From: an uncultured Desulfobacteraceae bacterium
GTDB taxonomy: Bacteria; Desulfobacterota; Desulfobacteria; Desulfobacterales; CAZWAE01
Length of the DNA: 64,000 bases
Reading direction: 5' to 3'
Assembly: GCA_964631805.1 (NCBI GenBank)
Contig: CAZWAE010000001.1
Coordinates: forward strand, 190-64,189
Shown: one piece after another, positions 1 through 64,000 of the stretch
Layout: each line of letters begins with the position of its first letter
Position numbering within the stretch: the stretch's first letter is position 1
Notes under the pieces: generated by a model
What the model was told of the DNA's origin: nothing
The model's input: the letters and a program-made list of their open reading frames with translations, nothing else
Databases searched by the model: none
Program-made: the position numbers and the translations under genes

Positions 1-181
1 CGGTGTCGGAATTCTCCACGAGAATCAGTCCATCCGCACCCACGGACATGGCCCTGCGGCACACCCTCGCGATAAAATCGGGAAGGTCCTGGTTCGCCAA
101 ACGGTCCTTTCGATTGTCGATAATGATAAAGTCATTCCCGCTCCCGCTCATCTTGTAAAACGGTATCGCTTTCAAAGACAT
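1..181 (-). CDS. dapF: diaminopimelate epimerase, N-terminal part (gene runs off left edge)
   Basis: Minus-strand translation from ATG at 179-181: MSLKAIPFYKMSGSGNDFIIIDNRKDRL... The KMxGxGNDFIIID motif is the DapF N-terminus. It lies 13 bp downstream of lysA. Confidence 0.8.
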   Translation of the reverse strand, partial: MSLKAIPFYKMSGSGNDFIIIDNRKDRLANQDLPDFIARVCRRAMSVGADGLILVENSDT

Positions 182-194
182 CGGTTCCATCCGT

Positions 195-1445
195 TCAAAA
201 GGAAGTTACGGTTTCTCCTGCCACCAGATCTTCGTAGGACTGGCGCGCTTTGATGATCCGGAATTGATCCCCGCTTGCCATCACCTCCGGTACCTTCAGG
301 CGGCTACAATAGTTGGATGACATGGTATACCCGTAGGCACCGGCACTCATCACGGCCAAAAGATCACCGCTTCTGGCATCGGGGACCTCCCGGTCTTTTG
401 CCAAAAAGTCACTGCTTTCACAAATGGGGCCCACCACATCGGCAACGATAACGTTAGCGTTTTTCCGGTCCACCGGCTGGATGGCATGATATGCCTGGTA
501 CAACATGGGCCGCATGAGATCGTTCATCCCCGCATCGGTAATCAGGAAGGTCTTCTCCGGTCCCTCTTTCCGGTAGAGGACGCGTGTCACCAGGGCCCCC
601 GCATTTCCCACGACCACGCGGCCTGGCTCTAAAATCAGATGGACCGATTCTCCCTTCAATGCGTCCACGATGGCCCGGGCATATTCTCCGGGTTGCGGCG
701 GCGATTCATCGTCATAGGTGATTCCCAATCCACCGCCCATGTCCAGGTACCGGATGCTGATGCCCATCTCCCGAAGGTGCCCGATGAGTCGCTTTAGATT
801 GGCCAAAGCATCTTCAAACGGTCCCACCTCTGTAATCTGGGACCCGATATGACAATCGACACCGATAATATCGATATTGGCCAGCCGGCTGGCCGCCTGG
901 TAGGCTTCAATAGCGGTTTTGGTGTCGATTCCGAATTTATTCGTCTTCATCCCAGTTGAAATATAGGGATGGGTCTTCGGGTCCACATCCGGGTTGACAC
1001 GGATGGCCACCGGCGCTTTTCGGTTCAACAACCCCGCCCGCTCATCGATCCTTGCCAGCTCCTCTATGGATTCCACATTGAACATGAGGATACCGGTGTT
1101 GAGGGCAAAATCGATCTCATCCACACGCTTTCCGACCCCCGAGTATACGATCTTTTCAGGGGCGATCCCGGCTTTCAACCCCCGGTACAATTCACCCCCC
1201 GAAACGATATCCAGCCCTCCCCCCAGATCGGCGAACAGCTTTAAAATGGAGATATTGCTGTTGGCCTTTGCGGAGTAACATACGATCCGGTTCAATCCAT
1301 GAAAGGCCTCATCGAAAATCAGAAAATGGCGCTTCAATGTGGCATGGCTGTAGAGATAAAACGGCGTTCCGACTTTTTCGGCAATGGCGGAAACCGGAAC
1401 CTCCTCACAAAACATCTCGTTGTCGCGGTATTTAAAATGATGCAT
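195..1445 (-). CDS. lysA: diaminopimelate decarboxylase
   Basis: 416-aa ORF with PLP-dependent group IV decarboxylase motifs (TPFYLY, YSxKAN, GGGLGI, EPGR, CESxD), collinear with LysA. Confidence 0.95.
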   Translation of the reverse strand: MHHFKYRDNEMFCEEVPVSAIAEKVGTPFYLYSHATLKRHFLIFDEAFHGLNRIVCYSAKANSNISILKLFADLGGGLDIVSGGELYRGLKAGIAPEKIVYSGVGKRVDEIDFALNTGILMFNVESIEELARIDERAGLLNRKAPVAIRVNPDVDPKTHPYISTGMKTNKFGIDTKTAIEAYQAASRLANIDIIGVDCHIGSQITEVGPFEDALANLKRLIGHLREMGISIRYLDMGGGLGITYDDESPPQPGEYARAIVDALKGESVHLILEPGRVVVGNAGALVTRVLYRKEGPEKTFLITDAGMNDLMRPMLYQAYHAIQPVDRKNANVIVADVVGPICESSDFLAKDREVPDARSGDLLAVMSAGAYGYTMSSNYCSRLKVPEVMASGDQFRIIKARQSYEDLVAGETVTSF

Positions 1446-1853
1446 ATTTCCTCAAACTAAGTATAGAATCCCGTCATAGAGGACCAGGCTTTGGGTTACC
1501 CCTTAAAGGGGATGTCTTACCGTTGAACGGATTAAAACCGAAATTCGAAACAAATCCTAAATTCGAATGCTCAAATGCTCTAAACAATCAAGATGGGTTT
1601 CAATGCATAACGGTAAATTTGTTTGGAACATTAGAGTTTTGGTCACGCGCAGCGCAGGCGCTCCCGCAGCGCCAGCGCTTGCGCGGCGTGTGCGCCGCGT
1701 GTTAGAGTTTGTTTCGTATTTCATATTTCGTGCTTCTAATTTTGTATCAATTTGCTTCAGCAGGGACGTCTATATCTGAGCCGGCTCAAAGGAAAATGTT
1801 TTTCCAAATGAATAGAATCTTCTGATTGGGGCCTTGACGGCTGCAGCCCGTTG

Positions 1854-2312
1854 TCAGTAGATAAACTCGGCCGGATTGGAGTTCGGCCCCTCATCTCCAT
1901 CACGATTGTAAACCGTTACCTGGTAGATATAGCGGTATCCCTTTTCCACGGACTCCTGATACTCCCATTTCTTCTCTCCGGCTAATTCGCCACGGAGGGG
2001 GATGTCTGCAATCCGTTCGAACATCAAGGGGCAGTCCTCACAGTCTGCAACAGACAGGGCTGTTTTTGAGCGGCTGACAAAAAATCCCGCTGCAACAGCG
2101 GCGGCCTGTCCACTGCTTTTCGGCAGGGTCCACCAGAGCCTGACCGCATCGTTTTCAACGGCTGCAGTGAGGTCGGAGATAACCGGAAGCGGTGCCTGCC
2201 GGGGTGCGACAGGAGGTCCCTTTTTTCCACATCCTGTCAGGATAGGTACGATCGCAAACAACAGGAAAAGCAAACCGGTGCCGATGACATACTTTTCTTT
2301 TCTATGTTTCAT
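1854..2312 (-). CDS. lipoprotein with LptM/LppL-like lipobox (LTGCGKKGPP) and a C-terminal beta-rich extension
   Basis: Signal peptide plus lipobox LTGC followed by GKKGPPVAP, as in the YifL/LptM attachment motif. The position upstream of lysA-dapF matches the lptM-lysA-dapF synteny of other Proteobacteria. Confidence 0.65.
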   Translation of the reverse strand: MKHRKEKYVIGTGLLFLLFAIVPILTGCGKKGPPVAPRQAPLPVISDLTAAVENDAVRLWWTLPKSSGQAAAVAAGFFVSRSKTALSVADCEDCPLMFERIADIPLRGELAGEKKWEYQESVEKGYRYIYQVTVYNRDGDEGPNSNPAEFIY

Positions 2313-2473
2313 GTTTCACATATCCTAATTTAGAATCAACGATTATTGTCCAATGGAGGATCCGGTACATCCAACTTCAACCGAAATCACTTCCATTCTC
2401 TCTGCCGGAACGGTTTAGATCAATACCGTTCGAACAACAACCGACCCAAATGCCGGAAGAATTCATTCGGGAA

Positions 2474-3862
2474 TCACTTTTTTCCGGCGATCTCTTTCTT
2501 TGCTTTTTGAACGGCCGCTTTTACCCGTGGGGTGGCCGTGCCACCGAATGATATTCTCCGATCGATGATCTGTTGGGTCGAAAGGGCCTCAAAAATATCC
2601 TCCCTGACCAGGGAAGAAAACGCGCTTAACGCTTCAAAACTCAGTTCATGGAGTTCCTTGCCCTGGCTCAGCGCTGCTGCAACCGCTTTCCCGACACAGT
2701 CATGGGCCTGCCTGAACGGCATGCCTTGGTTGACCAGGTAATCGGCGAAATCGGTGGCATTGAGAAAACCGCGGCAAGCGGCAGCCGCCATCCGGTCCTC
2801 CATCACCCCGATCTTCGGAATCAGTCTGGCATAGATATCGATGCAGGCTTTTAACGTGTCCACGGCATCGAACAGCAGGTGTTTATCTTCCTGCATATCG
2901 CGGTTGTAGGCAAGCGGAAGCGATTTCATGAGCGTCAACATGCCCATCAGGTCCCCGATAACCCGCCCGGTCTTTCCCCGGACCAGTTCGGGTACATCCG
3001 GATTTTTTTTCTGGGGCATGATACTGCTCCCCGTTGCAAAGGCATCCGGTAGTTCGATAAAATGAAATTCCGCAGAAGACCAGAGGATCATCTCTTCCGA
3101 CAATCGGCTGAAATGAATCATGCTGAGACTCGCGGCCGCCATGAATTCGATGATAAAATCCCTGTCGGACACCGTATCGATGCTGTTTGCCGTCACTTCC
3201 GGGAAATCGAGCAGTTCGGCCGTGTAGTGCCGGTCGATGGGATAGGTGGTGCCGGCCAGGGCGGCGGTCCCCAGCGGCATCACATCGATCCGTTTGAGAC
3301 AATCCTCGAATCGTCCGGTATCCCTTGAAAACATCTCATAATAAGCCAGAAGATGGTGCCCGAACAATACCGGCTGGGCTCGCTGCAAATGGGTATATCC
3401 GGGCAAGACCGTTTCCGCATGGGTTTCGGCGAGGTTGACCAGCGCCTCTTTGAGCCTCGAAAGATCGGAAAGAATCTGGCGGGTTTCCGCACGCAGATAC
3501 ATCCTGATGTCGAGGGCCACCTGGTCGTTCCGGCTCCGCCCGGTATGCAGCTTTTGGGCGGTTTTGCCCACGATCTCTGCCAGCCGGGTCTCCACGTGCA
3601 TATGGATATCTTCCAGGCTGTCGTCAAACTGAAATTCGCCCCGCCTGATTTCCCGTTTGACCTGCCCGAGGCCTTCAACCATGAGGGATGATTCCTCTTC
3701 CGAAATCACCCCGGCTTTCGCCAGGGTCCGGCAATGCGCAATGCTTCCCTCGATATCGTAGACATAAAGACGCCTGTCTGTTTCGATGGAGGAGGTAAAC
3801 GCCTCCACACTCCGATCGGTTTTCTCCGAAAATCTGCCGTCCCAGGGTTTTTGGGCCATCAT
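2474..3862 (-). CDS. argH: argininosuccinate lyase
   Basis: 462-aa ORF with the fumarate-lyase signature GSSIMPQKKNPD and an ArgH-typical N-terminus (WDGRFSE). Confidence 0.95.
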   Translation of the reverse strand: MMAQKPWDGRFSEKTDRSVEAFTSSIETDRRLYVYDIEGSIAHCRTLAKAGVISEEESSLMVEGLGQVKREIRRGEFQFDDSLEDIHMHVETRLAEIVGKTAQKLHTGRSRNDQVALDIRMYLRAETRQILSDLSRLKEALVNLAETHAETVLPGYTHLQRAQPVLFGHHLLAYYEMFSRDTGRFEDCLKRIDVMPLGTAALAGTTYPIDRHYTAELLDFPEVTANSIDTVSDRDFIIEFMAAASLSMIHFSRLSEEMILWSSAEFHFIELPDAFATGSSIMPQKKNPDVPELVRGKTGRVIGDLMGMLTLMKSLPLAYNRDMQEDKHLLFDAVDTLKACIDIYARLIPKIGVMEDRMAAAACRGFLNATDFADYLVNQGMPFRQAHDCVGKAVAAALSQGKELHELSFEALSAFSSLVREDIFEALSTQQIIDRRISFGGTATPRVKAAVQKAKKEIAGKK

Positions 3863-3977
3863 TACCTCTTTGGATGGACTGCGGGTCCATCATTTTAGTG
3901 CCTGGCGTTACCGCACCCGGTTGTTTATCTCATAAGATTGTAGGATTGATCCCGGGTCTCAACCGACAGGGCGACAC

Positions 3978-5186
3978 CTACACCTTCTCCATCATCAGCT
4001 TCCGGATTCTCAGCCGCAATGCGTTCAATCGGATAAAGCCTTCGGCATCCTTCTGGCTGTAGACATCGTCGTCCTCAAAGGTGGCAAAATCCTGGCTGTA
4101 GACGGAATAATCGGATTTCCGGCCCAGCACGGTACAGTTGCCTTTATACAGTTCAAGACGGACGACCCCCGATACCTGCTGTTGGCTCATATCGATCATG
4201 TTCTGCAGCAGCAATCTCTCCGGTGAAAACCAGAAACCGTTGTAAATCAGTTCCGCATATTTGGGGACCAGCGAATCCCTCAGGTGCATCACCTCCCGGT
4301 CCATGGTGATGGACTCGACGGCCATATGAGCCGTCCTTAAAACCGTTCCCCCCGGCGTTTCATACACCCCCCTCGATTTCATCCCGACAAACCGATTCTC
4401 GACAATGTCCACCCGCCCGATCCCGTGGCGCCCGCCAAGCCGGTTGAGTTCCTTCAGCATATTGGCCGGTGAGAGGGTCTTACCGTTGACGGCAACAGGA
4501 TCGCCTTCTTTAAATTCGATCTCTATGATTTCGGCCTGATCCGGGGCGTCTTTCGGGGAAACGGTCATGGTATGCATGCTTTCGGGCGGTGCCTGCCAGG
4601 GATCTTCCAACTCGCCGCCCTCAAAACTGATATGCAGAAGGTTGCGATCGGTGCTGTAGGGTTTGGCGTGGGTTGTGGGAACCGAAATGCCGTGTTTCTC
4701 GGCGAATGCCATCAGGGCGGTCCGTGAATTCAAGGACCAGTCCCGCCACGGGGCGATGATTTTTATCTTCGGGTCTATGGCAAGATACCCCAGCTCGAAC
4801 CGCACCTGGTCGTTGCCTTTGCCGGTGGCCCCGTGGCTGACGGCGTCGGCGCCCTCGATTTGTGCAATTTCCATCTGGCGTTTGGCAATCAGGGGTCTCG
4901 CAATGGAGGTGCCCAGCAGATACTGCCCCTCGTATATGGCGTTGGCCCGAAAGGCCGGAAAGACGTAATCCTTGACAAAGGTTTCCGTTAAATCATCGAT
5001 ATAGATCTTTGAAGCACCGGTCTTTTTGGCGTTTTCCCGGATGGGTGCCACCTCTTCACCCTGCCCGATGTCCGCTGAAAATGTGATGACTTCACAATGA
5101 TAGGTTTCAATCAGCCATTTTAGGATGACCGATGTGTCCAATCCGCCCGAATAGGCCAGGACGACTTTTTGAATATCTGTTGACAC
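3978..5186 (-). CDS. argG: argininosuccinate synthase
   Basis: [12 protein letters not shown]-pyrophosphatase motif and full-length ArgG collinearity. The ORF is open to 5234, but the GTG at 5186 has an AAAGGA RBS 7 nt upstream and gives the canonical N-terminus. Confidence 0.93.
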
Positions 5187-5247
5187 GAATCTGTCCTTTC
5201 TTTTGACTCCGTTATGATCATCTTTCCGGGGCACGTTGCCCCTTGCG

Positions 5248-6156
5248 CTACCCCAGCATCACATCCAGAATGGCAGCGGCCATATGCATCTTGTTTTCCG
5301 CCTGGTCCCAGACGGCGGAACCCTCTCCCTCCAACACCGTTTCGGTGATCTCTTCACCCCGGTGAGCGGGCAGGCAGTGCAGCACCATGGCGTCCCGGGC
5401 CGCATGCGCCAACAGCTTGCGATTGACCTGGTACGGCATGAAAGCTTTTTCTCTCAGCATTTGCTCCTCTTCCTGCCCCATACTGGCCCAGACATCGGTG
5501 TTGACGACATCCGCACCCGCCACCGCCGCCACAGGATCGGAAGTCACCTCTATGGTGCCGCCGATCTCCCGGGCATTGTCCAGAATCCGGCGGTCCGGTT
5601 CATACCCGACGGGGCATGCCAAATGCAGGTTGAGCCCTAAAACCGCGGCGGCATTTATCCAGGAATGGGCCACGTTATTGCCGTCCCCGACCCAGGCAAT
5701 CTTCAGGTCATCGACTCGCCCCTTGTACTCTACAACGGTAAATAGATCGCACAGGATCTGTGTCGGATGGTACCCGTCGGTCAGTGCGTTGATGACCGGA
5801 ATGCCGGCAAAACCCGCAAACGCCTCCACCCATTCCTGTGAATAGGTTCGGATCGCCACAACATCCAGATACCTTGACAGCACCCGCGCCGTATCCTGAA
5901 GGGGTTCGTTACGCGACATCTGTGTGTCCGCCGTGCTGATGAACAAAGAGGTTCCCCCCAGCTTTGATGCCGCGGCTTCAAAAGAGACCCGCGTCCGGGT
6001 GGAAGCCTTTTCAAAAAGGAGACCCAATGTCTTTCCTGAAAGCCGCGATTCAACAATCCCCTGTCTCCGGCGTGTTTTCAGTTCAGCCGCCCGCCGGAAC
6101 AGCCGGTGGAAATCTTCCTTGTCCAGATCCAGCAATGTCAAAATATCTTTTTTCAT
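5248..6156 (-). CDS. argF: ornithine carbamoyltransferase
   Basis: 302 aa with the STRTR carbamoyl-phosphate motif, HPTQ and HCLP motifs. Confidence 0.93.
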
Positions 6157-6190
6157 GATTCATTCCCTTATGGCGTCCGGACCCCTGAGA

Positions 6191-7375
6191 TCAAAGCAGA
6201 CCATCCAGGCCTTCCAGCAGTCCATCGATCTGGTGTTTTTCGATGATCAGCGGCGGTACGAACCGCAGGATATTGCCCTGGATGCAGTTCACCACCAGTC
6301 CCTTTTCAAGGCATTGGTTCACAATGGCATCGCCGTCGGTCGCCAGCTTCATGCCGAGCATCAATCCCCTTCCCCGTACATCAAGAACGGTTTCGTGTTT
6401 CTCTTTCAACCGGAGAAGCCCCGCCTTGAAATAGGCGCCGATATCTGAACACCGCTCGACGATCCCCTCCCCTGCAAGAATCTTCACCACAGCCAGCGAT
6501 GCCGCGGTGACGATGGGTGTACCGCCGAAGGTGGACCCGTGGGATCCGGGTCCGAAAGCCTCGGCAACAGCCTCTTTTGCCAGCATCGCCCCGATGGGAA
6601 ACCCGTTTCCCAATGCCTTGGCCAGGGTCATGATATCCGGCTGGATGTCGTCATGCTCATGGGCAAAGAGCTTTCCGGTCCTCCCCATGCCGGTCTGGAT
6701 CTCATCGAGTATCAACAGGAGCCCGGCCTCATCGCAAAGCTGCCTGACCGCCTGTAGATATCCCGGGTCGGGGCATCGGACCCCGCCCTCTCCCTGCACC
6801 GGTTCCATCAGCACGCCACAGGTGCTGTCACATACGGCGTTTCTCAGGGCATCAATGTCATTAAAGGGAACAAAATCGAAACCATCCAGGACCGGGGCAA
6901 AACCCTTTTTGATCTTATCCTGCCCGGTGGCGGAAAGGGCCGCCATGGTCCTGCCGTGGAAGGATCGATCCATGCCGATGATCCGGAAACGCCCGGGATC
7001 GCCCTTGTCGTGAAAATACTTGCGGGCAAGCTTTATGGCGGCCTCGTTGGCCTCTGCCCCGCTGTTGCAGAAAAAAACCCGATCCGCAAAACTGTTTTCG
7101 GTCAGCCATAACGCCAGTTCCACCTGTGGGGAGGTATAGTAAAGATTCGAGACGTGCAGCAGTTTTGCCGCCTGTTCCGCCACCGCATCGGCCACCATCG
7201 GATGGGCATGTCCGAGATTGCAGACCGCAATACCGGCGACGAAATCGGTGTATTCACGCCCTTCGGTATCCCATAGGGTGGCCCCGCTACCCCGTTCAAA
7301 CACGACGGGAAAGCGTTTATAGGTTCTGGCCATCACCCGCTCCGCCTCGGTCTTGATGTCGCTGGTCATGTTCAT
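6191..7375 (-). CDS. argD: acetylornithine aminotransferase (class III PLP aminotransferase)
   Basis: 394 aa with class-III aminotransferase motifs (GSGAEANE, DEIQTGMGRTG, TFGG), located in the arg cluster. Confidence 0.9.
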   Translation of the reverse strand: MNMTSDIKTEAERVMARTYKRFPVVFERGSGATLWDTEGREYTDFVAGIAVCNLGHAHPMVADAVAEQAAKLLHVSNLYYTSPQVELALWLTENSFADRVFFCNSGAEANEAAIKLARKYFHDKGDPGRFRIIGMDRSFHGRTMAALSATGQDKIKKGFAPVLDGFDFVPFNDIDALRNAVCDSTCGVLMEPVQGEGGVRCPDPGYLQAVRQLCDEAGLLLILDEIQTGMGRTGKLFAHEHDDIQPDIMTLAKALGNGFPIGAMLAKEAVAEAFGPGSHGSTFGGTPIVTAASLAVVKILAGEGIVERCSDIGAYFKAGLLRLKEKHETVLDVRGRGLMLGMKLATDGDAIVNQCLEKGLVVNCIQGNILRFVPPLIIEKHQIDGLLEGLDGLL

Positions 7376-7415
7376 GGTCCGCCTTCTGCTGTGCGTGGGT
7401 TTGTTCCGCTGCCCC

Positions 7416-8303
7416 TTAACCGGTCTCTTTTACCGTCACTTCGGTGCCGATGCCGCTGTCGGTAAAAAGTTCCAGGAGAATGGCGTGGCGCTTTTTGCCG
7501 TTCAGGATGTGCACCTTTTCAACACCGTTTTTCAACGCCGAAAGCGCACATTCAATCTTGGGGATCATACCCCCGGAAATGGACTGGTCCCGGATCATCT
7601 TCCCGATGGTTTCCGCATCGATGGTGGATATGAGATTTCCGGACGGTTCCATCACGCCGTCCACATCGGTCAACAGGACCAACCGGCAGGCATCCAGCGC
7701 CGTGGCCATACGACTGGCAACCAGATCGGCATTGATGTTGAAAGTTTCCCCGGAACTTCCCACCCCCACCGGTGCGATCACCGGGATAAATCCCCTGGCC
7801 GTCAGGGTATGGATGATGTCCGGATTGATCCGGGTGGGTTGTCCCACCAGACCGGGGTCGATAATCTCCGGCGGTTTGTCTTCGTCATCCTGAAACACAA
7901 TATGGAGCTTTTCAGCCAGTATCAGTTCGCCATCTTTGCCGCTGAGCCCGACCGCCTTGCCCCCTTCCCGGTTGATCCTTGCCACGATCTGTTTGTTTAC
8001 CTTGCCCCCCAGCACCATCTCCACCACATCCATGGTCGGGGCATCGGTCATCCGCATCCCCCGGACAAACTTGGGGAACATCCCCATCCTGTCGAGCACT
8101 TCGTTTATCTGAGGTCCTCCCCCGTGGACGATAACAGGGTTCAAACCGATAAATTTCAGGAGGGTGACATCCCGGGCAAAATCGGTTTTCAATTGATCGT
8201 CGACCATGGCGTGTCCGCCATATTTAATAACGATGGTTTTGCCTGAAAACCGCCGGATGTAGGGCAGTGCCTCCACCAGAATGTCAGCAACATTGGGGGT
8301 CAT
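7416..8303 (-). CDS. argB: acetylglutamate kinase
   Basis: 295 aa with the amino-acid kinase fold ([19 protein letters not shown]). Confidence 0.95.
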
Positions 8304-8352
8304 GGTCCGGATCCGTTATGGGTTGTGAGTTGTGGGTTACGGGTTGCGAGTT

Positions 8353-9735
8353 CTAAAGAATGTACCGGCTCAGGTCCTCATCCTCCATGATATCTTTCAG
8401 TTTGTCATTCACATAGGACACGTCGATGGTAATTTTCTTCTCTTCCATATCCGGTGCTTCGAACAGGATATCCTCCAGCAATCTTTCCATCAGGGTATGC
8501 AGACGCCTGGCCCCGATATTCTCGGTCCTGTTATTGACCTTTTCGGCAATATCGGCAATGGTTTCCACCGCCGCATTTTCAAACACCACATCGATCCCTT
8601 CTGTCCTCAACAGTGCCAGATATTGCAGCAGCAGGGCATTTTTGGGTTCGGTCAGTATCCGGACGAACTCCTCTTTGCCCAAGGAATCAAGCTCAACCCG
8701 GATGGGGAATCTGCCCTGGAGTTCGGGAATCAGATCGGACGGTTTAACCATGTGAAAAGCCCCCGACGCGATAAACAAAATATGGTCGGTTTTGGCAGGG
8801 CCGTACTTTGTGGTGACCGTACTTCCCTCCACGATGGGCAGCAGGTCCCGTTGAACCCCCTCCCTGGACACATCAGGGCCGGTCGAGCCGTTTTTCCCCG
8901 CGATCTTGTCTATTTCATCGAGAAAAATGATCCCCGACTGCTCCACCTTTTCAATGGCCCGGCTGACCACTTTCTCCATATCAACCAGTCTCTGCGCCTC
9001 TTCCTGGGTCAATATCCCCATGGCTTCAGAGACTTTAACCTTCCGGCGGCGGGTGTTTTTCGGCAGGAGGCCGCCCAACATATCCTTGAAATTGATGCCC
9101 ATCTCTTCCAGTCCTGCGCTGGAAAAGATCTCCACCACCGGCTGGGTCTGTTCCGATACGTCCAGATCCACATACCGGTTGTCCAGCTTTCCGTTTTTAA
9201 GCATCTTACGGAGTTTTTCTCTTGTCGAATGGCTCCCGGCCGGTTCCGCCATTTCAGGATTTTGAGGTACGGGGGCATCCTGATTTGCTTCATCCCCTTT
9301 CCCGGCCCCGGTTTCGGGCAACAAGATATCCAGAAGCCGCTCCTCGGCAGTCTGCCGTGCCTTGCTTTGGACGGCCGCCTGCTCCCTGGTTCTGAGATCA
9401 TTGACCGTCAACTCCACCAGATCCCGGACCATGGACTCCACATCGCGACCCACATATCCGACTTCGGTAAACTTGGATGCCTCCACCTTGGAAAACGGGG
9501 AATCGGTGAGGGAGGAAAGGCGTCTTGCAATCTCGGTTTTTCCCACGCCGGTGGGTCCGATCATGATGATATTTTTGGGCGCGATTTCATCCTTCAGTTC
9601 CTCTGGAACCTGCTGTCGGCGCCAGCGATTCCGGAGGGCAACGGCAACGGACCGCTTGCCCTTGTCCTGACCGATGATATATTTGTCCAAAGCATTTACG
9701 ATTTGAGATGGTTTCAGACTGCTCATATGGCTCAC
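8353..9735 (-). CDS. hslU: ATP-dependent protease ATPase subunit HslU
   Basis: 460 aa with Walker [16 protein letters not shown]-like motif, IIFLDEIDK Walker B, and the HslU I-domain insertion. Confidence 0.95.
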
Positions 9736-9794
9736 AACTGCTCATTTAGGGTTTTCAGCCAATGGAGAAACCTTAAGTTTCTTCCGCGTATGGA

Positions 9795-10400
9795 TCACAA
9801 CTCCTCTATTGTCAGTGAATCGTTGGTGAACACGCAAATGTTGCCGGCGATCCGCATCGCCTCCTCCACAATCTGCCTTGCATCCAGATCCGTATTGCGA
9901 ATCAGGGCGGTAGCGGCTGCCTGGGCGGGGACCCCGCCGGACCCGATACCCATGATGCCCTCATCCGGTTCGATGACATCCCCGCTGCCTGAAACGAGAA
10001 ACATCCGATCCCTGTCGACGGCGATCATCACCGCTTCCAGCCGCCGCAAATATTTATCGGTACGCCAGTCCCGGGCCAGTTCCACTGCGCTGCGTGTCAG
10101 GTTGCCGTTATAACGCTCCAGCTTGGCCTCCAGGCGTTCGGAGAGATTCAACGCATCGGCCGCACCACCGGCAAATCCCACGATAATGGTATCGTTATAT
10201 ATGCGCCTTACCTTTTTGGCGCTGTGCTTGATGACGCTGTTGTTCAACGTCACCTGCCCATCCCCTGCAACGGCTGCCCGGCCCTCGACCCGGACCGCCA
10301 GAATCGTGGTGCTTCGTATGACGCGTCCGCCGGCCATGGTTTTATCTTCTACACCGCGATTTCCGGTTTCAGGAAAATGGTGCGGTTTGATATTTTTCAT
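9795..10400 (-). CDS. hslV: ATP-dependent protease subunit HslV
   Basis: Core TTILAVRVEGRAAVAGDGQVTL...GFAGGAADA is HslV. The ATG at 10400 has a GAGGGAG RBS 7 nt upstream; an alternative ATG lies at 10337. The ORF-track start at 10637 overlaps xerC and is rejected. Confidence 0.9.
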   Translation of the reverse strand: MKNIKPHHFPETGNRGVEDKTMAGGRVIRSTTILAVRVEGRAAVAGDGQVTLNNSVIKHSAKKVRRIYNDTIIVGFAGGAADALNLSERLEAKLERYNGNLTRSAVELARDWRTDKYLRRLEAVMIAVDRDRMFLVSGSGDVIEPDEGIMGIGSGGVPAQAAATALIRNTDLDARQIVEEAMRIAGNICVFTNDSLTIEEL

Positions 10401-10441
10401 GATCACGCTCCCTCGACCCGCAACGAATCCCCGGAACCGAT

Positions 10442-11377
10442 CTATTTCCGGGGATGGGCACGGTCGTAAGTTTCCATCAGCCTGTCGATGCTGACATGGG
10501 TATATTTCTGGGTCGTCGACAGGCTTTTGTGGCCGAGCAACTCCTGGACGACCCTTAAATCCGCCCCCGCATCCAGCATGTGTGTCGCAAAGGTGTGCCG
10601 CAATGCATGGGGAGATACAGGGCTTGCCAGACCGCACGATTCAACGAGACGGGCCAGGATCCTGGCAATGGAACGGGTGCTGAGCCTGCCGTTTCGCTGG
10701 TTGAGGATCAACGGACCGTTTTCATCCCATCCGATCCCGGAATGCTGCTTCAATCTTTTCCGGTATTTCATAATAGCGGAGAGCGCCTTCTTGCCGATGG
10801 GCACCACCCGCTCCTTATTTCCCTTTCCCACCACCCGGACCAACCGCTCGTTGAAATCCACATCCAGGACATTCAAACCCGCCAGTTCCGACACGCGGAG
10901 ACCGCACGAGTAGAGCGTCTCGAATACCGCCCGGCTTCTCAGTCCGTGAAGCGTATCCGTATGAATCGCATCCAGAAGCCGGAACATCTCGTCCACCGTC
11001 AGATAAGATGGAATCGGTTTTTCCTGCTTGGGCGTCATGATCAGGTCCGCCGGGTTTTCCGCAATGACGCCGTGCCGCATCAGATACTTGAAAAAGGACC
11101 TCAATGAGGACAATTTCCGGGAAATGGTCGACTTTTTATTTTTTTGATGCAATTTCCCGAGGAATCCCCGGATCATCAGGCTGTCCACATGATCAGCGGC
11201 AAACTCCTTTTTTTCGGATACTGTCCGGCGCCCGGACTTTCGCATTTCATCCAGATAAAAAAGAAACTCGTTGAGATCCCGCTCGTAGGCCCGGCAGGTA
11301 TTATCGGAATACCCTTTTTCAGCGGAAAGAAACTCGATGAAAGTCCCGACAATTCTGTTCAATGAAGTTGACGGCAT
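10442..11377 (-). CDS. xerC: tyrosine recombinase XerC/XerD family
   Basis: 311 aa with an N-terminal SAM-like core-binding domain, the catalytic R..HxLRHxxATHLL..G.D and the terminal Y (TTQKYTHV). It sits in the conserved xerC-hslV-hslU arrangement. Confidence 0.88.
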   Translation of the reverse strand: MPSTSLNRIVGTFIEFLSAEKGYSDNTCRAYERDLNEFLFYLDEMRKSGRRTVSEKKEFAADHVDSLMIRGFLGKLHQKNKKSTISRKLSSLRSFFKYLMRHGVIAENPADLIMTPKQEKPIPSYLTVDEMFRLLDAIHTDTLHGLRSRAVFETLYSCGLRVSELAGLNVLDVDFNERLVRVVGKGNKERVVPIGKKALSAIMKYRKRLKQHSGIGWDENGPLILNQRNGRLSTRSIARILARLVESCGLASPVSPHALRHTFATHMLDAGADLRVVQELLGHKSLSTTQKYTHVSIDRLMETYDRAHPRK

Positions 11378-11385
11378 GAAAATAG

Positions 11386-12024
11386 CTAAAAGTTGATCAG
11401 CGATTCAAGTTCGGACCATGAGCCCACCTCCCTGAAGGGGTGGGGTTCCCGGTTCCACGGCTGCCTGAACAAAATGGGCTCTATCCCCTCCGCTTGGAGT
11501 AAATGGCAGGTGTCCAACCGGTCATCGACAAAAAAACGGCTCCCGTGCTGTTTCAATACGCCGGCTTTGGCTTTGGATGTTCCCGTCGCTACCATCTCAA
11601 CGTCCTCCGTTCCGAGTGAAAGAACGCTGTTGAGCCAATTGGGAATCGGCCCCATATGGGGTCTGGCCGTTACCAGCAAAATCGGACGAACCCTTGCGGC
11701 GATCCGTTTCAGGACTCTTTTTGCCCCCTTGATGGCTTTGAGGGATACCGCATACTCACCGGATATGATCCGTTCCACGATGGCATCAATGACACCGGTG
11801 TCGATGGTCGTCAGGCAATCCTCAAGGGAATAGCAGGTGATATCCTCGTAACGGACCCCTTCGATCCGATACTCCAGGCGGGCAATTTCGAGAAACAGTC
11901 CCATGGTGTCCGCAATGACACCGTCGACGTCAAACGCGAGGGATGACGGATCTATCTTCCTGTTTGTATCCGCATGAAACGCCCGGCAAGCCTTATTCAC
12001 CACAGGTTCCGCGTTACCGTTCAA
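11386..12024 (-). CDS. HAD-superfamily hydrolase (5'-nucleotidase-like)
   Basis: DxDxV/T motif I (FDVDGVIADT), later TAR and DD motifs, 212 aa. Confidence 0.6.
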   Translation of the reverse strand: MNGNAEPVVNKACRAFHADTNRKIDPSSLAFDVDGVIADTMGLFLEIARLEYRIEGVRYEDITCYSLEDCLTTIDTGVIDAIVERIISGEYAVSLKAIKGAKRVLKRIAARVRPILLVTARPHMGPIPNWLNSVLSLGTEDVEMVATGTSKAKAGVLKQHGSRFFVDDRLDTCHLLQAEGIEPILFRQPWNREPHPFREVGSWSELESLINF

Positions 12025-12028
12025 TGGA

Positions 12029-12355
12029 TCAGGCCGCTTTTCTCGTTTTTTTCTTCAACTTGCTGATTTTCCGTCGATATATCGCGGCCATCTTATCATC
12101 TTCCGCTTTCAGTGCCGCTTCGCGCTTGCCCTTCAATTCCTTGATCTTTTTCTTGATGTCCCGGATGGAGGAATCCGATTTTTTCCTGGGTGCCTCCTCT
12201 ATACCACGCGCTTTTTTGATGGCTGAAATCAGTTCAGCCTTGTTCATTCCATACACACCCGTAATTTCAGGCATCTCTTTTGCGAGGTTCCTGAGATCGT
12301 TGGCCGTCATCTTTTCCAGTGGTTTCTCTTTGGCTTCCTTCTTCTTTCCACCCAT
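12029..12355 (-). CDS. Lys-rich small protein with Rho N-terminal/SAP-like helix-extended-helix motif
   Basis: 108 aa. The segment MTANDLRNLAKEMPEITGVYGMNKAELISAIKKA resembles the Rho_N domain, flanked by K/E-rich tails. Confidence 0.5.
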   Translation of the reverse strand: MGGKKKEAKEKPLEKMTANDLRNLAKEMPEITGVYGMNKAELISAIKKARGIEEAPRKKSDSSIRDIKKKIKELKGKREAALKAEDDKMAAIYRRKISKLKKKTRKAA

Positions 12356-12500
12356 CGGTATTGGTCTCCTTTAAGCTGTCGTCCTTATTATCTTAAAAGC
12401 ACAGACGGAGGCTGACCCGCCCCCGTCCGGTGTCTGTATCGTAAAACTTTTCTTCTAAACCGTTTATTTTTATAAAGTCAACAAAAATGAGCGTATCCCG

Positions 12501-13277
12501 TCAATCGCTTCCGGGCTTATTCTGTTTCGTATGTTGGTCAACCAATTGAATGAACGGTTTGAAAAGATCCATCGGAAACGGAAAGATGGTGGTGGTATTC
12601 TGTTCGGCTGACATTTCACGCATGGTTTGCAGATACCTCAACTGAAGTGCCGTGGGATGTTTGGTAATGATTTCAGCAGCCTCTGAAAGCCGGGTTGCCG
12701 CCTGAAACTCCCCTTCCGCATTGATCACCTTGGCACGGCGTTCCCGTTCCGCTTCTGCTTGTTTGGCCATGGCCCGCTGCATCTCCTGGGGCAAATCGAT
12801 ATGCTTGAGTTCCACCGTCGCCACCTTTATTCCCCAGGGATCGGTGTGGGTGTCCAAAATTTCCTGAAGCTGGGAATTGATTTTTTCACGATCCGAAAGC
12901 AGTTCATCGAGCTCAGCCTGGCCGCAGACGCTTCGCAGGGTGGTCTGGGCCAGCTGGGACATGGCATAGTTGTAATCCTCCACCTCTATGACCGCCTTGA
13001 TAGGCCCGATGACCCTGAAGTAGATCACGGCGTTGACCTTGACGGACACGTTGTCACGGGTAATGACATCCTGCGGATCCACATCCATGGCCACCAGCCG
13101 CATGCTGACCTTGACCATCTTGTCGACGATGGGAATCAGGATGATCAATCCCGGGCCCTTGGCCTTGATGACGCGTCCCAGCCGGAAAATCACCCCGCGT
13201 TCATATTCGTTGAGAATTCTCAGCGCCGCTGAAAGAAAGAAAACAACCAGTACAACGATTGTTATGGTGGTTGCCAT
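12501..13277 (-). CDS. SPFH/band-7 (stomatin-like) membrane protein
   Basis: N-terminal TM helix plus SPFH core ([16 protein letters not shown]...TRDNV...) and a coiled-coil AEAERERRA region. It is paired with NfeD upstream. Confidence 0.9.
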
Positions 13278-13297
13278 GATTATGCCTCCTGTGTCTG

Positions 13298-14581
13298 TTA
13301 TGTCTCCTCTTCTACGGTGACCACCAGCCCATCCACCTTTACCACACGGACCTTACTCCCCTTTTTTATGGGCCGGTCGGACCGGGCCTTCCACAATTCA
13401 CCGTGAACCATCACTTTCCCCTTCCCTGCGATCTCCTCTTTCACTTCCCCCAATTCCCCGACAAGGCCTTCCCTCCCGGTTTTCGGTCTTGTGACCTGCG
13501 CCTTGAATACCATGCCGGCAACGAGGATAAAAAAACCGGAAACAACCGCCACGGTGGGGAGCAGAACACCCCAGGACACCCGCATATCCGGCCTCTCCCC
13601 CTCAAACAGCATCAGCGAACCCAGCAGTAATGACACCACACCGGCGACACTGAGCAATCCGAAGCTGGTCACCTTCATCTCCAGGATAAAAAAGATCAGC
13701 GCCAGCACAATGAGCAGGATTCCCGCGATATTGACCGGCAGCGTTTGGAGAGAGTATAAGGCCAGAACGAGTGATATCCCGCCGATAACACCTGGGAATA
13801 TGGCCCCTGGGTGGGAAAGTTCGAAATAAAGCCCGGCCATGCCGATCATGAGCAGGATATAGGCGATGTTGGGGTTGCTGACCACCCTCAGCACCCGTGT
13901 CCTAAAATTTTCCTTCAGGAGGACCCGCTCTGCATGTTCAATGTCAAGAATTCCCTTTTCCGCAACGGGCCTTCCGTTCATCTGGCGGATCAGATCGTCG
14001 AGATCCTTTGCCACCAAATCGATCACCCCCTCTTTCAGGGCTTCCGTTTCGGTGACGGAGACACTTTCACGCACAGCCTTTTCCGCCCACTCCAAATTTC
14101 GATCTCTTTTCTGTGCGATACTCCTGGCCTGGGCCACCATGTCATTGAGCACCTTATCGGACATGGCGCCTTCAACCTCTTTTCCCCCGATACCGACGGG
14201 ATGGGCGGCACCGATATGGGTTCCCGGTGCCATGGCGGCGATGTCCGCGGCCATGGTAATCATGACACCTGCAGACGCAGCCCTGGCCCCTCCGGGACTC
14301 ACATAGACCGCCACCGGCGCTTCAGATTCATATATGTCCATGACAATTTGCCGCATCGACTCGACCAGACCGCCGGGTGTATCCAGAATGATGATCACGC
14401 ACGCCGCCCTGTTTTTCGAAGCTTTTGAAAGCCCCTGCCGTATGTGATCCGCCACACCGGGGCTGATGGCATCATTGATCTCGAGGATGTAGATCTGGCT
14501 GCTCTCCGCCCTTGCTGTCGCGGCATTGGCGGTAAGAACGCTCAAAATGACAACCCATAGGATCGATGTGGATAATTTCAT
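13298..14581 (-). CDS. NfeD-family membrane-bound serine protease (ClpP-class domain + TM + OB-fold C-terminus)
   Basis: 427 aa with a signal peptide, a ClpP-like domain (IILDTPGG...SAG), 4-5 TM helices and a C-terminal NfeD OB domain ([15 protein letters not shown]). This is the classic NfeD-SPFH operon. Confidence 0.9.
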
Positions 14582-14659
14582 AGCGACTTTGGTTCTTAAA
14601 CTTTCAATGATCTCCGGTAGCGCCTGAAGAATGGCCTCAGATAGAATTTGTGGATCGGT

Positions 14660-15367
14660 TTAAGCATCCATTTCGATGCCCATCGCTTTCATGATTTTCT
14701 GGACATCCGCCCAGACATCCTTTTTTTTCCCGGCGTTGCGAAGCAGGTATGCCGGATGGTAGGTCGGCATCACCTGAATTTGGTCTTTATAATCGTGGAA
14801 TCGACCCCGCAATCTGGATATCGGTTCTTTTGTACCCAGCAGCGTCTGGGCTGCGAAAGTCCCCAGGGCACAGATGATCGCCGGTTGGATGGCCGCAATT
14901 TGACGCCTGAGAAAGGGCAGACACGCAGCGATCTCATCGGATTGGGGATTCCGATTCCCGGGCGGACGGCACTTAATGACGTTGCAGATATAGACCTGTT
15001 GACGATCCAGTTTCATCGCCTGTATGATTTTGGTCAGCAGTTGGCCGGCAGCACCCACAAAGGGCAAGCCCTGGACATCCTCATCGTAGCCCGGCCCTTC
15101 GCCGACAAAAACCAGCCGGGCGTTTTCAGTTCCCTCTCCGAAAACGATGTGCCGGCGCTTTTCAGACAATCGACAGCGGGTGCAATCCCCAAGATCCGCC
15201 CTGATCCGTTGAAGGTCTTCACGGTGGATTTTCCCTGACCCCCAGCTCTCGATGGTGGCGACCGTATCCCCTGAACAATCCAGACCGCTCCATCCTGCCT
15301 CCGAGGCGGCATTCAAGGTACGCTTGACCCCGTCGATGGTGTCGTTGAATGACTGTTTTGAAATCAT
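14660..15367 (-). CDS. uracil-DNA glycosylase, family 4
   Basis: GEGPGYDEDVQGLPFVGAAGQLL and HPAYLLR motifs, with a C..C cluster typical of family-4 UDGs. Confidence 0.85.
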   Translation of the reverse strand: MISKQSFNDTIDGVKRTLNAASEAGWSGLDCSGDTVATIESWGSGKIHREDLQRIRADLGDCTRCRLSEKRRHIVFGEGTENARLVFVGEGPGYDEDVQGLPFVGAAGQLLTKIIQAMKLDRQQVYICNVIKCRPPGNRNPQSDEIAACLPFLRRQIAAIQPAIICALGTFAAQTLLGTKEPISRLRGRFHDYKDQIQVMPTYHPAYLLRNAGKKKDVWADVQKIMKAMGIEMDA

Positions 15368-15374
15368 AATTGGA

Positions 15375-16568
15375 CTATTTGCACAGCGCCGCCACCCGAT
15401 CCAGAAGGATATGGGCCACCTCGTCCTTATCCATGGAGGGGAGGGACTCCTTGCGGCCGTCCTTCAGAAAGAGGGTCACCCGGTTCAGGTCCGAGCCGAA
15501 CCCGGAGTCCGGCCTCCCCACAATGTTGCCGACAATGATGTCCAGGTTCTTTTCAGCCAATTTTTTCCCCGCATGGTTTTCAAGATCCTCCGTTTCAGCG
15601 GCAAATCCCACTAGAAAACGGTCCTGCTTCCGTTTTCCGACCTCCCGGAGGATATCCCGATTTTTTACCAGCCGAAGGCTTTTTTCATTCTCCCCCTTCT
15701 TGACCTTCCGATCCACATACGCTTCGGGCCGGTAATCCGACACCGCCGCGGTTTTGATGACGATGTCGGCCGTATCCAGACGGGTAAAAACGACATCGGC
15801 CATCTCCTCGGCAGTCTCCACCCGGATCACTTCCATATGGAACGGATCCGGCAACTGGGTCGGTCCCGACACGAGGGTCACCTCCGCCCCACGTTGTTCC
15901 GCAGCCCTGGCAACGGCAAATCCCATCTTTCCGGAAGATGGGTTGCTGATATATCGAACAGGATCCATGGGTTCCCGGGTCGGGCCCGCAGTCACCAGAA
16001 CATGTTTATCCGTAAGATCATTGGGTGTCAAAAAACCGATCAGGCGGTCCATTATCTCGGGCGGGTCGGGAAGACGTCCGGGACCGGTGGTGCCGCATGC
16101 AAGTTCCCCTGCATCGGGTTCCAGCACATACAGTCCGTCTTTTCTTAACGTATCGAGGTTTCTCTCAACCGCCGGGCTTTCATACATGTGGGTATTCATG
16201 GAGGGGCAGATCACCACAGGACAGGTGACGGCCAGCATCAGCGTGCTCAAGGCGTCGTCGGCCAGTCCGTTGGCCATCTTCCCGATAATGTTGGCCGTTG
16301 CCGGGGCGATCACCACCGCATCGGCTTCCTGGGCCCAGTCGATATGACGGATGGAGGCATCACCGCTTTTTTCAAACAGATTGGTGCAGACAGGATTGCC
16401 GGAGAGCGCCTGAAATGTGGTGGGCCCGACAAACCGGCATGCGTTTTCCGTCATGACCACCCGCACCTGGGCGCCCTGTTTTGTCATCAACCTCAGCAGT
16501 TCCACGCTTTTGTAAGCGGCAATGCCGCCGCTTACGCCCAATATGAGATGTTTATCACTGATGGTCAT
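15375..16568 (-). CDS. coaBC: bifunctional phosphopantothenoylcysteine decarboxylase / phosphopantothenate-cysteine ligase
   Basis: 397 aa with an N-terminal flavoprotein domain ([10 protein letters not shown], PAxANxIxKxAxGxADD) and the C-terminal CoaB domain ([10 protein letters not shown]). Confidence 0.95.
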
Positions 16569-16640
16569 CGATATGGCTCCGTTATCATCATCGGTCCCTC
16601 CCCATTCTTGTCGGCAGGCTCCAAAGTCTAAAAAGATAGT

Positions 16641-17138
16641 TCAACTGCCCGTATCTTTCAGCAAGCCGCTGTCTGTCTCCGATGTGGTCGGCGCCACCCA
16701 GATCTCGACATGGGTGTAAAAGCTTTGTTCGGTGACGTTGATCACACACCACCGGTTCTCCTTCCGGTACAGCATGATGGTCCGCACCGCTTTAAAAGAG
16801 CTGACCCGCTGCCAGTTGTCTTTTTGCATGTTCACTTCAAAAAAACGGATAAGGGAGGCCATTTCGGCCCGGCCCTTCAACGCCAGGACACCGGCGGTGA
16901 GGCTCGGTGTCTGGAACACAAAGGAGGCCTTCCGGTCCAGCTTGAGTTCGCTGGGTATCAGCACATCGCCGAAATCGTAATATACCGGAGACGGCCCTTT
17001 TTTTTTCGGACTGGTGGCCGGCTGGGTCATACCGCCGGATCGGGAGGACTGGAAAAAGGAACACCCTGTGAGGATAAATACCGCGGCAACCAGCAGGAGA
17101 AACACCCGTATGCGGTTCCGGGAATTAAAATGTATCAT
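16641..17138 (-). CDS. hypothetical lipoprotein
   Basis: Signal peptide plus lipobox LTGC, 165 aa. I recognise no family. Confidence 0.55.
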   Translation of the reverse strand: MIHFNSRNRIRVFLLLVAAVFILTGCSFFQSSRSGGMTQPATSPKKKGPSPVYYDFGDVLIPSELKLDRKASFVFQTPSLTAGVLALKGRAEMASLIRFFEVNMQKDNWQRVSSFKAVRTIMLYRKENRWCVINVTEQSFYTHVEIWVAPTTSETDSGLLKDTGS

Positions 17139-17248
17139 CTGTCAGCCTCCGTACTTAACTTATGTCGTTTTAGAAATAAACCCGAACAGGAGATAGTATA
17201 TATAAGCTCCGGGTTGGTTAGGCAAACCCTTTTGTGTCTACAGCGCCG

Positions 17249-20066
17249 CTATTTTTGGGTCAGGCGAAATACCCCGTCCCATTTTTCACCGGGACCAACC
17301 GGCGGTTTTTCCATATATTTCCGGCACCTGTATATCAACACCTCCGAGGGAGTGGTTTTTTCAAAGGGAAAGCGTTCCAGGCTGTAGGACCTGCTGAACC
17401 GTTCGATCGCCTCGTCCCACTGCATCTTTTGGTAGTGGGCCATTCCCTCTTCGAACAAATCGATCAACTCCCGGTCTTCTGCAGACAAATCCCCTTTCAT
17501 GGCAAACAGTTCATACACCCGGACCGGTTCTGATTTGCCCATCACGGTGATACGATCCAGGTAACGGGTTTCCACCATATCCATGACCCGCTTCGTCGCA
17601 CCCGTTTCGTCCATATACTCCACATCCAGGGTGTATTCGCTCACCAGGTTGTACACCCCGTATTGCTTGGCCGCCGCTTCGAGCCTTGCTGAAAGATTCA
17701 CAGGGTCTCCCATCATGGTGTAGTTCATGCGGGTGGAACTGCCCATGTTGCCCACCACGATCTCTCCCGTGTTGATACCGATGCGCATCCGCATCTCATG
17801 GACCACCTGCGGCCATTTATCCCCCGGGGTCCATTGATCCTGCGGCACGTTCCTCTCATTGGGATTTGCTTCTCCGGATCCCGTTTTTTCATTCCGCCAT
17901 TTTTCCCGAAGTTCCCCGAGTTTTTTTTGCATGTTGACCGCCACCCGGCACGCCCTGACCTCCTGGTCCACCATTTCCATGGGAGCGCCGAAAAACGCGA
18001 TGATGGCGTCCCCCTCGTACTTGTCCAGGGTGCCGTTATCCCCGATGAGGATATCGGTCATGGCGGTGAGGTATTCATTGAGCAGTTCCACCAGTTGATG
18101 GGCGGTCAGTTTTTCCGAAAATGTGGAGAAACCCTGAATATCCGTAAAAAAAGCGGTAATGACCTTGGCTTCCCCCCCCGAGCGTCGGCATGGTCCGGGT
18201 GTTGTGCATCTCCTGAATCAACTCCGGAGCCAGATAGGTGCCGAATGTCTCCTTGATAAACCGCTTGTCCTTCTCCTCCGTGAGGAGTTTGAAACCGAGG
18301 ATCATGACAAAAATACCGGCATCTGCAAAAACCAGCGGTGTCGTGCTGATAAAGATGCTGGCCCCGAAGAAGGCTCCCACGACAAACAGGACGATACCAA
18401 AAAGAGAAAAAACGAAAAACACACCGCTTGTGCGGATGCCGGTCAGGCCGTATAGAAAGCAGGTTATCAGGCAAAGCCCGCCGAGGAGCATCGTGTCGAG
18501 GGAGGGATCGTTTTCGGACATGTTCAGCGGATTGTCCGTGGCGATGGTATTGAAGGCATTGATGATCACATTCACACCGAACATGCCGGCATAGGGGGTC
18601 TGCTGAACATCTCCGAGACCCGTGGCATTGGCACCGGTGAATATGAATTTATTGTAATACCGGTTAAACCCCTCCTCGTAAGCATCCAAAAGGGCGGATA
18701 GCATGCTTTCGTTACTCAATCCTTCACCCGGTTTGACGTTTCCGCCCGAACTTGGCTCGGGGATCTCCGCAAGATCATCCATTTCATAGACGGTTCGGTA
18801 CCCGTCGGTGGGAATCGTCGTGCGGGACCGGAGTTTTCCGCTTGAATCCTGGTAGAATCGTTCATCTTTGCCTGCGAAGTTGACGTGGTAAAATCCGGTG
18901 ACCGGGGTTTCGATAACGATGTTTCTCTCCTGGTAGGGAATGACGTGAAGGGTATTGGCACCGGCATCCCGGGCCGCGTCGAAAATCTCCCAACCGTCGA
19001 CGATTTCCGATTTTCCGTCGATCCTTTCCAGCAGGTGGAGGGAAAAATCGGGAACCTTCTCCCCGCCGGCAGCCACCTCCTTCAGTCTATACAATAAGTA
19101 ACGGTACAAATTGGTGTTGTAGGCGTATCCGGGCGGTGCTTTCGGATTGAGGACCGTCTGGATCACCATGTTCGCATCCCGGACCAACCGGACCGTCCGC
19201 TTGGTATTCGGGTCCAGCATCGGTGCCTTGACCCCGTTGAGCACGACCTTGTCGGTTTGGAAGCTGATCTGGTCCTTTCCGATGTGAAAATACTTCTGAA
19301 GCAGTATCAAAGTGACGGAAAAAACATTCCGGTAGGAACCGTCCTCCATACGGTAGGTGAAAAACAGGGGGAACAGGCGGATGACGCCGTCTTCATCCGG
19401 CAGGACATTGATCACGGAAGGGTGGGCGTTTTTGACATAATCGGTCAGGATCGGCTCGAGAGAATTGAAAACCACTGGGTTCATCACCTCTCCGGCCGGG
19501 TGGGAATAATTTTCAAGGATTTTTTCGTTGAGTGCGATCCGTTTTTGGAAATTTTCCGGCAGTGATTCGCGTTGCTCTTCCACCAACTGTTGGTCGATAT
19601 AGACATTGTCATACCGGGAAAGGGCCCCGGCAAACTCTTGATCCATCCCGGCAAAGGCGTTTTTGACCCGCTCAATGGTCCCCGGATCCAAACGGAACTT
19701 ATCCGTTATAAATCTCGGTACCGTCTCCGGTTTGGCAAAAATGATATCGAAAAAGACGGTTTCCGGAGAAAACCGCTGGATTTTGTCTAAAAATTCTGCG
19801 TGAATATATCGTTTCCAGGGCCACTTTCCAATCACCGCAATGGAATCTTCATCGTAACCCAGCAGGTGTACACGATCGGAAACATAAGGATTGATTTCGC
19901 CGATACCCGGTTCCCGCAGATAAAAAAGTCCGTTGAGAATTCCCCTTTCAATCCCTATAAAGAGATTGGAAAAGGTGGAGATCATATAGATGACCGTAAA
20001 GGCCCCGAGACCGACGACAAAGGAGGAGAAGATTTTTTTCAGCACAAGACACCTAACGGTTGACAC
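17249..20066 (-). pseudogene. CHASE2 sensor - class III adenylate/guanylate cyclase, split by a +1 frameshift in a G8 run
   Basis: ORFs 18075-20066 (CHASE2 + TMs) and 17249-18091 (cyclase domain) are collinear with the intact paralog 20083-22482. Removing one G from the run at 18172-18179 (C8 on +) restores TLGGEAKVITAFFTDIQGFSTFSEKLTAHQLVELLNEYL. Confidence 0.85.
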
Positions 20067-20082
20067 ACAACAGACGAACGCC

Positions 20083-22482
20083 CTATTTTTGGGTCAACTG
20101 GAACACCCCGTCCCAGGTCTGGCCGAGCTTCACCGGAGGTTCCGCCTTGAATTTCCGGCACCGGTAAATAAAGACTTCCGAAGGGGTGGTTTTTTCAAAG
20201 GGAAAGCGTTCCAGGCTGTATGAGCGGCTGAACCGTTCGATGGCCTGATCCCACTCCATATTCTGGTACAAGCGCATGCCCTCCTCATACAAGACAATGA
20301 GTTCCCTTTCCTTTTCGGATATCTCTCCCTTCATGCCGATCAACTCGTAGACGCGCACCGGTTCCGATTTCCCGACAACGGTGATACGATCCAGATATCG
20401 GGTCTCCACTGCATCCATCACTTTTTTGGGTTCGCCCGATTCATCCATATACTCCACATCCAGCGTATATTCGCTCACCAGGTTGTAGACACCGTACTGT
20501 TTGGCGGCTGCCTCCAGCCGTGCCGACAGGTTCACCGGATCACCCATCATGGTATAATTCATACGGGTGGAACTCCCCATGTTCCCCACCACGATCTCTC
20601 CCGTATTGATGCCGACGCGCATCCGCATCTCATGGACCACCCGCGGCCACCGGTCTCCGGGTCTCCATTGATCCCCGGGAACATTTCTGACATTTGGGTT
20701 GGGCTCTCCTGCTACTGTCTTTTCACCCTGCCATTTTATCCGAAGCTCATCGAGCCGCTCCTGCATTCGGACAGCCACCCGGCAGGCCCGGACCTCCTGA
20801 TCCAGCAGTTCCATGGGGGCGCCGAAAAAAGCGATGATGGCGTCTCCTTCATATTTGTCCAATGTGCCCTTCTCTCCAATCAGGATGCCGGTCATCTCGG
20901 TGAGGTATTCGTTGAGCAGCTCCACCAGCTGGTGTGCGGTCAGCTTCTCGGAAAAGGTGGAAAATCCCTGGATGTCGGTAAAAAAAGCGGTGATGATTTT
21001 GGCCTCTCCACCCAGCGTGGGATGCATTTTACTGTCATACATCTCATCGATGAGTTCCGGCGACAGATAGCTGGAGAATGTGTTTTTAAGGAACTTCTTG
21101 TCCCGCTCCTCGGTAAAATATTTGATGGCGGATAACGTGAGATAGGCAACCACGAGGTATACCGCCGGTACGGTAAAATTGAGCAGTAGTTTGTAATTGA
21201 CAAACGCCGCCTGCACCATCACCGCGTGTGCCAGCAGGCAGAAAAGTGTGATGGGAATGGCCCAAAGAGTGGTGGCCACCGGGAAAATAATCCCAAGCAG
21301 CAGGCCAAAAGAAAGCACCTCGGCGGCCGATAGATGATGAACCCAGTCCGGTTCTTTCAGGAATGCCTGCTCAAGGATATTTTCCACCACGGTGGCCTGT
21401 TTTTCCACCCCTAAAAAACCGGGGCTGAAAGGGTTGGGCCAGATGTCGGCCATACCCACGGCCGCCCCGCCCACCATCACCGCTTTACCCGCAAGTTTTT
21501 GCGGTTCGACGCTCTTTTCGAGGATATCGATGACCGAATAGGCGGGGATGGTCAGGTTGGGACCGTAGTAATTGATGTAAGCATGCCCGTCTGTCGCAAT
21601 GGGAATTTCAACATTCCCCAGCTTGACCTTCTTGCTGAAATGCAGCACCACATCTTCCGGTGCCACATCCAGATAGGTCTGGGCCAGACGAAGCCCAAGG
21701 GGTGCGAAGGCCACCTCATCGTGAAGGATCACCAGCGCCTCCCGTCGAATGGCGCCATCGGTGTCCGCAAAGGTGTTGACATACCCCATTTGACGAGACG
21801 CCTCCGACAGGACCGGAATGGGAAGGGAGCGTCCCGGCATCACCGTGGGCAGAAACGTATCCACACCCGCGGGGTTATCGAACTGGCTGTAGGCGGCATT
21901 CACAAGGTAGGGGGGAAATTCTTCCGTCTTTTCTTCATAGGGCAGCAGCGCCATGCCCAGCACCACGTTTTCCCTTTCCAGCATGGTGGCCGCCATTAAC
22001 TGATCGTTGTTCGCCACCTCCAGGGCCTGGTTGAGCTGCTCGAAATAGGCCTGGTTTTCCGGTTTTTCGTTGAGCAATCCCATCGCCACATAGACATCCG
22101 CCAATTCACCCAGAAGTTCAAGCTGGGGCGTAACTTCAGGATCGGTGAAAAGGACATCAAACCCGATGGCTTTGACCCCGTAATCGTTGAGCTGCTGAAT
22201 CAAAGCGGCAATCACCGATCGGGACCACGGCCATCGCCCCAGCGCTTTGATGCTCTTTTCATCCACGTAGGCCACCGCTACCTGGCCGCTGGGCTTTGCC
22301 GGTCCCCTGAGCAAAAACCGGTAATCCACGCTTTTCTGCCGGATGGCATTGTACATGAAAGATACATTCAGGTAGGGCACAACGGCAAACACCGCTGCGA
22401 TGGCCAGGCTGAACCAGAACAGTTTATTCCTGAACAATTTCCCGAATGAAAATAGCCGGGTTAACTTCTTTGTTTTTGGCAT
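20083..22482 (-). CDS. CHASE2 domain-containing adenylate/guanylate cyclase
   Basis: 799 aa with an N-terminal TM, a periplasmic CHASE2 domain (GRWPWSR motif), 3-4 TMs and a class III cyclase domain (FTDIQGFS...KYEGDAIIAFFGAP...GINTGEIVVGNMG). Confidence 0.9.
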   Translation of the reverse strand: MPKTKKLTRLFSFGKLFRNKLFWFSLAIAAVFAVVPYLNVSFMYNAIRQKSVDYRFLLRGPAKPSGQVAVAYVDEKSIKALGRWPWSRSVIAALIQQLNDYGVKAIGFDVLFTDPEVTPQLELLGELADVYVAMGLLNEKPENQAYFEQLNQALEVANNDQLMAATMLERENVVLGMALLPYEEKTEEFPPYLVNAAYSQFDNPAGVDTFLPTVMPGRSLPIPVLSEASRQMGYVNTFADTDGAIRREALVILHDEVAFAPLGLRLAQTYLDVAPEDVVLHFSKKVKLGNVEIPIATDGHAYINYYGPNLTIPAYSVIDILEKSVEPQKLAGKAVMVGGAAVGMADIWPNPFSPGFLGVEKQATVVENILEQAFLKEPDWVHHLSAAEVLSFGLLLGIIFPVATTLWAIPITLFCLLAHAVMVQAAFVNYKLLLNFTVPAVYLVVAYLTLSAIKYFTEERDKKFLKNTFSSYLSPELIDEMYDSKMHPTLGGEAKIITAFFTDIQGFSTFSEKLTAHQLVELLNEYLTEMTGILIGEKGTLDKYEGDAIIAFFGAPMELLDQEVRACRVAVRMQERLDELRIKWQGEKTVAGEPNPNVRNVPGDQWRPGDRWPRVVHEMRMRVGINTGEIVVGNMGSSTRMNYTMMGDPVNLSARLEAAAKQYGVYNLVSEYTLDVEYMDESGEPKKVMDAVETRYLDRITVVGKSEPVRVYELIGMKGEISEKERELIVLYEEGMRLYQNMEWDQAIERFSRSYSLERFPFEKTTPSEVFIYRCRKFKAEPPVKLGQTWDGVFQLTQK

Positions 22483-22650
22483 GACAGGACTCCTGATGAA
22501 AGAGGATCGCTTGCATCAACGCATGTTCAAAAAGAATTTTTGAGAACTGCGGGAATCGTTTGGGTCTAATCCTATCAAATATAAAGAAAAGCTGCAAAAT
22601 AAAAGTGTGTCATGGTCGTTTCCGGAACCGGAATAGGGCATGTTTGAAAG

Positions 22651-23424
22651 TCAAAAAATCTGCCACCACTTTTTCTTGGGAGGTAAAAAGGGTTCGGGGC
22701 AGAAAACCGTTCTGCCGGCCAGCACCGCCCGGGGCCGATCCCGGACCATGGCGTTGGCGTCGGCCGGATTGCCCAGTATTTTCGCGGCAACCGCAACGGC
22801 CTTAGATAGGATCGGTGGACGGTTGTCCGATGAATGGGCATCCGTGGCAATAAAATGGGCCATCCTGCAACGAATCAAGGTGTGGGCGCTGTCCATGGCT
22901 TCCCTTCCGAAGGCCCCTGTAACGCTCATGGCGGTTACCTGGATGAGGCAGCCCATGGTGCAAAGTTCGAACATGAGGTCGGGCCTGTTTCGAAGCAGGG
23001 GATGGCGTTCGGGATGCGTGACGATGGGTGTAATCCCGCTTAATTTGAGCTGGAACAGCTCCTCCTTGAACCCGGAAGGGATAAATTGCCCGGGAAATTC
23101 CACGAGCATGTAGGCACCGGTATCGTTGATCGTGGCGACACGGCCGCCTCTTACCTGTTCCACCATCGCGGTGCAGATATGGACGTCCGATCCGGAGATG
23201 AGTGCCAGGGGCAACCGCTCCCGGTCAATCGTTTTCTGCAATTGTGCCACACCGTCTTTGACCTGCTTCAGATCATTTTCGTACACACCGTTTAAGGTGT
23301 GGGGAGTGGCCACGATGGTATGGATGCCGTCTGAAACCGCCACATGTGCCATGGCCAGGCTTTCCGCAATATCGGCAGCACCATCATCGACTTTGGGCAA
23401 TATGTGGCAGTGGATATCGATCAC
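22651..23424 (-). CDS. PHP-family protein-tyrosine phosphatase (CpsB/YwqE type)
   Basis: N-terminus MIDIHCHILPKVDDGA...ATPH matches CpsB/CapC Mn-dependent phosphatases. Its start overlaps the stop of the Wzc-like kinase by 4 nt. Confidence 0.85.
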   Translation of the reverse strand: MIDIHCHILPKVDDGAADIAESLAMAHVAVSDGIHTIVATPHTLNGVYENDLKQVKDGVAQLQKTIDRERLPLALISGSDVHICTAMVEQVRGGRVATINDTGAYMLVEFPGQFIPSGFKEELFQLKLSGITPIVTHPERHPLLRNRPDLMFELCTMGCLIQVTAMSVTGAFGREAMDSAHTLIRCRMAHFIATDAHSSDNRPPILSKAVAVAAKILGNPADANAMVRDRPRAVLAGRTVFCPEPFLPPKKKWWQIF

Positions 23425-25670
23425 GAATGGGTTTCGGAATGTCTTTTCCGCTGGGCTTTCTTTCGTTTTCTACCATCTTCCCCGTAGTAGTAATAGTAGT
23501 ACTGATAATAGTAGTAGCTGTCGCGTCGGGCACTGACACCGTTAAGTACCGCACCGAGAATTTGGCCCCGGGCCGTCCGGACCTGGGCAACGCCGTTTTG
23601 TATCACCTGCCGGGGCGTCTCCCCCACCCGGACCACCAATAACGTGCCATCAACCACCTGGGATAGAATCACCGGGTCGGTCACGGCGGTCAATGGCGGC
23701 GAGTCAATAATGATGCGCGTATACCGTTTCCTGAGTGCATCCGTAAGGGCGACCATTCTCTTGGAGCCAAGTATCTCCGAAGGATTGGGTGGAATGGGGC
23801 CGCAGGGGATCAGATCGAGGTTATCGACCCCCGAGTCCACCATACAACTCTTGAAATCCGCAGCGCCCACCATGATGCTGGAGATACCGTTTTCACGATC
23901 CACATCGAACACCTTGTGCATCCGGGGGCGCCGCATATCGCAGTCGATCAATGCGACCCGCGATCCGGCATTGGCCATGGTAATGGCCAGATTGGCGGCA
24001 CAAATAGTCTTGCCTTCATCTGGCCCCGCGCTGGTCACCAGAATCACCTGGGGTGCCTCATCCGCGGATGAAAAGAGAATACCGGTTCGAATGCCGCGAA
24101 AAGATTCGCTGGCCGTCGATTTGGGGGAGTGCAGGGTTACCAGATCACCGGGGATGCCGTTTTGCGACGCTTTCGTTTCCATGGCCGGCACCATCCCCAG
24201 ATAGGGAATGCCCAGGTAGTTTTTCACCTCCTCCGGCATTTTAATGGTGTTGTCCATATACTCCAGAAAAAATGCCAGACCGATGCCCAGGGTCAAACCG
24301 ACCACCATGGCCAGCAGGACGTTGAGTTTCTTCTTGGGTTTGACAGGATTTTCCGGCACTTCCGCCCGGTCCACCACGCGGATGTTCCCGGTTTTCATCT
24401 CCTCGGTGAGAGAGGTCTCCTTGAATCGCTTGACCAGCAGTTCGTACATATTCCGGGCGCTTTCCGCCTGCCGGCGGAGCACACCGTACTGGACCGCCTT
24501 CTGGTTCATCTGCAGGCTGTCCTGTTTTTGGGCCGCCAGCGCCTTCTTGAGGGTTTCTTCCCGGGCCAATGCAATTTTATAGTTGTTCCGCAAAGAGTTG
24601 ATGACCCGTTTGACTTCGGTGGCCTTTCTTTTTTTCAGGTCCTTCAGCTCGGAGTCGATGGCCAGCATTTTCGGGTGCTGCCGTCCATATTTCTTGGAAA
24701 GCTCGGACATGCGCGTGTATAGATTGACCTCCATCTTCTTGATCTCACGGACCAGATCGTTGGCCAGCACCTCCGGAATGGAATCGAGCATGTCCGGGGA
24801 TTTTTCCACGGAAAGGGCCTGGCGGTAGCGGGTTTCCGCTTCTACCCGCTTGGCTTCCGCTTCCACCACCTGCTGGTTCAACTGGGCCAGTTTTTGGGCC
24901 GTGATCTGTTCGGCATCGCTGGAAAAATCGGTGATAATACCATGTTGTTCCTTGTACCGCAGCAGGGCGTTTTCCGCGATTTCCACTTTGCTTCGTTCAT
25001 CATCGATGCGTTCGCTGAGCCAGAGAACGGCATCCTTTGCCGCGTTCAACTTGGTCTCGAGGTTCTGGTCGATGTAGGCACGAACCAGTTCATTGGCCAT
25101 TTTTGCCGCCAAACCCGCGTCCGTCGCTTCCACGCGGACATCCACCAGCCGGCTGTTGCGAATGGGCTCGATACTGACCCGGTTGATAAAGGATGACACC
25201 AATGCGGAATCGGTTTTCTCGGTATTCTCATCGCCACTTTCGGGCCCTGTTTTCAACAGGGATACCGTCCATTCGGTCCACCAGGCGATACTCTCTTTGA
25301 ACCAGGCCTTGGTAGTTGATACAATATCGTCCTTGGGCGGCGGGAAGAACTCCGGGCTGCTTTGCAGGTCCAGCTTCCGGATCACGTCCCTGGCCACGGC
25401 ACGGCTTTCGATGATCTTGTACTGGGTCTGGTAGTAGTCGGAACCCGTGGCATCCACCGCCATCACTTCCTGGATGGACATCAGGTTCGGGTTTTCCTTT
25501 TCGATGACGATGCGGGTCGATGCCTGGAAAATGGGGGTGGTGGTGAAAGTGTGGACAGACACGGTCAGCACCACCAGCATAAACAGGGAAAAGACGGTCC
25601 ACCGCCTTTTGGAGAGAACGCGCAGGTAGTCGCGCAGATCGATGGTTTCTTCGTCGTAGGTGTCGTTCAT
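23421..25670 (-). CDS. polysaccharide co-polymerase / tyrosine autokinase (Wzc / GumC-EpsG type)
   Basis: 749 aa with a Wzz-like N-terminal TM, a periplasmic coiled coil and a second TM. The BY-kinase domain has Walker A (SAGPDEGKT) and a C-terminal Tyr cluster (RRDSYYYYQYYYYYYGEDG). Confidence 0.9.
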   Translation of the reverse strand: MNDTYDEETIDLRDYLRVLSKRRWTVFSLFMLVVLTVSVHTFTTTPIFQASTRIVIEKENPNLMSIQEVMAVDATGSDYYQTQYKIIESRAVARDVIRKLDLQSSPEFFPPPKDDIVSTTKAWFKESIAWWTEWTVSLLKTGPESGDENTEKTDSALVSSFINRVSIEPIRNSRLVDVRVEATDAGLAAKMANELVRAYIDQNLETKLNAAKDAVLWLSERIDDERSKVEIAENALLRYKEQHGIITDFSSDAEQITAQKLAQLNQQVVEAEAKRVEAETRYRQALSVEKSPDMLDSIPEVLANDLVREIKKMEVNLYTRMSELSKKYGRQHPKMLAIDSELKDLKKRKATEVKRVINSLRNNYKIALAREETLKKALAAQKQDSLQMNQKAVQYGVLRRQAESARNMYELLVKRFKETSLTEEMKTGNIRVVDRAEVPENPVKPKKKLNVLLAMVVGLTLGIGLAFFLEYMDNTIKMPEEVKNYLGIPYLGMVPAMETKASQNGIPGDLVTLHSPKSTASESFRGIRTGILFSSADEAPQVILVTSAGPDEGKTICAANLAITMANAGSRVALIDCDMRRPRMHKVFDVDRENGISSIMVGAADFKSCMVDSGVDNLDLIPCGPIPPNPSEILGSKRMVALTDALRKRYTRIIIDSPPLTAVTDPVILSQVVDGTLLVVRVGETPRQVIQNGVAQVRTARGQILGAVLNGVSARRDSYYYYQYYYYYYGEDGRKRKKAQRKRHSETHS

Positions 25671-25756
25671 AGGTTCCGTATGTTGTGTGTTGTCCGTTAT
25701 AGGTTTGGGTTTTGGAAGCGGGTTGTGAGTCCAACAGCAAATTGGCTTTTTAGACT

Positions 25757-25815
25757 ATAGGCTGTTAGGAAAAGCCTAAACGCCTAAGAGCCTTCAGCCT
25801 GGTCAGCTAATTACT
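25757..25815. repeat. copy A of a ~57-70 bp dispersed repeat (R element)
   Basis: taggctgttaggaaaagcctaaacgcctaagagccttcagcctggtcagctaattactc. About 6 mismatches over 57 nt versus the copies at 39294-39350 and 42876-42932. Confidence 0.8.
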
Positions 25816-25890
25816 CCTGCTCACTGTTTACTGTTCACCGCTTACCTTGTATTTCCCCTGCTCACCGTTTACCGTTCTCTGCTCACCGTA
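25816..25890. repeat. degenerate heptamer tract (YGYTYAC)n
   Basis: tgctcac|tgtttac|tgttcac|cgcttac at 25818-25845. This 28-mer is identical to 46368-46395. Further ctgctcaccg units continue to 25890. Confidence 0.8.
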
Positions 25891-27009
25891 CTAAAAGAAA
25901 CTCTCCGGTACAACGATCACATCCCCCGGCTGGATGAGGATATCCTGGCCTTTTTTTCCGGCCTCGGTGATTTCATCCACTTTGACCTCGATGATCTTTT
26001 CGACACCATCCTCCACCCGGATGATCCGGGTGCGATTCCGCGCCGCAATGGGGGTGAATCCACCGGATTTGCCGATGGCTTCCACCAGGGTAATCTCTTT
26101 TTCCAGGTAGGCGTAGGATCCGGGCGCCTGCACCTGGCCGATGATATAAAAGTAATCCGCTTTGGGGATATAGATCAGGTCTTTGTTCGTCAGTGGAAGA
26201 TTGGAGAACTGGTCGCCGCCTTTGAGCAATGCCGGAAGATCGATTTTTATAACGATTTTGCGCTGGTTCTCGGCTCCGGGGTTCTCCGTTCGAATAATCA
26301 TCCCCTGTTTGCCGCCCTGTTCGAAATCGATGCCCCCTGCCTTGGAGATGGCGTCCAGCAGGCGCTCCTGCTCCCTTAAGGCATAGGATCCCGGTTCTTT
26401 GACCGAGCCGAGCACCATGAACTGCTTGCTGAGGTAATCGGTCACGATGACGGAAACGTGGGCATCCAGCATAAACTGCCCCTCGGCGAGTTTCAGCGCA
26501 ATGCTGTTTTCAATTTCCGATGTGGTCATACCGGCCACCTTCAGCCGGCCGATCAGCGGAAACGAAATAAAACCGTCTGCGCTGATGCGAACCTTTTCCC
26601 GCGACAGATCCTCCTCTTCGTAAACAATGATATCGATAATGTCGTACCCGCCGACCCGGTAATCCCGATCTTTGACCACCTTTTCACCGGCGGGCAGGGC
26701 CAGGTACTCCTCCACCGAGTAGTTGGGCGTCTGCTCGACCACTTTTTCCAGTTCGACATCACCCGTGGCTTCATCTTCCTGGGCTTTTCTGAACTCGGCG
26801 AGCTGTGCCAGTTCCTCCTCCCCGAGATCCTCAAGGGCAGCGTCCGAATTGGACACTTTGGTGACCTGCACCACTTCGCCACCGGTCACGCACGCAAAAA
26901 TCGAGATGCCGACGGCAATCACACCCAACAACCGTAAAACCGCATAATTTTTCATGGAATCGCTCAACATCCTCTGAATGGTTGTTTTTTCGAACCTTTT
27001 CAAACCCAT
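25891..27009 (-). CDS. polysaccharide export protein (Wza-like, Poly_export + SLBB domains)
   Basis: 372 aa with a signal/lipobox-like N-terminus and the motifs YRVGGYDIIDIIVYEE and GRLKVAGMT..E, plus repeated SLBB-like segments (PGSYAL, PGSYAY). Confidence 0.85.
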   Translation of the reverse strand: MGLKRFEKTTIQRMLSDSMKNYAVLRLLGVIAVGISIFACVTGGEVVQVTKVSNSDAALEDLGEEELAQLAEFRKAQEDEATGDVELEKVVEQTPNYSVEEYLALPAGEKVVKDRDYRVGGYDIIDIIVYEEEDLSREKVRISADGFISFPLIGRLKVAGMTTSEIENSIALKLAEGQFMLDAHVSVIVTDYLSKQFMVLGSVKEPGSYALREQERLLDAISKAGGIDFEQGGKQGMIIRTENPGAENQRKIVIKIDLPALLKGGDQFSNLPLTNKDLIYIPKADYFYIIGQVQAPGSYAYLEKEITLVEAIGKSGGFTPIAARNRTRIIRVEDGVEKIIEVKVDEITEAGKKGQDILIQPGDVIVVPESFF

Positions 27010-27209
27010 GGTTTTGATTTCAGCAAAGTTTATTTTTTACAACCAGAGCCGTAAAAAAGCAAGTTTAATCCACTGGTTTCGCAGATTCCCAGGCAAATGC
27101 GGTTATCATGCCAGGAGCCGCTAAGATCCCCTGCATGAAAAATCGGTCATCTGTTTTACCCTGAAACAAGTTTTTTCTTTCAGAAACGACCGGATTGCAG
27201 AGCCGGCAT

Positions 27210-29972
27210 TCAGGGGCGTTCCGGAATGCTATCCAGCCATTCCAACGCATATTTGGCCCACACGTCGTCGGGAAACTCTTCAAGCACCCGTCTGAATGCA
27301 ACTGCCGCCGCTTGGTGACGATGGAGCATGAATTGGCACTTACCGATGTGAAACAGTATCTCCGCATAATTTCGGGCATCCGGAAAATCGATCAGGGTCT
27401 TTTGGAAAACGGAAAGGGCCGCTTCCCAGTTTTTTTCTTTGTAATGGGTGATGCCATAGAAAAAAGAGGTCTCATCACTCACCGAAGAACCGGGAAATTC
27501 AGCCAAGGCGGTTTTCAATACTTCCCTTGCCGCTGCAAACCGCTCCTGTTTCACCAGATCCATACCGGTACGGTACATGATGGTGGCATCGCGGTTGTGC
27601 ACCAGAAAAATCGTCCAGACGGCACTGCCCAAGAGCAACAATACAGTTGCCTGTAGAATGGGCTTTCGTTTTTGCACCGGTACCATTTTGGAAATTCCTG
27701 ACCAAACAGATTCCCCCCATCGATTGAATTGCTGGGCGTTATCAGATACCCGCGCCGCCGGTACCGGAAATAGGTGACGCATAAACCGCATTAAAAAAGG
27801 TGACGTGATGAAAAACATCAACAGACCGGCAACGGTCAGAACCTGGCCCAGATGATTGGGAAAGGTCGTTGAAAAGTAAAGCCTTACACGGTTCTTTTTG
27901 GGGTACACCAGCATGAATGAGGGAGACACCAGATAGACCCGTTCAGCCCCCTCCACCTTCCAGTTGGGGTGGTAGGAAACCCGAACCAGATGCGGTTTTC
28001 CCAGATGGGGCGTTTCGAAAACGATCTCCTCCGGAGATATGGATTCGTTGATCAACCGGCTGTCATCGTGAATGGAATGGGGCTTTTTTTCTCTTCTCTC
28101 TTCCAGAAAGTGGTCCGGAAGCCGGTCGTGAAAGATGGTTTTGAACCGCTTTTTATCTTCGGGACCGAGCCGTTTTTTGAAAATGACCGGCACCCTCAAA
28201 TCTCCTTTCCGGAACCACTGATATGCATTTTGCTTCCAGTTGCCGCCCACCATCAACACCGGATCGTATTCTGCCAGCGACACGTAGCGATCGAGGTTTC
28301 CCGTATATCGATAGATGGTAAAGGGCGGAAATTCCTTTTCGCGCACCACCTCCGGATATGCCCCCAGCATCTTTTTCAGCTTGGCACCGACGGCAATGAT
28401 GTGGCTGACGTTGAAAAGACGCAGATGGGCCAGTGCCCGATCGATCCGAACATGGGAATAGTTGTATTGGGGCAGGGGCCTTGAGGGCGTTGCTGAGATT
28501 TCAGACTGGATGTAGAACACAAACGGCGAGGTCGGAGAGGACTGGGGGTAGAGGCCCTCCAGTGTGGAACGGCCGGAAAAAAGGGGCAGCATCTCAAATG
28601 CCCGCAGAGAACCCGCCTTGGCGGTCAAATCGTTGTGTTCGTAAACCACCCGCGGGTCCTGAAGACTTCCCCGAAGATGGTCGTTGACCCCCTTGAACTG
28701 CTTCCATACCGCTTTTTTCTCAAAACCGTTATAGTCCCACTGGATCCAGTTGGGAATGTAGTTGACCTGCGAGTTCACCCACAACAGGGTGGCCACCGCC
28801 AACAGCACGGCTGTCATTCCCCGTGCGCGGACGCGCCGAATGCACTTTCCCAGCCCGATGGCACCCAGCATCACCAGGGTCAACTGCAGGAAAGGAATGA
28901 ACCGGATATCCACCACGCCGATCCGGTGTGCCACCAGATAGAAAACTCCGGCGGCAACCGAAATCACCCACAGGTAGATCTCGGCATGGATTGTTGCCTC
29001 GTCGGCATCGTTTGTTTGGAAAAGGCCCCGCAACCAGCCGGTCTCCAACCTGCCGGGCACACCCCATTTCATGCACAAGCGCCGGGCAATCAGCAAAAAC
29101 AGCCCGACGCAGGCAAGCACCACGGCCGGAAGCAGGATCGGCGGAAACACCTCCCATATATCTTTTATAATCCAGATAAAATTGTTGCTGGTGGTGTAAG
29201 GTGTGAACCACAACAGTTGCACAATCCAGAACCCCAATAAGAAAAAAGCCAGGGCATTGACCCTGAGATAATACCAGATTTTTCTGCCGAACCGGTCGGT
29301 GGTGAACAGCAGGAATGCGGTTACGCACACGCCGAACAGGATGGTGTATCCGTGGCTGAATCCCACCAGGGCCAACAATATGGCATTGGCGCGAACCCAT
29401 TTGCCCTCCGTCAACCCACGATGGAAGGTTCCGATGTAAAGATAGAGAAACGCCATCCCGATCCCATATGAAAACTCGCCGGCCAGCGTGCTGGGGATGT
29501 TGCCACCCCACATGGAATTGGCTTCCATAAACAGGAACATCAGGGAAAAAGCCGCACCGATGAGTGCCGTGCCATAGTGAAACCGCAGATGACGAAGGCA
29601 GGCATAGACACAAAAAGGCAGGAGGAAAGGGCTTGATGCCGAGACCAGTTTGAAGGCTATTTTGAGTGGAACGAGCCATTCCAATGCCGCCATGACAAGG
29701 AACGGAAATGGGAAGTAAAACTGAAACAATGGAAACCCGGCGTAGTTTCCCGGCATCCATCCGATGATTTTCAAACTGGGCAGAAGCGTTCGAACGAAAT
29801 AGTGTGCCGTCAGGTATTGGGAACACATGTCCCCGCCTGCGGTAGTGGTTTCCAGCAGCAGATATGCGGGATGATAGTAGCTGAACAGAAACCCGACGAT
29901 CAGGCCGAAAACCGCCAGGCAGGAGACGATCCTTTTTAGAGAGACTATACTGGGGGATGCGCTGCTGTTCAA
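27210..29972 (-). CDS. large polytopic membrane protein with C-terminal TPR domain (possible GT-C-like glycosyltransferase; function unproven)
   Basis: 920 aa with more than 10 predicted TM helices in the first ~420 aa, a soluble middle domain, one more TM, then YbgF/BamD-like TPR repeats (last ~130 aa). The stop abuts the start of the next gene. Confidence 0.55.
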   Translation of the reverse strand: MNSSASPSIVSLKRIVSCLAVFGLIVGFLFSYYHPAYLLLETTTAGGDMCSQYLTAHYFVRTLLPSLKIIGWMPGNYAGFPLFQFYFPFPFLVMAALEWLVPLKIAFKLVSASSPFLLPFCVYACLRHLRFHYGTALIGAAFSLMFLFMEANSMWGGNIPSTLAGEFSYGIGMAFLYLYIGTFHRGLTEGKWVRANAILLALVGFSHGYTILFGVCVTAFLLFTTDRFGRKIWYYLRVNALAFFLLGFWIVQLLWFTPYTTSNNFIWIIKDIWEVFPPILLPAVVLACVGLFLLIARRLCMKWGVPGRLETGWLRGLFQTNDADEATIHAEIYLWVISVAAGVFYLVAHRIGVVDIRFIPFLQLTLVMLGAIGLGKCIRRVRARGMTAVLLAVATLLWVNSQVNYIPNWIQWDYNGFEKKAVWKQFKGVNDHLRGSLQDPRVVYEHNDLTAKAGSLRAFEMLPLFSGRSTLEGLYPQSSPTSPFVFYIQSEISATPSRPLPQYNYSHVRIDRALAHLRLFNVSHIIAVGAKLKKMLGAYPEVVREKEFPPFTIYRYTGNLDRYVSLAEYDPVLMVGGNWKQNAYQWFRKGDLRVPVIFKKRLGPEDKKRFKTIFHDRLPDHFLEERREKKPHSIHDDSRLINESISPEEIVFETPHLGKPHLVRVSYHPNWKVEGAERVYLVSPSFMLVYPKKNRVRLYFSTTFPNHLGQVLTVAGLLMFFITSPFLMRFMRHLFPVPAARVSDNAQQFNRWGESVWSGISKMVPVQKRKPILQATVLLLLGSAVWTIFLVHNRDATIMYRTGMDLVKQERFAAAREVLKTALAEFPGSSVSDETSFFYGITHYKEKNWEAALSVFQKTLIDFPDARNYAEILFHIGKCQFMLHRHQAAAVAFRRVLEEFPDDVWAKYALEWLDSIPERP

Positions 29973-29973
29973 T

Positions 29974-30858
29974 TCAGTCCCTTTTTTTACCAGTTGAAGT
30001 CGTTGCTGTTTCCCTGAATTGGAAATAAACGATCACACCCAACAGGATGACGGCCACAAACACCCAAACCCAGAAGGTCCTTTTAAACCAGTTTTCCTGT
30101 TCAGCTATCTCGAGGGTAGGCTGGACGATCGCTGTTTGGTGTTGGCCGTCGGCATCGAATTCGAGAAAACAATGCACCGGATAGGTGGCGCCCGATTTAG
30201 CGGTAAAATTGCGCACCCGGAAGATCAGGGTTTCCCTGCCCTTTGCGGGAAGGGTGAATTCAATGCGATCACGATCCGCGGACAACTCACGGGGAACCGA
30301 AAGACGGGCCGTAATACGCCTGGTTTTTTCCGCAAGGTTTCGCACCTCGATTTTCAGGCTGCCCGGCCGGCTCCTAAGGGGTATCCGTGCATTCATCGTC
30401 CGACCGGAAAGCTGCTGATCGACATCGTCACCCACCCGGAAGGTCATTCCGGACGTGGCCGAAAACGGGTAACGGTTGGCGTCGTGGTAATCTAAAAGGA
30501 CACTCAACGGGTATCGTCCGGCTCGAATCCCGGGTTCGTTTTTAGAAAACGTAAAATGAGCGGGAGCATTCACTTCCATCCGCTTGACAACCCGGCTTTT
30601 CAGCGTCTCACCAAAAATGGTGAGAAATACCTGAACGTCGCGGGCGGCCTCATTGCCATGGTTGGTCACGTCGATGGTAACGGAAACCCTTTCGCCGGAC
30701 ACGTTTACGCTCATTTTTGTCGTCATGGATATAGTGCCGGCATGGGCAGGCGTAAATAGGACGCCGGAAAAGGCCATAAGGAGAACCATGCCCGTTAAAA
30801 ACCTTCTGCAAAGGTATTTCTTATGTCTTCGGATGGCGTCGTATTGCTTATCGATCAT
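29974..30858 (-). CDS. exported protein with two beta-sandwich (CARDB/NEW3-like) modules and a C-terminal TM anchor
   Basis: Signal peptide (MVLLMAFSGVLFTPAHAG), two similar ~110-aa segments (VxVxNxG..A..V) and a C-terminal hydrophobic helix WVWVFVAVILLGVIVYF. Confidence 0.45.
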   Translation of the reverse strand: MIDKQYDAIRRHKKYLCRRFLTGMVLLMAFSGVLFTPAHAGTISMTTKMSVNVSGERVSVTIDVTNHGNEAARDVQVFLTIFGETLKSRVVKRMEVNAPAHFTFSKNEPGIRAGRYPLSVLLDYHDANRYPFSATSGMTFRVGDDVDQQLSGRTMNARIPLRSRPGSLKIEVRNLAEKTRRITARLSVPRELSADRDRIEFTLPAKGRETLIFRVRNFTAKSGATYPVHCFLEFDADGQHQTAIVQPTLEIAEQENWFKRTFWVWVFVAVILLGVIVYFQFRETATTSTGKKRD

Positions 30859-30950
30859 TTGCGACGATGCGGATTTTTTATGTTTAAAACCTGCGATAAT
30901 CTGTGCCTGCCCCGTAGTTCCGGTAGATGGTACTGGGTAATCTGCGGATT

Positions 30951-30980
30951 AAAAAAAAAGGACCCGCTGTTGCAGGTCCT
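30951..30980 (-). terminator. Rho-independent terminator after the OM beta-barrel gene
   Basis: Minus strand reads AGGACC-TGCAACAGCG-GGTCCT followed by T9, about 27 nt downstream of the stop at 31007. Confidence 0.7.
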
Positions 30981-31006
30981 TTCTCGATTCTTAGGTGGCA
31001 TTGGGA

Positions 31007-32290
31007 TTAATAGGTCGCGCTGATCTCCAAAGACACGCGATTTTGGTCCGTATCTTCCACCAGTGTCGTCTTGTCCTTTTCGCTTCGGCTGCCCTCGTAT
31101 TGAAGTGTGGCGTTGAGCCATTTTTTGATCTGGTAATCGAGACCGATCTTTCCTGTAAATGTGTCTTCTTCCTGGCCCGGTGTGGCGGCCAGCAATTCGT
31201 TGTAGTCTTTGTGCTCGTAATCCACGCTGAGGTTCAGATTCAGCCGCTCGATGATTCCCTGTTTGAGCGCGACCCCAAAGTTGGTCTTGTTGTACCAGCT
31301 TCTCTGGGCTTCATCCACGGTGTCATAGGAATAGCCCGCCGTTCCTTTGAGTTCCGTTCGCTCCCGCACTTTCCAGGTCAGGTCGATGGAGGTCAGGAAA
31401 TTACCGTCCGGATCATCCTGGGGATTTCCATCCACGTTGGTGTCGTCGTCAAAATCACCGTAACCAAAACCGAACAGCAGATCACCGGTGATCTTTGCAG
31501 AGGGGCTGAAGGTCAGGCCCACCAGGAAATCAAGTGTATCGATATTGTAGGTATTGCCTGAATTGAACCCCCGGGAGGTGGCACCATCTTCCTGTTTGGG
31601 GAAATCGGACTGGGCGTAGGTCACCACGAATTTCACGGCCGTTTTGGGGGTCAGTCCCCAGTAAGTCGTCAGCGCAACAATGTTCTCGTCCTCATCTTCC
31701 CACACATCCTCAAAGGCATCGTAACGAACGGTACGAATGGTATAATCAAGCTGCCCGGCAAACCGGTCGTCAAATGCTTTTCCGTAGCCCGCTGAAAGTT
31801 TAAACGAATTTTCGTACCCTGTTTTCCGATCCCCTTCATCGTCGGCCAGCGTTTCCGTGATGTTGCTGTAGGGGTCCTCATTGTCCTTGTATTCCTCGGC
31901 TACCCCCACCCAGTATTTGGAGGGGAACAAGTAGCCCGCATCCACATTGAACTTCACCTTTGTGTAGTTGTTCTCGTCGTGGTCCGAATAGACCACCGGA
32001 GCAATCTCGATCCCCGTTTTAAAATTCGGTCCCGGTTCATTGGCCTCTTTCATATATTCGAGTGCAAGCCCGCCGGTGATGGTATGGATGACATCATCAT
32101 ATTTTTCAAGCCCCTCGATCTCCGAAAAAATATTGTCGTCGTATTTGACGTTGTATTTGATGGTGGGAACCACTTTTAAGCGTCCCATTTTGATGTTGCC
32201 CTGGGCTTCCGCCGGTCGCGGGCAACACAGCGTGACAGCGAGCAACAACACACCAACCAGGTACAGCGAAGCTTTTGATGTCAGAGTCAT
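31007..32290 (-). CDS. outer-membrane beta-barrel protein (EPS-locus-associated)
   Basis: Signal peptide ending AEAQ, alternating amphipathic beta-strand pattern rich in Y/G/D/T, and a C-terminal LEISATY with terminal aromatic residue. Confidence 0.7.
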   Translation of the reverse strand: MTLTSKASLYLVGVLLLAVTLCCPRPAEAQGNIKMGRLKVVPTIKYNVKYDDNIFSEIEGLEKYDDVIHTITGGLALEYMKEANEPGPNFKTGIEIAPVVYSDHDENNYTKVKFNVDAGYLFPSKYWVGVAEEYKDNEDPYSNITETLADDEGDRKTGYENSFKLSAGYGKAFDDRFAGQLDYTIRTVRYDAFEDVWEDEDENIVALTTYWGLTPKTAVKFVVTYAQSDFPKQEDGATSRGFNSGNTYNIDTLDFLVGLTFSPSAKITGDLLFGFGYGDFDDDTNVDGNPQDDPDGNFLTSIDLTWKVRERTELKGTAGYSYDTVDEAQRSWYNKTNFGVALKQGIIERLNLNLSVDYEHKDYNELLAATPGQEEDTFTGKIGLDYQIKKWLNATLQYEGSRSEKDKTTLVEDTDQNRVSLEISATY

Positions 32291-32503
32291 GGAGATACCC
32301 CTATTCGTTTGTCAGTTTGCTATGCCGTCATCAGGTCATATTCGTACCGAGCGTCCGAACTTAATGCTACGAAACGCCGTGACGGAGACAAACCGGGTGC
32401 AACACCCGGCTAACCATTTAAAATTGTTGTTATGGAACGCCTTCCCCTCCCCTACACCGAGACGGAACGGTTCCCGCCCCGGTGGAATCGCTCTGTCACG
32501 ATA

Positions 32504-35500
32504 TCATTTTCCTGCCAATTCATCGGCCATCAGCACTGCCAACCGCTCATCGTCGTCGATATGACCGGTGTAGGGTGTTGTTGTTGGTGCACTCGTCGTG
32601 GTGGTTGTTACGGTCGTGGCCGTTGTAGCCGTTGTAGCCGTTGTGACTGTTGTAGCCGTTGTAGCCGTTGTGGCTGTTGTAGCCGTTGTGGCTGTTGTAG
32701 CCGTTGTGGCCGTTGGCGGCGGCGCATCTGTTGGCGGCGGCGCATCCGTCGGCAGCGGCGCATCCGTAGGCAGTGGCGCATCCGTCGGCAGTGGCGCATC
32801 CGTCGGCAGCGGCGCATCCGTCGGCAGCGGCGCATCCGTCGGCAGCGGTGCATCTGTCGGCAGCGGCGCATCCGTCGGCGGCAGATCGGTGCTCTGGACA
32901 ATCTGCTCGGTGTTGGTGGTTATGACATTAGTGGTCGATTCGGCCGTCTGTTGAGCGGTATCGGCTTGTTGGGTGACCTGATCGGCCAATGCCTGAGCAT
33001 CTGCTTCGTTCGTGGCAGTAGCAGCCTGGGTCGCCAACTGATTGGCACTGTCGGCAGCCTGTGTGGCCTGTTGTGCGGTTGTCGCGGCCGTATTGGCTGC
33101 GGCAGTCGCCTGTTGTGCCGTGTTGGTATCGCCGACGGCCTGGGCGGATGCCGCAAATGAATTGGCATCTGCCACAGCGGCATTGGCTTCCGCTGACGCA
33201 GCGGCGGCCCGGGCTGCTTCTGCCGCAGCCTGGGCGCCGGCTTCTGTTGGGGCCGTGGCAGCCGCAGTCGCTATGTTAGATGCCGTATTTGCAGCGGTTT
33301 GAGCCTGGTTGGCGGCGGTCTGCGTTGCAGCGACAGCGGTCTGAGCGGCGGCGGCGGCTTCGGTATTGCCGGCAGCCTGTGCAAATGCCACATCCGAATT
33401 GGCCTCGGCCGTGGCAGCGGTGGCCTCGGCTGCCGCAGCGGACGCCTGGGCGGCGGCAGCCGCCGCATCAGCGGCAGCACCGGTAGCGGTGGCCGCCGTC
33501 TGGGCCTGGGTGTCGGCTGTTGCGGCTACCGTTTGGGCCTGGGTAGCAGCGGTGGCCGCATTGTCAGCCGCAGCCTGGGCGGCAGCGGCGGCAGCAGTAT
33601 TACCTTCCGCCTGAGCAGCAGCTACGTTGGCGTTGGCATCAGCGGTCGCCGCATTGGCCTGAGCGGCAGCAGCAGATGCCTGGGCGGCGGCGGCGGCGGC
33701 TTCCGCTGCAGCGCCGGTGGCCGTGGCGGCCGTTGTGGCCTGTGTATTGGCGGTTTCAGCAACCGTCTGGGCCTGGGTGGCTGCTTGAGCTGCATTGTTC
33801 GCAGCCGTCTGGGCGGCGGCGGCGGCAGTAGTATCGCCTTCGGCCTGGGCCGTGGCGACGTTGGCGTTGGCATCGGCCGTGGCCGCATTGGCCTGGGCGG
33901 CGGCGGCGGAGGCCTGGGCGGCAGCAGCGGCAGCTTCCGCTGCTGCACCGGTGGCCGTGGCGGCCGTGGTGGCCTGGGTGCTGGCGGTATCAGCCGCGGT
34001 CTGGGCCTGGGTGGCCGTGTTGATGGCGGCATCGGCGGCCGTCTGGGCGGCCTGGGCCTGTTCCGCCTGGCCGGTGGCCGCAGCGGTGGCGACTTCCGTC
34101 GTCGCCTCTGCAGCAGAAGCGTTGGCTTGGGCAGCAGAAGAAGCGGCCTGAGCAGCGGCAGCAGCCGCATCAGCAGCGGCCGTGTTTCCGGTCGCAACAG
34201 CCTGCTCAACCACAGCTACTTGCTGCTGGGCGGTCTGGGCAGCTGCGGTTGCCTGGCTGGCGGCAGTGGCGGCCTGCGCGGCGGCGGCACTGGCAGCGGC
34301 CGCCTCATCGGGGTTACCCGAAGCAGCGGCGACGTTGGCCTGGGCTGAAGCAACGGTTGCCTGGGCGGCAGCGGCTTGAGCGGCTGCCCAGGCAGCGGCC
34401 GCCGCTGCCTGGGCGGCTACAGTGGAAACACCCGACCGGGTCGCAACCCTCGCAGCTTCCTGGACCGCTTGATACCTGTTATTGGCTTCCTGAAGAGCAC
34501 TCTGAGCGTTGTTCAATGCAGCCTGGGCGGCAGCGAGTTGGGCATTGGTCTCCTGGGCATATGCCGTGGCAATCAAGCTGGAATAGGCATTGGCCAGCCA
34601 GGCCAGAATCGAATCCAGGGTGTTCTGCCTGTAGGATATGGTTTTGCCTTCGATCTTCCGGTTGAACCGCAGGGCTTCTTCCACACCGGCTTCAGCGGCG
34701 GTTACACCGGCAGAGGCCGTGGTCCGAGCGGCTTCGGCCTTGGTTTTAGCCAGTTCCGCACGGTGTGCAGGTGCTTTTCGGTTTAGTTTTTTGGCTCGAT
34801 CCTTAGCGGCATTATCCAATTGCGTTGCCTGGGTCTGGGTCCCCAAGGCTTTTTGTGCGGCCTGCTGGAAGGGCAGTTTCTCCACCTGGGGATCACCGGC
34901 CGGCAATTCCGATACCGGTACGGCCACATCCGAGGCTTTCATCTGCTGATCCTTAGGCACGGTGATTTTTTGACCACCGGTTACATCCGCGTCCCCAATC
35001 ACATCATAAGAGGTGCTGCCGTCACCGGTCACTTCAATGGGAAAATCGGTTCCCCGGATGGCGGCCACCATGGTGGGGGTCCTGACATTGAATTTAGGTC
35101 CGGTCTTTTTGCGCTTGATGTTGAACATGATCTTGCCGAGCAGTACATCGACACGGCGCGACACGACCTTGCCCCTGGAGAACAGTCCGCGTTTTTCCCG
35201 TTTCTGATTCAAGGTGATGTTGGCATTCACATCCAAACGCATCTCACTGCCGTCCACCATGCGGACCTCCGCCCGTCCGCTGGTGGTAACGATTTTATCG
35301 GAGTTGTAGACGGGAAAAGGCACTTTTTTCAGTTTGCCCCATTTACCCTTGGAGCGTACCACCACATTTCCGGTGTAACTGACAATATCACCGATTTTGG
35401 CAGAGGTTCCGGAATCTTTCTGAGCGTTGGCGTCCGTCTGGTAAACAAAAGCATGAAACGGAAAAATCATGCTTAATGCGATCACATAAACCAGTATCCT

Positions 35501-35509
35501 TTTTCCCAT
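32504..35509 (-). CDS. secreted FecR-domain protein with a giant Ala/Thr/Gln-rich repeat region, (PTDAPL)n and (TTA)n repeats
   Basis: Signal peptide plus a FecR domain (GDIVSYTGNVVVRS...RAEVRMVDGSEMRL...TPTMVAAIRGTDF). A low-complexity region of ~650 aa follows, with a 78-aa periodicity. Then come 7x PTDAPL + 2x PTDAPP, a TTA/TTV run, and the short tail TTPYTGHIDDDERLAVLMADELAGK. Confidence 0.8.
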   Translation of the reverse strand: MGKRILVYVIALSMIFPFHAFVYQTDANAQKDSGTSAKIGDIVSYTGNVVVRSKGKWGKLKKVPFPVYNSDKIVTTSGRAEVRMVDGSEMRLDVNANITLNQKREKRGLFSRGKVVSRRVDVLLGKIMFNIKRKKTGPKFNVRTPTMVAAIRGTDFPIEVTGDGSTSYDVIGDADVTGGQKITVPKDQQMKASDVAVPVSELPAGDPQVEKLPFQQAAQKALGTQTQATQLDNAAKDRAKKLNRKAPAHRAELAKTKAEAARTTASAGVTAAEAGVEEALRFNRKIEGKTISYRQNTLDSILAWLANAYSSLIATAYAQETNAQLAAAQAALNNAQSALQEANNRYQAVQEAARVATRSGVSTVAAQAAAAAAWAAAQAAAAQATVASAQANVAAASGNPDEAAAASAAAAQAATAASQATAAAQTAQQQVAVVEQAVATGNTAAADAAAAAAQAASSAAQANASAAEATTEVATAAATGQAEQAQAAQTAADAAINTATQAQTAADTASTQATTAATATGAAAEAAAAAAQASAAAAQANAATADANANVATAQAEGDTTAAAAAQTAANNAAQAATQAQTVAETANTQATTAATATGAAAEAAAAAAQASAAAAQANAATADANANVAAAQAEGNTAAAAAAQAAADNAATAATQAQTVAATADTQAQTAATATGAAADAAAAAAQASAAAAEATAATAEANSDVAFAQAAGNTEAAAAAQTAVAATQTAANQAQTAANTASNIATAAATAPTEAGAQAAAEAARAAAASAEANAAVADANSFAASAQAVGDTNTAQQATAAANTAATTAQQATQAADSANQLATQAATATNEADAQALADQVTQQADTAQQTAESTTNVITTNTEQIVQSTDLPPTDAPLPTDAPLPTDAPLPTDAPLPTDAPLPTDAPLPTDAPLPTDAPPPTDAPPPTATTATTATTATTATTATTATTVTTATTATTATTVTTTTTSAPTTTPYTGHIDDDERLAVLMADELAGK
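32600..32714. repeat. 9-bp coding tandem repeat (gttgtRgcY)n encoding (TTA/TTV)n
   Basis: About 12 consecutive 9-bp units seen directly, in frame within CDS 32504-35509. Confidence 0.85.
32715..32876. repeat. 18-bp coding tandem repeat x9 encoding PTDAPL/PTDAPP
   Basis: Nine units of ggcRgYggYgcatcYgtN counted from 32715 to 32876, in frame within the CDS. Confidence 0.9.
33000..34200. repeat. 234-bp (78-aa) coding tandem repeats, ~4-5 copies with decaying identity
   Basis: acgttggcgttggcatc recurs at 33624 and 33858 (234-bp offset). The protein unit is ATADANANVA..TATGAAAEAAAAAAQASAAAAQANA. Confidence 0.8.
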
Positions 35510-35875
35510 TCTTCCTTCTCCTTATTTAGGTAAAGAGATGATTTGCTCGTATTGAAAATGGCAACCGACTTGGGTTGTTGATGACAGGTACCGAATATTG
35601 CACTGCGCAGGTTAGAGAGTTTAGGTAGAACCCAATAGCAGCCCTAAACGGAACGCAACACTCTAAATCTATTAACTATATCGGACTTAAAAGCACTACA
35701 AGAAGATAAAATAACTCAAACCTTTAAAATTTCTCTCATATTTTCGGGCAATTGTCAAATTTTTTTTCTCCCTGGCCAGGAGTTTACCGACCGGAAACGG
35801 GCGCGTCGCATTCCATGAACCATTCCGAAACCCCAAACCGCTTCCAATCCGACACGCCACAACGGATTTCGCCCG

Positions 35876-38125
35876 TCAGGAATTTGTTACCACCCACTGC
35901 AACACGCGCTTTTGAAGCGCCTCGTTCTCAGGCGGTACGATTCCCAGAATAACGGTATCATCCGGATAGTATTCCCGCACCCGTCTGGCAGCCTTTTTCC
36001 AGGATTCGGGCTTTAATCGGAGCGACCGTTGGAAAAGATCCTGGAATTTGCGGATCCCTTCCTGCCGGGTGCGGACACTCCCCCCTGTTTCACCTGCTGT
36101 TTCTGGTTCGGTTTCGGGCAACAGATGCGCCCGCCATACCCAGTACCATGCACTGCTCATCAACAAATCCGGTTTCATCGGCGCCCACCGAGCCGCCGCA
36201 TCGAAACAGCGGTCCGCCGCCGGAAGCCAGCGTTCCATATAGTGGTAGGGATCATAGGTTTTGTAAGATAACCGATAACCCAGGTCATGCCATACATTGG
36301 CCAAAGTGGGGTTGAGAGAAAGGGTGTGGCGGAAAGCGGAAATCGCCTGTTCATTGATACGGTGTCGCGCTGTTTCCCCGGCGGCACCCATGGCGGCATA
36401 GGTGAGCGCACGGCGGAGATGATTTTCCGCATTGCCGGGTGCATATGAAAGTGCTGTTTCAACCGCCTCAGGATCCGGGTTCCAGTTGAGATTCAGAGTG
36501 GAGTTCCATTCCGTGGGACTGTGGATCTCGGATATAAAATGTCGGCCGGTGGCAATGATGGCACCCCCCAAACCCAGTAAAACCACCGCCCCGGCAACGA
36601 TGCGAACCGGCATTGCAGGCCGGATGGTTCGTTTCGCATAAAAAAACCGCTCCAGGTATCCCTTTCGTTGACGATGTACGACCACAAATCCGACTCCCGA
36701 AAGGGCAGAGAGGGTCAACGGTGTGGCGGGGATGTGCATGTTTATATCCATAAAACCGTAAAACCCCATGGACAGGAGCGCGCCCATAACCCCTGCACCG
36801 ATGCCCATGGCAAAACGATCCGATCGAGACCGCCAAACCCGGAAAATACCGACCCAAATACCCACAAAAAGGCCGATGAAGATCAGCAGACCGGCTATCC
36901 CGGTATCACAGCCGGATTCGATCCAGTCGTTGTGAGCATGTCCGCTGGAACTCACCTTATCCTTTTGATCCGCCATGTATCGTGGATAAAGATACCGGAA
37001 ATTCCCGCCCCCTACGCCCAAAACCGGATATTCTCCGATCATTGGCAGGATTTCACGGACCGTCTCCCGCCGAACATCCGACCTATTTTCCCCCTTATCA
37101 GGTGATGCGTTATGTCCGATGCCCAGATACATCCCGAAGCCAAGCAACGTCAGGCAGAAAAGCACCGGCGCAACATGCCGCCATCGGAAATAACGATGAA
37201 AGCCCACGATTCCCACTCCGGCAAACAGCGCTGCGGTCATCGATAGGATGCCCTCACGGGACCCGGACAGAAAAATCGCTAAACCCATAAAAATGGCAGC
37301 AAACAAAAGTATCCTTGTCCCTGGGTCGGCCGCTTCAGGCGCAAACCAGGCAACCACCCGCTGCACCAGCACCCGGCGCCCCCCCAATCCGGACACCATT
37401 CGCTTTTGTTTGGGCTGCCGGGCCACCATGCACCCCAGTGTCAGCAAAAGGGCCATCAGCAGATACCCTGCATAATGATTGGGTGCAATATAGGTGCCCG
37501 TGGCCCGGCCGGAAAACCGTGCATGCACCCACCACCATACACGCGGGGAATCGCTGGCAAGCTGATAGAATCCATAAATCGATTCGAAAAAGCCGACGGC
37601 AACAAGGGTGTAGACCATGCCCATTATTCGCTTTTTTGACGTGACCGTATGGACCACCAGAAAAAACATCCCCGCGCAGGACAATAGCTTCAGCCCCATC
37701 AGACGGACCGGATACCGGTAATAGGCGATACTGGTCCAGGTCGGGGGCCCGGCGCCGACCCCGGCCCCGTCAAGGGCCTGGTGCATCATCAATTTATCGG
37801 CATATCCCTTGGGGGAAAGAAACGCCACCCATGAGGCGGGCAGCGGCATCCATTGTATTCCAAATAGCAGGATCAGTAGAATCACCGGCAAACTTACAGG
37901 CGTTTTTATCCAGACTACAAAACCGTCTTTGTTCAAAAAAAAACGGTCCAACACCCACGTCCCCAGGAGACTGAACACCAGCACCTGAATTACGGAATAG
38001 GCCCATACATGGACGGATCCAAAGGCCAGCGGCGCAAACAACAACAAAAACAGGAGGCCGGCGTAAATAATCCGGTCGCAGGTTTTGGCCGGCTGGTTCA
38101 GGGGGATGAATTGCGAATTTTTCAA
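35876..38125 (-). CDS. Wzy_C (O-antigen ligase/polymerase-like) membrane protein with C-terminal TPR domain, paralog 1
   Basis: 749 aa with ~12 TMs and a Wzy_C core (GSREGIL...PVLGVGGGNF...GHAHNDWIESGCDTGIAG). A C-terminal soluble TPR-like region of ~230 aa follows. Confidence 0.8.
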   Translation of the reverse strand: MKNSQFIPLNQPAKTCDRIIYAGLLFLLLFAPLAFGSVHVWAYSVIQVLVFSLLGTWVLDRFFLNKDGFVVWIKTPVSLPVILLILLFGIQWMPLPASWVAFLSPKGYADKLMMHQALDGAGVGAGPPTWTSIAYYRYPVRLMGLKLLSCAGMFFLVVHTVTSKKRIMGMVYTLVAVGFFESIYGFYQLASDSPRVWWWVHARFSGRATGTYIAPNHYAGYLLMALLLTLGCMVARQPKQKRMVSGLGGRRVLVQRVVAWFAPEAADPGTRILLFAAIFMGLAIFLSGSREGILSMTAALFAGVGIVGFHRYFRWRHVAPVLFCLTLLGFGMYLGIGHNASPDKGENRSDVRRETVREILPMIGEYPVLGVGGGNFRYLYPRYMADQKDKVSSSGHAHNDWIESGCDTGIAGLLIFIGLFVGIWVGIFRVWRSRSDRFAMGIGAGVMGALLSMGFYGFMDINMHIPATPLTLSALSGVGFVVVHRQRKGYLERFFYAKRTIRPAMPVRIVAGAVVLLGLGGAIIATGRHFISEIHSPTEWNSTLNLNWNPDPEAVETALSYAPGNAENHLRRALTYAAMGAAGETARHRINEQAISAFRHTLSLNPTLANVWHDLGYRLSYKTYDPYHYMERWLPAADRCFDAAARWAPMKPDLLMSSAWYWVWRAHLLPETEPETAGETGGSVRTRQEGIRKFQDLFQRSLRLKPESWKKAARRVREYYPDDTVILGIVPPENEALQKRVLQWVVTNS

Positions 38126-38228
38126 GGTGTGAGAATTTTAAATAAGCCTTTAAGCGAAATGTAAGTTTTAAGGTTTTTTCCCAAAATGTCGTAAAGCCGA
38201 ACGGTTGAGGTGGCCCGAAGTTAAATAT

Positions 38229-39206
38229 TCATGTCATCCTTTTCCCATGACCCTCAGATACTTCAGGCAGGCTCATCTCTGCAACCAGATAATTGGGGCG
38301 CCGCTTGACCTCCATGAAGGTTTTTCCGATATATTCACCACATAGGCCTATAAAAATCAGCTGAATACCACCCAGCAAATATACCCCGGCCATGACCGAA
38401 AGCCAGCCGGAAACGGCTTTTGTGGTAAAGAATTTGATACACAACGCATACAAAACGTATGAAAAACTGGAAAGCGCGATGACAACACCGGCGATAGCCG
38501 CCGCACGTAATGGGAAAACAGTAAACGCCGTGATCCCGTTTACTGCGAGACTCAACATTTTTCTCAGTGAATATTTGCTCTTTCCCATATATCGAGGTGA
38601 TGGGGTATATGGAATCTCGTATTGTCTGAATCCCAGCCATGCGATCAGCCCCCTGTAGAAAATCGTACTCTCGTTAAAACGCTTGAGGGAGTCCACCACT
38701 TTCCTGTCCATGAGCCTGAAATCCGCCGCGCCATGCTTGAGATCGAAGTCCGTTAGTTTATTCAGCAAGCGATAGTACCATCCGGCAGATTTTCGCTTGA
38801 GTCTCGAGAAATCCTTAGCATCGCGTCGGGTCGTAAACACAACATCATAGCCCTCCTGCCATTTTTTCAGCATTTCTGGGATCAGATCAGCCGGATGCTG
38901 CAAGTCACCGTCCATGGTGATCACGGCATCACCGGAACTCCAGTCCAATCCGGCCCGGATGGCATTCTGGTGGCCGAAGTTCCTGGAAAAGGAAATAAAG
39001 TATATATTCGGTTTGGCAGCTGATGCTGCTTTGATGATCTCAAGGGTTCTGTCAACACTCCCATCATCAACGAACAAGATATCGTAGCTTATCTCAATAT
39101 CGTCGAGAATGGCCAGTGCATCAATGGCCGCTGAAATATTTTCCTCCTCATTAAAAACCGGAATGACGACTGTGGCCTTCTGTACTTTTGGATTTTCCAT
39201 ATGCAC
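38229..39206 (-). CDS. family 2 glycosyltransferase, polyprenyl-phosphate sugar synthase type (ArnC/DPM1-like) with C-terminal TMs
   Basis: VVIPVFNEEENI...FVDDGSVDRT...DGDLQHP motifs and two C-terminal TM helices. The likely true start is the ATG at 39200; the ORF-track start is a GTG at 39206. Confidence 0.88.
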   Translation of the reverse strand: MHMENPKVQKATVVIPVFNEEENISAAIDALAILDDIEISYDILFVDDGSVDRTLEIIKAASAAKPNIYFISFSRNFGHQNAIRAGLDWSSGDAVITMDGDLQHPADLIPEMLKKWQEGYDVVFTTRRDAKDFSRLKRKSAGWYYRLLNKLTDFDLKHGAADFRLMDRKVVDSLKRFNESTIFYRGLIAWLGFRQYEIPYTPSPRYMGKSKYSLRKMLSLAVNGITAFTVFPLRAAAIAGVVIALSSFSYVLYALCIKFFTTKAVSGWLSVMAGVYLLGGIQLIFIGLCGEYIGKTFMEVKRRPNYLVAEMSLPEVSEGHGKRMT

Positions 39207-39221
39207 GCCTTCGCCCGGCTA

Positions 39222-39375
39222 TCCGTTCACCGCTTTCAGTTTACTGTTTACTGCTCAATAGCTCATTAGCTTTTTAGCCTAAAGGCTGTTAGCAAAAACC
39301 TATACGCCTAAATGCCTTCAGCCTGATCAGCTAATTATTCCTGCTCACCGCTTTCAGTTTACTGTTTACTGCTCC
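39222..39375. repeat. heptamer tract interrupted by R-element copy B, flanked by a perfect 29-bp direct repeat
   Basis: caccgctttcagtttactgtttactgctc occurs at 39228-39256 and again at 39346-39374. The 89 bp between them contain the R copy (39271-39339). Confidence 0.85.
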
Positions 39376-41139
39376 TATTTTCAATATACTTCACAACTGC
39401 CCCCCTGAGCCCGATATTGCCTATCGGGAGGATACCAATGACAACCGATCGTTCCGGATAATAGTTCCAGATTTGATCCACAGCCAACATGACCTTTTTT
39501 TCTTCACTTTTAATCTCAAAAGAGGTCCTAAACAGCTTCTGGAACTTTGTGATCGCCGCCTTTCGATCCTCCACCACCTCGCTATGCGAACCGCTTTGGC
39601 CAGTTTCCGCAAAATGGGTCGACCGCCACACCCAGTACCAGGCGCTGTTGAACAAGATGCCCGGCCGTCTGGGCGCATACCGAACCGCCTGATCAAAACA
39701 CCGATCCCCACAGCGAAAGGGTCGCGGCGTCTATACCAGACGCGGAGCATCCGGGTTATAAAAAAAACCGTCCCGACCAGCACGAGAATAAACCCGGAGA
39801 CACCCAGTTCGGCACCCAGAGTGACCCAGTCGTTGTGCAGATTACCGCCAGTCAGCCGCCGAGCGAATTCAGGCGCCGGAGCCGGAGGGGCATATCGCGG
39901 ATATAAAGAGGGCAGCCCCCCCATGCCGACACCGGCGACCGGGTATTGGTAAACCATCGGCAGCGCTACCCGTGTTTCCAGCATCCTGTTGTCAAACTGA
40001 CGTTCTATGGACTGGAACTTGTTGAGGGTCCGATCGATACCGATATAGTATCCGTAGCCAAATATGACCAGGCAGACGGCCATAGTCCCCAATGCCTGCC
40101 GGCGATACTGCGCTTTCGCCATAAAGAGCAGACTCACCAGCAACATGGAGATGGAAGCTGCTAGAATGCCCCCCCTGGATCCGGACAGCAGCAGGGCGAT
40201 GCCGACGATGAGGGTAATGTAAAAAAAGAGCGCCACCCGGGAACGGCCAGATTCCGAGAGCGCGCGATGCAGCTTTTTCTTGAATCCCTGCTTTACTGTC
40301 GTTCGTTCAGAGCGGCTTCGGTCAACTTTCCCGCGAAGCGCCACCACATATCCCAAGCCCAGACTGGCGATCATCTCCATGTACCCGGCAAAATGATTGG
40401 ACCCTATAAATGTACCGCTGGCCCATGCGACCCGGCTGGGCCACCACCATACATTCGGCCTGGGGCTGAACACCTGGTAGATGGCATAAACCGCCTCGAA
40501 ACAGCCCACCAGCAGCAACACGGTCACCAGCATCTCTATCCGTTTATGGGTATTTGCTGAGTTTAGCACCAGAAAAAAGAGTGCCGCATAAGTGGCCATC
40601 TTGAGCCACTCGACACCTGTGGCATGGCGGTTGTATGTCAGGGGTATCCAGCCTGAAAAGGCCCGTTCCGGTTGGGTGTCCCGCGCCAAAAGTTCCATCA
40701 ACGGCGCTTTATCCGCAGCGGTTTCCGGAGACAGAAACGCCACCAGAGCAGGAGGCATGGGGATTGCCTGCAGCATCCCGATCAGCAAAAGAACAAGAAT
40801 GAACCCGCCTAAAGGCGTCCGCACCCATGACCATTCCACATGCTGACGTGAAAAAATCTTATCGAGCAGATACAATAGCCCCAACGAGAACACGCCGATT
40901 TGGACTACCGTATACGCCCATACGTGGCGCAAACCGAAGGCCAGCGGTGCGAACACCAGTAAAAGGATGATTCCCCCAAAAACGATCCGGTCAGGGGTTA
41001 GGAGGCCGGATCGAGACTTTTTGAGGGTCGTTTTTCGCCGTCTGTCGGCCAATAAAAAATCTTTGAAGGAAATGTGAGATGTAGCGGTGAGTCTGCTTAC
41101 AGCTAACCTGATCATTTTACCCCCGCTCACTCTCGACAA
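39359..41139 (-). pseudogene. Wzy_C-TPR paralog 2, disrupted by a ~589-bp internal deletion with frame change
   Basis: Roughly 85-95% DNA identity (by eye) to paralog 3 on both sides of a junction at 39699-39707 (caccgatcc). In paralog 3 the two matching 9-mers lie at 48861-48869 and 49450-49458. The C-terminal 98-aa ORF (39359-39655) is in a different frame from the 572-aa ORF (39421-41139). Confidence 0.75.
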
Positions 41140-41227
41140 TCGACTGCTTACAATTTCTTATCGATCAATTGTTGAGACCCCTTGCTGACTCGCGGTCAAG
41201 CCCACCATCAAATGCCGATATTCCGTC

Positions 41228-41256
41228 TTGACATCGGATTATTATCGTATTATTAT
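41228..41256 (+). promoter_or_regulatory. sigma70-like promoter of the Phd/RelE cassette
   Basis: TTGACA (41228-41233), 17 nt, TATTAT (41251-41256). It overlaps the short inverted repeat cgtat-N4-atacg, a candidate operator. Confidence 0.5.
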
Positions 41257-41276
41257 ACGAATTATTTTCCAATTTT

Positions 41277-41564
41277 GTGGTGGGAGAATATAAGATGCAT
41301 TCAAAAGATTATTTGTCAGCGACCTCGCTTTCCAAAAAAACATCTGCCACGTTAGATTCACTTGAAAAAGGAGAATCTGAAAAGCTGATCATTCTAAAAA
41401 ACAATTCACCCAAAGCGGTCCTTATGTCCATGGAAGCCTATGAGATCATGGAAGAAGAATTGGAAGATTTGAGACTGACCGCTCTTGCCATTTCACGCTT
41501 GCAGAGCTTCGATCCTGATAGCATGCTCACACATGAAGAATTGATGGCTAAGTTTGCCAAATGA
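41277..41564 (+). CDS. Phd/YefM-family antitoxin
   Basis: SATLDSLEKGESEKLIILKNNSPKAVLMSMEAYEIMEEELEDL is a typical Phd/YefM fold sequence. The probable start is the ATG at 41295, preceded by GGGAG. It overlaps the toxin gene by 4 nt. Confidence 0.85.
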   Translation: MVGEYKMHSKDYLSATSLSKKTSATLDSLEKGESEKLIILKNNSPKAVLMSMEAYEIMEEELEDLRLTALAISRLQSFDPDSMLTHEELMAKFAK

Positions 41565-41845
41565 CTTGGTCAATTTTATACCACCCGGATGTTGAGGATG
41601 ATCTAAAAAGCGTGGGTCCTTCCATGGCTCGCAGGATAATGCGATCCATCGACGCGAAACTCACCCAAGCTCCTTTACAGTTTGGCTCCCCACTATCCGG
41701 AAATCTGGGCAGCTTTCGTAAACTTCGGGTTGGTGACCACAGGGTCGTTTACCAAGTTCAGGGGAAAACGATCATTGTTTTTGTCCTGGCGGTCGGCGCT
41801 CGGAGAGACAAAGAAATCTATAGGTCTGCACTGAAAAGAAAATAG
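41561..41845 (+). CDS. RelE/ParE-family toxin
   Basis: 94 aa; LSGNLGSFRKLRVGDHRVVYQVQGKTIIVFVLAVGARRD is the canonical RelE/StbE core. Confidence 0.88.
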   Translation: MTWSILYHPDVEDDLKSVGPSMARRIMRSIDAKLTQAPLQFGSPLSGNLGSFRKLRVGDHRVVYQVQGKTIIVFVLAVGARRDKEIYRSALKRK

Positions 41846-42006
41846 CCCAGCGAAGCTACAATTCACCAGCTCAACAGCTATACAAAATGTGAACGGAAAG
41901 CAGTGAACTTAAAACAGGGAAATGGCCATTGTAAGCAGTAAGATGTGAACAGTGAAAAATATGTACATTTACGAATAATTTTTCTGTTTCCCCTGCTCAC
42001 TGCCGA
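41846..42006. repeat. heptamer tract in mixed orientation (GTRARCR units followed by ctgctcac units)
   Basis: gtgaacggaaagcagtgaac...gtaagcagtaagatgtgaacagtgaaaaa, then ...ctgtttcccctgctcactgccgactg. Confidence 0.65.
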
Positions 42007-42152
42007 CTGTTCACCGCTTACCCTTTTCCTTTTTTCACGCGAATTGATACTGCGGATAAGACCATTCAGCATCGCTGAAATGGTCCTACTTCTCTCCAAT
42101 AAATCTTGGGAACAACCATGATCCATGAACTCGAGTTCCCGTGCAATATAAT
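42007..42152 (-). pseudogene. 3' fragment of a four-helix-bundle (S23-IVS/Avd family) gene
   Basis: Minus-strand reading YIARELEFMDHGCSQDLLERSRTISAMLNGLIRSINSREKRKRVSGEQ aligns with the C-terminus of the intact copy at 46378-46758. The N-terminal two thirds are missing and the original stop is lost. Confidence 0.65.
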
Positions 42153-42335
42153 GTTCTACTGGGCCGAAGTTTGCTTGGGTTGTCCGAAAAGATCATAACG
42201 GCTTTCAAAGGAAACAACGCCCCCTATCAAACGGAATAAAGGCGGAATGCGCAAATATGTGAAGCAATTTTCATCTTGATATTGCGACAAATTTAGGATA
42301 AACGATATGGTGTATTTTTTATGCGATAAAAGGAG

Positions 42336-42602
42336 GTGCAAAACATGCAGCCAAACCCACGAACTAAAAAAGCCAGACTCAATATTCAAATCTCCTCTGA
42401 ACTTAAAAACAAACTTTATCAACTGTCCGCTAATCAAGGTAAAAAAGTCTCTGTCCTAGTTAGAGAATCCATTGAAGAAAAGCTGGAACAGATTAATAAA
42501 AAGATATTTGAGGAAAAAATGAAGTGCGCCTACCAAGGGTTGGCACAGGAAAACATGGAAGTTTCAGAAGATTTCAAATACGTTGATACCGAAAACCTTT
42601 AA
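42336..42602 (+). CDS. ribbon-helix-helix (CopG/MazE-like) antitoxin
   Basis: KKARLNIQISSELKNKLYQLSANQGKKVSVLVRESIEEKL is an RHH motif. The likely start is the ATG at 42345, 8 nt after AGGAGG. It lies directly upstream of the mazF-like gene. Confidence 0.75.
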   Translation: MQNMQPNPRTKKARLNIQISSELKNKLYQLSANQGKKVSVLVRESIEEKLEQINKKIFEEKMKCAYQGLAQENMEVSEDFKYVDTENL

Positions 42603-42614
42603 CGAGCGTAACGT

Positions 42615-42893
42615 ATGGCTAATATTCAAGTTAAACGAGCCGATATCCATTATGCGAACCTTGATCCGGTTGTGGGAAGAGAAACAGGAAAAACCCGGCC
42701 TGTGCTTGTGATTCAAAATGATATCGGCAACATGTACTCACCAACGACCATTGTAGCGGTGATTACTGAATATTCAGAAAAAAAGGCATCCTATCCCATC
42801 TGTGTGGCCATCAAAAAGGGAAATGGCCTCAAAAAAGACTCAATTGTTAATTTGTCCCAGATTAGAACTATTGATAAAAACCTATACGCCTAA
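42615..42893 (+). CDS. MazF/PemK-family endoribonuclease toxin, C-terminally truncated/replaced
   Basis: ADIHYANLDPVVGRETGKTRPVLVIQNDIGN...TIVAVIT...KDSIVNLSQIRTIDK is the MazF core. The last 5 codons and the stop (KNLYA*) are supplied by R-element copy C. About 20-25 C-terminal residues expected in the family are absent. Confidence 0.8.
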   Translation: MANIQVKRADIHYANLDPVVGRETGKTRPVLVIQNDIGNMYSPTTIVAVITEYSEKKASYPICVAIKKGNGLKKDSIVNLSQIRTIDKNLYA

Positions 42894-42932
42894 ATGCCTT
42901 CAGCCTGGTCAGCTAATTATTCCTGCTCACCG
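42876..42932. repeat. R-element copy C (5'-truncated)
   Basis: 57 nt identical to 39294-39350 except for one a/g difference. Confidence 0.9.
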
Positions 42933-43134
42933 GCGACCGCTCACCGCTTATCGATACTCCGTTTTCCCCCTGCTCACCGCCGCCTGTTAACTGTTTACCC
43001 CGTGAAATCTGTTTTCAAGTAGCTATTTCACCGGGGCCCACTTTATTTTCCACCTGCTCAACAGCTTACCAGCTCATCAGCCCAATAGCTTACCAGCTCA
43101 ACAGCTAATCTGCTTAACAGCTGTAATCTATTGA
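42933..43134. repeat. degenerate 7-8 nt periodic tract including 9 consecutive octamers (CAGCTYAN)
   Basis: ctgctcaa|cagcttac|cagctcat|cagcccaa|tagcttac|cagctcaa|cagctaat|ctgcttaa|cagctgta at 43054-43125. A hairpin lies at 42998-43036. Confidence 0.8.
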
Positions 43135-43500
43135 TTACAAAACACACTCCGTATCCCCAGGCATATACTCCGGAACAATCTCTTTGAATTTATCTCGTAT
43201 CCCACATCCATCCTGTTTTTCGGCCAACTGGTGCAATTCTTCGATCCCCTCAATCAACCATTTCTTATAGCTTTCCTGATCGCCGTACCCGTTAAAATTT
43301 TCCCCGGCACGAATCACCTTGATCTTTTCGTGTCCGGTTTCGACGATCCCTTCGCCCTCTGTGATCAATTCTTCATAAAGCTTCTCGCCGGGACGGAGGC
43401 CCGTGTAGACGATCTCGATGTCTCGATCAGGCTCCTTCCCGGACAGCCGGATCAGATCTTTGGCCATATCCACGATCTTTACCGGTGTGCCCATCTTCAA
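43135..43500 (-). pseudogene. CapD/WbpM-type polysaccharide biosynthesis protein, C-terminal fragment (copy 1, frame intact)
   Basis: MGTPVKIVDMAKDLIRLSGKEPDRDIEIVYTGLRPGEKLYEEL matches the C-terminal region of CapD/PglF-type 4,6-dehydratases. The ~500 N-terminal residues are absent, and homology ends where AT-rich DNA begins (~43505). Confidence 0.75.
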
Positions 43501-43512
43501 TATAATAGATCC

Positions 43513-43541
43513 TTGACATAAAAGAAAATGTGCCTCATAAT
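43513..43541 (+). promoter_or_regulatory. sigma70-like promoter of the DUF4258/YgiT cassette
   Basis: TTGACA (43513-43518), 17 nt, CATAAT (43536-43541), within an AT-rich block. Confidence 0.5.
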
Positions 43542-43805
43542 AATTATAAATATTTAATATCAGTAGTTTATATATTGAAATAGCATTGAGAAGGCACGTT
43601 GCCGAAAATCATCTGCCGTGAAGCTAACCGTCTCCCGAATCGCTTAGCTCGTGAGCCACTTGATTTTATACACTATCTCAATTTCAAACATACCCGCGGA
43701 GATTCATCGGTCGATCATTTACGTGCTACCCCAAAAGCCGGTGATGGACCCAATTTGGGACAACTCCGATGACGATGCTTGGAATGACCTGCAAACCTCG
43801 TAATC

Positions 43806-44135
43806 TTGATGAATCAGCGATTGTCAGAATATTTAGCAGCACCTCTTGATGAATGGACTATCGAATATCGTGTTCATGCAACCCAACGTATGTTCAAACG
43901 TCGTATCGATGAGAAAGACGTCATGCAATTGCTTGCCAAGGGAACAATTATCGAGGAATATAAGGACGATTTCCCTTTCCCGAGTGTATTGGTAAACGGT
44001 GTATCAGGCGATAACAGGCCATTACATGCTGTTTTGGGGATTGATGACAATCTTTCCCGGCTTTATCTGATCACCATCTATGAACCCGACTCCAATAAAT
44101 GGGCGGAAAATTACAATAAGAGGCTATCGCCATGA
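43806..44135 (+). CDS. DUF4258-domain protein (putative toxin)
   Basis: 109 aa; YRVHATQRMFKRRIDEKDVMQLLAKGTIIEEY...LHAVLGIDDNLSRLYLITIYEP is the DUF4258 pattern. The likely start is the ATG at 43809. It overlaps the next gene by 4 nt. Confidence 0.75.
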   Translation: MMNQRLSEYLAAPLDEWTIEYRVHATQRMFKRRIDEKDVMQLLAKGTIIEEYKDDFPFPSVLVNGVSGDNRPLHAVLGIDDNLSRLYLITIYEPDSNKWAENYNKRLSP

Positions 44136-44356
44136 AATGTGCAATCTGCCGGAATGGGCACACAGTAAAGGGGCATATCACGGTGGTTCTTGAAAGAGAA
44201 CAATCCACTCTTGTGTTTAAAAAAGTTCCCGCAAAGATCTGCGAAAACTGTGGTGAGGAATACTTATCCGAAGAGATCAATCGGAAACTTTTAGAAAGGG
44301 CCCGGGAAGCAGTCGAAAGAGGTGTAGATCTGGAGCTGTTACGATTTGCGGCCTAA
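44132..44356 (+). CDS. YgiT-type zinc-finger protein (MqsA N-terminal-like, putative antitoxin)
   Basis: MKCAICRNG...KICENCGEEYLSEE carries the CxxC...CxxC zinc ribbon of the YgiT/MqsA family. Confidence 0.8.
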   Translation: MKCAICRNGHTVKGHITVVLEREQSTLVFKKVPAKICENCGEEYLSEEINRKLLERAREAVERGVDLELLRFAA

Positions 44357-44470
44357 TTCACCTACACCTTTGTCCAGCTTGGATATTTTGGTGCGGATTT
44401 TCGCCTTGTCGGATTGAAAAGATACATGGACTGCCCATCCGTATATTTCACAAATTGATACGAATTCTTA

Positions 44471-44636
44471 GGCTCCGCTCTCCCGTCCTCACCTTCTCAT
44501 GCACTTCCCGCTCTCACGCTCTTACGCCTCATGCTTTCTCGCTCTCCCACCTCACGCCCTTCCCGCTCTCACGCCTAACGTTCTCACGCTTACGATTCCC
44601 CTGCTCACTGACACCTGCTTACAGCTCACCTCGTCG
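44471..44636. repeat. degenerate 7-8 nt periodic tract (CGCTCTYA/CGCCTCA units)
   Basis: cgctctca|cgctctta|cgcctca|tgctttct|cgctctcc|cacctca|cgcccttc|ccgctctca|cgcctaa|cgttctca|cgcttac...ctgctcactg. Confidence 0.75.
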
Positions 44637-44946
44637 TTACAACACACACTCCGTATCCCCAGGCTGATATTCCGGTACCATCTCCTTGAACTTCTCACGA
44701 ATACCGCAACCATCCTGTTCATCCGCCAATAGGTAAAGCTCATCGATTTCTGCCATCAGCCATTTCTTGAAGCTTTCCTGATCGCCGTGTCCATTAAATT
44801 TTCCCGACACGGATTATCTTGATTTTTTCATGACCGGTTGTAAAGATCCCCTCCCCCTCTGTAATCAACTCCTCTTATAGCTTTTCTCCCGGACGCAGGC
44901 CGGTATAAACAATATCTATATCCCTATCCGGCTCCTTTCTGGACAG
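44637..44946 (-). pseudogene. CapD-like C-terminal fragment, copy 2 (nonsense + frameshift)
   Basis: The minus strand reads LSRKEPDRDIDIVYTGLRPGEKL*EELITEGEGIFTTGHEKIKIIRVGK. After a 1-nt deletion it continues NGHGDQESFKKWL...GCGIREKFKEMVPEYQPGDTECVL*. Confidence 0.7.
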
Positions 44947-45136
44947 GTCTACCCCGTCAATATATGATTCCTGATGAGGATTATTCATTTCCGTGACCCT
45001 AAAATCCTGCCGGTCAGTGTCTTTTTGAAATAGAAGGCGATTCATGTGGCCAGCGATAAAATATCAATTGACATAATTACCATAATAATGTTAATTATGA
45101 TTAACACTTTCCCACTCATAGCAGAAAGTATACTTT

Positions 45137-46351
45137 ATGGAATATTGGTTTTCCGAACAAACGGCAAGGCTTCGGTCTCTTCCTGAAACCAGGCGCTACC
45201 TTTATCATGATATCGATTGGTCCGGTCGCTGTGTCGGCCTTTTGGGCGCCCGCGGTACGGGAAAAACCACCCTGATGTTGCAATACCTTCTCGAAAACTT
45301 CCCTGGATCTGACAAAACCCTTTACGTTTCCGTGGATCATCCCAAATTTCAAGCCCTATCCCTTTATGAATTCGGTCGTGAATTTTCTCAATACGGCGGA
45401 AAGATCCTTTTTCTGGACGAAGTTCATAAATATGACCGGTGGGCAAGCCATATCAAAACCTTGTATGATTCATGCCCTGATCTGCGGATTATCTTTTCCG
45501 GATCGAGCTTGCTGCAGTTGCAGGTTCAAGATACCGATTTGAGCCGTCGCGCGGTATTCTACCACCTGCACGGTCTATCCCTGAGGGAATTTTTATTTTT
45601 CCAGCAAAACATTGTCTTTCCCGTCATTGATTTCAACGATCTGATCGAGAATCATATATCCCATTCACAGCAAATCTGTCGGAAAATAAAACCTCTTGAA
45701 CATTTTCGTAATTACTTACGATATGGCTATTATCCGTATTTCACAGAGGGCATAGATGTCTATCCCATGAAACTCAATGAAGTTATCAAACAAGTGCTGG
45801 AAACGGATCTGCCTTTTGTCGGACATGTGGATACCCGACAAATCTCAAAACTGAAAAAGCTAATATATCTTTTAGCGATCAATGTCCCTTCTCAGGTCAA
45901 TATTCAAAAGCTTTCGGCAAGTACAGAAATATCCAGGCCCAAGGTCTATGAATATTTGGAATATCTCAAAAAGGCGCGTCTACTTCATTTAATCAGGGGA
46001 GGAGAAACAGGCTATAAAATCCTATCCAAGCCTGATAAGATTTTTCTGGAGAATCCCAATTTGGCCCATGCATTGGCAGATACAGTCAATACAGGTACGA
46101 TCAGAGAAACCTTTTTCGTCAATCAAGTAACCAATGCGTTTGACCGTTATCCATCTTTGGCCAAAAGTTCAATTACGACCGCACGGCACGGTGATTTTAC
46201 AGTACTGGAGCAATTTAGTTTTGAGATCGGCGGTCGGACCAAGGGAGCCAGGCAAATCAGGGGGATTGACAATGCTTTTATTGCCTCGGACGATTTGGAG
46301 ACCGGATTTTCCCATAAAATCCCGCTGTGGCTATTTGGATTTCTCTACTAA
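45137..46351 (+). CDS. AAA+ ATPase, AAA_14/DUF4143 family (COG1373-like)
   Basis: 404 aa with Walker A GARGTGKTT, Walker B ILFLDEVH and a C-terminal DUF4143-like region. Confidence 0.85.
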   Translation: MEYWFSEQTARLRSLPETRRYLYHDIDWSGRCVGLLGARGTGKTTLMLQYLLENFPGSDKTLYVSVDHPKFQALSLYEFGREFSQYGGKILFLDEVHKYDRWASHIKTLYDSCPDLRIIFSGSSLLQLQVQDTDLSRRAVFYHLHGLSLREFLFFQQNIVFPVIDFNDLIENHISHSQQICRKIKPLEHFRNYLRYGYYPYFTEGIDVYPMKLNEVIKQVLETDLPFVGHVDTRQISKLKKLIYLLAINVPSQVNIQKLSASTEISRPKVYEYLEYLKKARLLHLIRGGETGYKILSKPDKIFLENPNLAHALADTVNTGTIRETFFVNQVTNAFDRYPSLAKSSITTARHGDFTVLEQFSFEIGGRTKGARQIRGIDNAFIASDDLETGFSHKIPLWLFGFLY

Positions 46352-46377
46352 CCGGTTTTCTGCGACCTGCTCACTGT

Positions 46378-46758
46378 TTACTGTTCACCGCTTACTCTTT
46401 TCCTTTTTCCACGCGAATTGATACTGCGGATAAGACCAATCAGCATCGCTGAAATGGCCCTGCTCCTCTCCAATAAGTCTGTGAAAAAATCCTGATCAAT
46501 ATATTCCAGTTCTTTTGCAATATAAAGCTGCGTTCTTAGTTCCCCGCATGACCCTTTCGCAATATTCAGGAAGCGGATAAAATCCCGGGGGCTGTTCCGC
46601 TCATATCCCTCGGCAATGTTCGAGGGAACTGACACAGCAGCACGACATATCTGATCCTTAAATCCATAGTCCCGACATTCTTTGAAAACTCCATAGATAT
46701 CAACTGCCAACCGACATCCTCTCTTCCACACCTCCAATCCCTCAAACCCCTCCGACAT
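46378..46758 (-). CDS. four-helix-bundle protein (23S rRNA intervening-sequence / Avd family)
   Basis: LEVWKRGCRLAVDIYGVF...RAAVSVPSNIAEGYERNSPRDFIRFLNIAKGSCGELRTQLYIAKEL is the TIGR02436-type signature. The ORF is open to 46794, but M13 (46758) gives the family-typical N-terminus. Confidence 0.85.
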   Translation of the reverse strand: MSEGFEGLEVWKRGCRLAVDIYGVFKECRDYGFKDQICRAAVSVPSNIAEGYERNSPRDFIRFLNIAKGSCGELRTQLYIAKELEYIDQDFFTDLLERSRAISAMLIGLIRSINSRGKRKRVSGEQ

Positions 46759-46794
46759 TTCACATTCCCTTCCCGCTCCCAGCCTCCAGCTCAC

Positions 46795-46876
46795 CGCTCA
46801 CTTTCCAATCCCCCGCTTACTGTCCACTTCCTTCATTCCCCTGCTCACTGCCCCCCGCTTACAGCTCACATCGTCG
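46795..46876. repeat. degenerate heptamer tract
   Basis: ctcaccgctcactttccaatcccccgcttactgtccac...ctgctcactgccccccgcttacagctcac. The last ~45 nt are shared with 44594-44636. Confidence 0.7.
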
Positions 46877-47062
46877 TTACAACACACACTTCGTATACCC
46901 AGGCATATATTCCGGAACAATTTCTTTGAATTTATCTCGTATCCCACACCCATCTTGTTTACTCGCTAACCTATAGAAGTCCTCGATTCCAGCGAACAGC
47001 AACTTCCTGAAGGTTTCCTGATCCCCGTGTCCGTTGAAATGGTCACCGGTCCGGAAGATCTC
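46877..47062 (-). pseudogene. CapD-like C-terminal fragment, copy 3 (shortest)
   Basis: The minus strand reads EIFRTGDHFNGHGDQETFRKLLFAGIEDFYRLASKQDGCGIRDKFKEIVPEYMPGYTKCVL*, collinear with the last ~60 residues of copy 1. Confidence 0.65.
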
Positions 47063-47184
47063 TCCTTTTCCGAATCCACAGTTCCGGCTGATCCGTTAAA
47101 ATATTATCTGTACATCTTGCCACAACTTATGCTATTCCACGACAAATATAACAATTTACATGTATATTGACGGAGTTCAAATAA

Positions 47185-48348
47185 ATGTACAAAAGAATCC
47201 TCTGTTTGCCTGAAACGCCTCGAAAGAGCTTTTTCCTTTGGGGCCCCCGTCAAACGGGAAAAACCACTCTGCTGAAATCGCATTATCCTGATGCTTTCCG
47301 AATCGACCTGCTTAAAACCGATGAATTGGTGCGCTACGCGAAGAATCCATCCCGTCTGCGGGAAGAGGTTACAGCGCTTTCAGCTGAAACATTGATCGTA
47401 ATCGACGAAATTCAGAAAGCCCCCGCTCTCCTGGACGAAATTCATTACATGATTCAGGAGAAACGAAGTGTTTTCGCAATGTGCGGCTCGAGTGCAAGAA
47501 AAGTTAGACACGGCCACGCAAACCTGTTGGGCGGACGCGCCATGCGATACGAACTGTTTGGGCTGGTTTCGGAAGAGCTTGCCGAAGACTTTTCCATTGG
47601 TCATTTCGTCAACACGGGTCCGCTTCCTGAACACTACGGGGCCGAATCCCCCCACCTGGCGCTCCGCTCCTATGTTGAGGATTATCTGCGCGAAGAAATT
47701 CTGCAGAAGGGTCTGACACGCCGGTTGCCTTTGTTTTCCGACTTTCTCCGAGTGGCAGCTATCGGAGACACAGAAACGGTGAACATGTCCAACATCGCCC
47801 GGGAGACGGGAATCGCGGTCTCAACGGTCCGGGATCATTTTGGAATACTGGTAGATACCCTGATCGGTGCGTTTCTTCCGGCTTTTACGTTGCGTCCCAA
47901 ACGCCGCACTATCCAGGCCCCCAAATTTTATTTCAGGGATCTGGGAGTGGTTAACCATCTGGCAAGACGAGGTATCGTCAGGCCTGGTTCTGAGCTATTC
48001 GGAAAAGCCTTTGAAAACTGGCTGTTTCACGAGATCTCCGCTCATACTCGATACAGCGAATTGTTTTATGATATTTCGCACTGGCGGCTTTCCAGCGGTA
48101 TTGAAGTTGACTTCATTCTGGGCCCCGGTGCCATCGCCATCGAGGCAAAAGGCAAGCATCGCATTACCACCAGCGACACAAAGGGGCTTCTTAATTTCAA
48201 AAAAGATTTCCCTTCGGTCAAGCAACTGCTCATCCTCAGTCTTGAGGAACGGCCACGGCTCACTAAAGATGGCGTCCACATCCTGCCTCACAGGAAATTC
48301 GCCAAATCTCTTTGGCAGGGAAAATGGAATTCAGATCTTGCTCAGTAG
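47185..48348 (+). CDS. AAA+ ATPase, AAA_14/DUF4143 family (second, divergent)
   Basis: 387 aa with Walker A GPRQTGKTT, Walker B LIVIDEIQ and a C-terminal DUF4143-like region. Confidence 0.85.
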   Translation: MYKRILCLPETPRKSFFLWGPRQTGKTTLLKSHYPDAFRIDLLKTDELVRYAKNPSRLREEVTALSAETLIVIDEIQKAPALLDEIHYMIQEKRSVFAMCGSSARKVRHGHANLLGGRAMRYELFGLVSEELAEDFSIGHFVNTGPLPEHYGAESPHLALRSYVEDYLREEILQKGLTRRLPLFSDFLRVAAIGDTETVNMSNIARETGIAVSTVRDHFGILVDTLIGAFLPAFTLRPKRRTIQAPKFYFRDLGVVNHLARRGIVRPGSELFGKAFENWLFHEISAHTRYSELFYDISHWRLSSGIEVDFILGPGAIAIEAKGKHRITTSDTKGLLNFKKDFPSVKQLLILSLEERPRLTKDGVHILPHRKFAKSLWQGKWNSDLAQ

Positions 48349-48351
48349 TTC

Positions 48352-48526
48352 ACAAGCTTTACCAGATCCCTGCCCCCCCCATTCACTTCTCACCAGCTTA
48401 TCAGTTCAATAACTCAGTAGCTCTTTTCCTGCTCGCTACCTGCCCAGCAAAATTTATCCTGTGAAACCTTTTTGTCGCTGTTTCTCTGGAACCCGTTTTT
48501 GTCATTGTTTCACCGGGGCTCACTAC
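48352..48526. repeat. degenerate periodic tract plus hairpin downstream of Wzy_C-TPR paralog 3
   Basis: ttcacttctcaccagcttatcagttcaataactcagtagctc..., with the hairpin cctgtgaaac...gtttcaccgggg at 48458-48518. Confidence 0.65.
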
Positions 48527-50881
48527 TCACATCTTTTTATTTTTTATATACTTCTCCACCTCATCCTTAAGCCCATCATGCCCCGCCGGCAAAATGCCCA
48601 GTACCGCAGATCTGTTCGGATAATAGTTCCAGATTTGATCCACGGCTGTGAGCACCTTTTTTTTATCTGTTTTAATCTCAAAAGAGTTCCGGAACAATTC
48701 CTGGAACTTTATGATCGCCGCCTTATTGCTTGCCACAACCCCACTCCGATGTTTGTCCTTATTTGTTTCGGAAAAGTGCGTCGACCGCCAAACCCAGTAC
48801 CAGGCTGCATTGTACAAAATGCCCGGTCTTCTTGGCGCACAGCGCACCGCCTGCTCAAGACACCGGTCCGCCGCCGGCAGCCAATTTGTAGAATGGTTTT
48901 CTGAATCGTAGTTTTTATAGGAATAACGGTACCCCAAATCATGCCAATAATTGGCCTCCGCCGGATTGCAGCGCAGCGCATTTTCAAGGCTTTCAATGAC
49001 ATGCTCGTTGATTTCCCGGCGTTGTTTCTCATCAGCAGCGGGAGTTTTCATGTAGTGGAGGGCCTTCTTGTGATGGTATTTGGCGTTGAAAGGATTCAAC
49101 CTGATGGCCGCCTCGATATCAGGAAGGTCCGGGTCATAGTTCAGGTTCAGGGTAGAATTCCACTCTGTGGCGCAATGGGCTTCAGCCAGGAAGTGTCTGA
49201 CGGAGGCAGTCATCAGGAGGCAGTAAACTGGAATAATCAATACCGTCAAAATTAGGCGGCGCAAAGGCGTCAACCGAACACGCCTTACCCGGTACATGAA
49301 TCGTTCGCGACGCCCCTTTCGGTACCGGTGAACCGCTGAGTACCCGATAGCGGCAATGGCGGCAAGGGTCATCGGATTGGCCGGGACCCGCATATTGAGT
49401 TCAACATAGCTGTGAATGCCGATGGAGATAATACCGGCCACCGCGCCCGCACCGATCCCCACGGCGAAAGGGTCGCGGCGTCTATACCAGACGCGGAGCA
49501 TCCGGATTATAAAAAAAACCGTTCCGACCAGCACGAGAATCAACCCCATGATACCGAGTTCTGCCCCCAATGTAACCCAGTCATTGTGTAAATATCCGGC
49601 TCCTAATTCATTAAATAGGGCCGTTGGCGCATAGCGGGTGTATAACGATGGCAGCACCCCCATCCCCAAACCGGTAAACGGATAATCGTATATCATTGGG
49701 GCAGCCACCAGTGTTTCCATCATCCTCTTTTCAAATTGTCCCTCTATCATTTTGAATTTAGCTAAGGTTCGATCAATACCAGTGCTATACCCATAGGCAA
49801 AAATGATAAGGCAAATGGCCGACGCCATTACAGCCTTCTTACGATAACGCTGTTTTGTTATAAAAATTAGGCATACTAGTAGCATTGTGACCAAAGCCGC
49901 CAGAATCCCCCCCCTTGAGGCAGACTGGAGTAAAGCAACGCCAACAGTTACGGAAATATACAAAAAAAGGGCCAACTGGATAAATGAGGTATTTGACAAA
50001 TACTGATACAGTTTTTTCTTAATCCCTTCGACAGATGTCGAATGTTCAGGTAGGATTTGTGACGCTTTCTCACGCAGGGCTACAAGGTAACCAAATCCAA
50101 GAAAAACGATCAATTCCATGTAACCGGCGAAATGATTGGATCCAATAAAGGTTCCGCTAGCCCATCCCTCAACTCCGATTCGACTCGGCCACCACCACAC
50201 ATACGGTCTGGGACTGAACACCTGGTAAATGGCATAGACCGCCTCGAAACAGCCCACCATCAGCAGGGCAACTACCAGCACCTCCATTCGTTTTCTAGTA
50301 TTGGCCGTATTGAGCACTAAAAAAAACAGTGCCGTATAAGTGGCCATCTTGAGCCATTCGATACCTGTGGCATGCTGGTTGTATGTCAGGGGTATCCAGT
50401 CTGAAAATAACCGGTCCGGATGGGTATCCCGCGCCAGGAGTTCCAAAAGCGGCGCTTTATCCGTAGCGGTTTCCGGAGACAAAAACGCAACCAGCTCCAT
50501 CGGTAGGGGAACGGTCTGAAGTATCCCAATCAGTAAAAAAGCAAGAATGAACCCGTCGAGAGGCGTCCGCGCCCATGACCATTCCATCTGCTGTCGTGAT
50601 AAAATTTTGTCCAGCAGATACAACAACCCCAACGAGAACACGCCGATTTGAACTAACGTATACGCCCACACGTGGCTCAAACCGAAGGCCAGCGGTGCAA
50701 ATACAAGCAAAGCAATTATACCGCCAATAACAATCCGGTCGACAGTCACCTGCCCGGGCTTGGAGGTCTTGATTTTTTTACGGTGTTTGGAAATCGAAGA
50801 AAATCCAGAAAAATAGAGGACAATAAGCAATATAGAGCGTTTAAACGCATCTACGGGGAGGAGGTATTGGACCGGCGTCAA
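48527..50881 (-). CDS. Wzy_C (O-antigen ligase/polymerase-like) membrane protein with C-terminal TPR domain, paralog 3 (intact)
   Basis: 784 aa with the same architecture as 35876-38125 (SASRGGIL...GLGMGVL...GYLHNDWVTLGAELG) and a TPR-like C-terminus. High DNA identity to pseudogene 39359-41139. Confidence 0.8.
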   Translation of the reverse strand: MTPVQYLLPVDAFKRSILLIVLYFSGFSSISKHRKKIKTSKPGQVTVDRIVIGGIIALLVFAPLAFGLSHVWAYTLVQIGVFSLGLLYLLDKILSRQQMEWSWARTPLDGFILAFLLIGILQTVPLPMELVAFLSPETATDKAPLLELLARDTHPDRLFSDWIPLTYNQHATGIEWLKMATYTALFFLVLNTANTRKRMEVLVVALLMVGCFEAVYAIYQVFSPRPYVWWWPSRIGVEGWASGTFIGSNHFAGYMELIVFLGFGYLVALREKASQILPEHSTSVEGIKKKLYQYLSNTSFIQLALFLYISVTVGVALLQSASRGGILAALVTMLLVCLIFITKQRYRKKAVMASAICLIIFAYGYSTGIDRTLAKFKMIEGQFEKRMMETLVAAPMIYDYPFTGLGMGVLPSLYTRYAPTALFNELGAGYLHNDWVTLGAELGIMGLILVLVGTVFFIIRMLRVWYRRRDPFAVGIGAGAVAGIISIGIHSYVELNMRVPANPMTLAAIAAIGYSAVHRYRKGRRERFMYRVRRVRLTPLRRLILTVLIIPVYCLLMTASVRHFLAEAHCATEWNSTLNLNYDPDLPDIEAAIRLNPFNAKYHHKKALHYMKTPAADEKQRREINEHVIESLENALRCNPAEANYWHDLGYRYSYKNYDSENHSTNWLPAADRCLEQAVRCAPRRPGILYNAAWYWVWRSTHFSETNKDKHRSGVVASNKAAIIKFQELFRNSFEIKTDKKKVLTAVDQIWNYYPNRSAVLGILPAGHDGLKDEVEKYIKNKKM

Positions 50882-51123
50882 ATTCCTCGATTGGGTGAGG
50901 GCAAAAATATCATAGAATGTTTAGTGATGGTATTCACCTTACCGTCGTGAAAATTTGAAGCAGCATGAATGTTTGATTCTTAATTCTCCTGAAGACACTA
51001 CTCATTGCTGGCACTAACTTCCGACAGGTGATGCCTTCTGGACAAAAAATCGTGTTTCACGTCCGGTGATTCGGGACCACCGCCCATCCTCACTTTAGAA
51101 TTGGATGGACCGCCATCATCCTC

Positions 51124-51684
51124 TCATTGTCCTTTCAGCCCATTCTCGGATTTGATATATCTTCTCAAACAAACATGGCACCTCAAGTCGTTTGGCAATG
51201 TTTCACCACATTCGCAGACCCAACCGATCTGTTTGGCAGGATTTCCCGCTACAAGTGCATAGTCCTGGACATTCTGGTTGACGACTGTGCCGGCACCGAC
51301 AAAGGCATATCGTCCTATGGTTGCACCGCAAATGACAGTGCAGTTCGCACCGAGCGTAGCACCATGCTTGACCAATGTCGGACGCACCTGGTCCATTTTG
51401 CGGATCTCGGCTCTGGGATTATAGATATTGGTAAAAACCATAGATGGTCCGCAAAAGACCCCGTCTTGCAGGGTTACCCCTTTATAAACAGATACGTTAT
51501 TTTGAATTTTACACTGATTTCCAATCGTCACATCAGGGCCTACAACAACATTTTGTCCGAGGTTACAGTTTTCGCCAATGACCGATCCGGAAAGAATATG
51601 TGAAAAATGCCATATTTTAGTGCCTTCACCGATTTTGCAGCCCTTATCGATAATGGCGGTTTCGTGGATCTGTGGGGATAGCAT
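51124..51684 (-). CDS. left-handed beta-helix N-acetyltransferase, WbpD/WlbB-like
   Basis: 186 aa with hexapeptide repeats and the motif [34 protein letters not shown]. Adjacent to a WbpB-like dehydrogenase. Confidence 0.8.
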
Positions 51685-51696
51685 AATGACTCACTT

Positions 51697-52665
51697 TCAG
51701 CTTTTCAAACGGTGACAGAAGGGATGACATTCTCCTTTCAACCCAACTGGCGTCGAATGAAAGATATGATTCACGATTTCAATACTAGGCCTGGCCTCTA
51801 ACAAGCCAAATCCACGCCCAGCCAGTATTTCTCGGTAGCTATGGGTATGAAGGTCGTTGAAGCCGTTTGAAAATTCTATTTCCTCATCGTCTATCGTAAT
51901 TGAGCGATAGGTCCTTAAATCCCGGTCAATCGCCTCACTTGGTAGATGTTTGGCATTGACGCTTAAAAACCAGCGAACCCTGGCATGTGCCAGGCCCAAA
52001 AAACCGGCGGCAGTGTCTGGTTCATGCACATGAACAATATTTTCACGCACCGGTCCGAATATCCAACTAAGCACGTCAAAAAAATGAATGCCAATGTTTG
52101 TGGCAATACCTCCGGATTTCTTAGGATCTCCTTTCCAGCTTATGAAATACCACCTGCCTCTCGAGGTCAAATAAGTTAAATCGATATCATAAGTCTTAGC
52201 AGGATTTTGAATAAGCTCTTCCGCAATGGTTTTTCTTAATTTCATAAGGCTCGGATGAAGTCTGAGCTGTAAGATATTCCATATTTTATAACCATATTCA
52301 TTTTCGAGTTCTTCGAGGGCATCCAGGTTCCAGGGTCTTAACACAAGGGGTTTCTCACAGATTGCATGCGCCTTGATTCGTAGGGCAAATCTGATATGGG
52401 CATCGTGCAGGTAATTTGGTGAACATATGGTTACGTATTCCAGGCCCGCATCCTTGCGGCGTAGCTTTTCAGCATGCCGGTCGAAACGCTCGAACTCTGT
52501 AAAAAAAGAGGCTTCCGGAAAATAGCTGTCAATAATTCCTACGGAATCGTTAGGGTCTAACGCTGAAACCATCTTGTTACCGGTTTCCGCGATAGCCTTC
52601 ATATGGCGAGGGGCAACATATCCACCAGCACCTATAAGAGCAAAGTTTTTTGGGCGAACCATCAT
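51697..52665 (-). CDS. Gfo/Idh/MocA oxidoreductase, WbpB/WlbA-like
   Basis: 322 aa with N-terminal Rossmann FALIGAGGYVAPRHMKAI and ICEKP motifs, collinear with UDP-GlcNAcA 3-dehydrogenases. Confidence 0.8.
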   Translation of the reverse strand: MMVRPKNFALIGAGGYVAPRHMKAIAETGNKMVSALDPNDSVGIIDSYFPEASFFTEFERFDRHAEKLRRKDAGLEYVTICSPNYLHDAHIRFALRIKAHAICEKPLVLRPWNLDALEELENEYGYKIWNILQLRLHPSLMKLRKTIAEELIQNPAKTYDIDLTYLTSRGRWYFISWKGDPKKSGGIATNIGIHFFDVLSWIFGPVRENIVHVHEPDTAAGFLGLAHARVRWFLSVNAKHLPSEAIDRDLRTYRSITIDDEEIEFSNGFNDLHTHSYREILAGRGFGLLEARPSIEIVNHIFHSTPVGLKGECHPFCHRLKS

Positions 52666-52796
52666 TTAAACTCCAACAGTTCGATAAATTTGAGGTTATT
52701 GTTTGGGAAATTTCACATCACATCGCACCGATTATCCCAACCAATAATCTATATGGGCAATTGTTCTGATATTCTGACAAATTAGATCTCAAAAAA

Positions 52797-54758
52797 CTAT
52801 CGACTCCGGGCACCCTTTAAAGAAATATTGTAGACTATTTTTAAGAAATATGTACACTGTGTTTTCAAGGGGTTCTTCATGTATTTCTGAATATATTTTT
52901 CCTCAGAAACACATATTTCTTCGATGGTTTTCGGCATATCAGCGTAAAACGGGGGAAGCAAGCCGGGTTTCACGCGTTCCCGCAACTCCACCAATTTTTC
53001 GTCGTACAGGCATATATATTGAGAACTCAAAGGTCTGATTCCGACAATCTGTAGATCCCCTCTGAGCCAGTTGTAAAACATGGGTAGTTCATCCAGCCAG
53101 AATTTTCTCATGAACTTACCCCATTCGGTCACCCGGAAATCGTTGTTGAACTTACCCCCCTCCTGAAGCTTTTGGGTGGCATAAATATAATCCTGCAGGA
53201 ATTCAGAATAGGGGTACATTGTCCTGAACTTGTACACCGATATTGGAAGGCCGTTCAAACCCGTCCGGGTCAGCTTGATTAAAGGGCCGTAGGAAGGGTC
53301 GGTTTCATGGGAAATGGTTTTCATTTTTCTGGTGACAAAATATACACTCCCCTCATACTCCTCCTCGCCCAGTATCTCGAATCCGCAGAAACTGAGCCGG
53401 CCCAGCAGCTCTGCCTTTGAAATCATCCGGTTTCTGCCCCGAGTAACGGCAAAATAGAATTTCTTTACAACAGGGAGTTTGGGTATGATACGAAAAATAA
53501 GAAAATGTAACGCATACAGAAAGCTCGGGAAATAACCGTCATACAGATCAAAAAAGACCTTACGGTGGGCAGCTTTGGTCTTTGCGAAACCAACAAAATA
53601 CCCCCCGTTCAGCATTTTCTGATGAACCTCGATGAAATAGCGATTGATCCGGCGGATGTCATTGATTTTTTGCAGGTTCACCAACAATTCAACGGAATGC
53701 TGATCACGGATTTTCATACTCATGATGTCATTTGAATTCATGAAATGTGTCCGGTTCTCATCTATGTGCTCCAACTTGATGGCCTTATCCATGAAGCCGA
53801 AAAGCCAGGGGTTGAAAAATTCAAGGACCGTTTTGACCTTCCCCCTTACAGGTTTGATCTCTTCATGTTCCTTAGGAAACGCCTCCACATTCAGATGTGT
53901 CTGGAGGAGGCTCTTCTTCAGGTGTTTAAGCAGTTCGATGTCATCTCCACCGGCTTTCTCTTTTTTCATACCGGCATAAATAAAATAGAGCAACACCTCA
54001 CAGATGAGAGTAAACATTGCAGTTCCGAATACTTGCGTTCTCGAATAAAACTGCAGCCGCATGGCGAACAGAATGATGGACATAACGCAGGAAACAAACA
54101 CAGTCGTTTTAAGACATGCTGCGATAGCATTGAAATAATGCCAGGCGGTATCCTTATCGTATTTCCGTGTCAGGAATGACAAAACGACCCAGATGCTGGC
54201 GTAAAAAAACAATAGTTTTGCATAGGGGGTTGTTAAATACATCTCTCCAGACTTTAAGAAATTGATGATAAAAAAGCCGGCGTTGAATAGAGAGAAGTCC
54301 GCGATCAGCAGACGCGCCGATATCCTCTGGGGTTTTACTTCCCCTTTCTTCTCACTCAGGGTATCAGCCGAATGGGACCCTTTTCCCCGATGGTACAGCC
54401 AGCAGAGAATGCACTCCAGCATTAGGAATATAACGAAGGTCCCGAAGATGTGAATTCTTGAGAGGGCGAAAGCGCCGTCAATGACGACGACGAGGCATGT
54501 AAAATAGCAGATGAAAAACGTCGAGTTCAGCAGGGCCTTCCAACCGGCACCGTAGATCGCATATGTTTCGATTTGAAATTTTTTTAAGCCTATAGAGAAG
54601 GTGAACCACAAAAACAACAGGAGACACCACAGATCGACGTAAAAGGAGGCCGTCAAGACAATGGTCCCGTTTTTCCAGTAATTCATCGTGAAAAAGGAGC
54701 CGTTGAGCAGGAAAAAATCTATCAGGAACAGGAATGATGGCCGTGGTCGGAAATTCAT
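52797..54758 (-). CDS. polyprenyl-phosphate glycosyl-phosphotransferase (bacterial sugar transferase family) with extended N-terminal membrane region
   Basis: The C-terminal domain EWGKFMRKFWLDELPMFYNWLRGDLQIVGIRPL is the Bac_transf signature. Eight or more N-terminal TM helices and a ~150-aa cytoplasmic insert precede it. Confidence 0.8.
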   Translation of the reverse strand: MNFRPRPSFLFLIDFFLLNGSFFTMNYWKNGTIVLTASFYVDLWCLLLFLWFTFSIGLKKFQIETYAIYGAGWKALLNSTFFICYFTCLVVVIDGAFALSRIHIFGTFVIFLMLECILCWLYHRGKGSHSADTLSEKKGEVKPQRISARLLIADFSLFNAGFFIINFLKSGEMYLTTPYAKLLFFYASIWVVLSFLTRKYDKDTAWHYFNAIAACLKTTVFVSCVMSIILFAMRLQFYSRTQVFGTAMFTLICEVLLYFIYAGMKKEKAGGDDIELLKHLKKSLLQTHLNVEAFPKEHEEIKPVRGKVKTVLEFFNPWLFGFMDKAIKLEHIDENRTHFMNSNDIMSMKIRDQHSVELLVNLQKINDIRRINRYFIEVHQKMLNGGYFVGFAKTKAAHRKVFFDLYDGYFPSFLYALHFLIFRIIPKLPVVKKFYFAVTRGRNRMISKAELLGRLSFCGFEILGEEEYEGSVYFVTRKMKTISHETDPSYGPLIKLTRTGLNGLPISVYKFRTMYPYSEFLQDYIYATQKLQEGGKFNNDFRVTEWGKFMRKFWLDELPMFYNWLRGDLQIVGIRPLSSQYICLYDEKLVELRERVKPGLLPPFYADMPKTIEEICVSEEKYIQKYMKNPLKTQCTYFLKIVYNISLKGARSR

Positions 54759-54784
54759 GATAATGTAATCGGAATACGTCTACA

Positions 54785-55600
54785 TCAATGGAATAAACAG
54801 CGTTGACGGTGTATCCATTTTATTATGCGCCCCAACCTGAATGTCAACGCCTCTCTAAATGTCGGTGTGGTATTGTAGGTTGCGTGACGGTCCGAATTTG
54901 CAATCACATCAAAATCTCCCTTTTCGATTACTGCCAGGGCTTTCAACATGGCATAAGGAGCAATTTCGTAATTTTTTTTGACGATGGCGTGGATATCATC
55001 CCGTTCATCTATTTCGAATCTTTCCTGAACGACGATATCGCCGTCATCAATACCTTCCGTTAAAAAATGGATGGAGACGCCGGTTTCCTGTTCACCGTGG
55101 TACAACACCCAAAAAGGGGTCAACCGCCCCCGGTTCTTGGGTAGTAGTGCGTTGTGTCGATTCAGCACACCCATTTTCGGGATGTCCAGCAATTTTTTTT
55201 TAATGATGTTCTGGGATTGATTAATAATGATATCCGGTTGGATTTCCTCGATTTTCCGAATAAACACATCATCGATGGCATTGATCCAGTAGGTAGCTAT
55301 ACCTAATTGTGAAGCATACTCTATAATGGCGGATGATCGATAGAAACGGCATGTTGACGAAAACCGGTTTTTCAACTTATTCCCCATGGAAATGCAGACC
55401 GATCGGAAAAAATAAGGAAACCCCATAATCAGCAACAGGGATACCAGATAGACACTTTTGGAGCGTTTCGGCCCGATGGTCAGACGACTGCCGTCCGTCA
55501 CGGCAACCCCAACGATGTCCTTTTTCCTGGCTTTGATAATTTTCTTTATAAACGGATTGGTATAGACGGGTTCGTCCATTGTCAGGATAAAAATTTTCAA
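54785..55600 (-). CDS. formyltransferase-family protein
   Basis: NRHNALLPKNRGRLTPFWVLYHGEQETGVSIHFLTEGIDDGDIV matches the HxSLLPxxRG...TG.T.H...D.G.I formyl-transferase core. Confidence 0.75.
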   Translation of the reverse strand: MKIFILTMDEPVYTNPFIKKIIKARKKDIVGVAVTDGSRLTIGPKRSKSVYLVSLLLIMGFPYFFRSVCISMGNKLKNRFSSTCRFYRSSAIIEYASQLGIATYWINAIDDVFIRKIEEIQPDIIINQSQNIIKKKLLDIPKMGVLNRHNALLPKNRGRLTPFWVLYHGEQETGVSIHFLTEGIDDGDIVVQERFEIDERDDIHAIVKKNYEIAPYAMLKALAVIEKGDFDVIANSDRHATYNTTPTFREALTFRLGRIIKWIHRQRCLFH

Positions 55601-56559
55601 AATGTTAGATAACCCTTTTCCATGCAGTAATCCTTCAAGGTCACAAATCGATATCGATGCGCGGCAAAAAAGCGGATCTCCTTTTCAAACAACTTCTTTG
55701 CGGGGTCACCGAGATTTCTTATTTTCAACTTACTCCGCAGGAGGTCTCCGACAAGATAGGACAAAAAATGCCGGGTTCTTCGATGGATGACCCTTTTATT
55801 TCCATCATTTTCATCGATGACCTCGTTTGGATGAAAATTAAACACAATGGGTTTCTGATTAAATCCGCTTTCCGTGTGGAGCCCCCATCTCGTTATTTTG
55901 GTTATGAATGGCGCAATTCTCATGGTCGTGCCGATATAGGGAATCAGTAGAGCTGAAACCGGTATTTCGATAATCGGTCCATCGCCTTTTTTGAATAGAT
56001 CGTTCGGGGCCGTCCGGTATGGCAGCCGGGGTGCAGCTAACCATCTTAATTTTCTTAAGCCCCCAAAAGAAATCATGCTGTCGATCCGCTGTGATGCAAT
56101 TGAGCTGTCGATCGTGAACTGATTCCGGGCCAGAGCAACGGGGGTATGCCTGTTGATCCTCAACGCCGGTGCCCGAAATGAGATGACTGGCATTTGGGAT
56201 ACATCTTCCAATATATCTTTTGCTTTATGCAGATGCTCAGTCTGTTCAGATAGGGGAAGGCAGTCAAATGCTTTCTCCGGCTTATGTGAAAGTCCGTGGC
56301 AACCCACCTCATGCCCGTAAGGAAGGACCATTTTGACGACGTCCGGGAATTTGTTTGCGATATAGCCGGTAAAGAAAAAGGTCGTCTTGATTCCAAACTG
56401 CTCGAACCGTTCCAGAATGAAGGGCATTCCCTCCTTTAACACCCTCTCCCCGGTCCGATCCATCAGACGGTTGTGCCAGATGGAATGGGTCTCCACATCA
56501 ATTGTCAGTGTACAATAGCGTTTTTTCGTTTTTTGTCGGTATTGTACCAAAGGCTTCAC
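55597..56559 (-). CDS. polysaccharide deacetylase (NodB-homology/CE4) family protein
   Basis: TIDVETHS...TFFFTGYIA...GHEVGCHGLSH motifs (the metal-binding D, H, H pattern). Confidence 0.8.
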   Translation of the reverse strand: MKPLVQYRQKTKKRYCTLTIDVETHSIWHNRLMDRTGERVLKEGMPFILERFEQFGIKTTFFFTGYIANKFPDVVKMVLPYGHEVGCHGLSHKPEKAFDCLPLSEQTEHLHKAKDILEDVSQMPVISFRAPALRINRHTPVALARNQFTIDSSIASQRIDSMISFGGLRKLRWLAAPRLPYRTAPNDLFKKGDGPIIEIPVSALLIPYIGTTMRIAPFITKITRWGLHTESGFNQKPIVFNFHPNEVIDENDGNKRVIHRRTRHFLSYLVGDLLRSKLKIRNLGDPAKKLFEKEIRFFAAHRYRFVTLKDYCMEKGYLTF

Positions 56560-56622
56560 AATCTATTCAATAGTTCTCCGATTACCTTAAGTCCATCACT
56601 AACACTTCTGATAACCATCCCA

Positions 56623-58179
56623 CTAGGCAGGCAGGGTTTCTCGAATGGCCTTATTCCTTTCAGTCCGGGAAAGCCGTAGGGCGACATGGGATAGGCTAAA
56701 GTAAAGAAACATCCAGATATCCAAGCCATACTCGCTGTTGGCCAGGTACTGAACGGAGACACCACAGAAGGTTGACAGGATGATATTCGCGTAAATGAAC
56801 AATCTGAGGTTATGACCTCTCTTGGAAATTGATCTTGCCTTCATCAGATTTTTAATTGAAGCAATGTATAGAACCGTAATTGCGAAAAAACCGATCACAC
56901 CATTATCGATTAGCCATGACACATAAAAGCTGTGAACCGATGAATACAGTCTTGAATAGACGCCCACAGCGTACACACCCAGGATCTCTTTTGAAGAACC
57001 CAGACCATAACCAAATATGGGATTTTCGAAAAAGGGCTCGACGAGTAGTACCCAACGACCGATTCTGAGCCTCAAGCTACTGCCGCCATAGGGATGGTTG
57101 TGGGTCCTGGCTGAACTTGTAAAATGATCGATCAAACCGAATTGTTCAACGGCGATGACAATTGCTAAAAAAACCGCCAGACAGAGCAAAAGGATCCTAG
57201 TTTTTCTTTGAGCCAACATATCCCTGCTGATGGACAACAGACAGAATACGATCAATGCACAAGCAACACCAACATAAACCGCCCGAGTATACGTCAACAA
57301 AATGGCCGTGATCAGGAAAGCCGATATAAGAAACGCGGTAAGCACCTTTTTACCCTTCTCAACAAGTAGGAATGAAAGAACAAGGCACAAAGCCGGCATA
57401 ATTCTTTCAGCGGTAGCTCCAGCAGAATGTCCGGTTGCCGCAGTCAAGCGCCTTTCATAAAAATAAAACAGCTCTTGGTTGGGGGTGATCAAGACAAGGC
57501 CGTAATACTGCAGAAAACCCTGTACCGCCAGACAAATGCCAATGACGATCAGGGTCCAGAAAAAGATGGTTAGCTTTCTTTCGGAGTTGACCAGCCAAAC
57601 AACCAGAATGGATATCAATATACCATTGAAAAAGAAAAAATAGGGCTCACGCTGAACCCTCCCGAATCCTGACATTACCTTCGGATTGAAGAACATTTCA
57701 TAATCGAGCACTCGGGGCAGGCTCGAAATAAAGACAGCCGAAACCATAATAAAAAGGACGACTTTGAACGAGATGGACAACTCCTGCGTCATGGGACCAG
57801 AAAATGGCTCCCTTTTGATTCGGTTTTTATAATACACCGAGAAAAATATCAGCGCCAAAATCAGCGTATACGAAGACTGGAGCATACTGCCGTACTTGAA
57901 AAGACCTATAGGCAGGAGGTGCCTCGCCAGGTAAAATACCAAAATCCCGTAAAAGGGGTTCTTTATGATCACTGTGAACATGAAAAACGCAACGAGTGGG
58001 AAAATGGGAATGGCGACGCTATATACCATTTTCCCTGCCTGCATACAGTATATCAATACAATGACCGAAAAAATAACAAATAGAAAACCAATAGCCGGAA
58101 AGGCATTCCCGCTCATGCGATTTGACCCGACATTCTGCATATGAATGGATTTAACTCCGTCTGATCTTGAAATAAGCAT
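56623..58179 (-). CDS. O-antigen polymerase/ligase-like polytopic membrane protein (Wzy type)
   Basis: 518 aa with ~12 TMs and a Wzy_C-like loop (TYTRAVYVG...NPIFGYGLGSS...SVHSFYVSWLIDNGVIG). No TPR tail. Confidence 0.7.
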   Translation of the reverse strand: MLISRSDGVKSIHMQNVGSNRMSGNAFPAIGFLFVIFSVIVLIYCMQAGKMVYSVAIPIFPLVAFFMFTVIIKNPFYGILVFYLARHLLPIGLFKYGSMLQSSYTLILALIFFSVYYKNRIKREPFSGPMTQELSISFKVVLFIMVSAVFISSLPRVLDYEMFFNPKVMSGFGRVQREPYFFFFNGILISILVVWLVNSERKLTIFFWTLIVIGICLAVQGFLQYYGLVLITPNQELFYFYERRLTAATGHSAGATAERIMPALCLVLSFLLVEKGKKVLTAFLISAFLITAILLTYTRAVYVGVACALIVFCLLSISRDMLAQRKTRILLLCLAVFLAIVIAVEQFGLIDHFTSSARTHNHPYGGSSLRLRIGRWVLLVEPFFENPIFGYGLGSSKEILGVYAVGVYSRLYSSVHSFYVSWLIDNGVIGFFAITVLYIASIKNLMKARSISKRGHNLRLFIYANIILSTFCGVSVQYLANSEYGLDIWMFLYFSLSHVALRLSRTERNKAIRETLPA

Positions 58180-59263
58180 CTTCGATGGTATTCACAATGG
58201 CATCCCAGTCGAAGCGATCCTGGGCAGACCGTTTGGCCGTCTTTCCGATTTCACTGAGCAGGGCACACTCCAGGGAAAGTACTCTTTTCATTTTTTCTAC
58301 GAGGTCATTAAAGTCCTCGGTTTTGAACAAAAAGCCGGTGGTGTCGTTGTCGACGATCCATTGATGGGGAGCAATATCGCTCACGAGGCAGACTTTCCCA
58401 AAGCCAAAGGCTTCGATAATCGATGTCGGCATCCCCTCGGAAACGGAGGGAAGCACCATGAACCGACAGTTGCTGAACAGTTCCGCTTTCAATCTTCCGC
58501 TAACAAAGCCTGTGAAAACAATGTTGTCAGATCCTTCGGATAGGCGCGATAGATAATCCCTGTATGCTCTGTCCTTGGTATCCCCTGCTATAACCAATTT
58601 CACATCTGAAGGATTTATTTTTTTGAATGCCCCAATCAGCCACTCCAGCCGTTTGACCCTTTCAAGACGCCCGATAAATAGGACGAAGCGGTCCTTTTCA
58701 AGGCCATATTTTTTTGTCATGATATTCGGTTCAATGGGATCTGTAAACTGGCCACCAACTGGTGTCAGGTAGACCTGTCTCATGAACTTTTCTTCCGTCA
58801 TGATCTTAAGAGGCAGCGATTCGGCCATTACAGCATCTGCAAACCTGCAGCCAACGTGATAGGCCAACCATTCGATCCACCGGCCGGCCCGATTCAGTGT
58901 GATGTCGTTCCACGGTTCACCACCCATGGTGATGACAGTTTTGCAACCCATCATTTTCAACAAGGGGATAAACAGATAGGACGCAAAACTATAAAAATGA
59001 GCGATATCGTAGTTGCGACTCATTGCATGCCATGCGGAGGTCAGGGTGTGTACAAATATATCGGTAAATCTCGATGGAATGGTCGGGGTAACAATCAGCG
59101 CCATCCCGCGGTATCGAGTTTTTGACCCCGTGTACCATTTCCTACAATAGACAGAGACATCATGGTCTCTGCTTACCAACCTTTCGCCGATCTCCTCCGC
59201 ATCGAACTGAAGGCCACCAAATCTTGCGGGCAATCCTTTCAACCCAAAAAAGGCAATTTTCAT
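58151..59263 (-). CDS. glycosyltransferase family 4 (GT-B fold)
   Basis: 370 aa with the C-terminal E(x7)E-type motif region (PSVSEGMPTSIIEAFGFGKVCLVSD). Confidence 0.85.
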   Translation of the reverse strand: MKIAFFGLKGLPARFGGLQFDAEEIGERLVSRDHDVSVYCRKWYTGSKTRYRGMALIVTPTIPSRFTDIFVHTLTSAWHAMSRNYDIAHFYSFASYLFIPLLKMMGCKTVITMGGEPWNDITLNRAGRWIEWLAYHVGCRFADAVMAESLPLKIMTEEKFMRQVYLTPVGGQFTDPIEPNIMTKKYGLEKDRFVLFIGRLERVKRLEWLIGAFKKINPSDVKLVIAGDTKDRAYRDYLSRLSEGSDNIVFTGFVSGRLKAELFSNCRFMVLPSVSEGMPTSIIEAFGFGKVCLVSDIAPHQWIVDNDTTGFLFKTEDFNDLVEKMKRVLSLECALLSEIGKTAKRSAQDRFDWDAIVNTIEDAYFKIRRS

Positions 59264-59328
59264 TCATTCTCCATCAATACACGATAATAAAATAGTTACC
59301 ACGATGATATGCACAGGCCAGCCCTAAT

Positions 59329-60237
59329 TCAGCTGAACTTGCAGGCTCTCCGAATGCTCCGCAACAACCGCTTGCTAAGACCGCTTGCCGCATACAGCAG
59401 ATATGCATGCAAATGAAATGGATTGATCCTCAGGCATTTCCTCAACTCTTTTCTGGCCTCGACCCTCAAAGTGGCCCTCAGGTATTTCCTGCCGCGCAGG
59501 TAGTAGGCGTTGCTGAACGCCTTCTGTTTAACAACCGCAGGCAAGCGCCTGTCCCTTTCAATCGCCCGGTGCAACACGCTCAGGATATCCTCATTCAGGT
59601 TTAAAAATTCGTTTTTGGAATAGTTCCCCTGATGAATCCGATAGTATACCAACGCCTCGTTGATTAACTTGCTGGGAAACTTCCTGCAGATTCGGATCCA
59701 CATATCCCAGTCTTCAGCGCCGGCCTTGGCCTTGAACTGTTCATAGAAGACCCCGCATTGTGTAAAGCACTCCTTTTTCACAGTGATGGAAGAGTTGACC
59801 AGGCTGTAGCCCATCAGGAGTTCGTGATAGGCGGCCCTGCCAAGATCCCGTCGCTTCAGCATGCTGATCATGGATCCGTTTTCCCTGATCAGATTGGTGT
59901 TGGAATGGAATAGGCCGCAGTGAGGCAGGGTATCTATGAACGCCGCCGTGCTCTTCAATTTTTCAGGATGCCACAGGTCATCGGAATCCAGGAAGGCGAT
60001 GTAGTCGCCATTAGCCTCATGAATGCCGACGTTGCGGGCACTGGCAACACCGCCGTTTGCCTTATAGATATAGCGCGCCCTTCCCGAATAGGGTTTCATT
60101 TCCTCACGCGTGTTATCCGTGGAGCCATCGTCGACAACGATGATTTCATAATCGTCATAGGTCTGGCGAAAGACACTGTTGATGCAGTCCGGCAGAAAAT
60201 GCGCCTGATTATAAGTTGGGACGACAACGCTTATCAT
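59329..60237 (-). CDS. glycosyltransferase family 2
   Basis: ISVVVPTYNQAHFLPDCINSV...IVVDDGSTDNT...FLDSDD motifs. Confidence 0.88.
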   Translation of the reverse strand: MISVVVPTYNQAHFLPDCINSVFRQTYDDYEIIVVDDGSTDNTREEMKPYSGRARYIYKANGGVASARNVGIHEANGDYIAFLDSDDLWHPEKLKSTAAFIDTLPHCGLFHSNTNLIRENGSMISMLKRRDLGRAAYHELLMGYSLVNSSITVKKECFTQCGVFYEQFKAKAGAEDWDMWIRICRKFPSKLINEALVYYRIHQGNYSKNEFLNLNEDILSVLHRAIERDRRLPAVVKQKAFSNAYYLRGRKYLRATLRVEARKELRKCLRINPFHLHAYLLYAASGLSKRLLRSIRRACKFS

Positions 60238-60313
60238 TTTCTCTTGTCTTTATGTTAAAGGGTCATATGCCACCGGATCCGGCCGCCGGTATCACAGCTT
60301 TGGGGATTCCGGA

Positions 60314-61840
60314 TCAGGTTTCGACAGGCCCGCCTGGATGGCCGGTGTCATTTTTTTTATTGAACATCGCGGCCAGCCGGTAGGGAATCTGACGGATCAA
60401 TTTCTTCAGAAGCGACCGGTTGGCAAGGGCGGAATTGATCCAGTACAGATTATCGATCAGGTATCCCACGAACCTGAATCTTGTGGTTCGTTTTAAACGA
60501 AGCGCAAGTGACACCAACTCCCGAAAAACCTTGTCCAGAAAGGGTTTAAAGGATTCCGGGCTGATTAAAAACAGGGGAAAAAACTTCTGGTACGTCAAAA
60601 TACTGATCCGATCCAATTGCGGCATTTTCAAAATGGAATCATAGTAGTAGCTGTGAAGTCCGGCTTTCTGTTCCTGTATCCACCCCTTTTGTTCGCACAG
60701 GTCGCCCATCGGCGTACCGGGAAAAGGATAAAAAATACAGACATTGTGATGGTCCGGTTTCAACTCCTTGTTCAGCCGGATGGTGTCCATGATCATCTCA
60801 GCGGTCTCATGGGGCATCCCGATCATGTTGAAGGATGTCACCGTGTAGCCGAGGGATTTCGCCATACGGAAAGCATTGAATATGGTTTGATTGCGCATGT
60901 TCCTTCCGAGGATCTTGTTCCTGAACTGCTCGTTTCCGCTTTCAACTCCGAAATTGATGCTGTTGCAGCCCGCCTCCCGTATCCCTTTTAACACGTCGTA
61001 ATCGACATGGTCGCACCGGGTCTGGAAGATAAACGGGAGGTCAACCCTGCGCTTGTATTCCATGCAGAATTCCAGAACCCATTTTTTCCTGAGTGTAAAG
61101 GTTTCATCCGCAAACTCTATGAACCTGACACCATATCGGTCCCTCATGATCTCAAGTTCCCGGATCAGATGCTCCGCCGATCGGGTCCGGACATATTTTC
61201 CTTTACCCTTGTAGAGTATTTTCAAATGGCTGTTGATGCAATAACCGCAGGCATACGGGCATTCTCTGGATCCGCTAACGATCGAACCGGCATTGGCCCT
61301 CATATGACGGCTGTCAAACAGTCCTCGGTCGGGATACGGCAATAGATCCAGATCAGCGATCAATGAGCGTATCGGGTTTTTAACGATGTTGCCGTTGTCT
61401 TTGATCCAGAGATTCTCTATGGCCGAAACGGCCCTACCGCCGTCCAGTCGGCCGGCCAGTTCGACAATGGGTCCTTCTCCTTCCCCAATACATACCATGT
61501 CGACGAAATCATATCCGATGCAGGTATCGGGCCTCACCGTCGGATGGTTCCCACCCCACAGGATCGGGATGTCACGGCATGTTTTGATCTGCCGGGATAT
61601 CCACTTTGCCTGGTCAAGCTGGAGGGTCATGACACTGACACCGACAAGGTCCGCTCCCCTGCAGGCGTCGGACACCATTTTGCCGTCGATGCCAAAGGTG
61701 GAATCAAGCAGGCTGACATGATGCCCATTTTCTTTCAAGCAGGCCGAAATATAGGCCAGGCCCAGATGGATTTTCCGGACGCCCATGCTGTTAGGGTAAA
61801 CCAGTAGTATGTTCATCGGGCCCTCAACAGGTTTACCCAT
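60314..61840 (-). CDS. B12-binding domain-containing radical SAM enzyme
   Basis: N-terminal cobalamin-binding Rossmann-like domain plus the radical SAM cluster motif CPYACGYC, 508 aa. Confidence 0.88.
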   Translation of the reverse strand: MGKPVEGPMNILLVYPNSMGVRKIHLGLAYISACLKENGHHVSLLDSTFGIDGKMVSDACRGADLVGVSVMTLQLDQAKWISRQIKTCRDIPILWGGNHPTVRPDTCIGYDFVDMVCIGEGEGPIVELAGRLDGGRAVSAIENLWIKDNGNIVKNPIRSLIADLDLLPYPDRGLFDSRHMRANAGSIVSGSRECPYACGYCINSHLKILYKGKGKYVRTRSAEHLIRELEIMRDRYGVRFIEFADETFTLRKKWVLEFCMEYKRRVDLPFIFQTRCDHVDYDVLKGIREAGCNSINFGVESGNEQFRNKILGRNMRNQTIFNAFRMAKSLGYTVTSFNMIGMPHETAEMIMDTIRLNKELKPDHHNVCIFYPFPGTPMGDLCEQKGWIQEQKAGLHSYYYDSILKMPQLDRISILTYQKFFPLFLISPESFKPFLDKVFRELVSLALRLKRTTRFRFVGYLIDNLYWINSALANRSLLKKLIRQIPYRLAAMFNKKNDTGHPGGPVET

Positions 61841-63804
61841 CTGGTCAACGCTTCATCTATCAGCCAGTAGCTAGCGAGAAAGTCTTTGTGATGGCGGTTT
61901 TTCAATCCTTCTCCTCTGATCAGTTGATCCATAATCTCCCTCAGGGATTCCGCGTTAAAGATCTGATGATACCGGGATTCGAACCCAACCAGCGGGCTCA
62001 TCAGCATCTGTTCTGCAATCACGGGTACAATGACCTCGCACCCCAACGCCAGGGCTTCTATGGCTACCGTAGAAGATCCCACGACGACAACGGCAGTGTC
62101 CGACAACAGTTCATCGATTGGCTGGTTCCTTACATCATAACCGACACGGTCCAGATCAATCCCGATGGCATTGCACACCCTTTCCATGGGCGTGGCCGGG
62201 TGGCCCTTGAGCCTGATGTCGAAAGCCTGATCCCCGGGATAGGCGGCATGGAGCAGACTCAAGATCGCCGATGTCTCTTCAAAATCGATGGAACCCGCCA
62301 CAAGTGCCGCCCGTCTTTTTACCGGATTTTCTTCAGGGTCATCCAGATAGTCGGCCATGTATTGCTGTCTTACGGCCTCCACCAGTTCAAGGTCCGGGTA
62401 CCCCTGTTCCGATAGGAGCTGGCAGGGGATGCTGCCGTTGCATCCGATATGATCCGGCAACGGCAAGTCTGTGGGTGCATCGACAGGCGCCATCTCATTT
62501 GGGTGGTGATAGAAATGGAAATAATTGCTGGCAGGCGGCACGTGTTGAAAGCCAATGGTTTTAAGTTTCGGTGAAGATGCCCTTCTGGCCGCATTCAATG
62601 CCTTTTCCCAGGCGTGCATTTCCAGGTAATACAAACAGCGGGAAGCGGTTGGGAAATGGGACAGAGCGTTTTTAAATATCTCGAAATGGATGAGGCCTTC
62701 CATGCCGGTTCTCCCGATAATGGATTTTCGCCAGACGGGATACAGGAGATCTGAAATTTCAGCGGCACCCAAACCATCGGACAACAGGTTGCCATCGGAT
62801 CTCCACCCCACGGAAAAGTAGGTAAAACACTGGCGGATCCACTCCAGGAGAACGGCCAGGCTCACCCGGGGTGTAAAAAATTCTTCAATAAAGAAGATGG
62901 GTTCCCCGCTTTTCCCAATCGAACGGCCGACGTTCAGGGCGTTTTGATATGAGTACCCACCGATTCTCACATACATCAGGAGCCAGGAGACGGGGATATT
63001 CAGTCTCTTCATTGCTTCCTGAAGCGGTTCGGCATATTTGTTGACAAAGATCCCGCTCTCGGCGGCCGTGGCATCCACTGCCGGGAAGTAGCTCACAAAC
63101 AACAGGCTATCATCAGGCAGGCGGCGATGGCTTACGTTCCCCATTTTTCGCCGGGCTGACCCGCCCCTTATAATCGTTCGGAACCAGTATCCTAGGGCAT
63201 CAAAGACATCGCCAAGGCATCCCAGCCGCAGGAGGACCTCTGCTGTTCTTTCTTTCCATGAACGCGGAGAGTCCTTTCGGAAGACAATACATGCGACCCT
63301 CTTGCTGTGGCGGCGGCCTAATGCCTGATAAACCGCATTAAACCTCATGCTTTGAGTCGCGATGATGCTGCCGCTGATACGGTTGCTCCTGAACCGCTTT
63401 TCCAGCGCCTGGAGTTGGGCAATCTGAAAAAAAACATCCGTTTTCAATGTATTCTTCTCAGACAGCAGATTGAACCACCAGGTGGAAACCTCTTTTTGGG
63501 AAGTGAGGAGCCACTGTTTAATGGTTTTCCCCCCGACCTTACGATCTCCCAGATCTGCGGACCATTCTGCAACACGCTCTTTCAGGGCATCAACTTCCGC
63601 GTTGATATACCGTGCAGAATCCAGGACCGTTACCTGCTTTGAGCCACCCGCTTCCATCAAACATTTCGCCTTTACCGCCTCTATCAGGTCCGTCCTCGCC
63701 GTCAACGGAAACAGATCAATGCCCTCATACCCGTCGGCAACTCCGGGAGCGGGGAATTGCGCAAGGTCGACCTGCCGGTCAAATACGATCAATATACGGG
63801 TCAT
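61813..63804 (-). CDS. hypothetical surface-carbohydrate biosynthesis protein (possible GT-B-like C-terminal half)
   Basis: 663-aa soluble ORF. I recognise no catalytic motif with confidence. The C-terminal segment (AVVVVGSSTVAIEALALGCEVIVP) resembles a GT-B/capsule-synthesis Rossmann half. It overlaps the radical SAM gene by 28 nt. Confidence 0.45.
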   Translation of the reverse strand: MTRILIVFDRQVDLAQFPAPGVADGYEGIDLFPLTARTDLIEAVKAKCLMEAGGSKQVTVLDSARYINAEVDALKERVAEWSADLGDRKVGGKTIKQWLLTSQKEVSTWWFNLLSEKNTLKTDVFFQIAQLQALEKRFRSNRISGSIIATQSMRFNAVYQALGRRHSKRVACIVFRKDSPRSWKERTAEVLLRLGCLGDVFDALGYWFRTIIRGGSARRKMGNVSHRRLPDDSLLFVSYFPAVDATAAESGIFVNKYAEPLQEAMKRLNIPVSWLLMYVRIGGYSYQNALNVGRSIGKSGEPIFFIEEFFTPRVSLAVLLEWIRQCFTYFSVGWRSDGNLLSDGLGAAEISDLLYPVWRKSIIGRTGMEGLIHFEIFKNALSHFPTASRCLYYLEMHAWEKALNAARRASSPKLKTIGFQHVPPASNYFHFYHHPNEMAPVDAPTDLPLPDHIGCNGSIPCQLLSEQGYPDLELVEAVRQQYMADYLDDPEENPVKRRAALVAGSIDFEETSAILSLLHAAYPGDQAFDIRLKGHPATPMERVCNAIGIDLDRVGYDVRNQPIDELLSDTAVVVVGSSTVAIEALALGCEVIVPVIAEQMLMSPLVGFESRYHQIFNAESLREIMDQLIRGEGLKNRHHKDFLASYWLIDEALTRWVNLLRAR

Positions 63805-63846
63805 GGTTCAGATTTCCCTCAGACGGTTACCATGGATAAAAAAACA

Positions 63847-64000
63847 TCAGACCTGTTTCAGGTAATGGTGTTTGAACCGATCCTGCTTCATCAAATGCCG
63901 GACCTCTTCCAGGTCACCGGGTGTATCCACACTAATTTTGGCATCCTCGACACGAACAGCCCGCATCTTGTACCCATGTTCCAGAACGCGAAGGTATTCA
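63847..64000 (-). CDS. CMP-sugar (KdsB/NeuA-type) cytidylyltransferase, C-terminal end (gene runs off right edge)
   Basis: The minus strand reads ...EYLRVLEHGYKMRAVRVEDAKISVDTPGDLEEVRHLM...*. LR.LE.G..I......VDTPEDL..V is the C-terminal signature of KdsB-like enzymes. Confidence 0.55.
   Translation of the reverse strand, partial: EYLRVLEHGYKMRAVRVEDAKISVDTPGDLEEVRHLMKQDRFKHHYLKQV

Follow-up and report, generated by a model that had tools for sequence, protein, structure and literature searches.

This locus raises the question of how three 3' ends of a capD/wbpM-type gene, without the body of the gene, came to lie one behind the other in the variable part of an exopolysaccharide (EPS) locus of an uncultured Desulfobacteraceae-like bacterium. 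An earlier note on the 64,000-nucleotide stretch of DNA analysed here (the window) had pointed out three repeated CapD-like 3' ends within 43135-47062 and likened them to the footprint of islands inserting at tRNA or gene ends. The repeats themselves were borne out by self-blastn, Pfam and tblastn: they are direct repeats, on the minus strand, of the 3' end of a Polysacc_synt_2 (CapD/WbpM/PglF) gene, i.e. orphaned 3' ends ('dissociated tips'), hereafter capD'.

Copy 1 (43135-43506, minus strand; Pfam PF02719, tblastn) retains the last 121 codons and the stop codon as an intact open reading frame, as previously reported. It covers positions 228-291 of 293 of the Pfam domain (E 6e-17) and matches residues q555-677 of a full-length 677-aa relative at 67% identity (tblastn); read from the sequence, its homology to full-length CapD begins about 10-12 nt before the start codon (ATG) of MGTPVKI. 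Copy 2 (minus strand; blastn, tblastn) is secure over 44637-44946 and matches q556-620 and q623-677 (tblastn). The TAT to TAA change described for it is present, but its deletion, given as 1 nt, comes to a net 2 nt in comparison with copy 1. A faint and strongly diverged trace of homology (GGAAATG..CCT) at about 44990-45000 suggests that copy 2 may extend beyond its secure end, possibly to about 44997, i.e. into the breakpoint region of copy 1. Copy 3 (46877-47062, minus strand; blastn, tblastn, alignment) is a mosaic that keeps the last 60 or so codons and is shortened beside the DUF4143b cassette. Of the 5' breakpoints, said to differ in all three copies, that of copy 3 lies elsewhere; copies 1 and 2 may share a breakpoint region.

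In self-blastn, copies 1 and 2 are 77% identical over 312 nt (E 4e-62), copies 2 and 3 are 79% identical over 204 nt (E 1e-43), and copies 1 and 3 are 78% identical over 173 nt (E 8e-34). Their C-terminal peptides read PEYMPGDTECVL, PEYQPGDTECVL and PEYMPGYTKCVL, and copies 2 and 3 have in common about 45 nt beyond the stop codon (87-93% identity), in agreement with the earlier note. Also as stated there, the window holds no CapD 5' body: tblastn with the full-length 677-aa relative returned residues 555-677 only, even at E<=10, and no intact capD attached to the array was found across the window. Copy 1, the best kept, lies furthest downstream, and copy 3, the most truncated, furthest upstream. 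Five assemblies made from different samples agree over this 14-20 kb stretch at 99.99-100% identity with no gaps, and the array layout is the same in five independent metagenome assemblies. With only 77-79% identity, the copies are too dissimilar to make repeats collapse or expand during assembly; the stack is no assembly artefact, contrary to a concern raised beforehand.

A low-complexity 8-nt tract lies downstream of each copy, and beyond it a convergent cargo cassette, made of either a type II toxin-antitoxin (TA) pair or a DUF4143 ATPase matching the defence candidate PDC-S01. The upstream boundary of the array is an intact Wzy_C (O-antigen ligase/polymerase-like) gene (48527-50881, minus strand), with a degenerate hairpin and tract after its stop codon (48362-48520). 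Next comes AAA_14/DUF4143 ATPase b (47185-48348, plus strand; Pfam, PADLOC), whose upstream region adjoins copy 3. Downstream of copy 3, a low-complexity tract (46795-46876) leads from the stop codon directly to a four-helix-bundle (4HB) gene (23S_rRNA_IVP; 46378-46794, minus strand; Pfam PF05635, E 2e-36), beyond which lies AAA_14/DUF4143 ATPase a (45137-46351, plus strand; Pfam; PADLOC PDC-S01, E 3e-29), only 26% identical to ATPase b. The tract downstream of copy 2 (44455-44636) comprises about 14 CGCTCTCA-like units; convergent to this copy is a DUF4258 and MqsA-like zinc-ribbon pair, a putative TA module (43806-44356, plus strand; Pfam), whose upstream region adjoins copy 1 and which has a homologous pair in a related locus, L054 (58-74% amino acid identity). 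The spacer downstream of copy 1 (42894-43134) contains nine degenerate 8-nt units (43052-43121), a hairpin (CCCCGGTGAAAT-N16-ATTTCACGGGG, 42998-43036) and additional GCTCAC/GCTTAC units. It is followed by an RHH antitoxin and MazF/PemK toxin cassette (42336-42893, plus strand; Pfam), in which the Pfam match of MazF ends at position 84 of 109 and the 3' end enters a repeated intergenic element. Adjoining this cassette, the 3' fragment of a second 4HB gene (41995-42126, minus strand; 85-90% identical to the 3' end of the 4HB gene at 46378-46794, namely 85% over 160 nt to 46366-46525 and 90% over 36 codons) repeats the capD' pattern of a 3' fragment beside a cassette. A Phd/YefM antitoxin and ParE toxin cassette (41277-41845, plus strand; Pfam) precedes the downstream boundary, a frameshifted Wzy_C paralog (39359-41139, minus strand; open reading frames of 572 and 98 aa), which is 74% and 72% identical to the intact gene at the nucleotide level in two blastn segments. 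Neighbouring cargoes are unrelated. Note that the intergenic element, of about 110 nt, is present near the array in three copies, one of them overlapping the mazF 3' end.

Comparable capD'-TA-capD' stacks occur in other Desulfobacterota contigs. They include L009, L062, L012/L064 and L112; type II TA cargo lies between capD fragments in these loci and in L122. In L077, an intact capD is followed by cargo and then by a capD fragment whose protein identity to the resident capD end is about 80-84%. In relatives, array-type cargo also sits directly downstream of intact capD: in L018, capD faces VapBC and a convergent ortholog of ATPase b (72% amino acid identity), and in L060 capD is followed by a tract and a 4HB gene, the order seen at copy 3 and in L064. 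None of 40 representative genome loci contains a capD fragment, and capD' arrays are uncommon. In about eight lineages, with unrelated flanking sequences, the 5' breakpoints fall at q545-566 (copy 1, perhaps copy 2, L009, L012/L064, L062b, L077b, L112b, the wetland group L115/116/123/131, and L122a). This apparent clustering within about 22 codons across lineages is no detection pile-up, because a self-search for shorter, tail-only capD fragments gave just two.

The copies are 3' ends of different, formerly functional capD alleles, which diverged within functional genes and were brought together later. Indeed, divergence is concentrated at third codon positions, half of which differ, as opposed to 7-12% of first and second positions (0.12/0.07/0.50 between copies 1 and 2), hence an origin in functional genes and a later assembly; dN/dS is 0.04 for copies 1 and 2, 0.14 for copies 1 and 3, and 0.15 for copies 2 and 3, with dS above 1, estimates that are rough given the saturation of dS and the shortness of the sequences. 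To call the copies 'progressively decayed' is therefore misleading, most of the divergence having arisen under purifying selection. Local tandem duplication of a single capD 3' end, followed by in situ decay and a change of cargo, is accordingly disfavoured, such divergence being unlike the neutral decay of a pseudogene and the cargoes being unrelated. We consider it very improbable even though a neighbour-joining tree of about 110 C-terminal sequences places the three copies in one cluster, and even though, out of 5.8 billion proteins, the one closest to copy 2 is copy 1. The grouping in the tree may be due simply to a shortage of close relatives in the databases. Selection could instead have acted on the fragments themselves, or at least on copy 1, as small genes encoding a 119-121 aa protein that starts at the conserved Met of MGTPVKI. 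Intact reading frames exist in copy 1, L009 (two), L012, L062b and L137, several with the same start Met; however, the reading frame is disrupted in about half of all fragments (copy 2, L077b, L112b, L122, L134 and the wetland group), the Met has no convincing ribosome-binding site ahead of it, and the piece lacks the NAD-binding part of the enzyme and most of the Pfam domain. This interpretation, too, is very improbable.

A rival reading akin to the island analogy drawn previously would have a family of small site-specific elements integrate in tandem, mobilised in trans by an integrase encoded elsewhere, at a fixed capD site near the GGEIFILDMG codons, each bringing a surrogate 3' end of about 120 codons and leaving attR-type remnants. 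The clustered breakpoints, the order of intact gene and downstream fragment in L077, and the Y1 (IS200-like) transposase genes or fragments adjoining capD fragments in L009 and L012/L064 are all in line with it. Yet no integrase or transposase gene was found in or near the array: the sole tyrosine recombinase of the window is a XerC-like gene beside hslUV (10442-11377), and among 134 related loci only the unrelated L088 has one. The breakpoints are scattered over about 60 nt rather than fixed at one nucleotide, and copy 3 and the 4HB fragment break at other places. When we looked for att-like cores at the three breakpoints, we found no conserved sequence and no 11-mer common to the three copies, nor did the cargo sides of the junctions have a common motif; no relatives were found on viral contigs. 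The analogy thus fails for want of an integrase, an att core and an attached intact target gene, and we judge such elements unlikely. A somewhat less doubtful, but still improbable, possibility is that the array is passive recombination debris, accumulated in the region that lies between the two paralogous Wzy_C genes, in which foreign EPS pieces were joined illegitimately and the capD ends are passenger flanks with no role in integration. Other duplicated scraps do lie nearby (the 4HB fragment, the frameshifted Wzy_C paralog, the three intergenic elements), and TA, 4HB and DUF4143 genes are scattered across the EPS loci of relatives. Moreover, the fragments of L134/L137 lie outside EPS loci, between panB and tRNA-Arg, so that fragments can spread or survive where capD is not the target. 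Against mere debris, it is always the 3' end of capD that recurs, three times here and repeatedly in other lineages, and copy 3 is a mosaic of its own 5' part, 60 nt resembling copy 1 (93-97%) and an end resembling copy 2, including the 45 nt beyond the stop codon. Such a mosaic points to homologous exchange between copies or between alleles.

We therefore favour, with a probability of roughly 0.55, serial displacement of the capD 3' end through homologous or homology-facilitated recombination, as in the orphan arrays of rhs, CDI and T6SS loci. The nearest relatives of the copies are full-length capD genes with the same tail, from Desulfobacteraceae MAGs. Within capD, an evenly conserved distal core (nucleotide identity 0.65-0.75 over q490-620) gives way to a variable tail (0.41-0.50), which is the layout that tip displacement requires. 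DNA blocks, each made up of the distal conserved part of capD with its variable C-terminal tail, then a low-complexity tract, then an addiction or defence cassette in convergent orientation, would have entered the locus several times through their own capD homology, either by single crossover of a small circular intermediate or by homology-facilitated illegitimate recombination. Each event would have pushed the previous 3' end downstream without replacing it. At 77-79% identity, recombination between the repeats should be reduced, allowing the stack to persist, and the TA and candidate defence genes between them may stabilize it by punishing loss. The master capD body would have been lost afterwards, and the array is most likely a fossil of repeated recombination with no capD function. 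Several observations do not sit easily with serial displacement. With no intact capD at hand, the displacement of a working gene's end is not directly visible here, and if displacement were simply serial and decay increased with age, the order of preservation should be the reverse. An rhs-type model predicts variable core lengths instead of breakpoints clustered at q545-566, and the rarity of the arrays, with no fragment in the 40 representative loci, as well as the presence of fragments at panB/tRNA-Arg, also speak against it. As to what had been proposed before, incoming blocks did each supply their own 3' end, as the codon-position pattern of copies 1 and 2 attests, whereas integrase-driven, island-type insertion is not supported; recombination among EPS loci, offered at the time as the alternative, is the better fit and matches the process described for rhs, CDI and T6SS loci (PMC2935791, PMC5361080).

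Among known systems, tandem islands at tRNA or gene 3' ends, for example tycheposon islands, resemble the array in their stacked cargo with partial target 3' ends in between but have integrases and defined att cores, neither of which was found at the capD' array (bioRxiv 10.1101/2020.12.28.424599). Chromosomal integron arrays likewise consist of small cassettes, many of them TA pairs, separated by a repeated sequence. Their TA cargo is considered to protect them from deletion. The integron repeat, however, is an attC hairpin and the capD' repeat a 190-370 nt gene fragment, to which the cassettes are opposite in orientation, and no intI gene accompanies the array.

Close parallels exist in bacterial toxin loci. 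For the displacement of rhs C-termini, the route proposed is homologous recombination with circular intermediates, the old tip being shunted downstream (Jackson et al. 2009, PMC2935791). Like rhs and orphan cdiA-CT/cdiI loci, the capD' array consists of same-orientation 3' fragments with a partial core and a variable tip, separated by small genes, brought in from other alleles and not duplicated locally, with no dedicated recombinase. It differs in that the gene encodes a nucleotide-sugar dehydratase of polysaccharide synthesis and not a polymorphic toxin, that the cargo consists of self-contained TA pairs and defence candidates, for the most part encoded on the other strand, instead of cognate immunity genes, that its copies share 77-79% identity while rhs core fragments hardly differ from the master gene, and that the master gene is missing from the window. 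Homology-facilitated illegitimate recombination (HFIR) has been proposed for the T6SS orphan immunity arrays of Vibrio cholerae (Kirchberger et al. 2017, PMC5361080), where, as in the capD' array, successive horizontally acquired modules oust the old effector while downstream genes whose loss is harmful are kept, 3'-end remnants are shifted back and no integrase is involved; the genes retained in V. cholerae guard against kin toxins, those of the capD' array being addiction or defence modules unrelated to capD function. The novelty claimed at the outset is thus plausible for the locus and not for the principle: no account of a stack of this kind at capD turned up in the literature searched, and while 3'-end displacement is already known for bacterial toxin genes (rhs, CDI, T6SS), capD is plausibly a new locus for it.

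The window is a chromosomal stretch that carries arginine biosynthesis genes, hslUV with a XerC-like recombinase gene and, beginning at ~22.6 kb, a large exopolysaccharide (EPS) locus whose genes, almost all on the minus strand, include CpsB, a Wzz/tyrosine-kinase gene, Poly_export, glycosyltransferases and several Wzy_C genes. A 7.4-kb patchwork sits between two of the latter, one intact (48527-50881) and the other a frameshifted paralog (39359-41139). It contains three minus-strand fragments of a capD 3' end: copy 1 (43135-43506), copy 2 (44637-44946, possibly reaching weakly to ~44997) and copy 3 (46877-47062). An earlier note had described these fragments as copies of one gene end, and they are indeed significant direct repeats (E 4e-62 to 8e-34). 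Copy 1 corresponds to the C-terminus of Polysacc_synt_2 (PF02719; E 6e-17, profile positions 228-291 of 293 only) and is 57-71% identical to full-length relatives. As also described, the copies have tail peptides in common, copies 2 and 3 share a further 45 nt past the stop codon, and the CapD body is missing from the window: of a full-length relative of 677 aa (whose numbering, q, is used hereafter), nothing outside residues 555-677 has a match there, even with the cut-off relaxed to E<=10. A complete CapD enzyme, with its membrane/linker N-terminus, the NAD-binding TGxGGSIG motif and the catalytic part of the short-chain dehydrogenase fold, was not found in the window. The deletion in copy 2, reported as 1 nt, is a net loss of 2 nt.

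Read in the minus-strand sense, the array opens with a DUF4143 ATPase gene (DUF4143b, opposite strand), followed by copy 3 and a low-complexity tract, a four-helix-bundle (4HB) gene, a second ATPase gene (DUF4143a, opposite strand), copy 2 and its tract, an MqsA-like/DUF4258 pair (opposite strand), copy 1 and a tract–hairpin–tract segment, a MazF/RHH pair (opposite strand), a 3' fragment of a 4HB gene and a ParE/Phd pair (opposite strand). The 4HB remnant repeats the pattern of the capD fragments (capD'), i.e. a 3' fragment abutting a cassette. Both DUF4143 ATPases match the PADLOC candidate PDC-S01; they are only 26% identical to each other, and the cargoes adjoining the three copies are unrelated.

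An assembly artefact was rejected because five independent assemblies from different samples agree over the stretch at 99.99-100% identity without gaps, and because the copies are only 77-79% alike. Their differences are informative as to their origin. Between copies 1 and 2, 12%, 7% and 50% of the first, second and third codon positions differ, giving a dN/dS of 0.04 with saturated dS; for the pairs 1-3 and 2-3, dN/dS is 0.14-0.15. Decay in place would have spread the changes evenly, whereas they are massed at third codon positions, and most of the divergence therefore predates detachment from a working gene. With dN/dS values of 0.04-0.15, saturated dS and unrelated cargo, the copies are the ends of different functional alleles, gained by transfer and not by local duplication, and copy 2 acquired its one stop and its frameshift late relative to the bulk of the divergence. 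This pattern supports the earlier proposal that each incoming piece carried its own capD end. Copy 3 is in addition a mosaic, made of a 5' part of its own, a 60-nt segment with 93-97% identity to copy 1, and an end that, together with the 45 nt downstream, is 87-93% identical to copy 2; such a structure is the signature of homologous exchange. Along capD itself, the distal core is evenly conserved and the last ~58 codons are variable, with a step in conservation at q620.

The EPS locus holds four Wzy_C (O-antigen ligase/polymerase-like) genes (35876-38125, 39359-41139, 48527-50881 and 56623-58179), one of them with a frameshift. Those on either side of the array are diverged paralogs (74% and 72% nucleotide identity in two blastn segments, dS above 1, dN/dS 0.17-0.27), which suggests that the locus as a whole was patched together from EPS alleles. 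Within the same locus, a 1001-aa ORF without a Pfam match (32504-35509) has long stretches of internal repetition, among them a 234-nt unit present about three times and 9- and 18-nt arrays, all of which translate into Gly/Ala-rich sequence. Elsewhere in the window, two CHASE2-adenylate/guanylate cyclase paralogs lie in tandem (17249-20066 and 20083-22482; 76% identical over 1 kb); the downstream one is split into two overlapping ORFs (CHASE2, 18075-20066; cyclase, 17249-18091) and is probably a frameshifted pseudogene.

Downstream of the stop codons of capD and other EPS genes lie degenerate tandem tracts of 7-8-nt units. In the window they occur at 43052-43121, 44455-44636, 46770-46876, 48362-48440, 41849-42023, 25770-25867 and 39227-39374, with a GCTCAC/GCTTAC-like unit on the plus strand (40 hexamer hits on the plus strand versus 10 on the minus strand). 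Among the related contigs and genome loci (L-numbered), tracts are found at the same position in L014, L054, L055, L060, L012, L016 and L018, each genome having its own unit, e.g. ATACTGGG, GGTTTTG, GAACATCG, CACAGAG or CACGAAG. A hairpin of conserved sequence, CCCCGGTGAAAY-N12-16-RTTTCACGGGG, is found close to capD or capD' in various Desulfobacterales contigs (window, 42998-43036, with a degenerate copy at ~48470-48518; L012, 3046; L015, 7838-7895; L058, 939; L062, 3569). It matches nothing in Rfam, is not followed by a T-run, and could be a protein-binding or recombination site. Finally, an intergenic element of ~110 nt occurs three times in the window (25732-25867, 39256-39369 and 42876-42979), with 98% identity over a 57-nt stretch shared by 39294-39350 and 42876-42932. 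The third of these elements runs over the final codons of MazF, whose Pfam match ends at position 84 of 109, so that the toxin may be truncated.

The nearest named relatives, Desulfobacteraceae and Desulfobacterales MAGs, have a full-length capD that is 57-71% identical and ends in the same tail, with 510-600 codons upstream of the matched part. No extra capD fragment was found among the 40 genome loci of these full-length relatives; metagenome contigs do bear such fragments. L009 reads TA pair, capD', small ORFs, capD', Y1 transposase and EPS genes; in L062, a DUF433/DUF5615 pair lies between two fragments; in L112, a PIN gene precedes a short capD', DUF7718/DUF5647 and another capD'; in L122, BrnT adjoins capD'. 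In L012 and L064, capD' is joined to a fragment of a Y1 transposase gene, with 4HB and MqsRA coming next in L064. Stretches with capD 3' ends adjoining TA or 4HB-type genes, which the earlier note had suggested looking for in other genomes, are found in several Desulfobacterota contigs (L009, L062, L064, L112 and L122). In L077, an intact capD is followed by a small HTH gene and a decayed capD' with ~80-84% protein identity to the resident end. In relatives, intact capD can be followed immediately by cargo of the window type: L018 has a VapBC pair convergent to it plus an ortholog of DUF4143b (72%), and L060 has a tract and then 4HB. In two further contigs (L134, 9849-10258; L137, 5668-6177), a capD 3' fragment is found away from any polysaccharide locus, flanked by panB and tRNA-Arg(CCT); the gap holds a VapBC cassette in L137 but not in L134, and this indel runs from the VPEY codons of the fragment to the tRNA 3' end.

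In a neighbour-joining tree, the copies cluster by genome, with full-length capD genes scattered among them, which argues against the fragments being one travelling lineage related by common descent. A related idea, that of a widespread family of fragments, came from the observation that all best database hits were short proteins. We dropped it because some of these hits come from long-read assemblies in which a full-length gene is split by a frameshift (L006, L008 and L011), because equally identical full-length relatives exist in DNA collections, and because the candidate step of the protein search may favor short proteins.

The earlier note likened the array to islands that insert at the end of a gene. 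This analogy is unsupported: the array contains no integrase or transposase, and the only tyrosine recombinase gene of the window, the XerC-like gene, lies 30 kb away. No att-like core is shared, nor is any 11-mer common to the three copies; between any two copies, the longest exact match (20-26 nt) is close to the stop codon, away from the 5' breakpoints, and no motif was seen on the cargo side of the junctions. Among 134 related loci, phmmer over ORFs, in a systematic search for tyrosine recombinases, detected these in L088 only. There are no tRNA genes in the window that could serve as alternative targets, no relatives on viral contigs that would indicate phage carriage, and no known RNA families at 39-49 kb (Rfam). 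As regards an integron, no intI was found, and the only conserved hairpin (42998-43036; 39 nt, no Rfam hit) has, as judged by eye, the wrong polarity for an attC R''/R' pair. A diversity-generating retroelement, with template and variable repeats beside an Avd-like 4HB gene, was discarded since the mismatches are not adenine-specific (mismatched bases of copy 1: G19, A19, C17, T14) and the annotated ORFs include no reverse transcriptase. Y1 (IS200-like, HUH) transposase genes or N-terminal fragments adjoin capD fragments in two unrelated lineages (L012, 2016-2201; L064, 391-576; L009, 3380-4303), with direct fusion to the capD breakpoint in L012 and L064.

The 5' breakpoints fall at q545-566 in about eight lineages with unrelated flanks. 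This cluster does not reflect a peak of nucleotide conservation, the profile being flat across q490-620, nor is a detection pile-up of ever-shorter fragments supported, as a self-search using each locus's own tail yielded only two shorter fragments. With about a dozen lineages in all, the clustering is suggestive rather than proven, and a site-specific or Chi-like entry point in this region is possible.

A string of fragments from other alleles, each with part of the core plus the tip, small genes in between and no recombinase lead us to read the array as the fossil of C-terminal displacement at capD. Its persistence would plausibly be helped by the low identity among the repeats, and perhaps by addictive or protective cargo (type II TA pairs and DUF4143 ATPases), to which we tentatively ascribe a stabilising role. 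A bolder reading, to which we give roughly one chance in five, is that in Desulfobacterota the capD 3' end serves as the handle for recombination in a cassette system that needs no integrase. Small units, each combining such a capD' handle with a low-complexity tract and a TA or defence gene, would move among genomes; host recombination would insert them at capD or at handles already in place, and addiction would retain them. If entry were favored near the GGEIFILDMG codons, perhaps at a Chi-like or nicking site, the clustering of the breakpoints would be explained. Three features do not fit the displacement reading: the master capD is absent from the window, the best-preserved copy is the most downstream, and the 5' breakpoints are clustered.

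If displacement is the right reading, this way for bacteria to stack foreign modules with no dedicated recombinase would not be limited to polymorphic toxin genes; it would also work at a conserved housekeeping gene of surface-polysaccharide loci, building small TA/candidate-defence islets there. This would provide a concrete, testable route for the spread of TA and defence genes in uncultured relatives of sulfate reducers, and possibly explain why their polysaccharide loci are peppered with such genes. For annotation, the recurrent short 'FlaA1/EpsC-like epimerase' ORFs would be orphaned gene ends. The earlier note took the arrangement to be novel; capD with TA/defence cargo is apparently undescribed in the literature searched, but the principle is known from toxin loci.

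Compared with known systems, the array differs from integrase-mediated tandem islands by having no recombinase in or beside it and no identical att core at its junctions. It differs from rhs, CDI and T6SS displacement arrays in two respects: the window lacks an intact master gene that heads the string and has a core matching the fragments, a feature seen only in L077, and the capD tip is the tail of a sugar dehydratase and not a toxin/immunity pair, its neighbours being independent TA pairs, the 4HB gene and the DUF4143 ATPases. Like these arrays, however, it consists of same-strand 3' fragments (three of capD in the window), each a partial core with a variable tip, separated by small genes. 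For rhs C-terminal displacement, homologous recombination with small circular intermediates has been proposed (PMC2935791), and for the orphan immunity arrays of Vibrio T6SS, which have the same architecture, homology-facilitated illegitimate recombination (PMC5361080).
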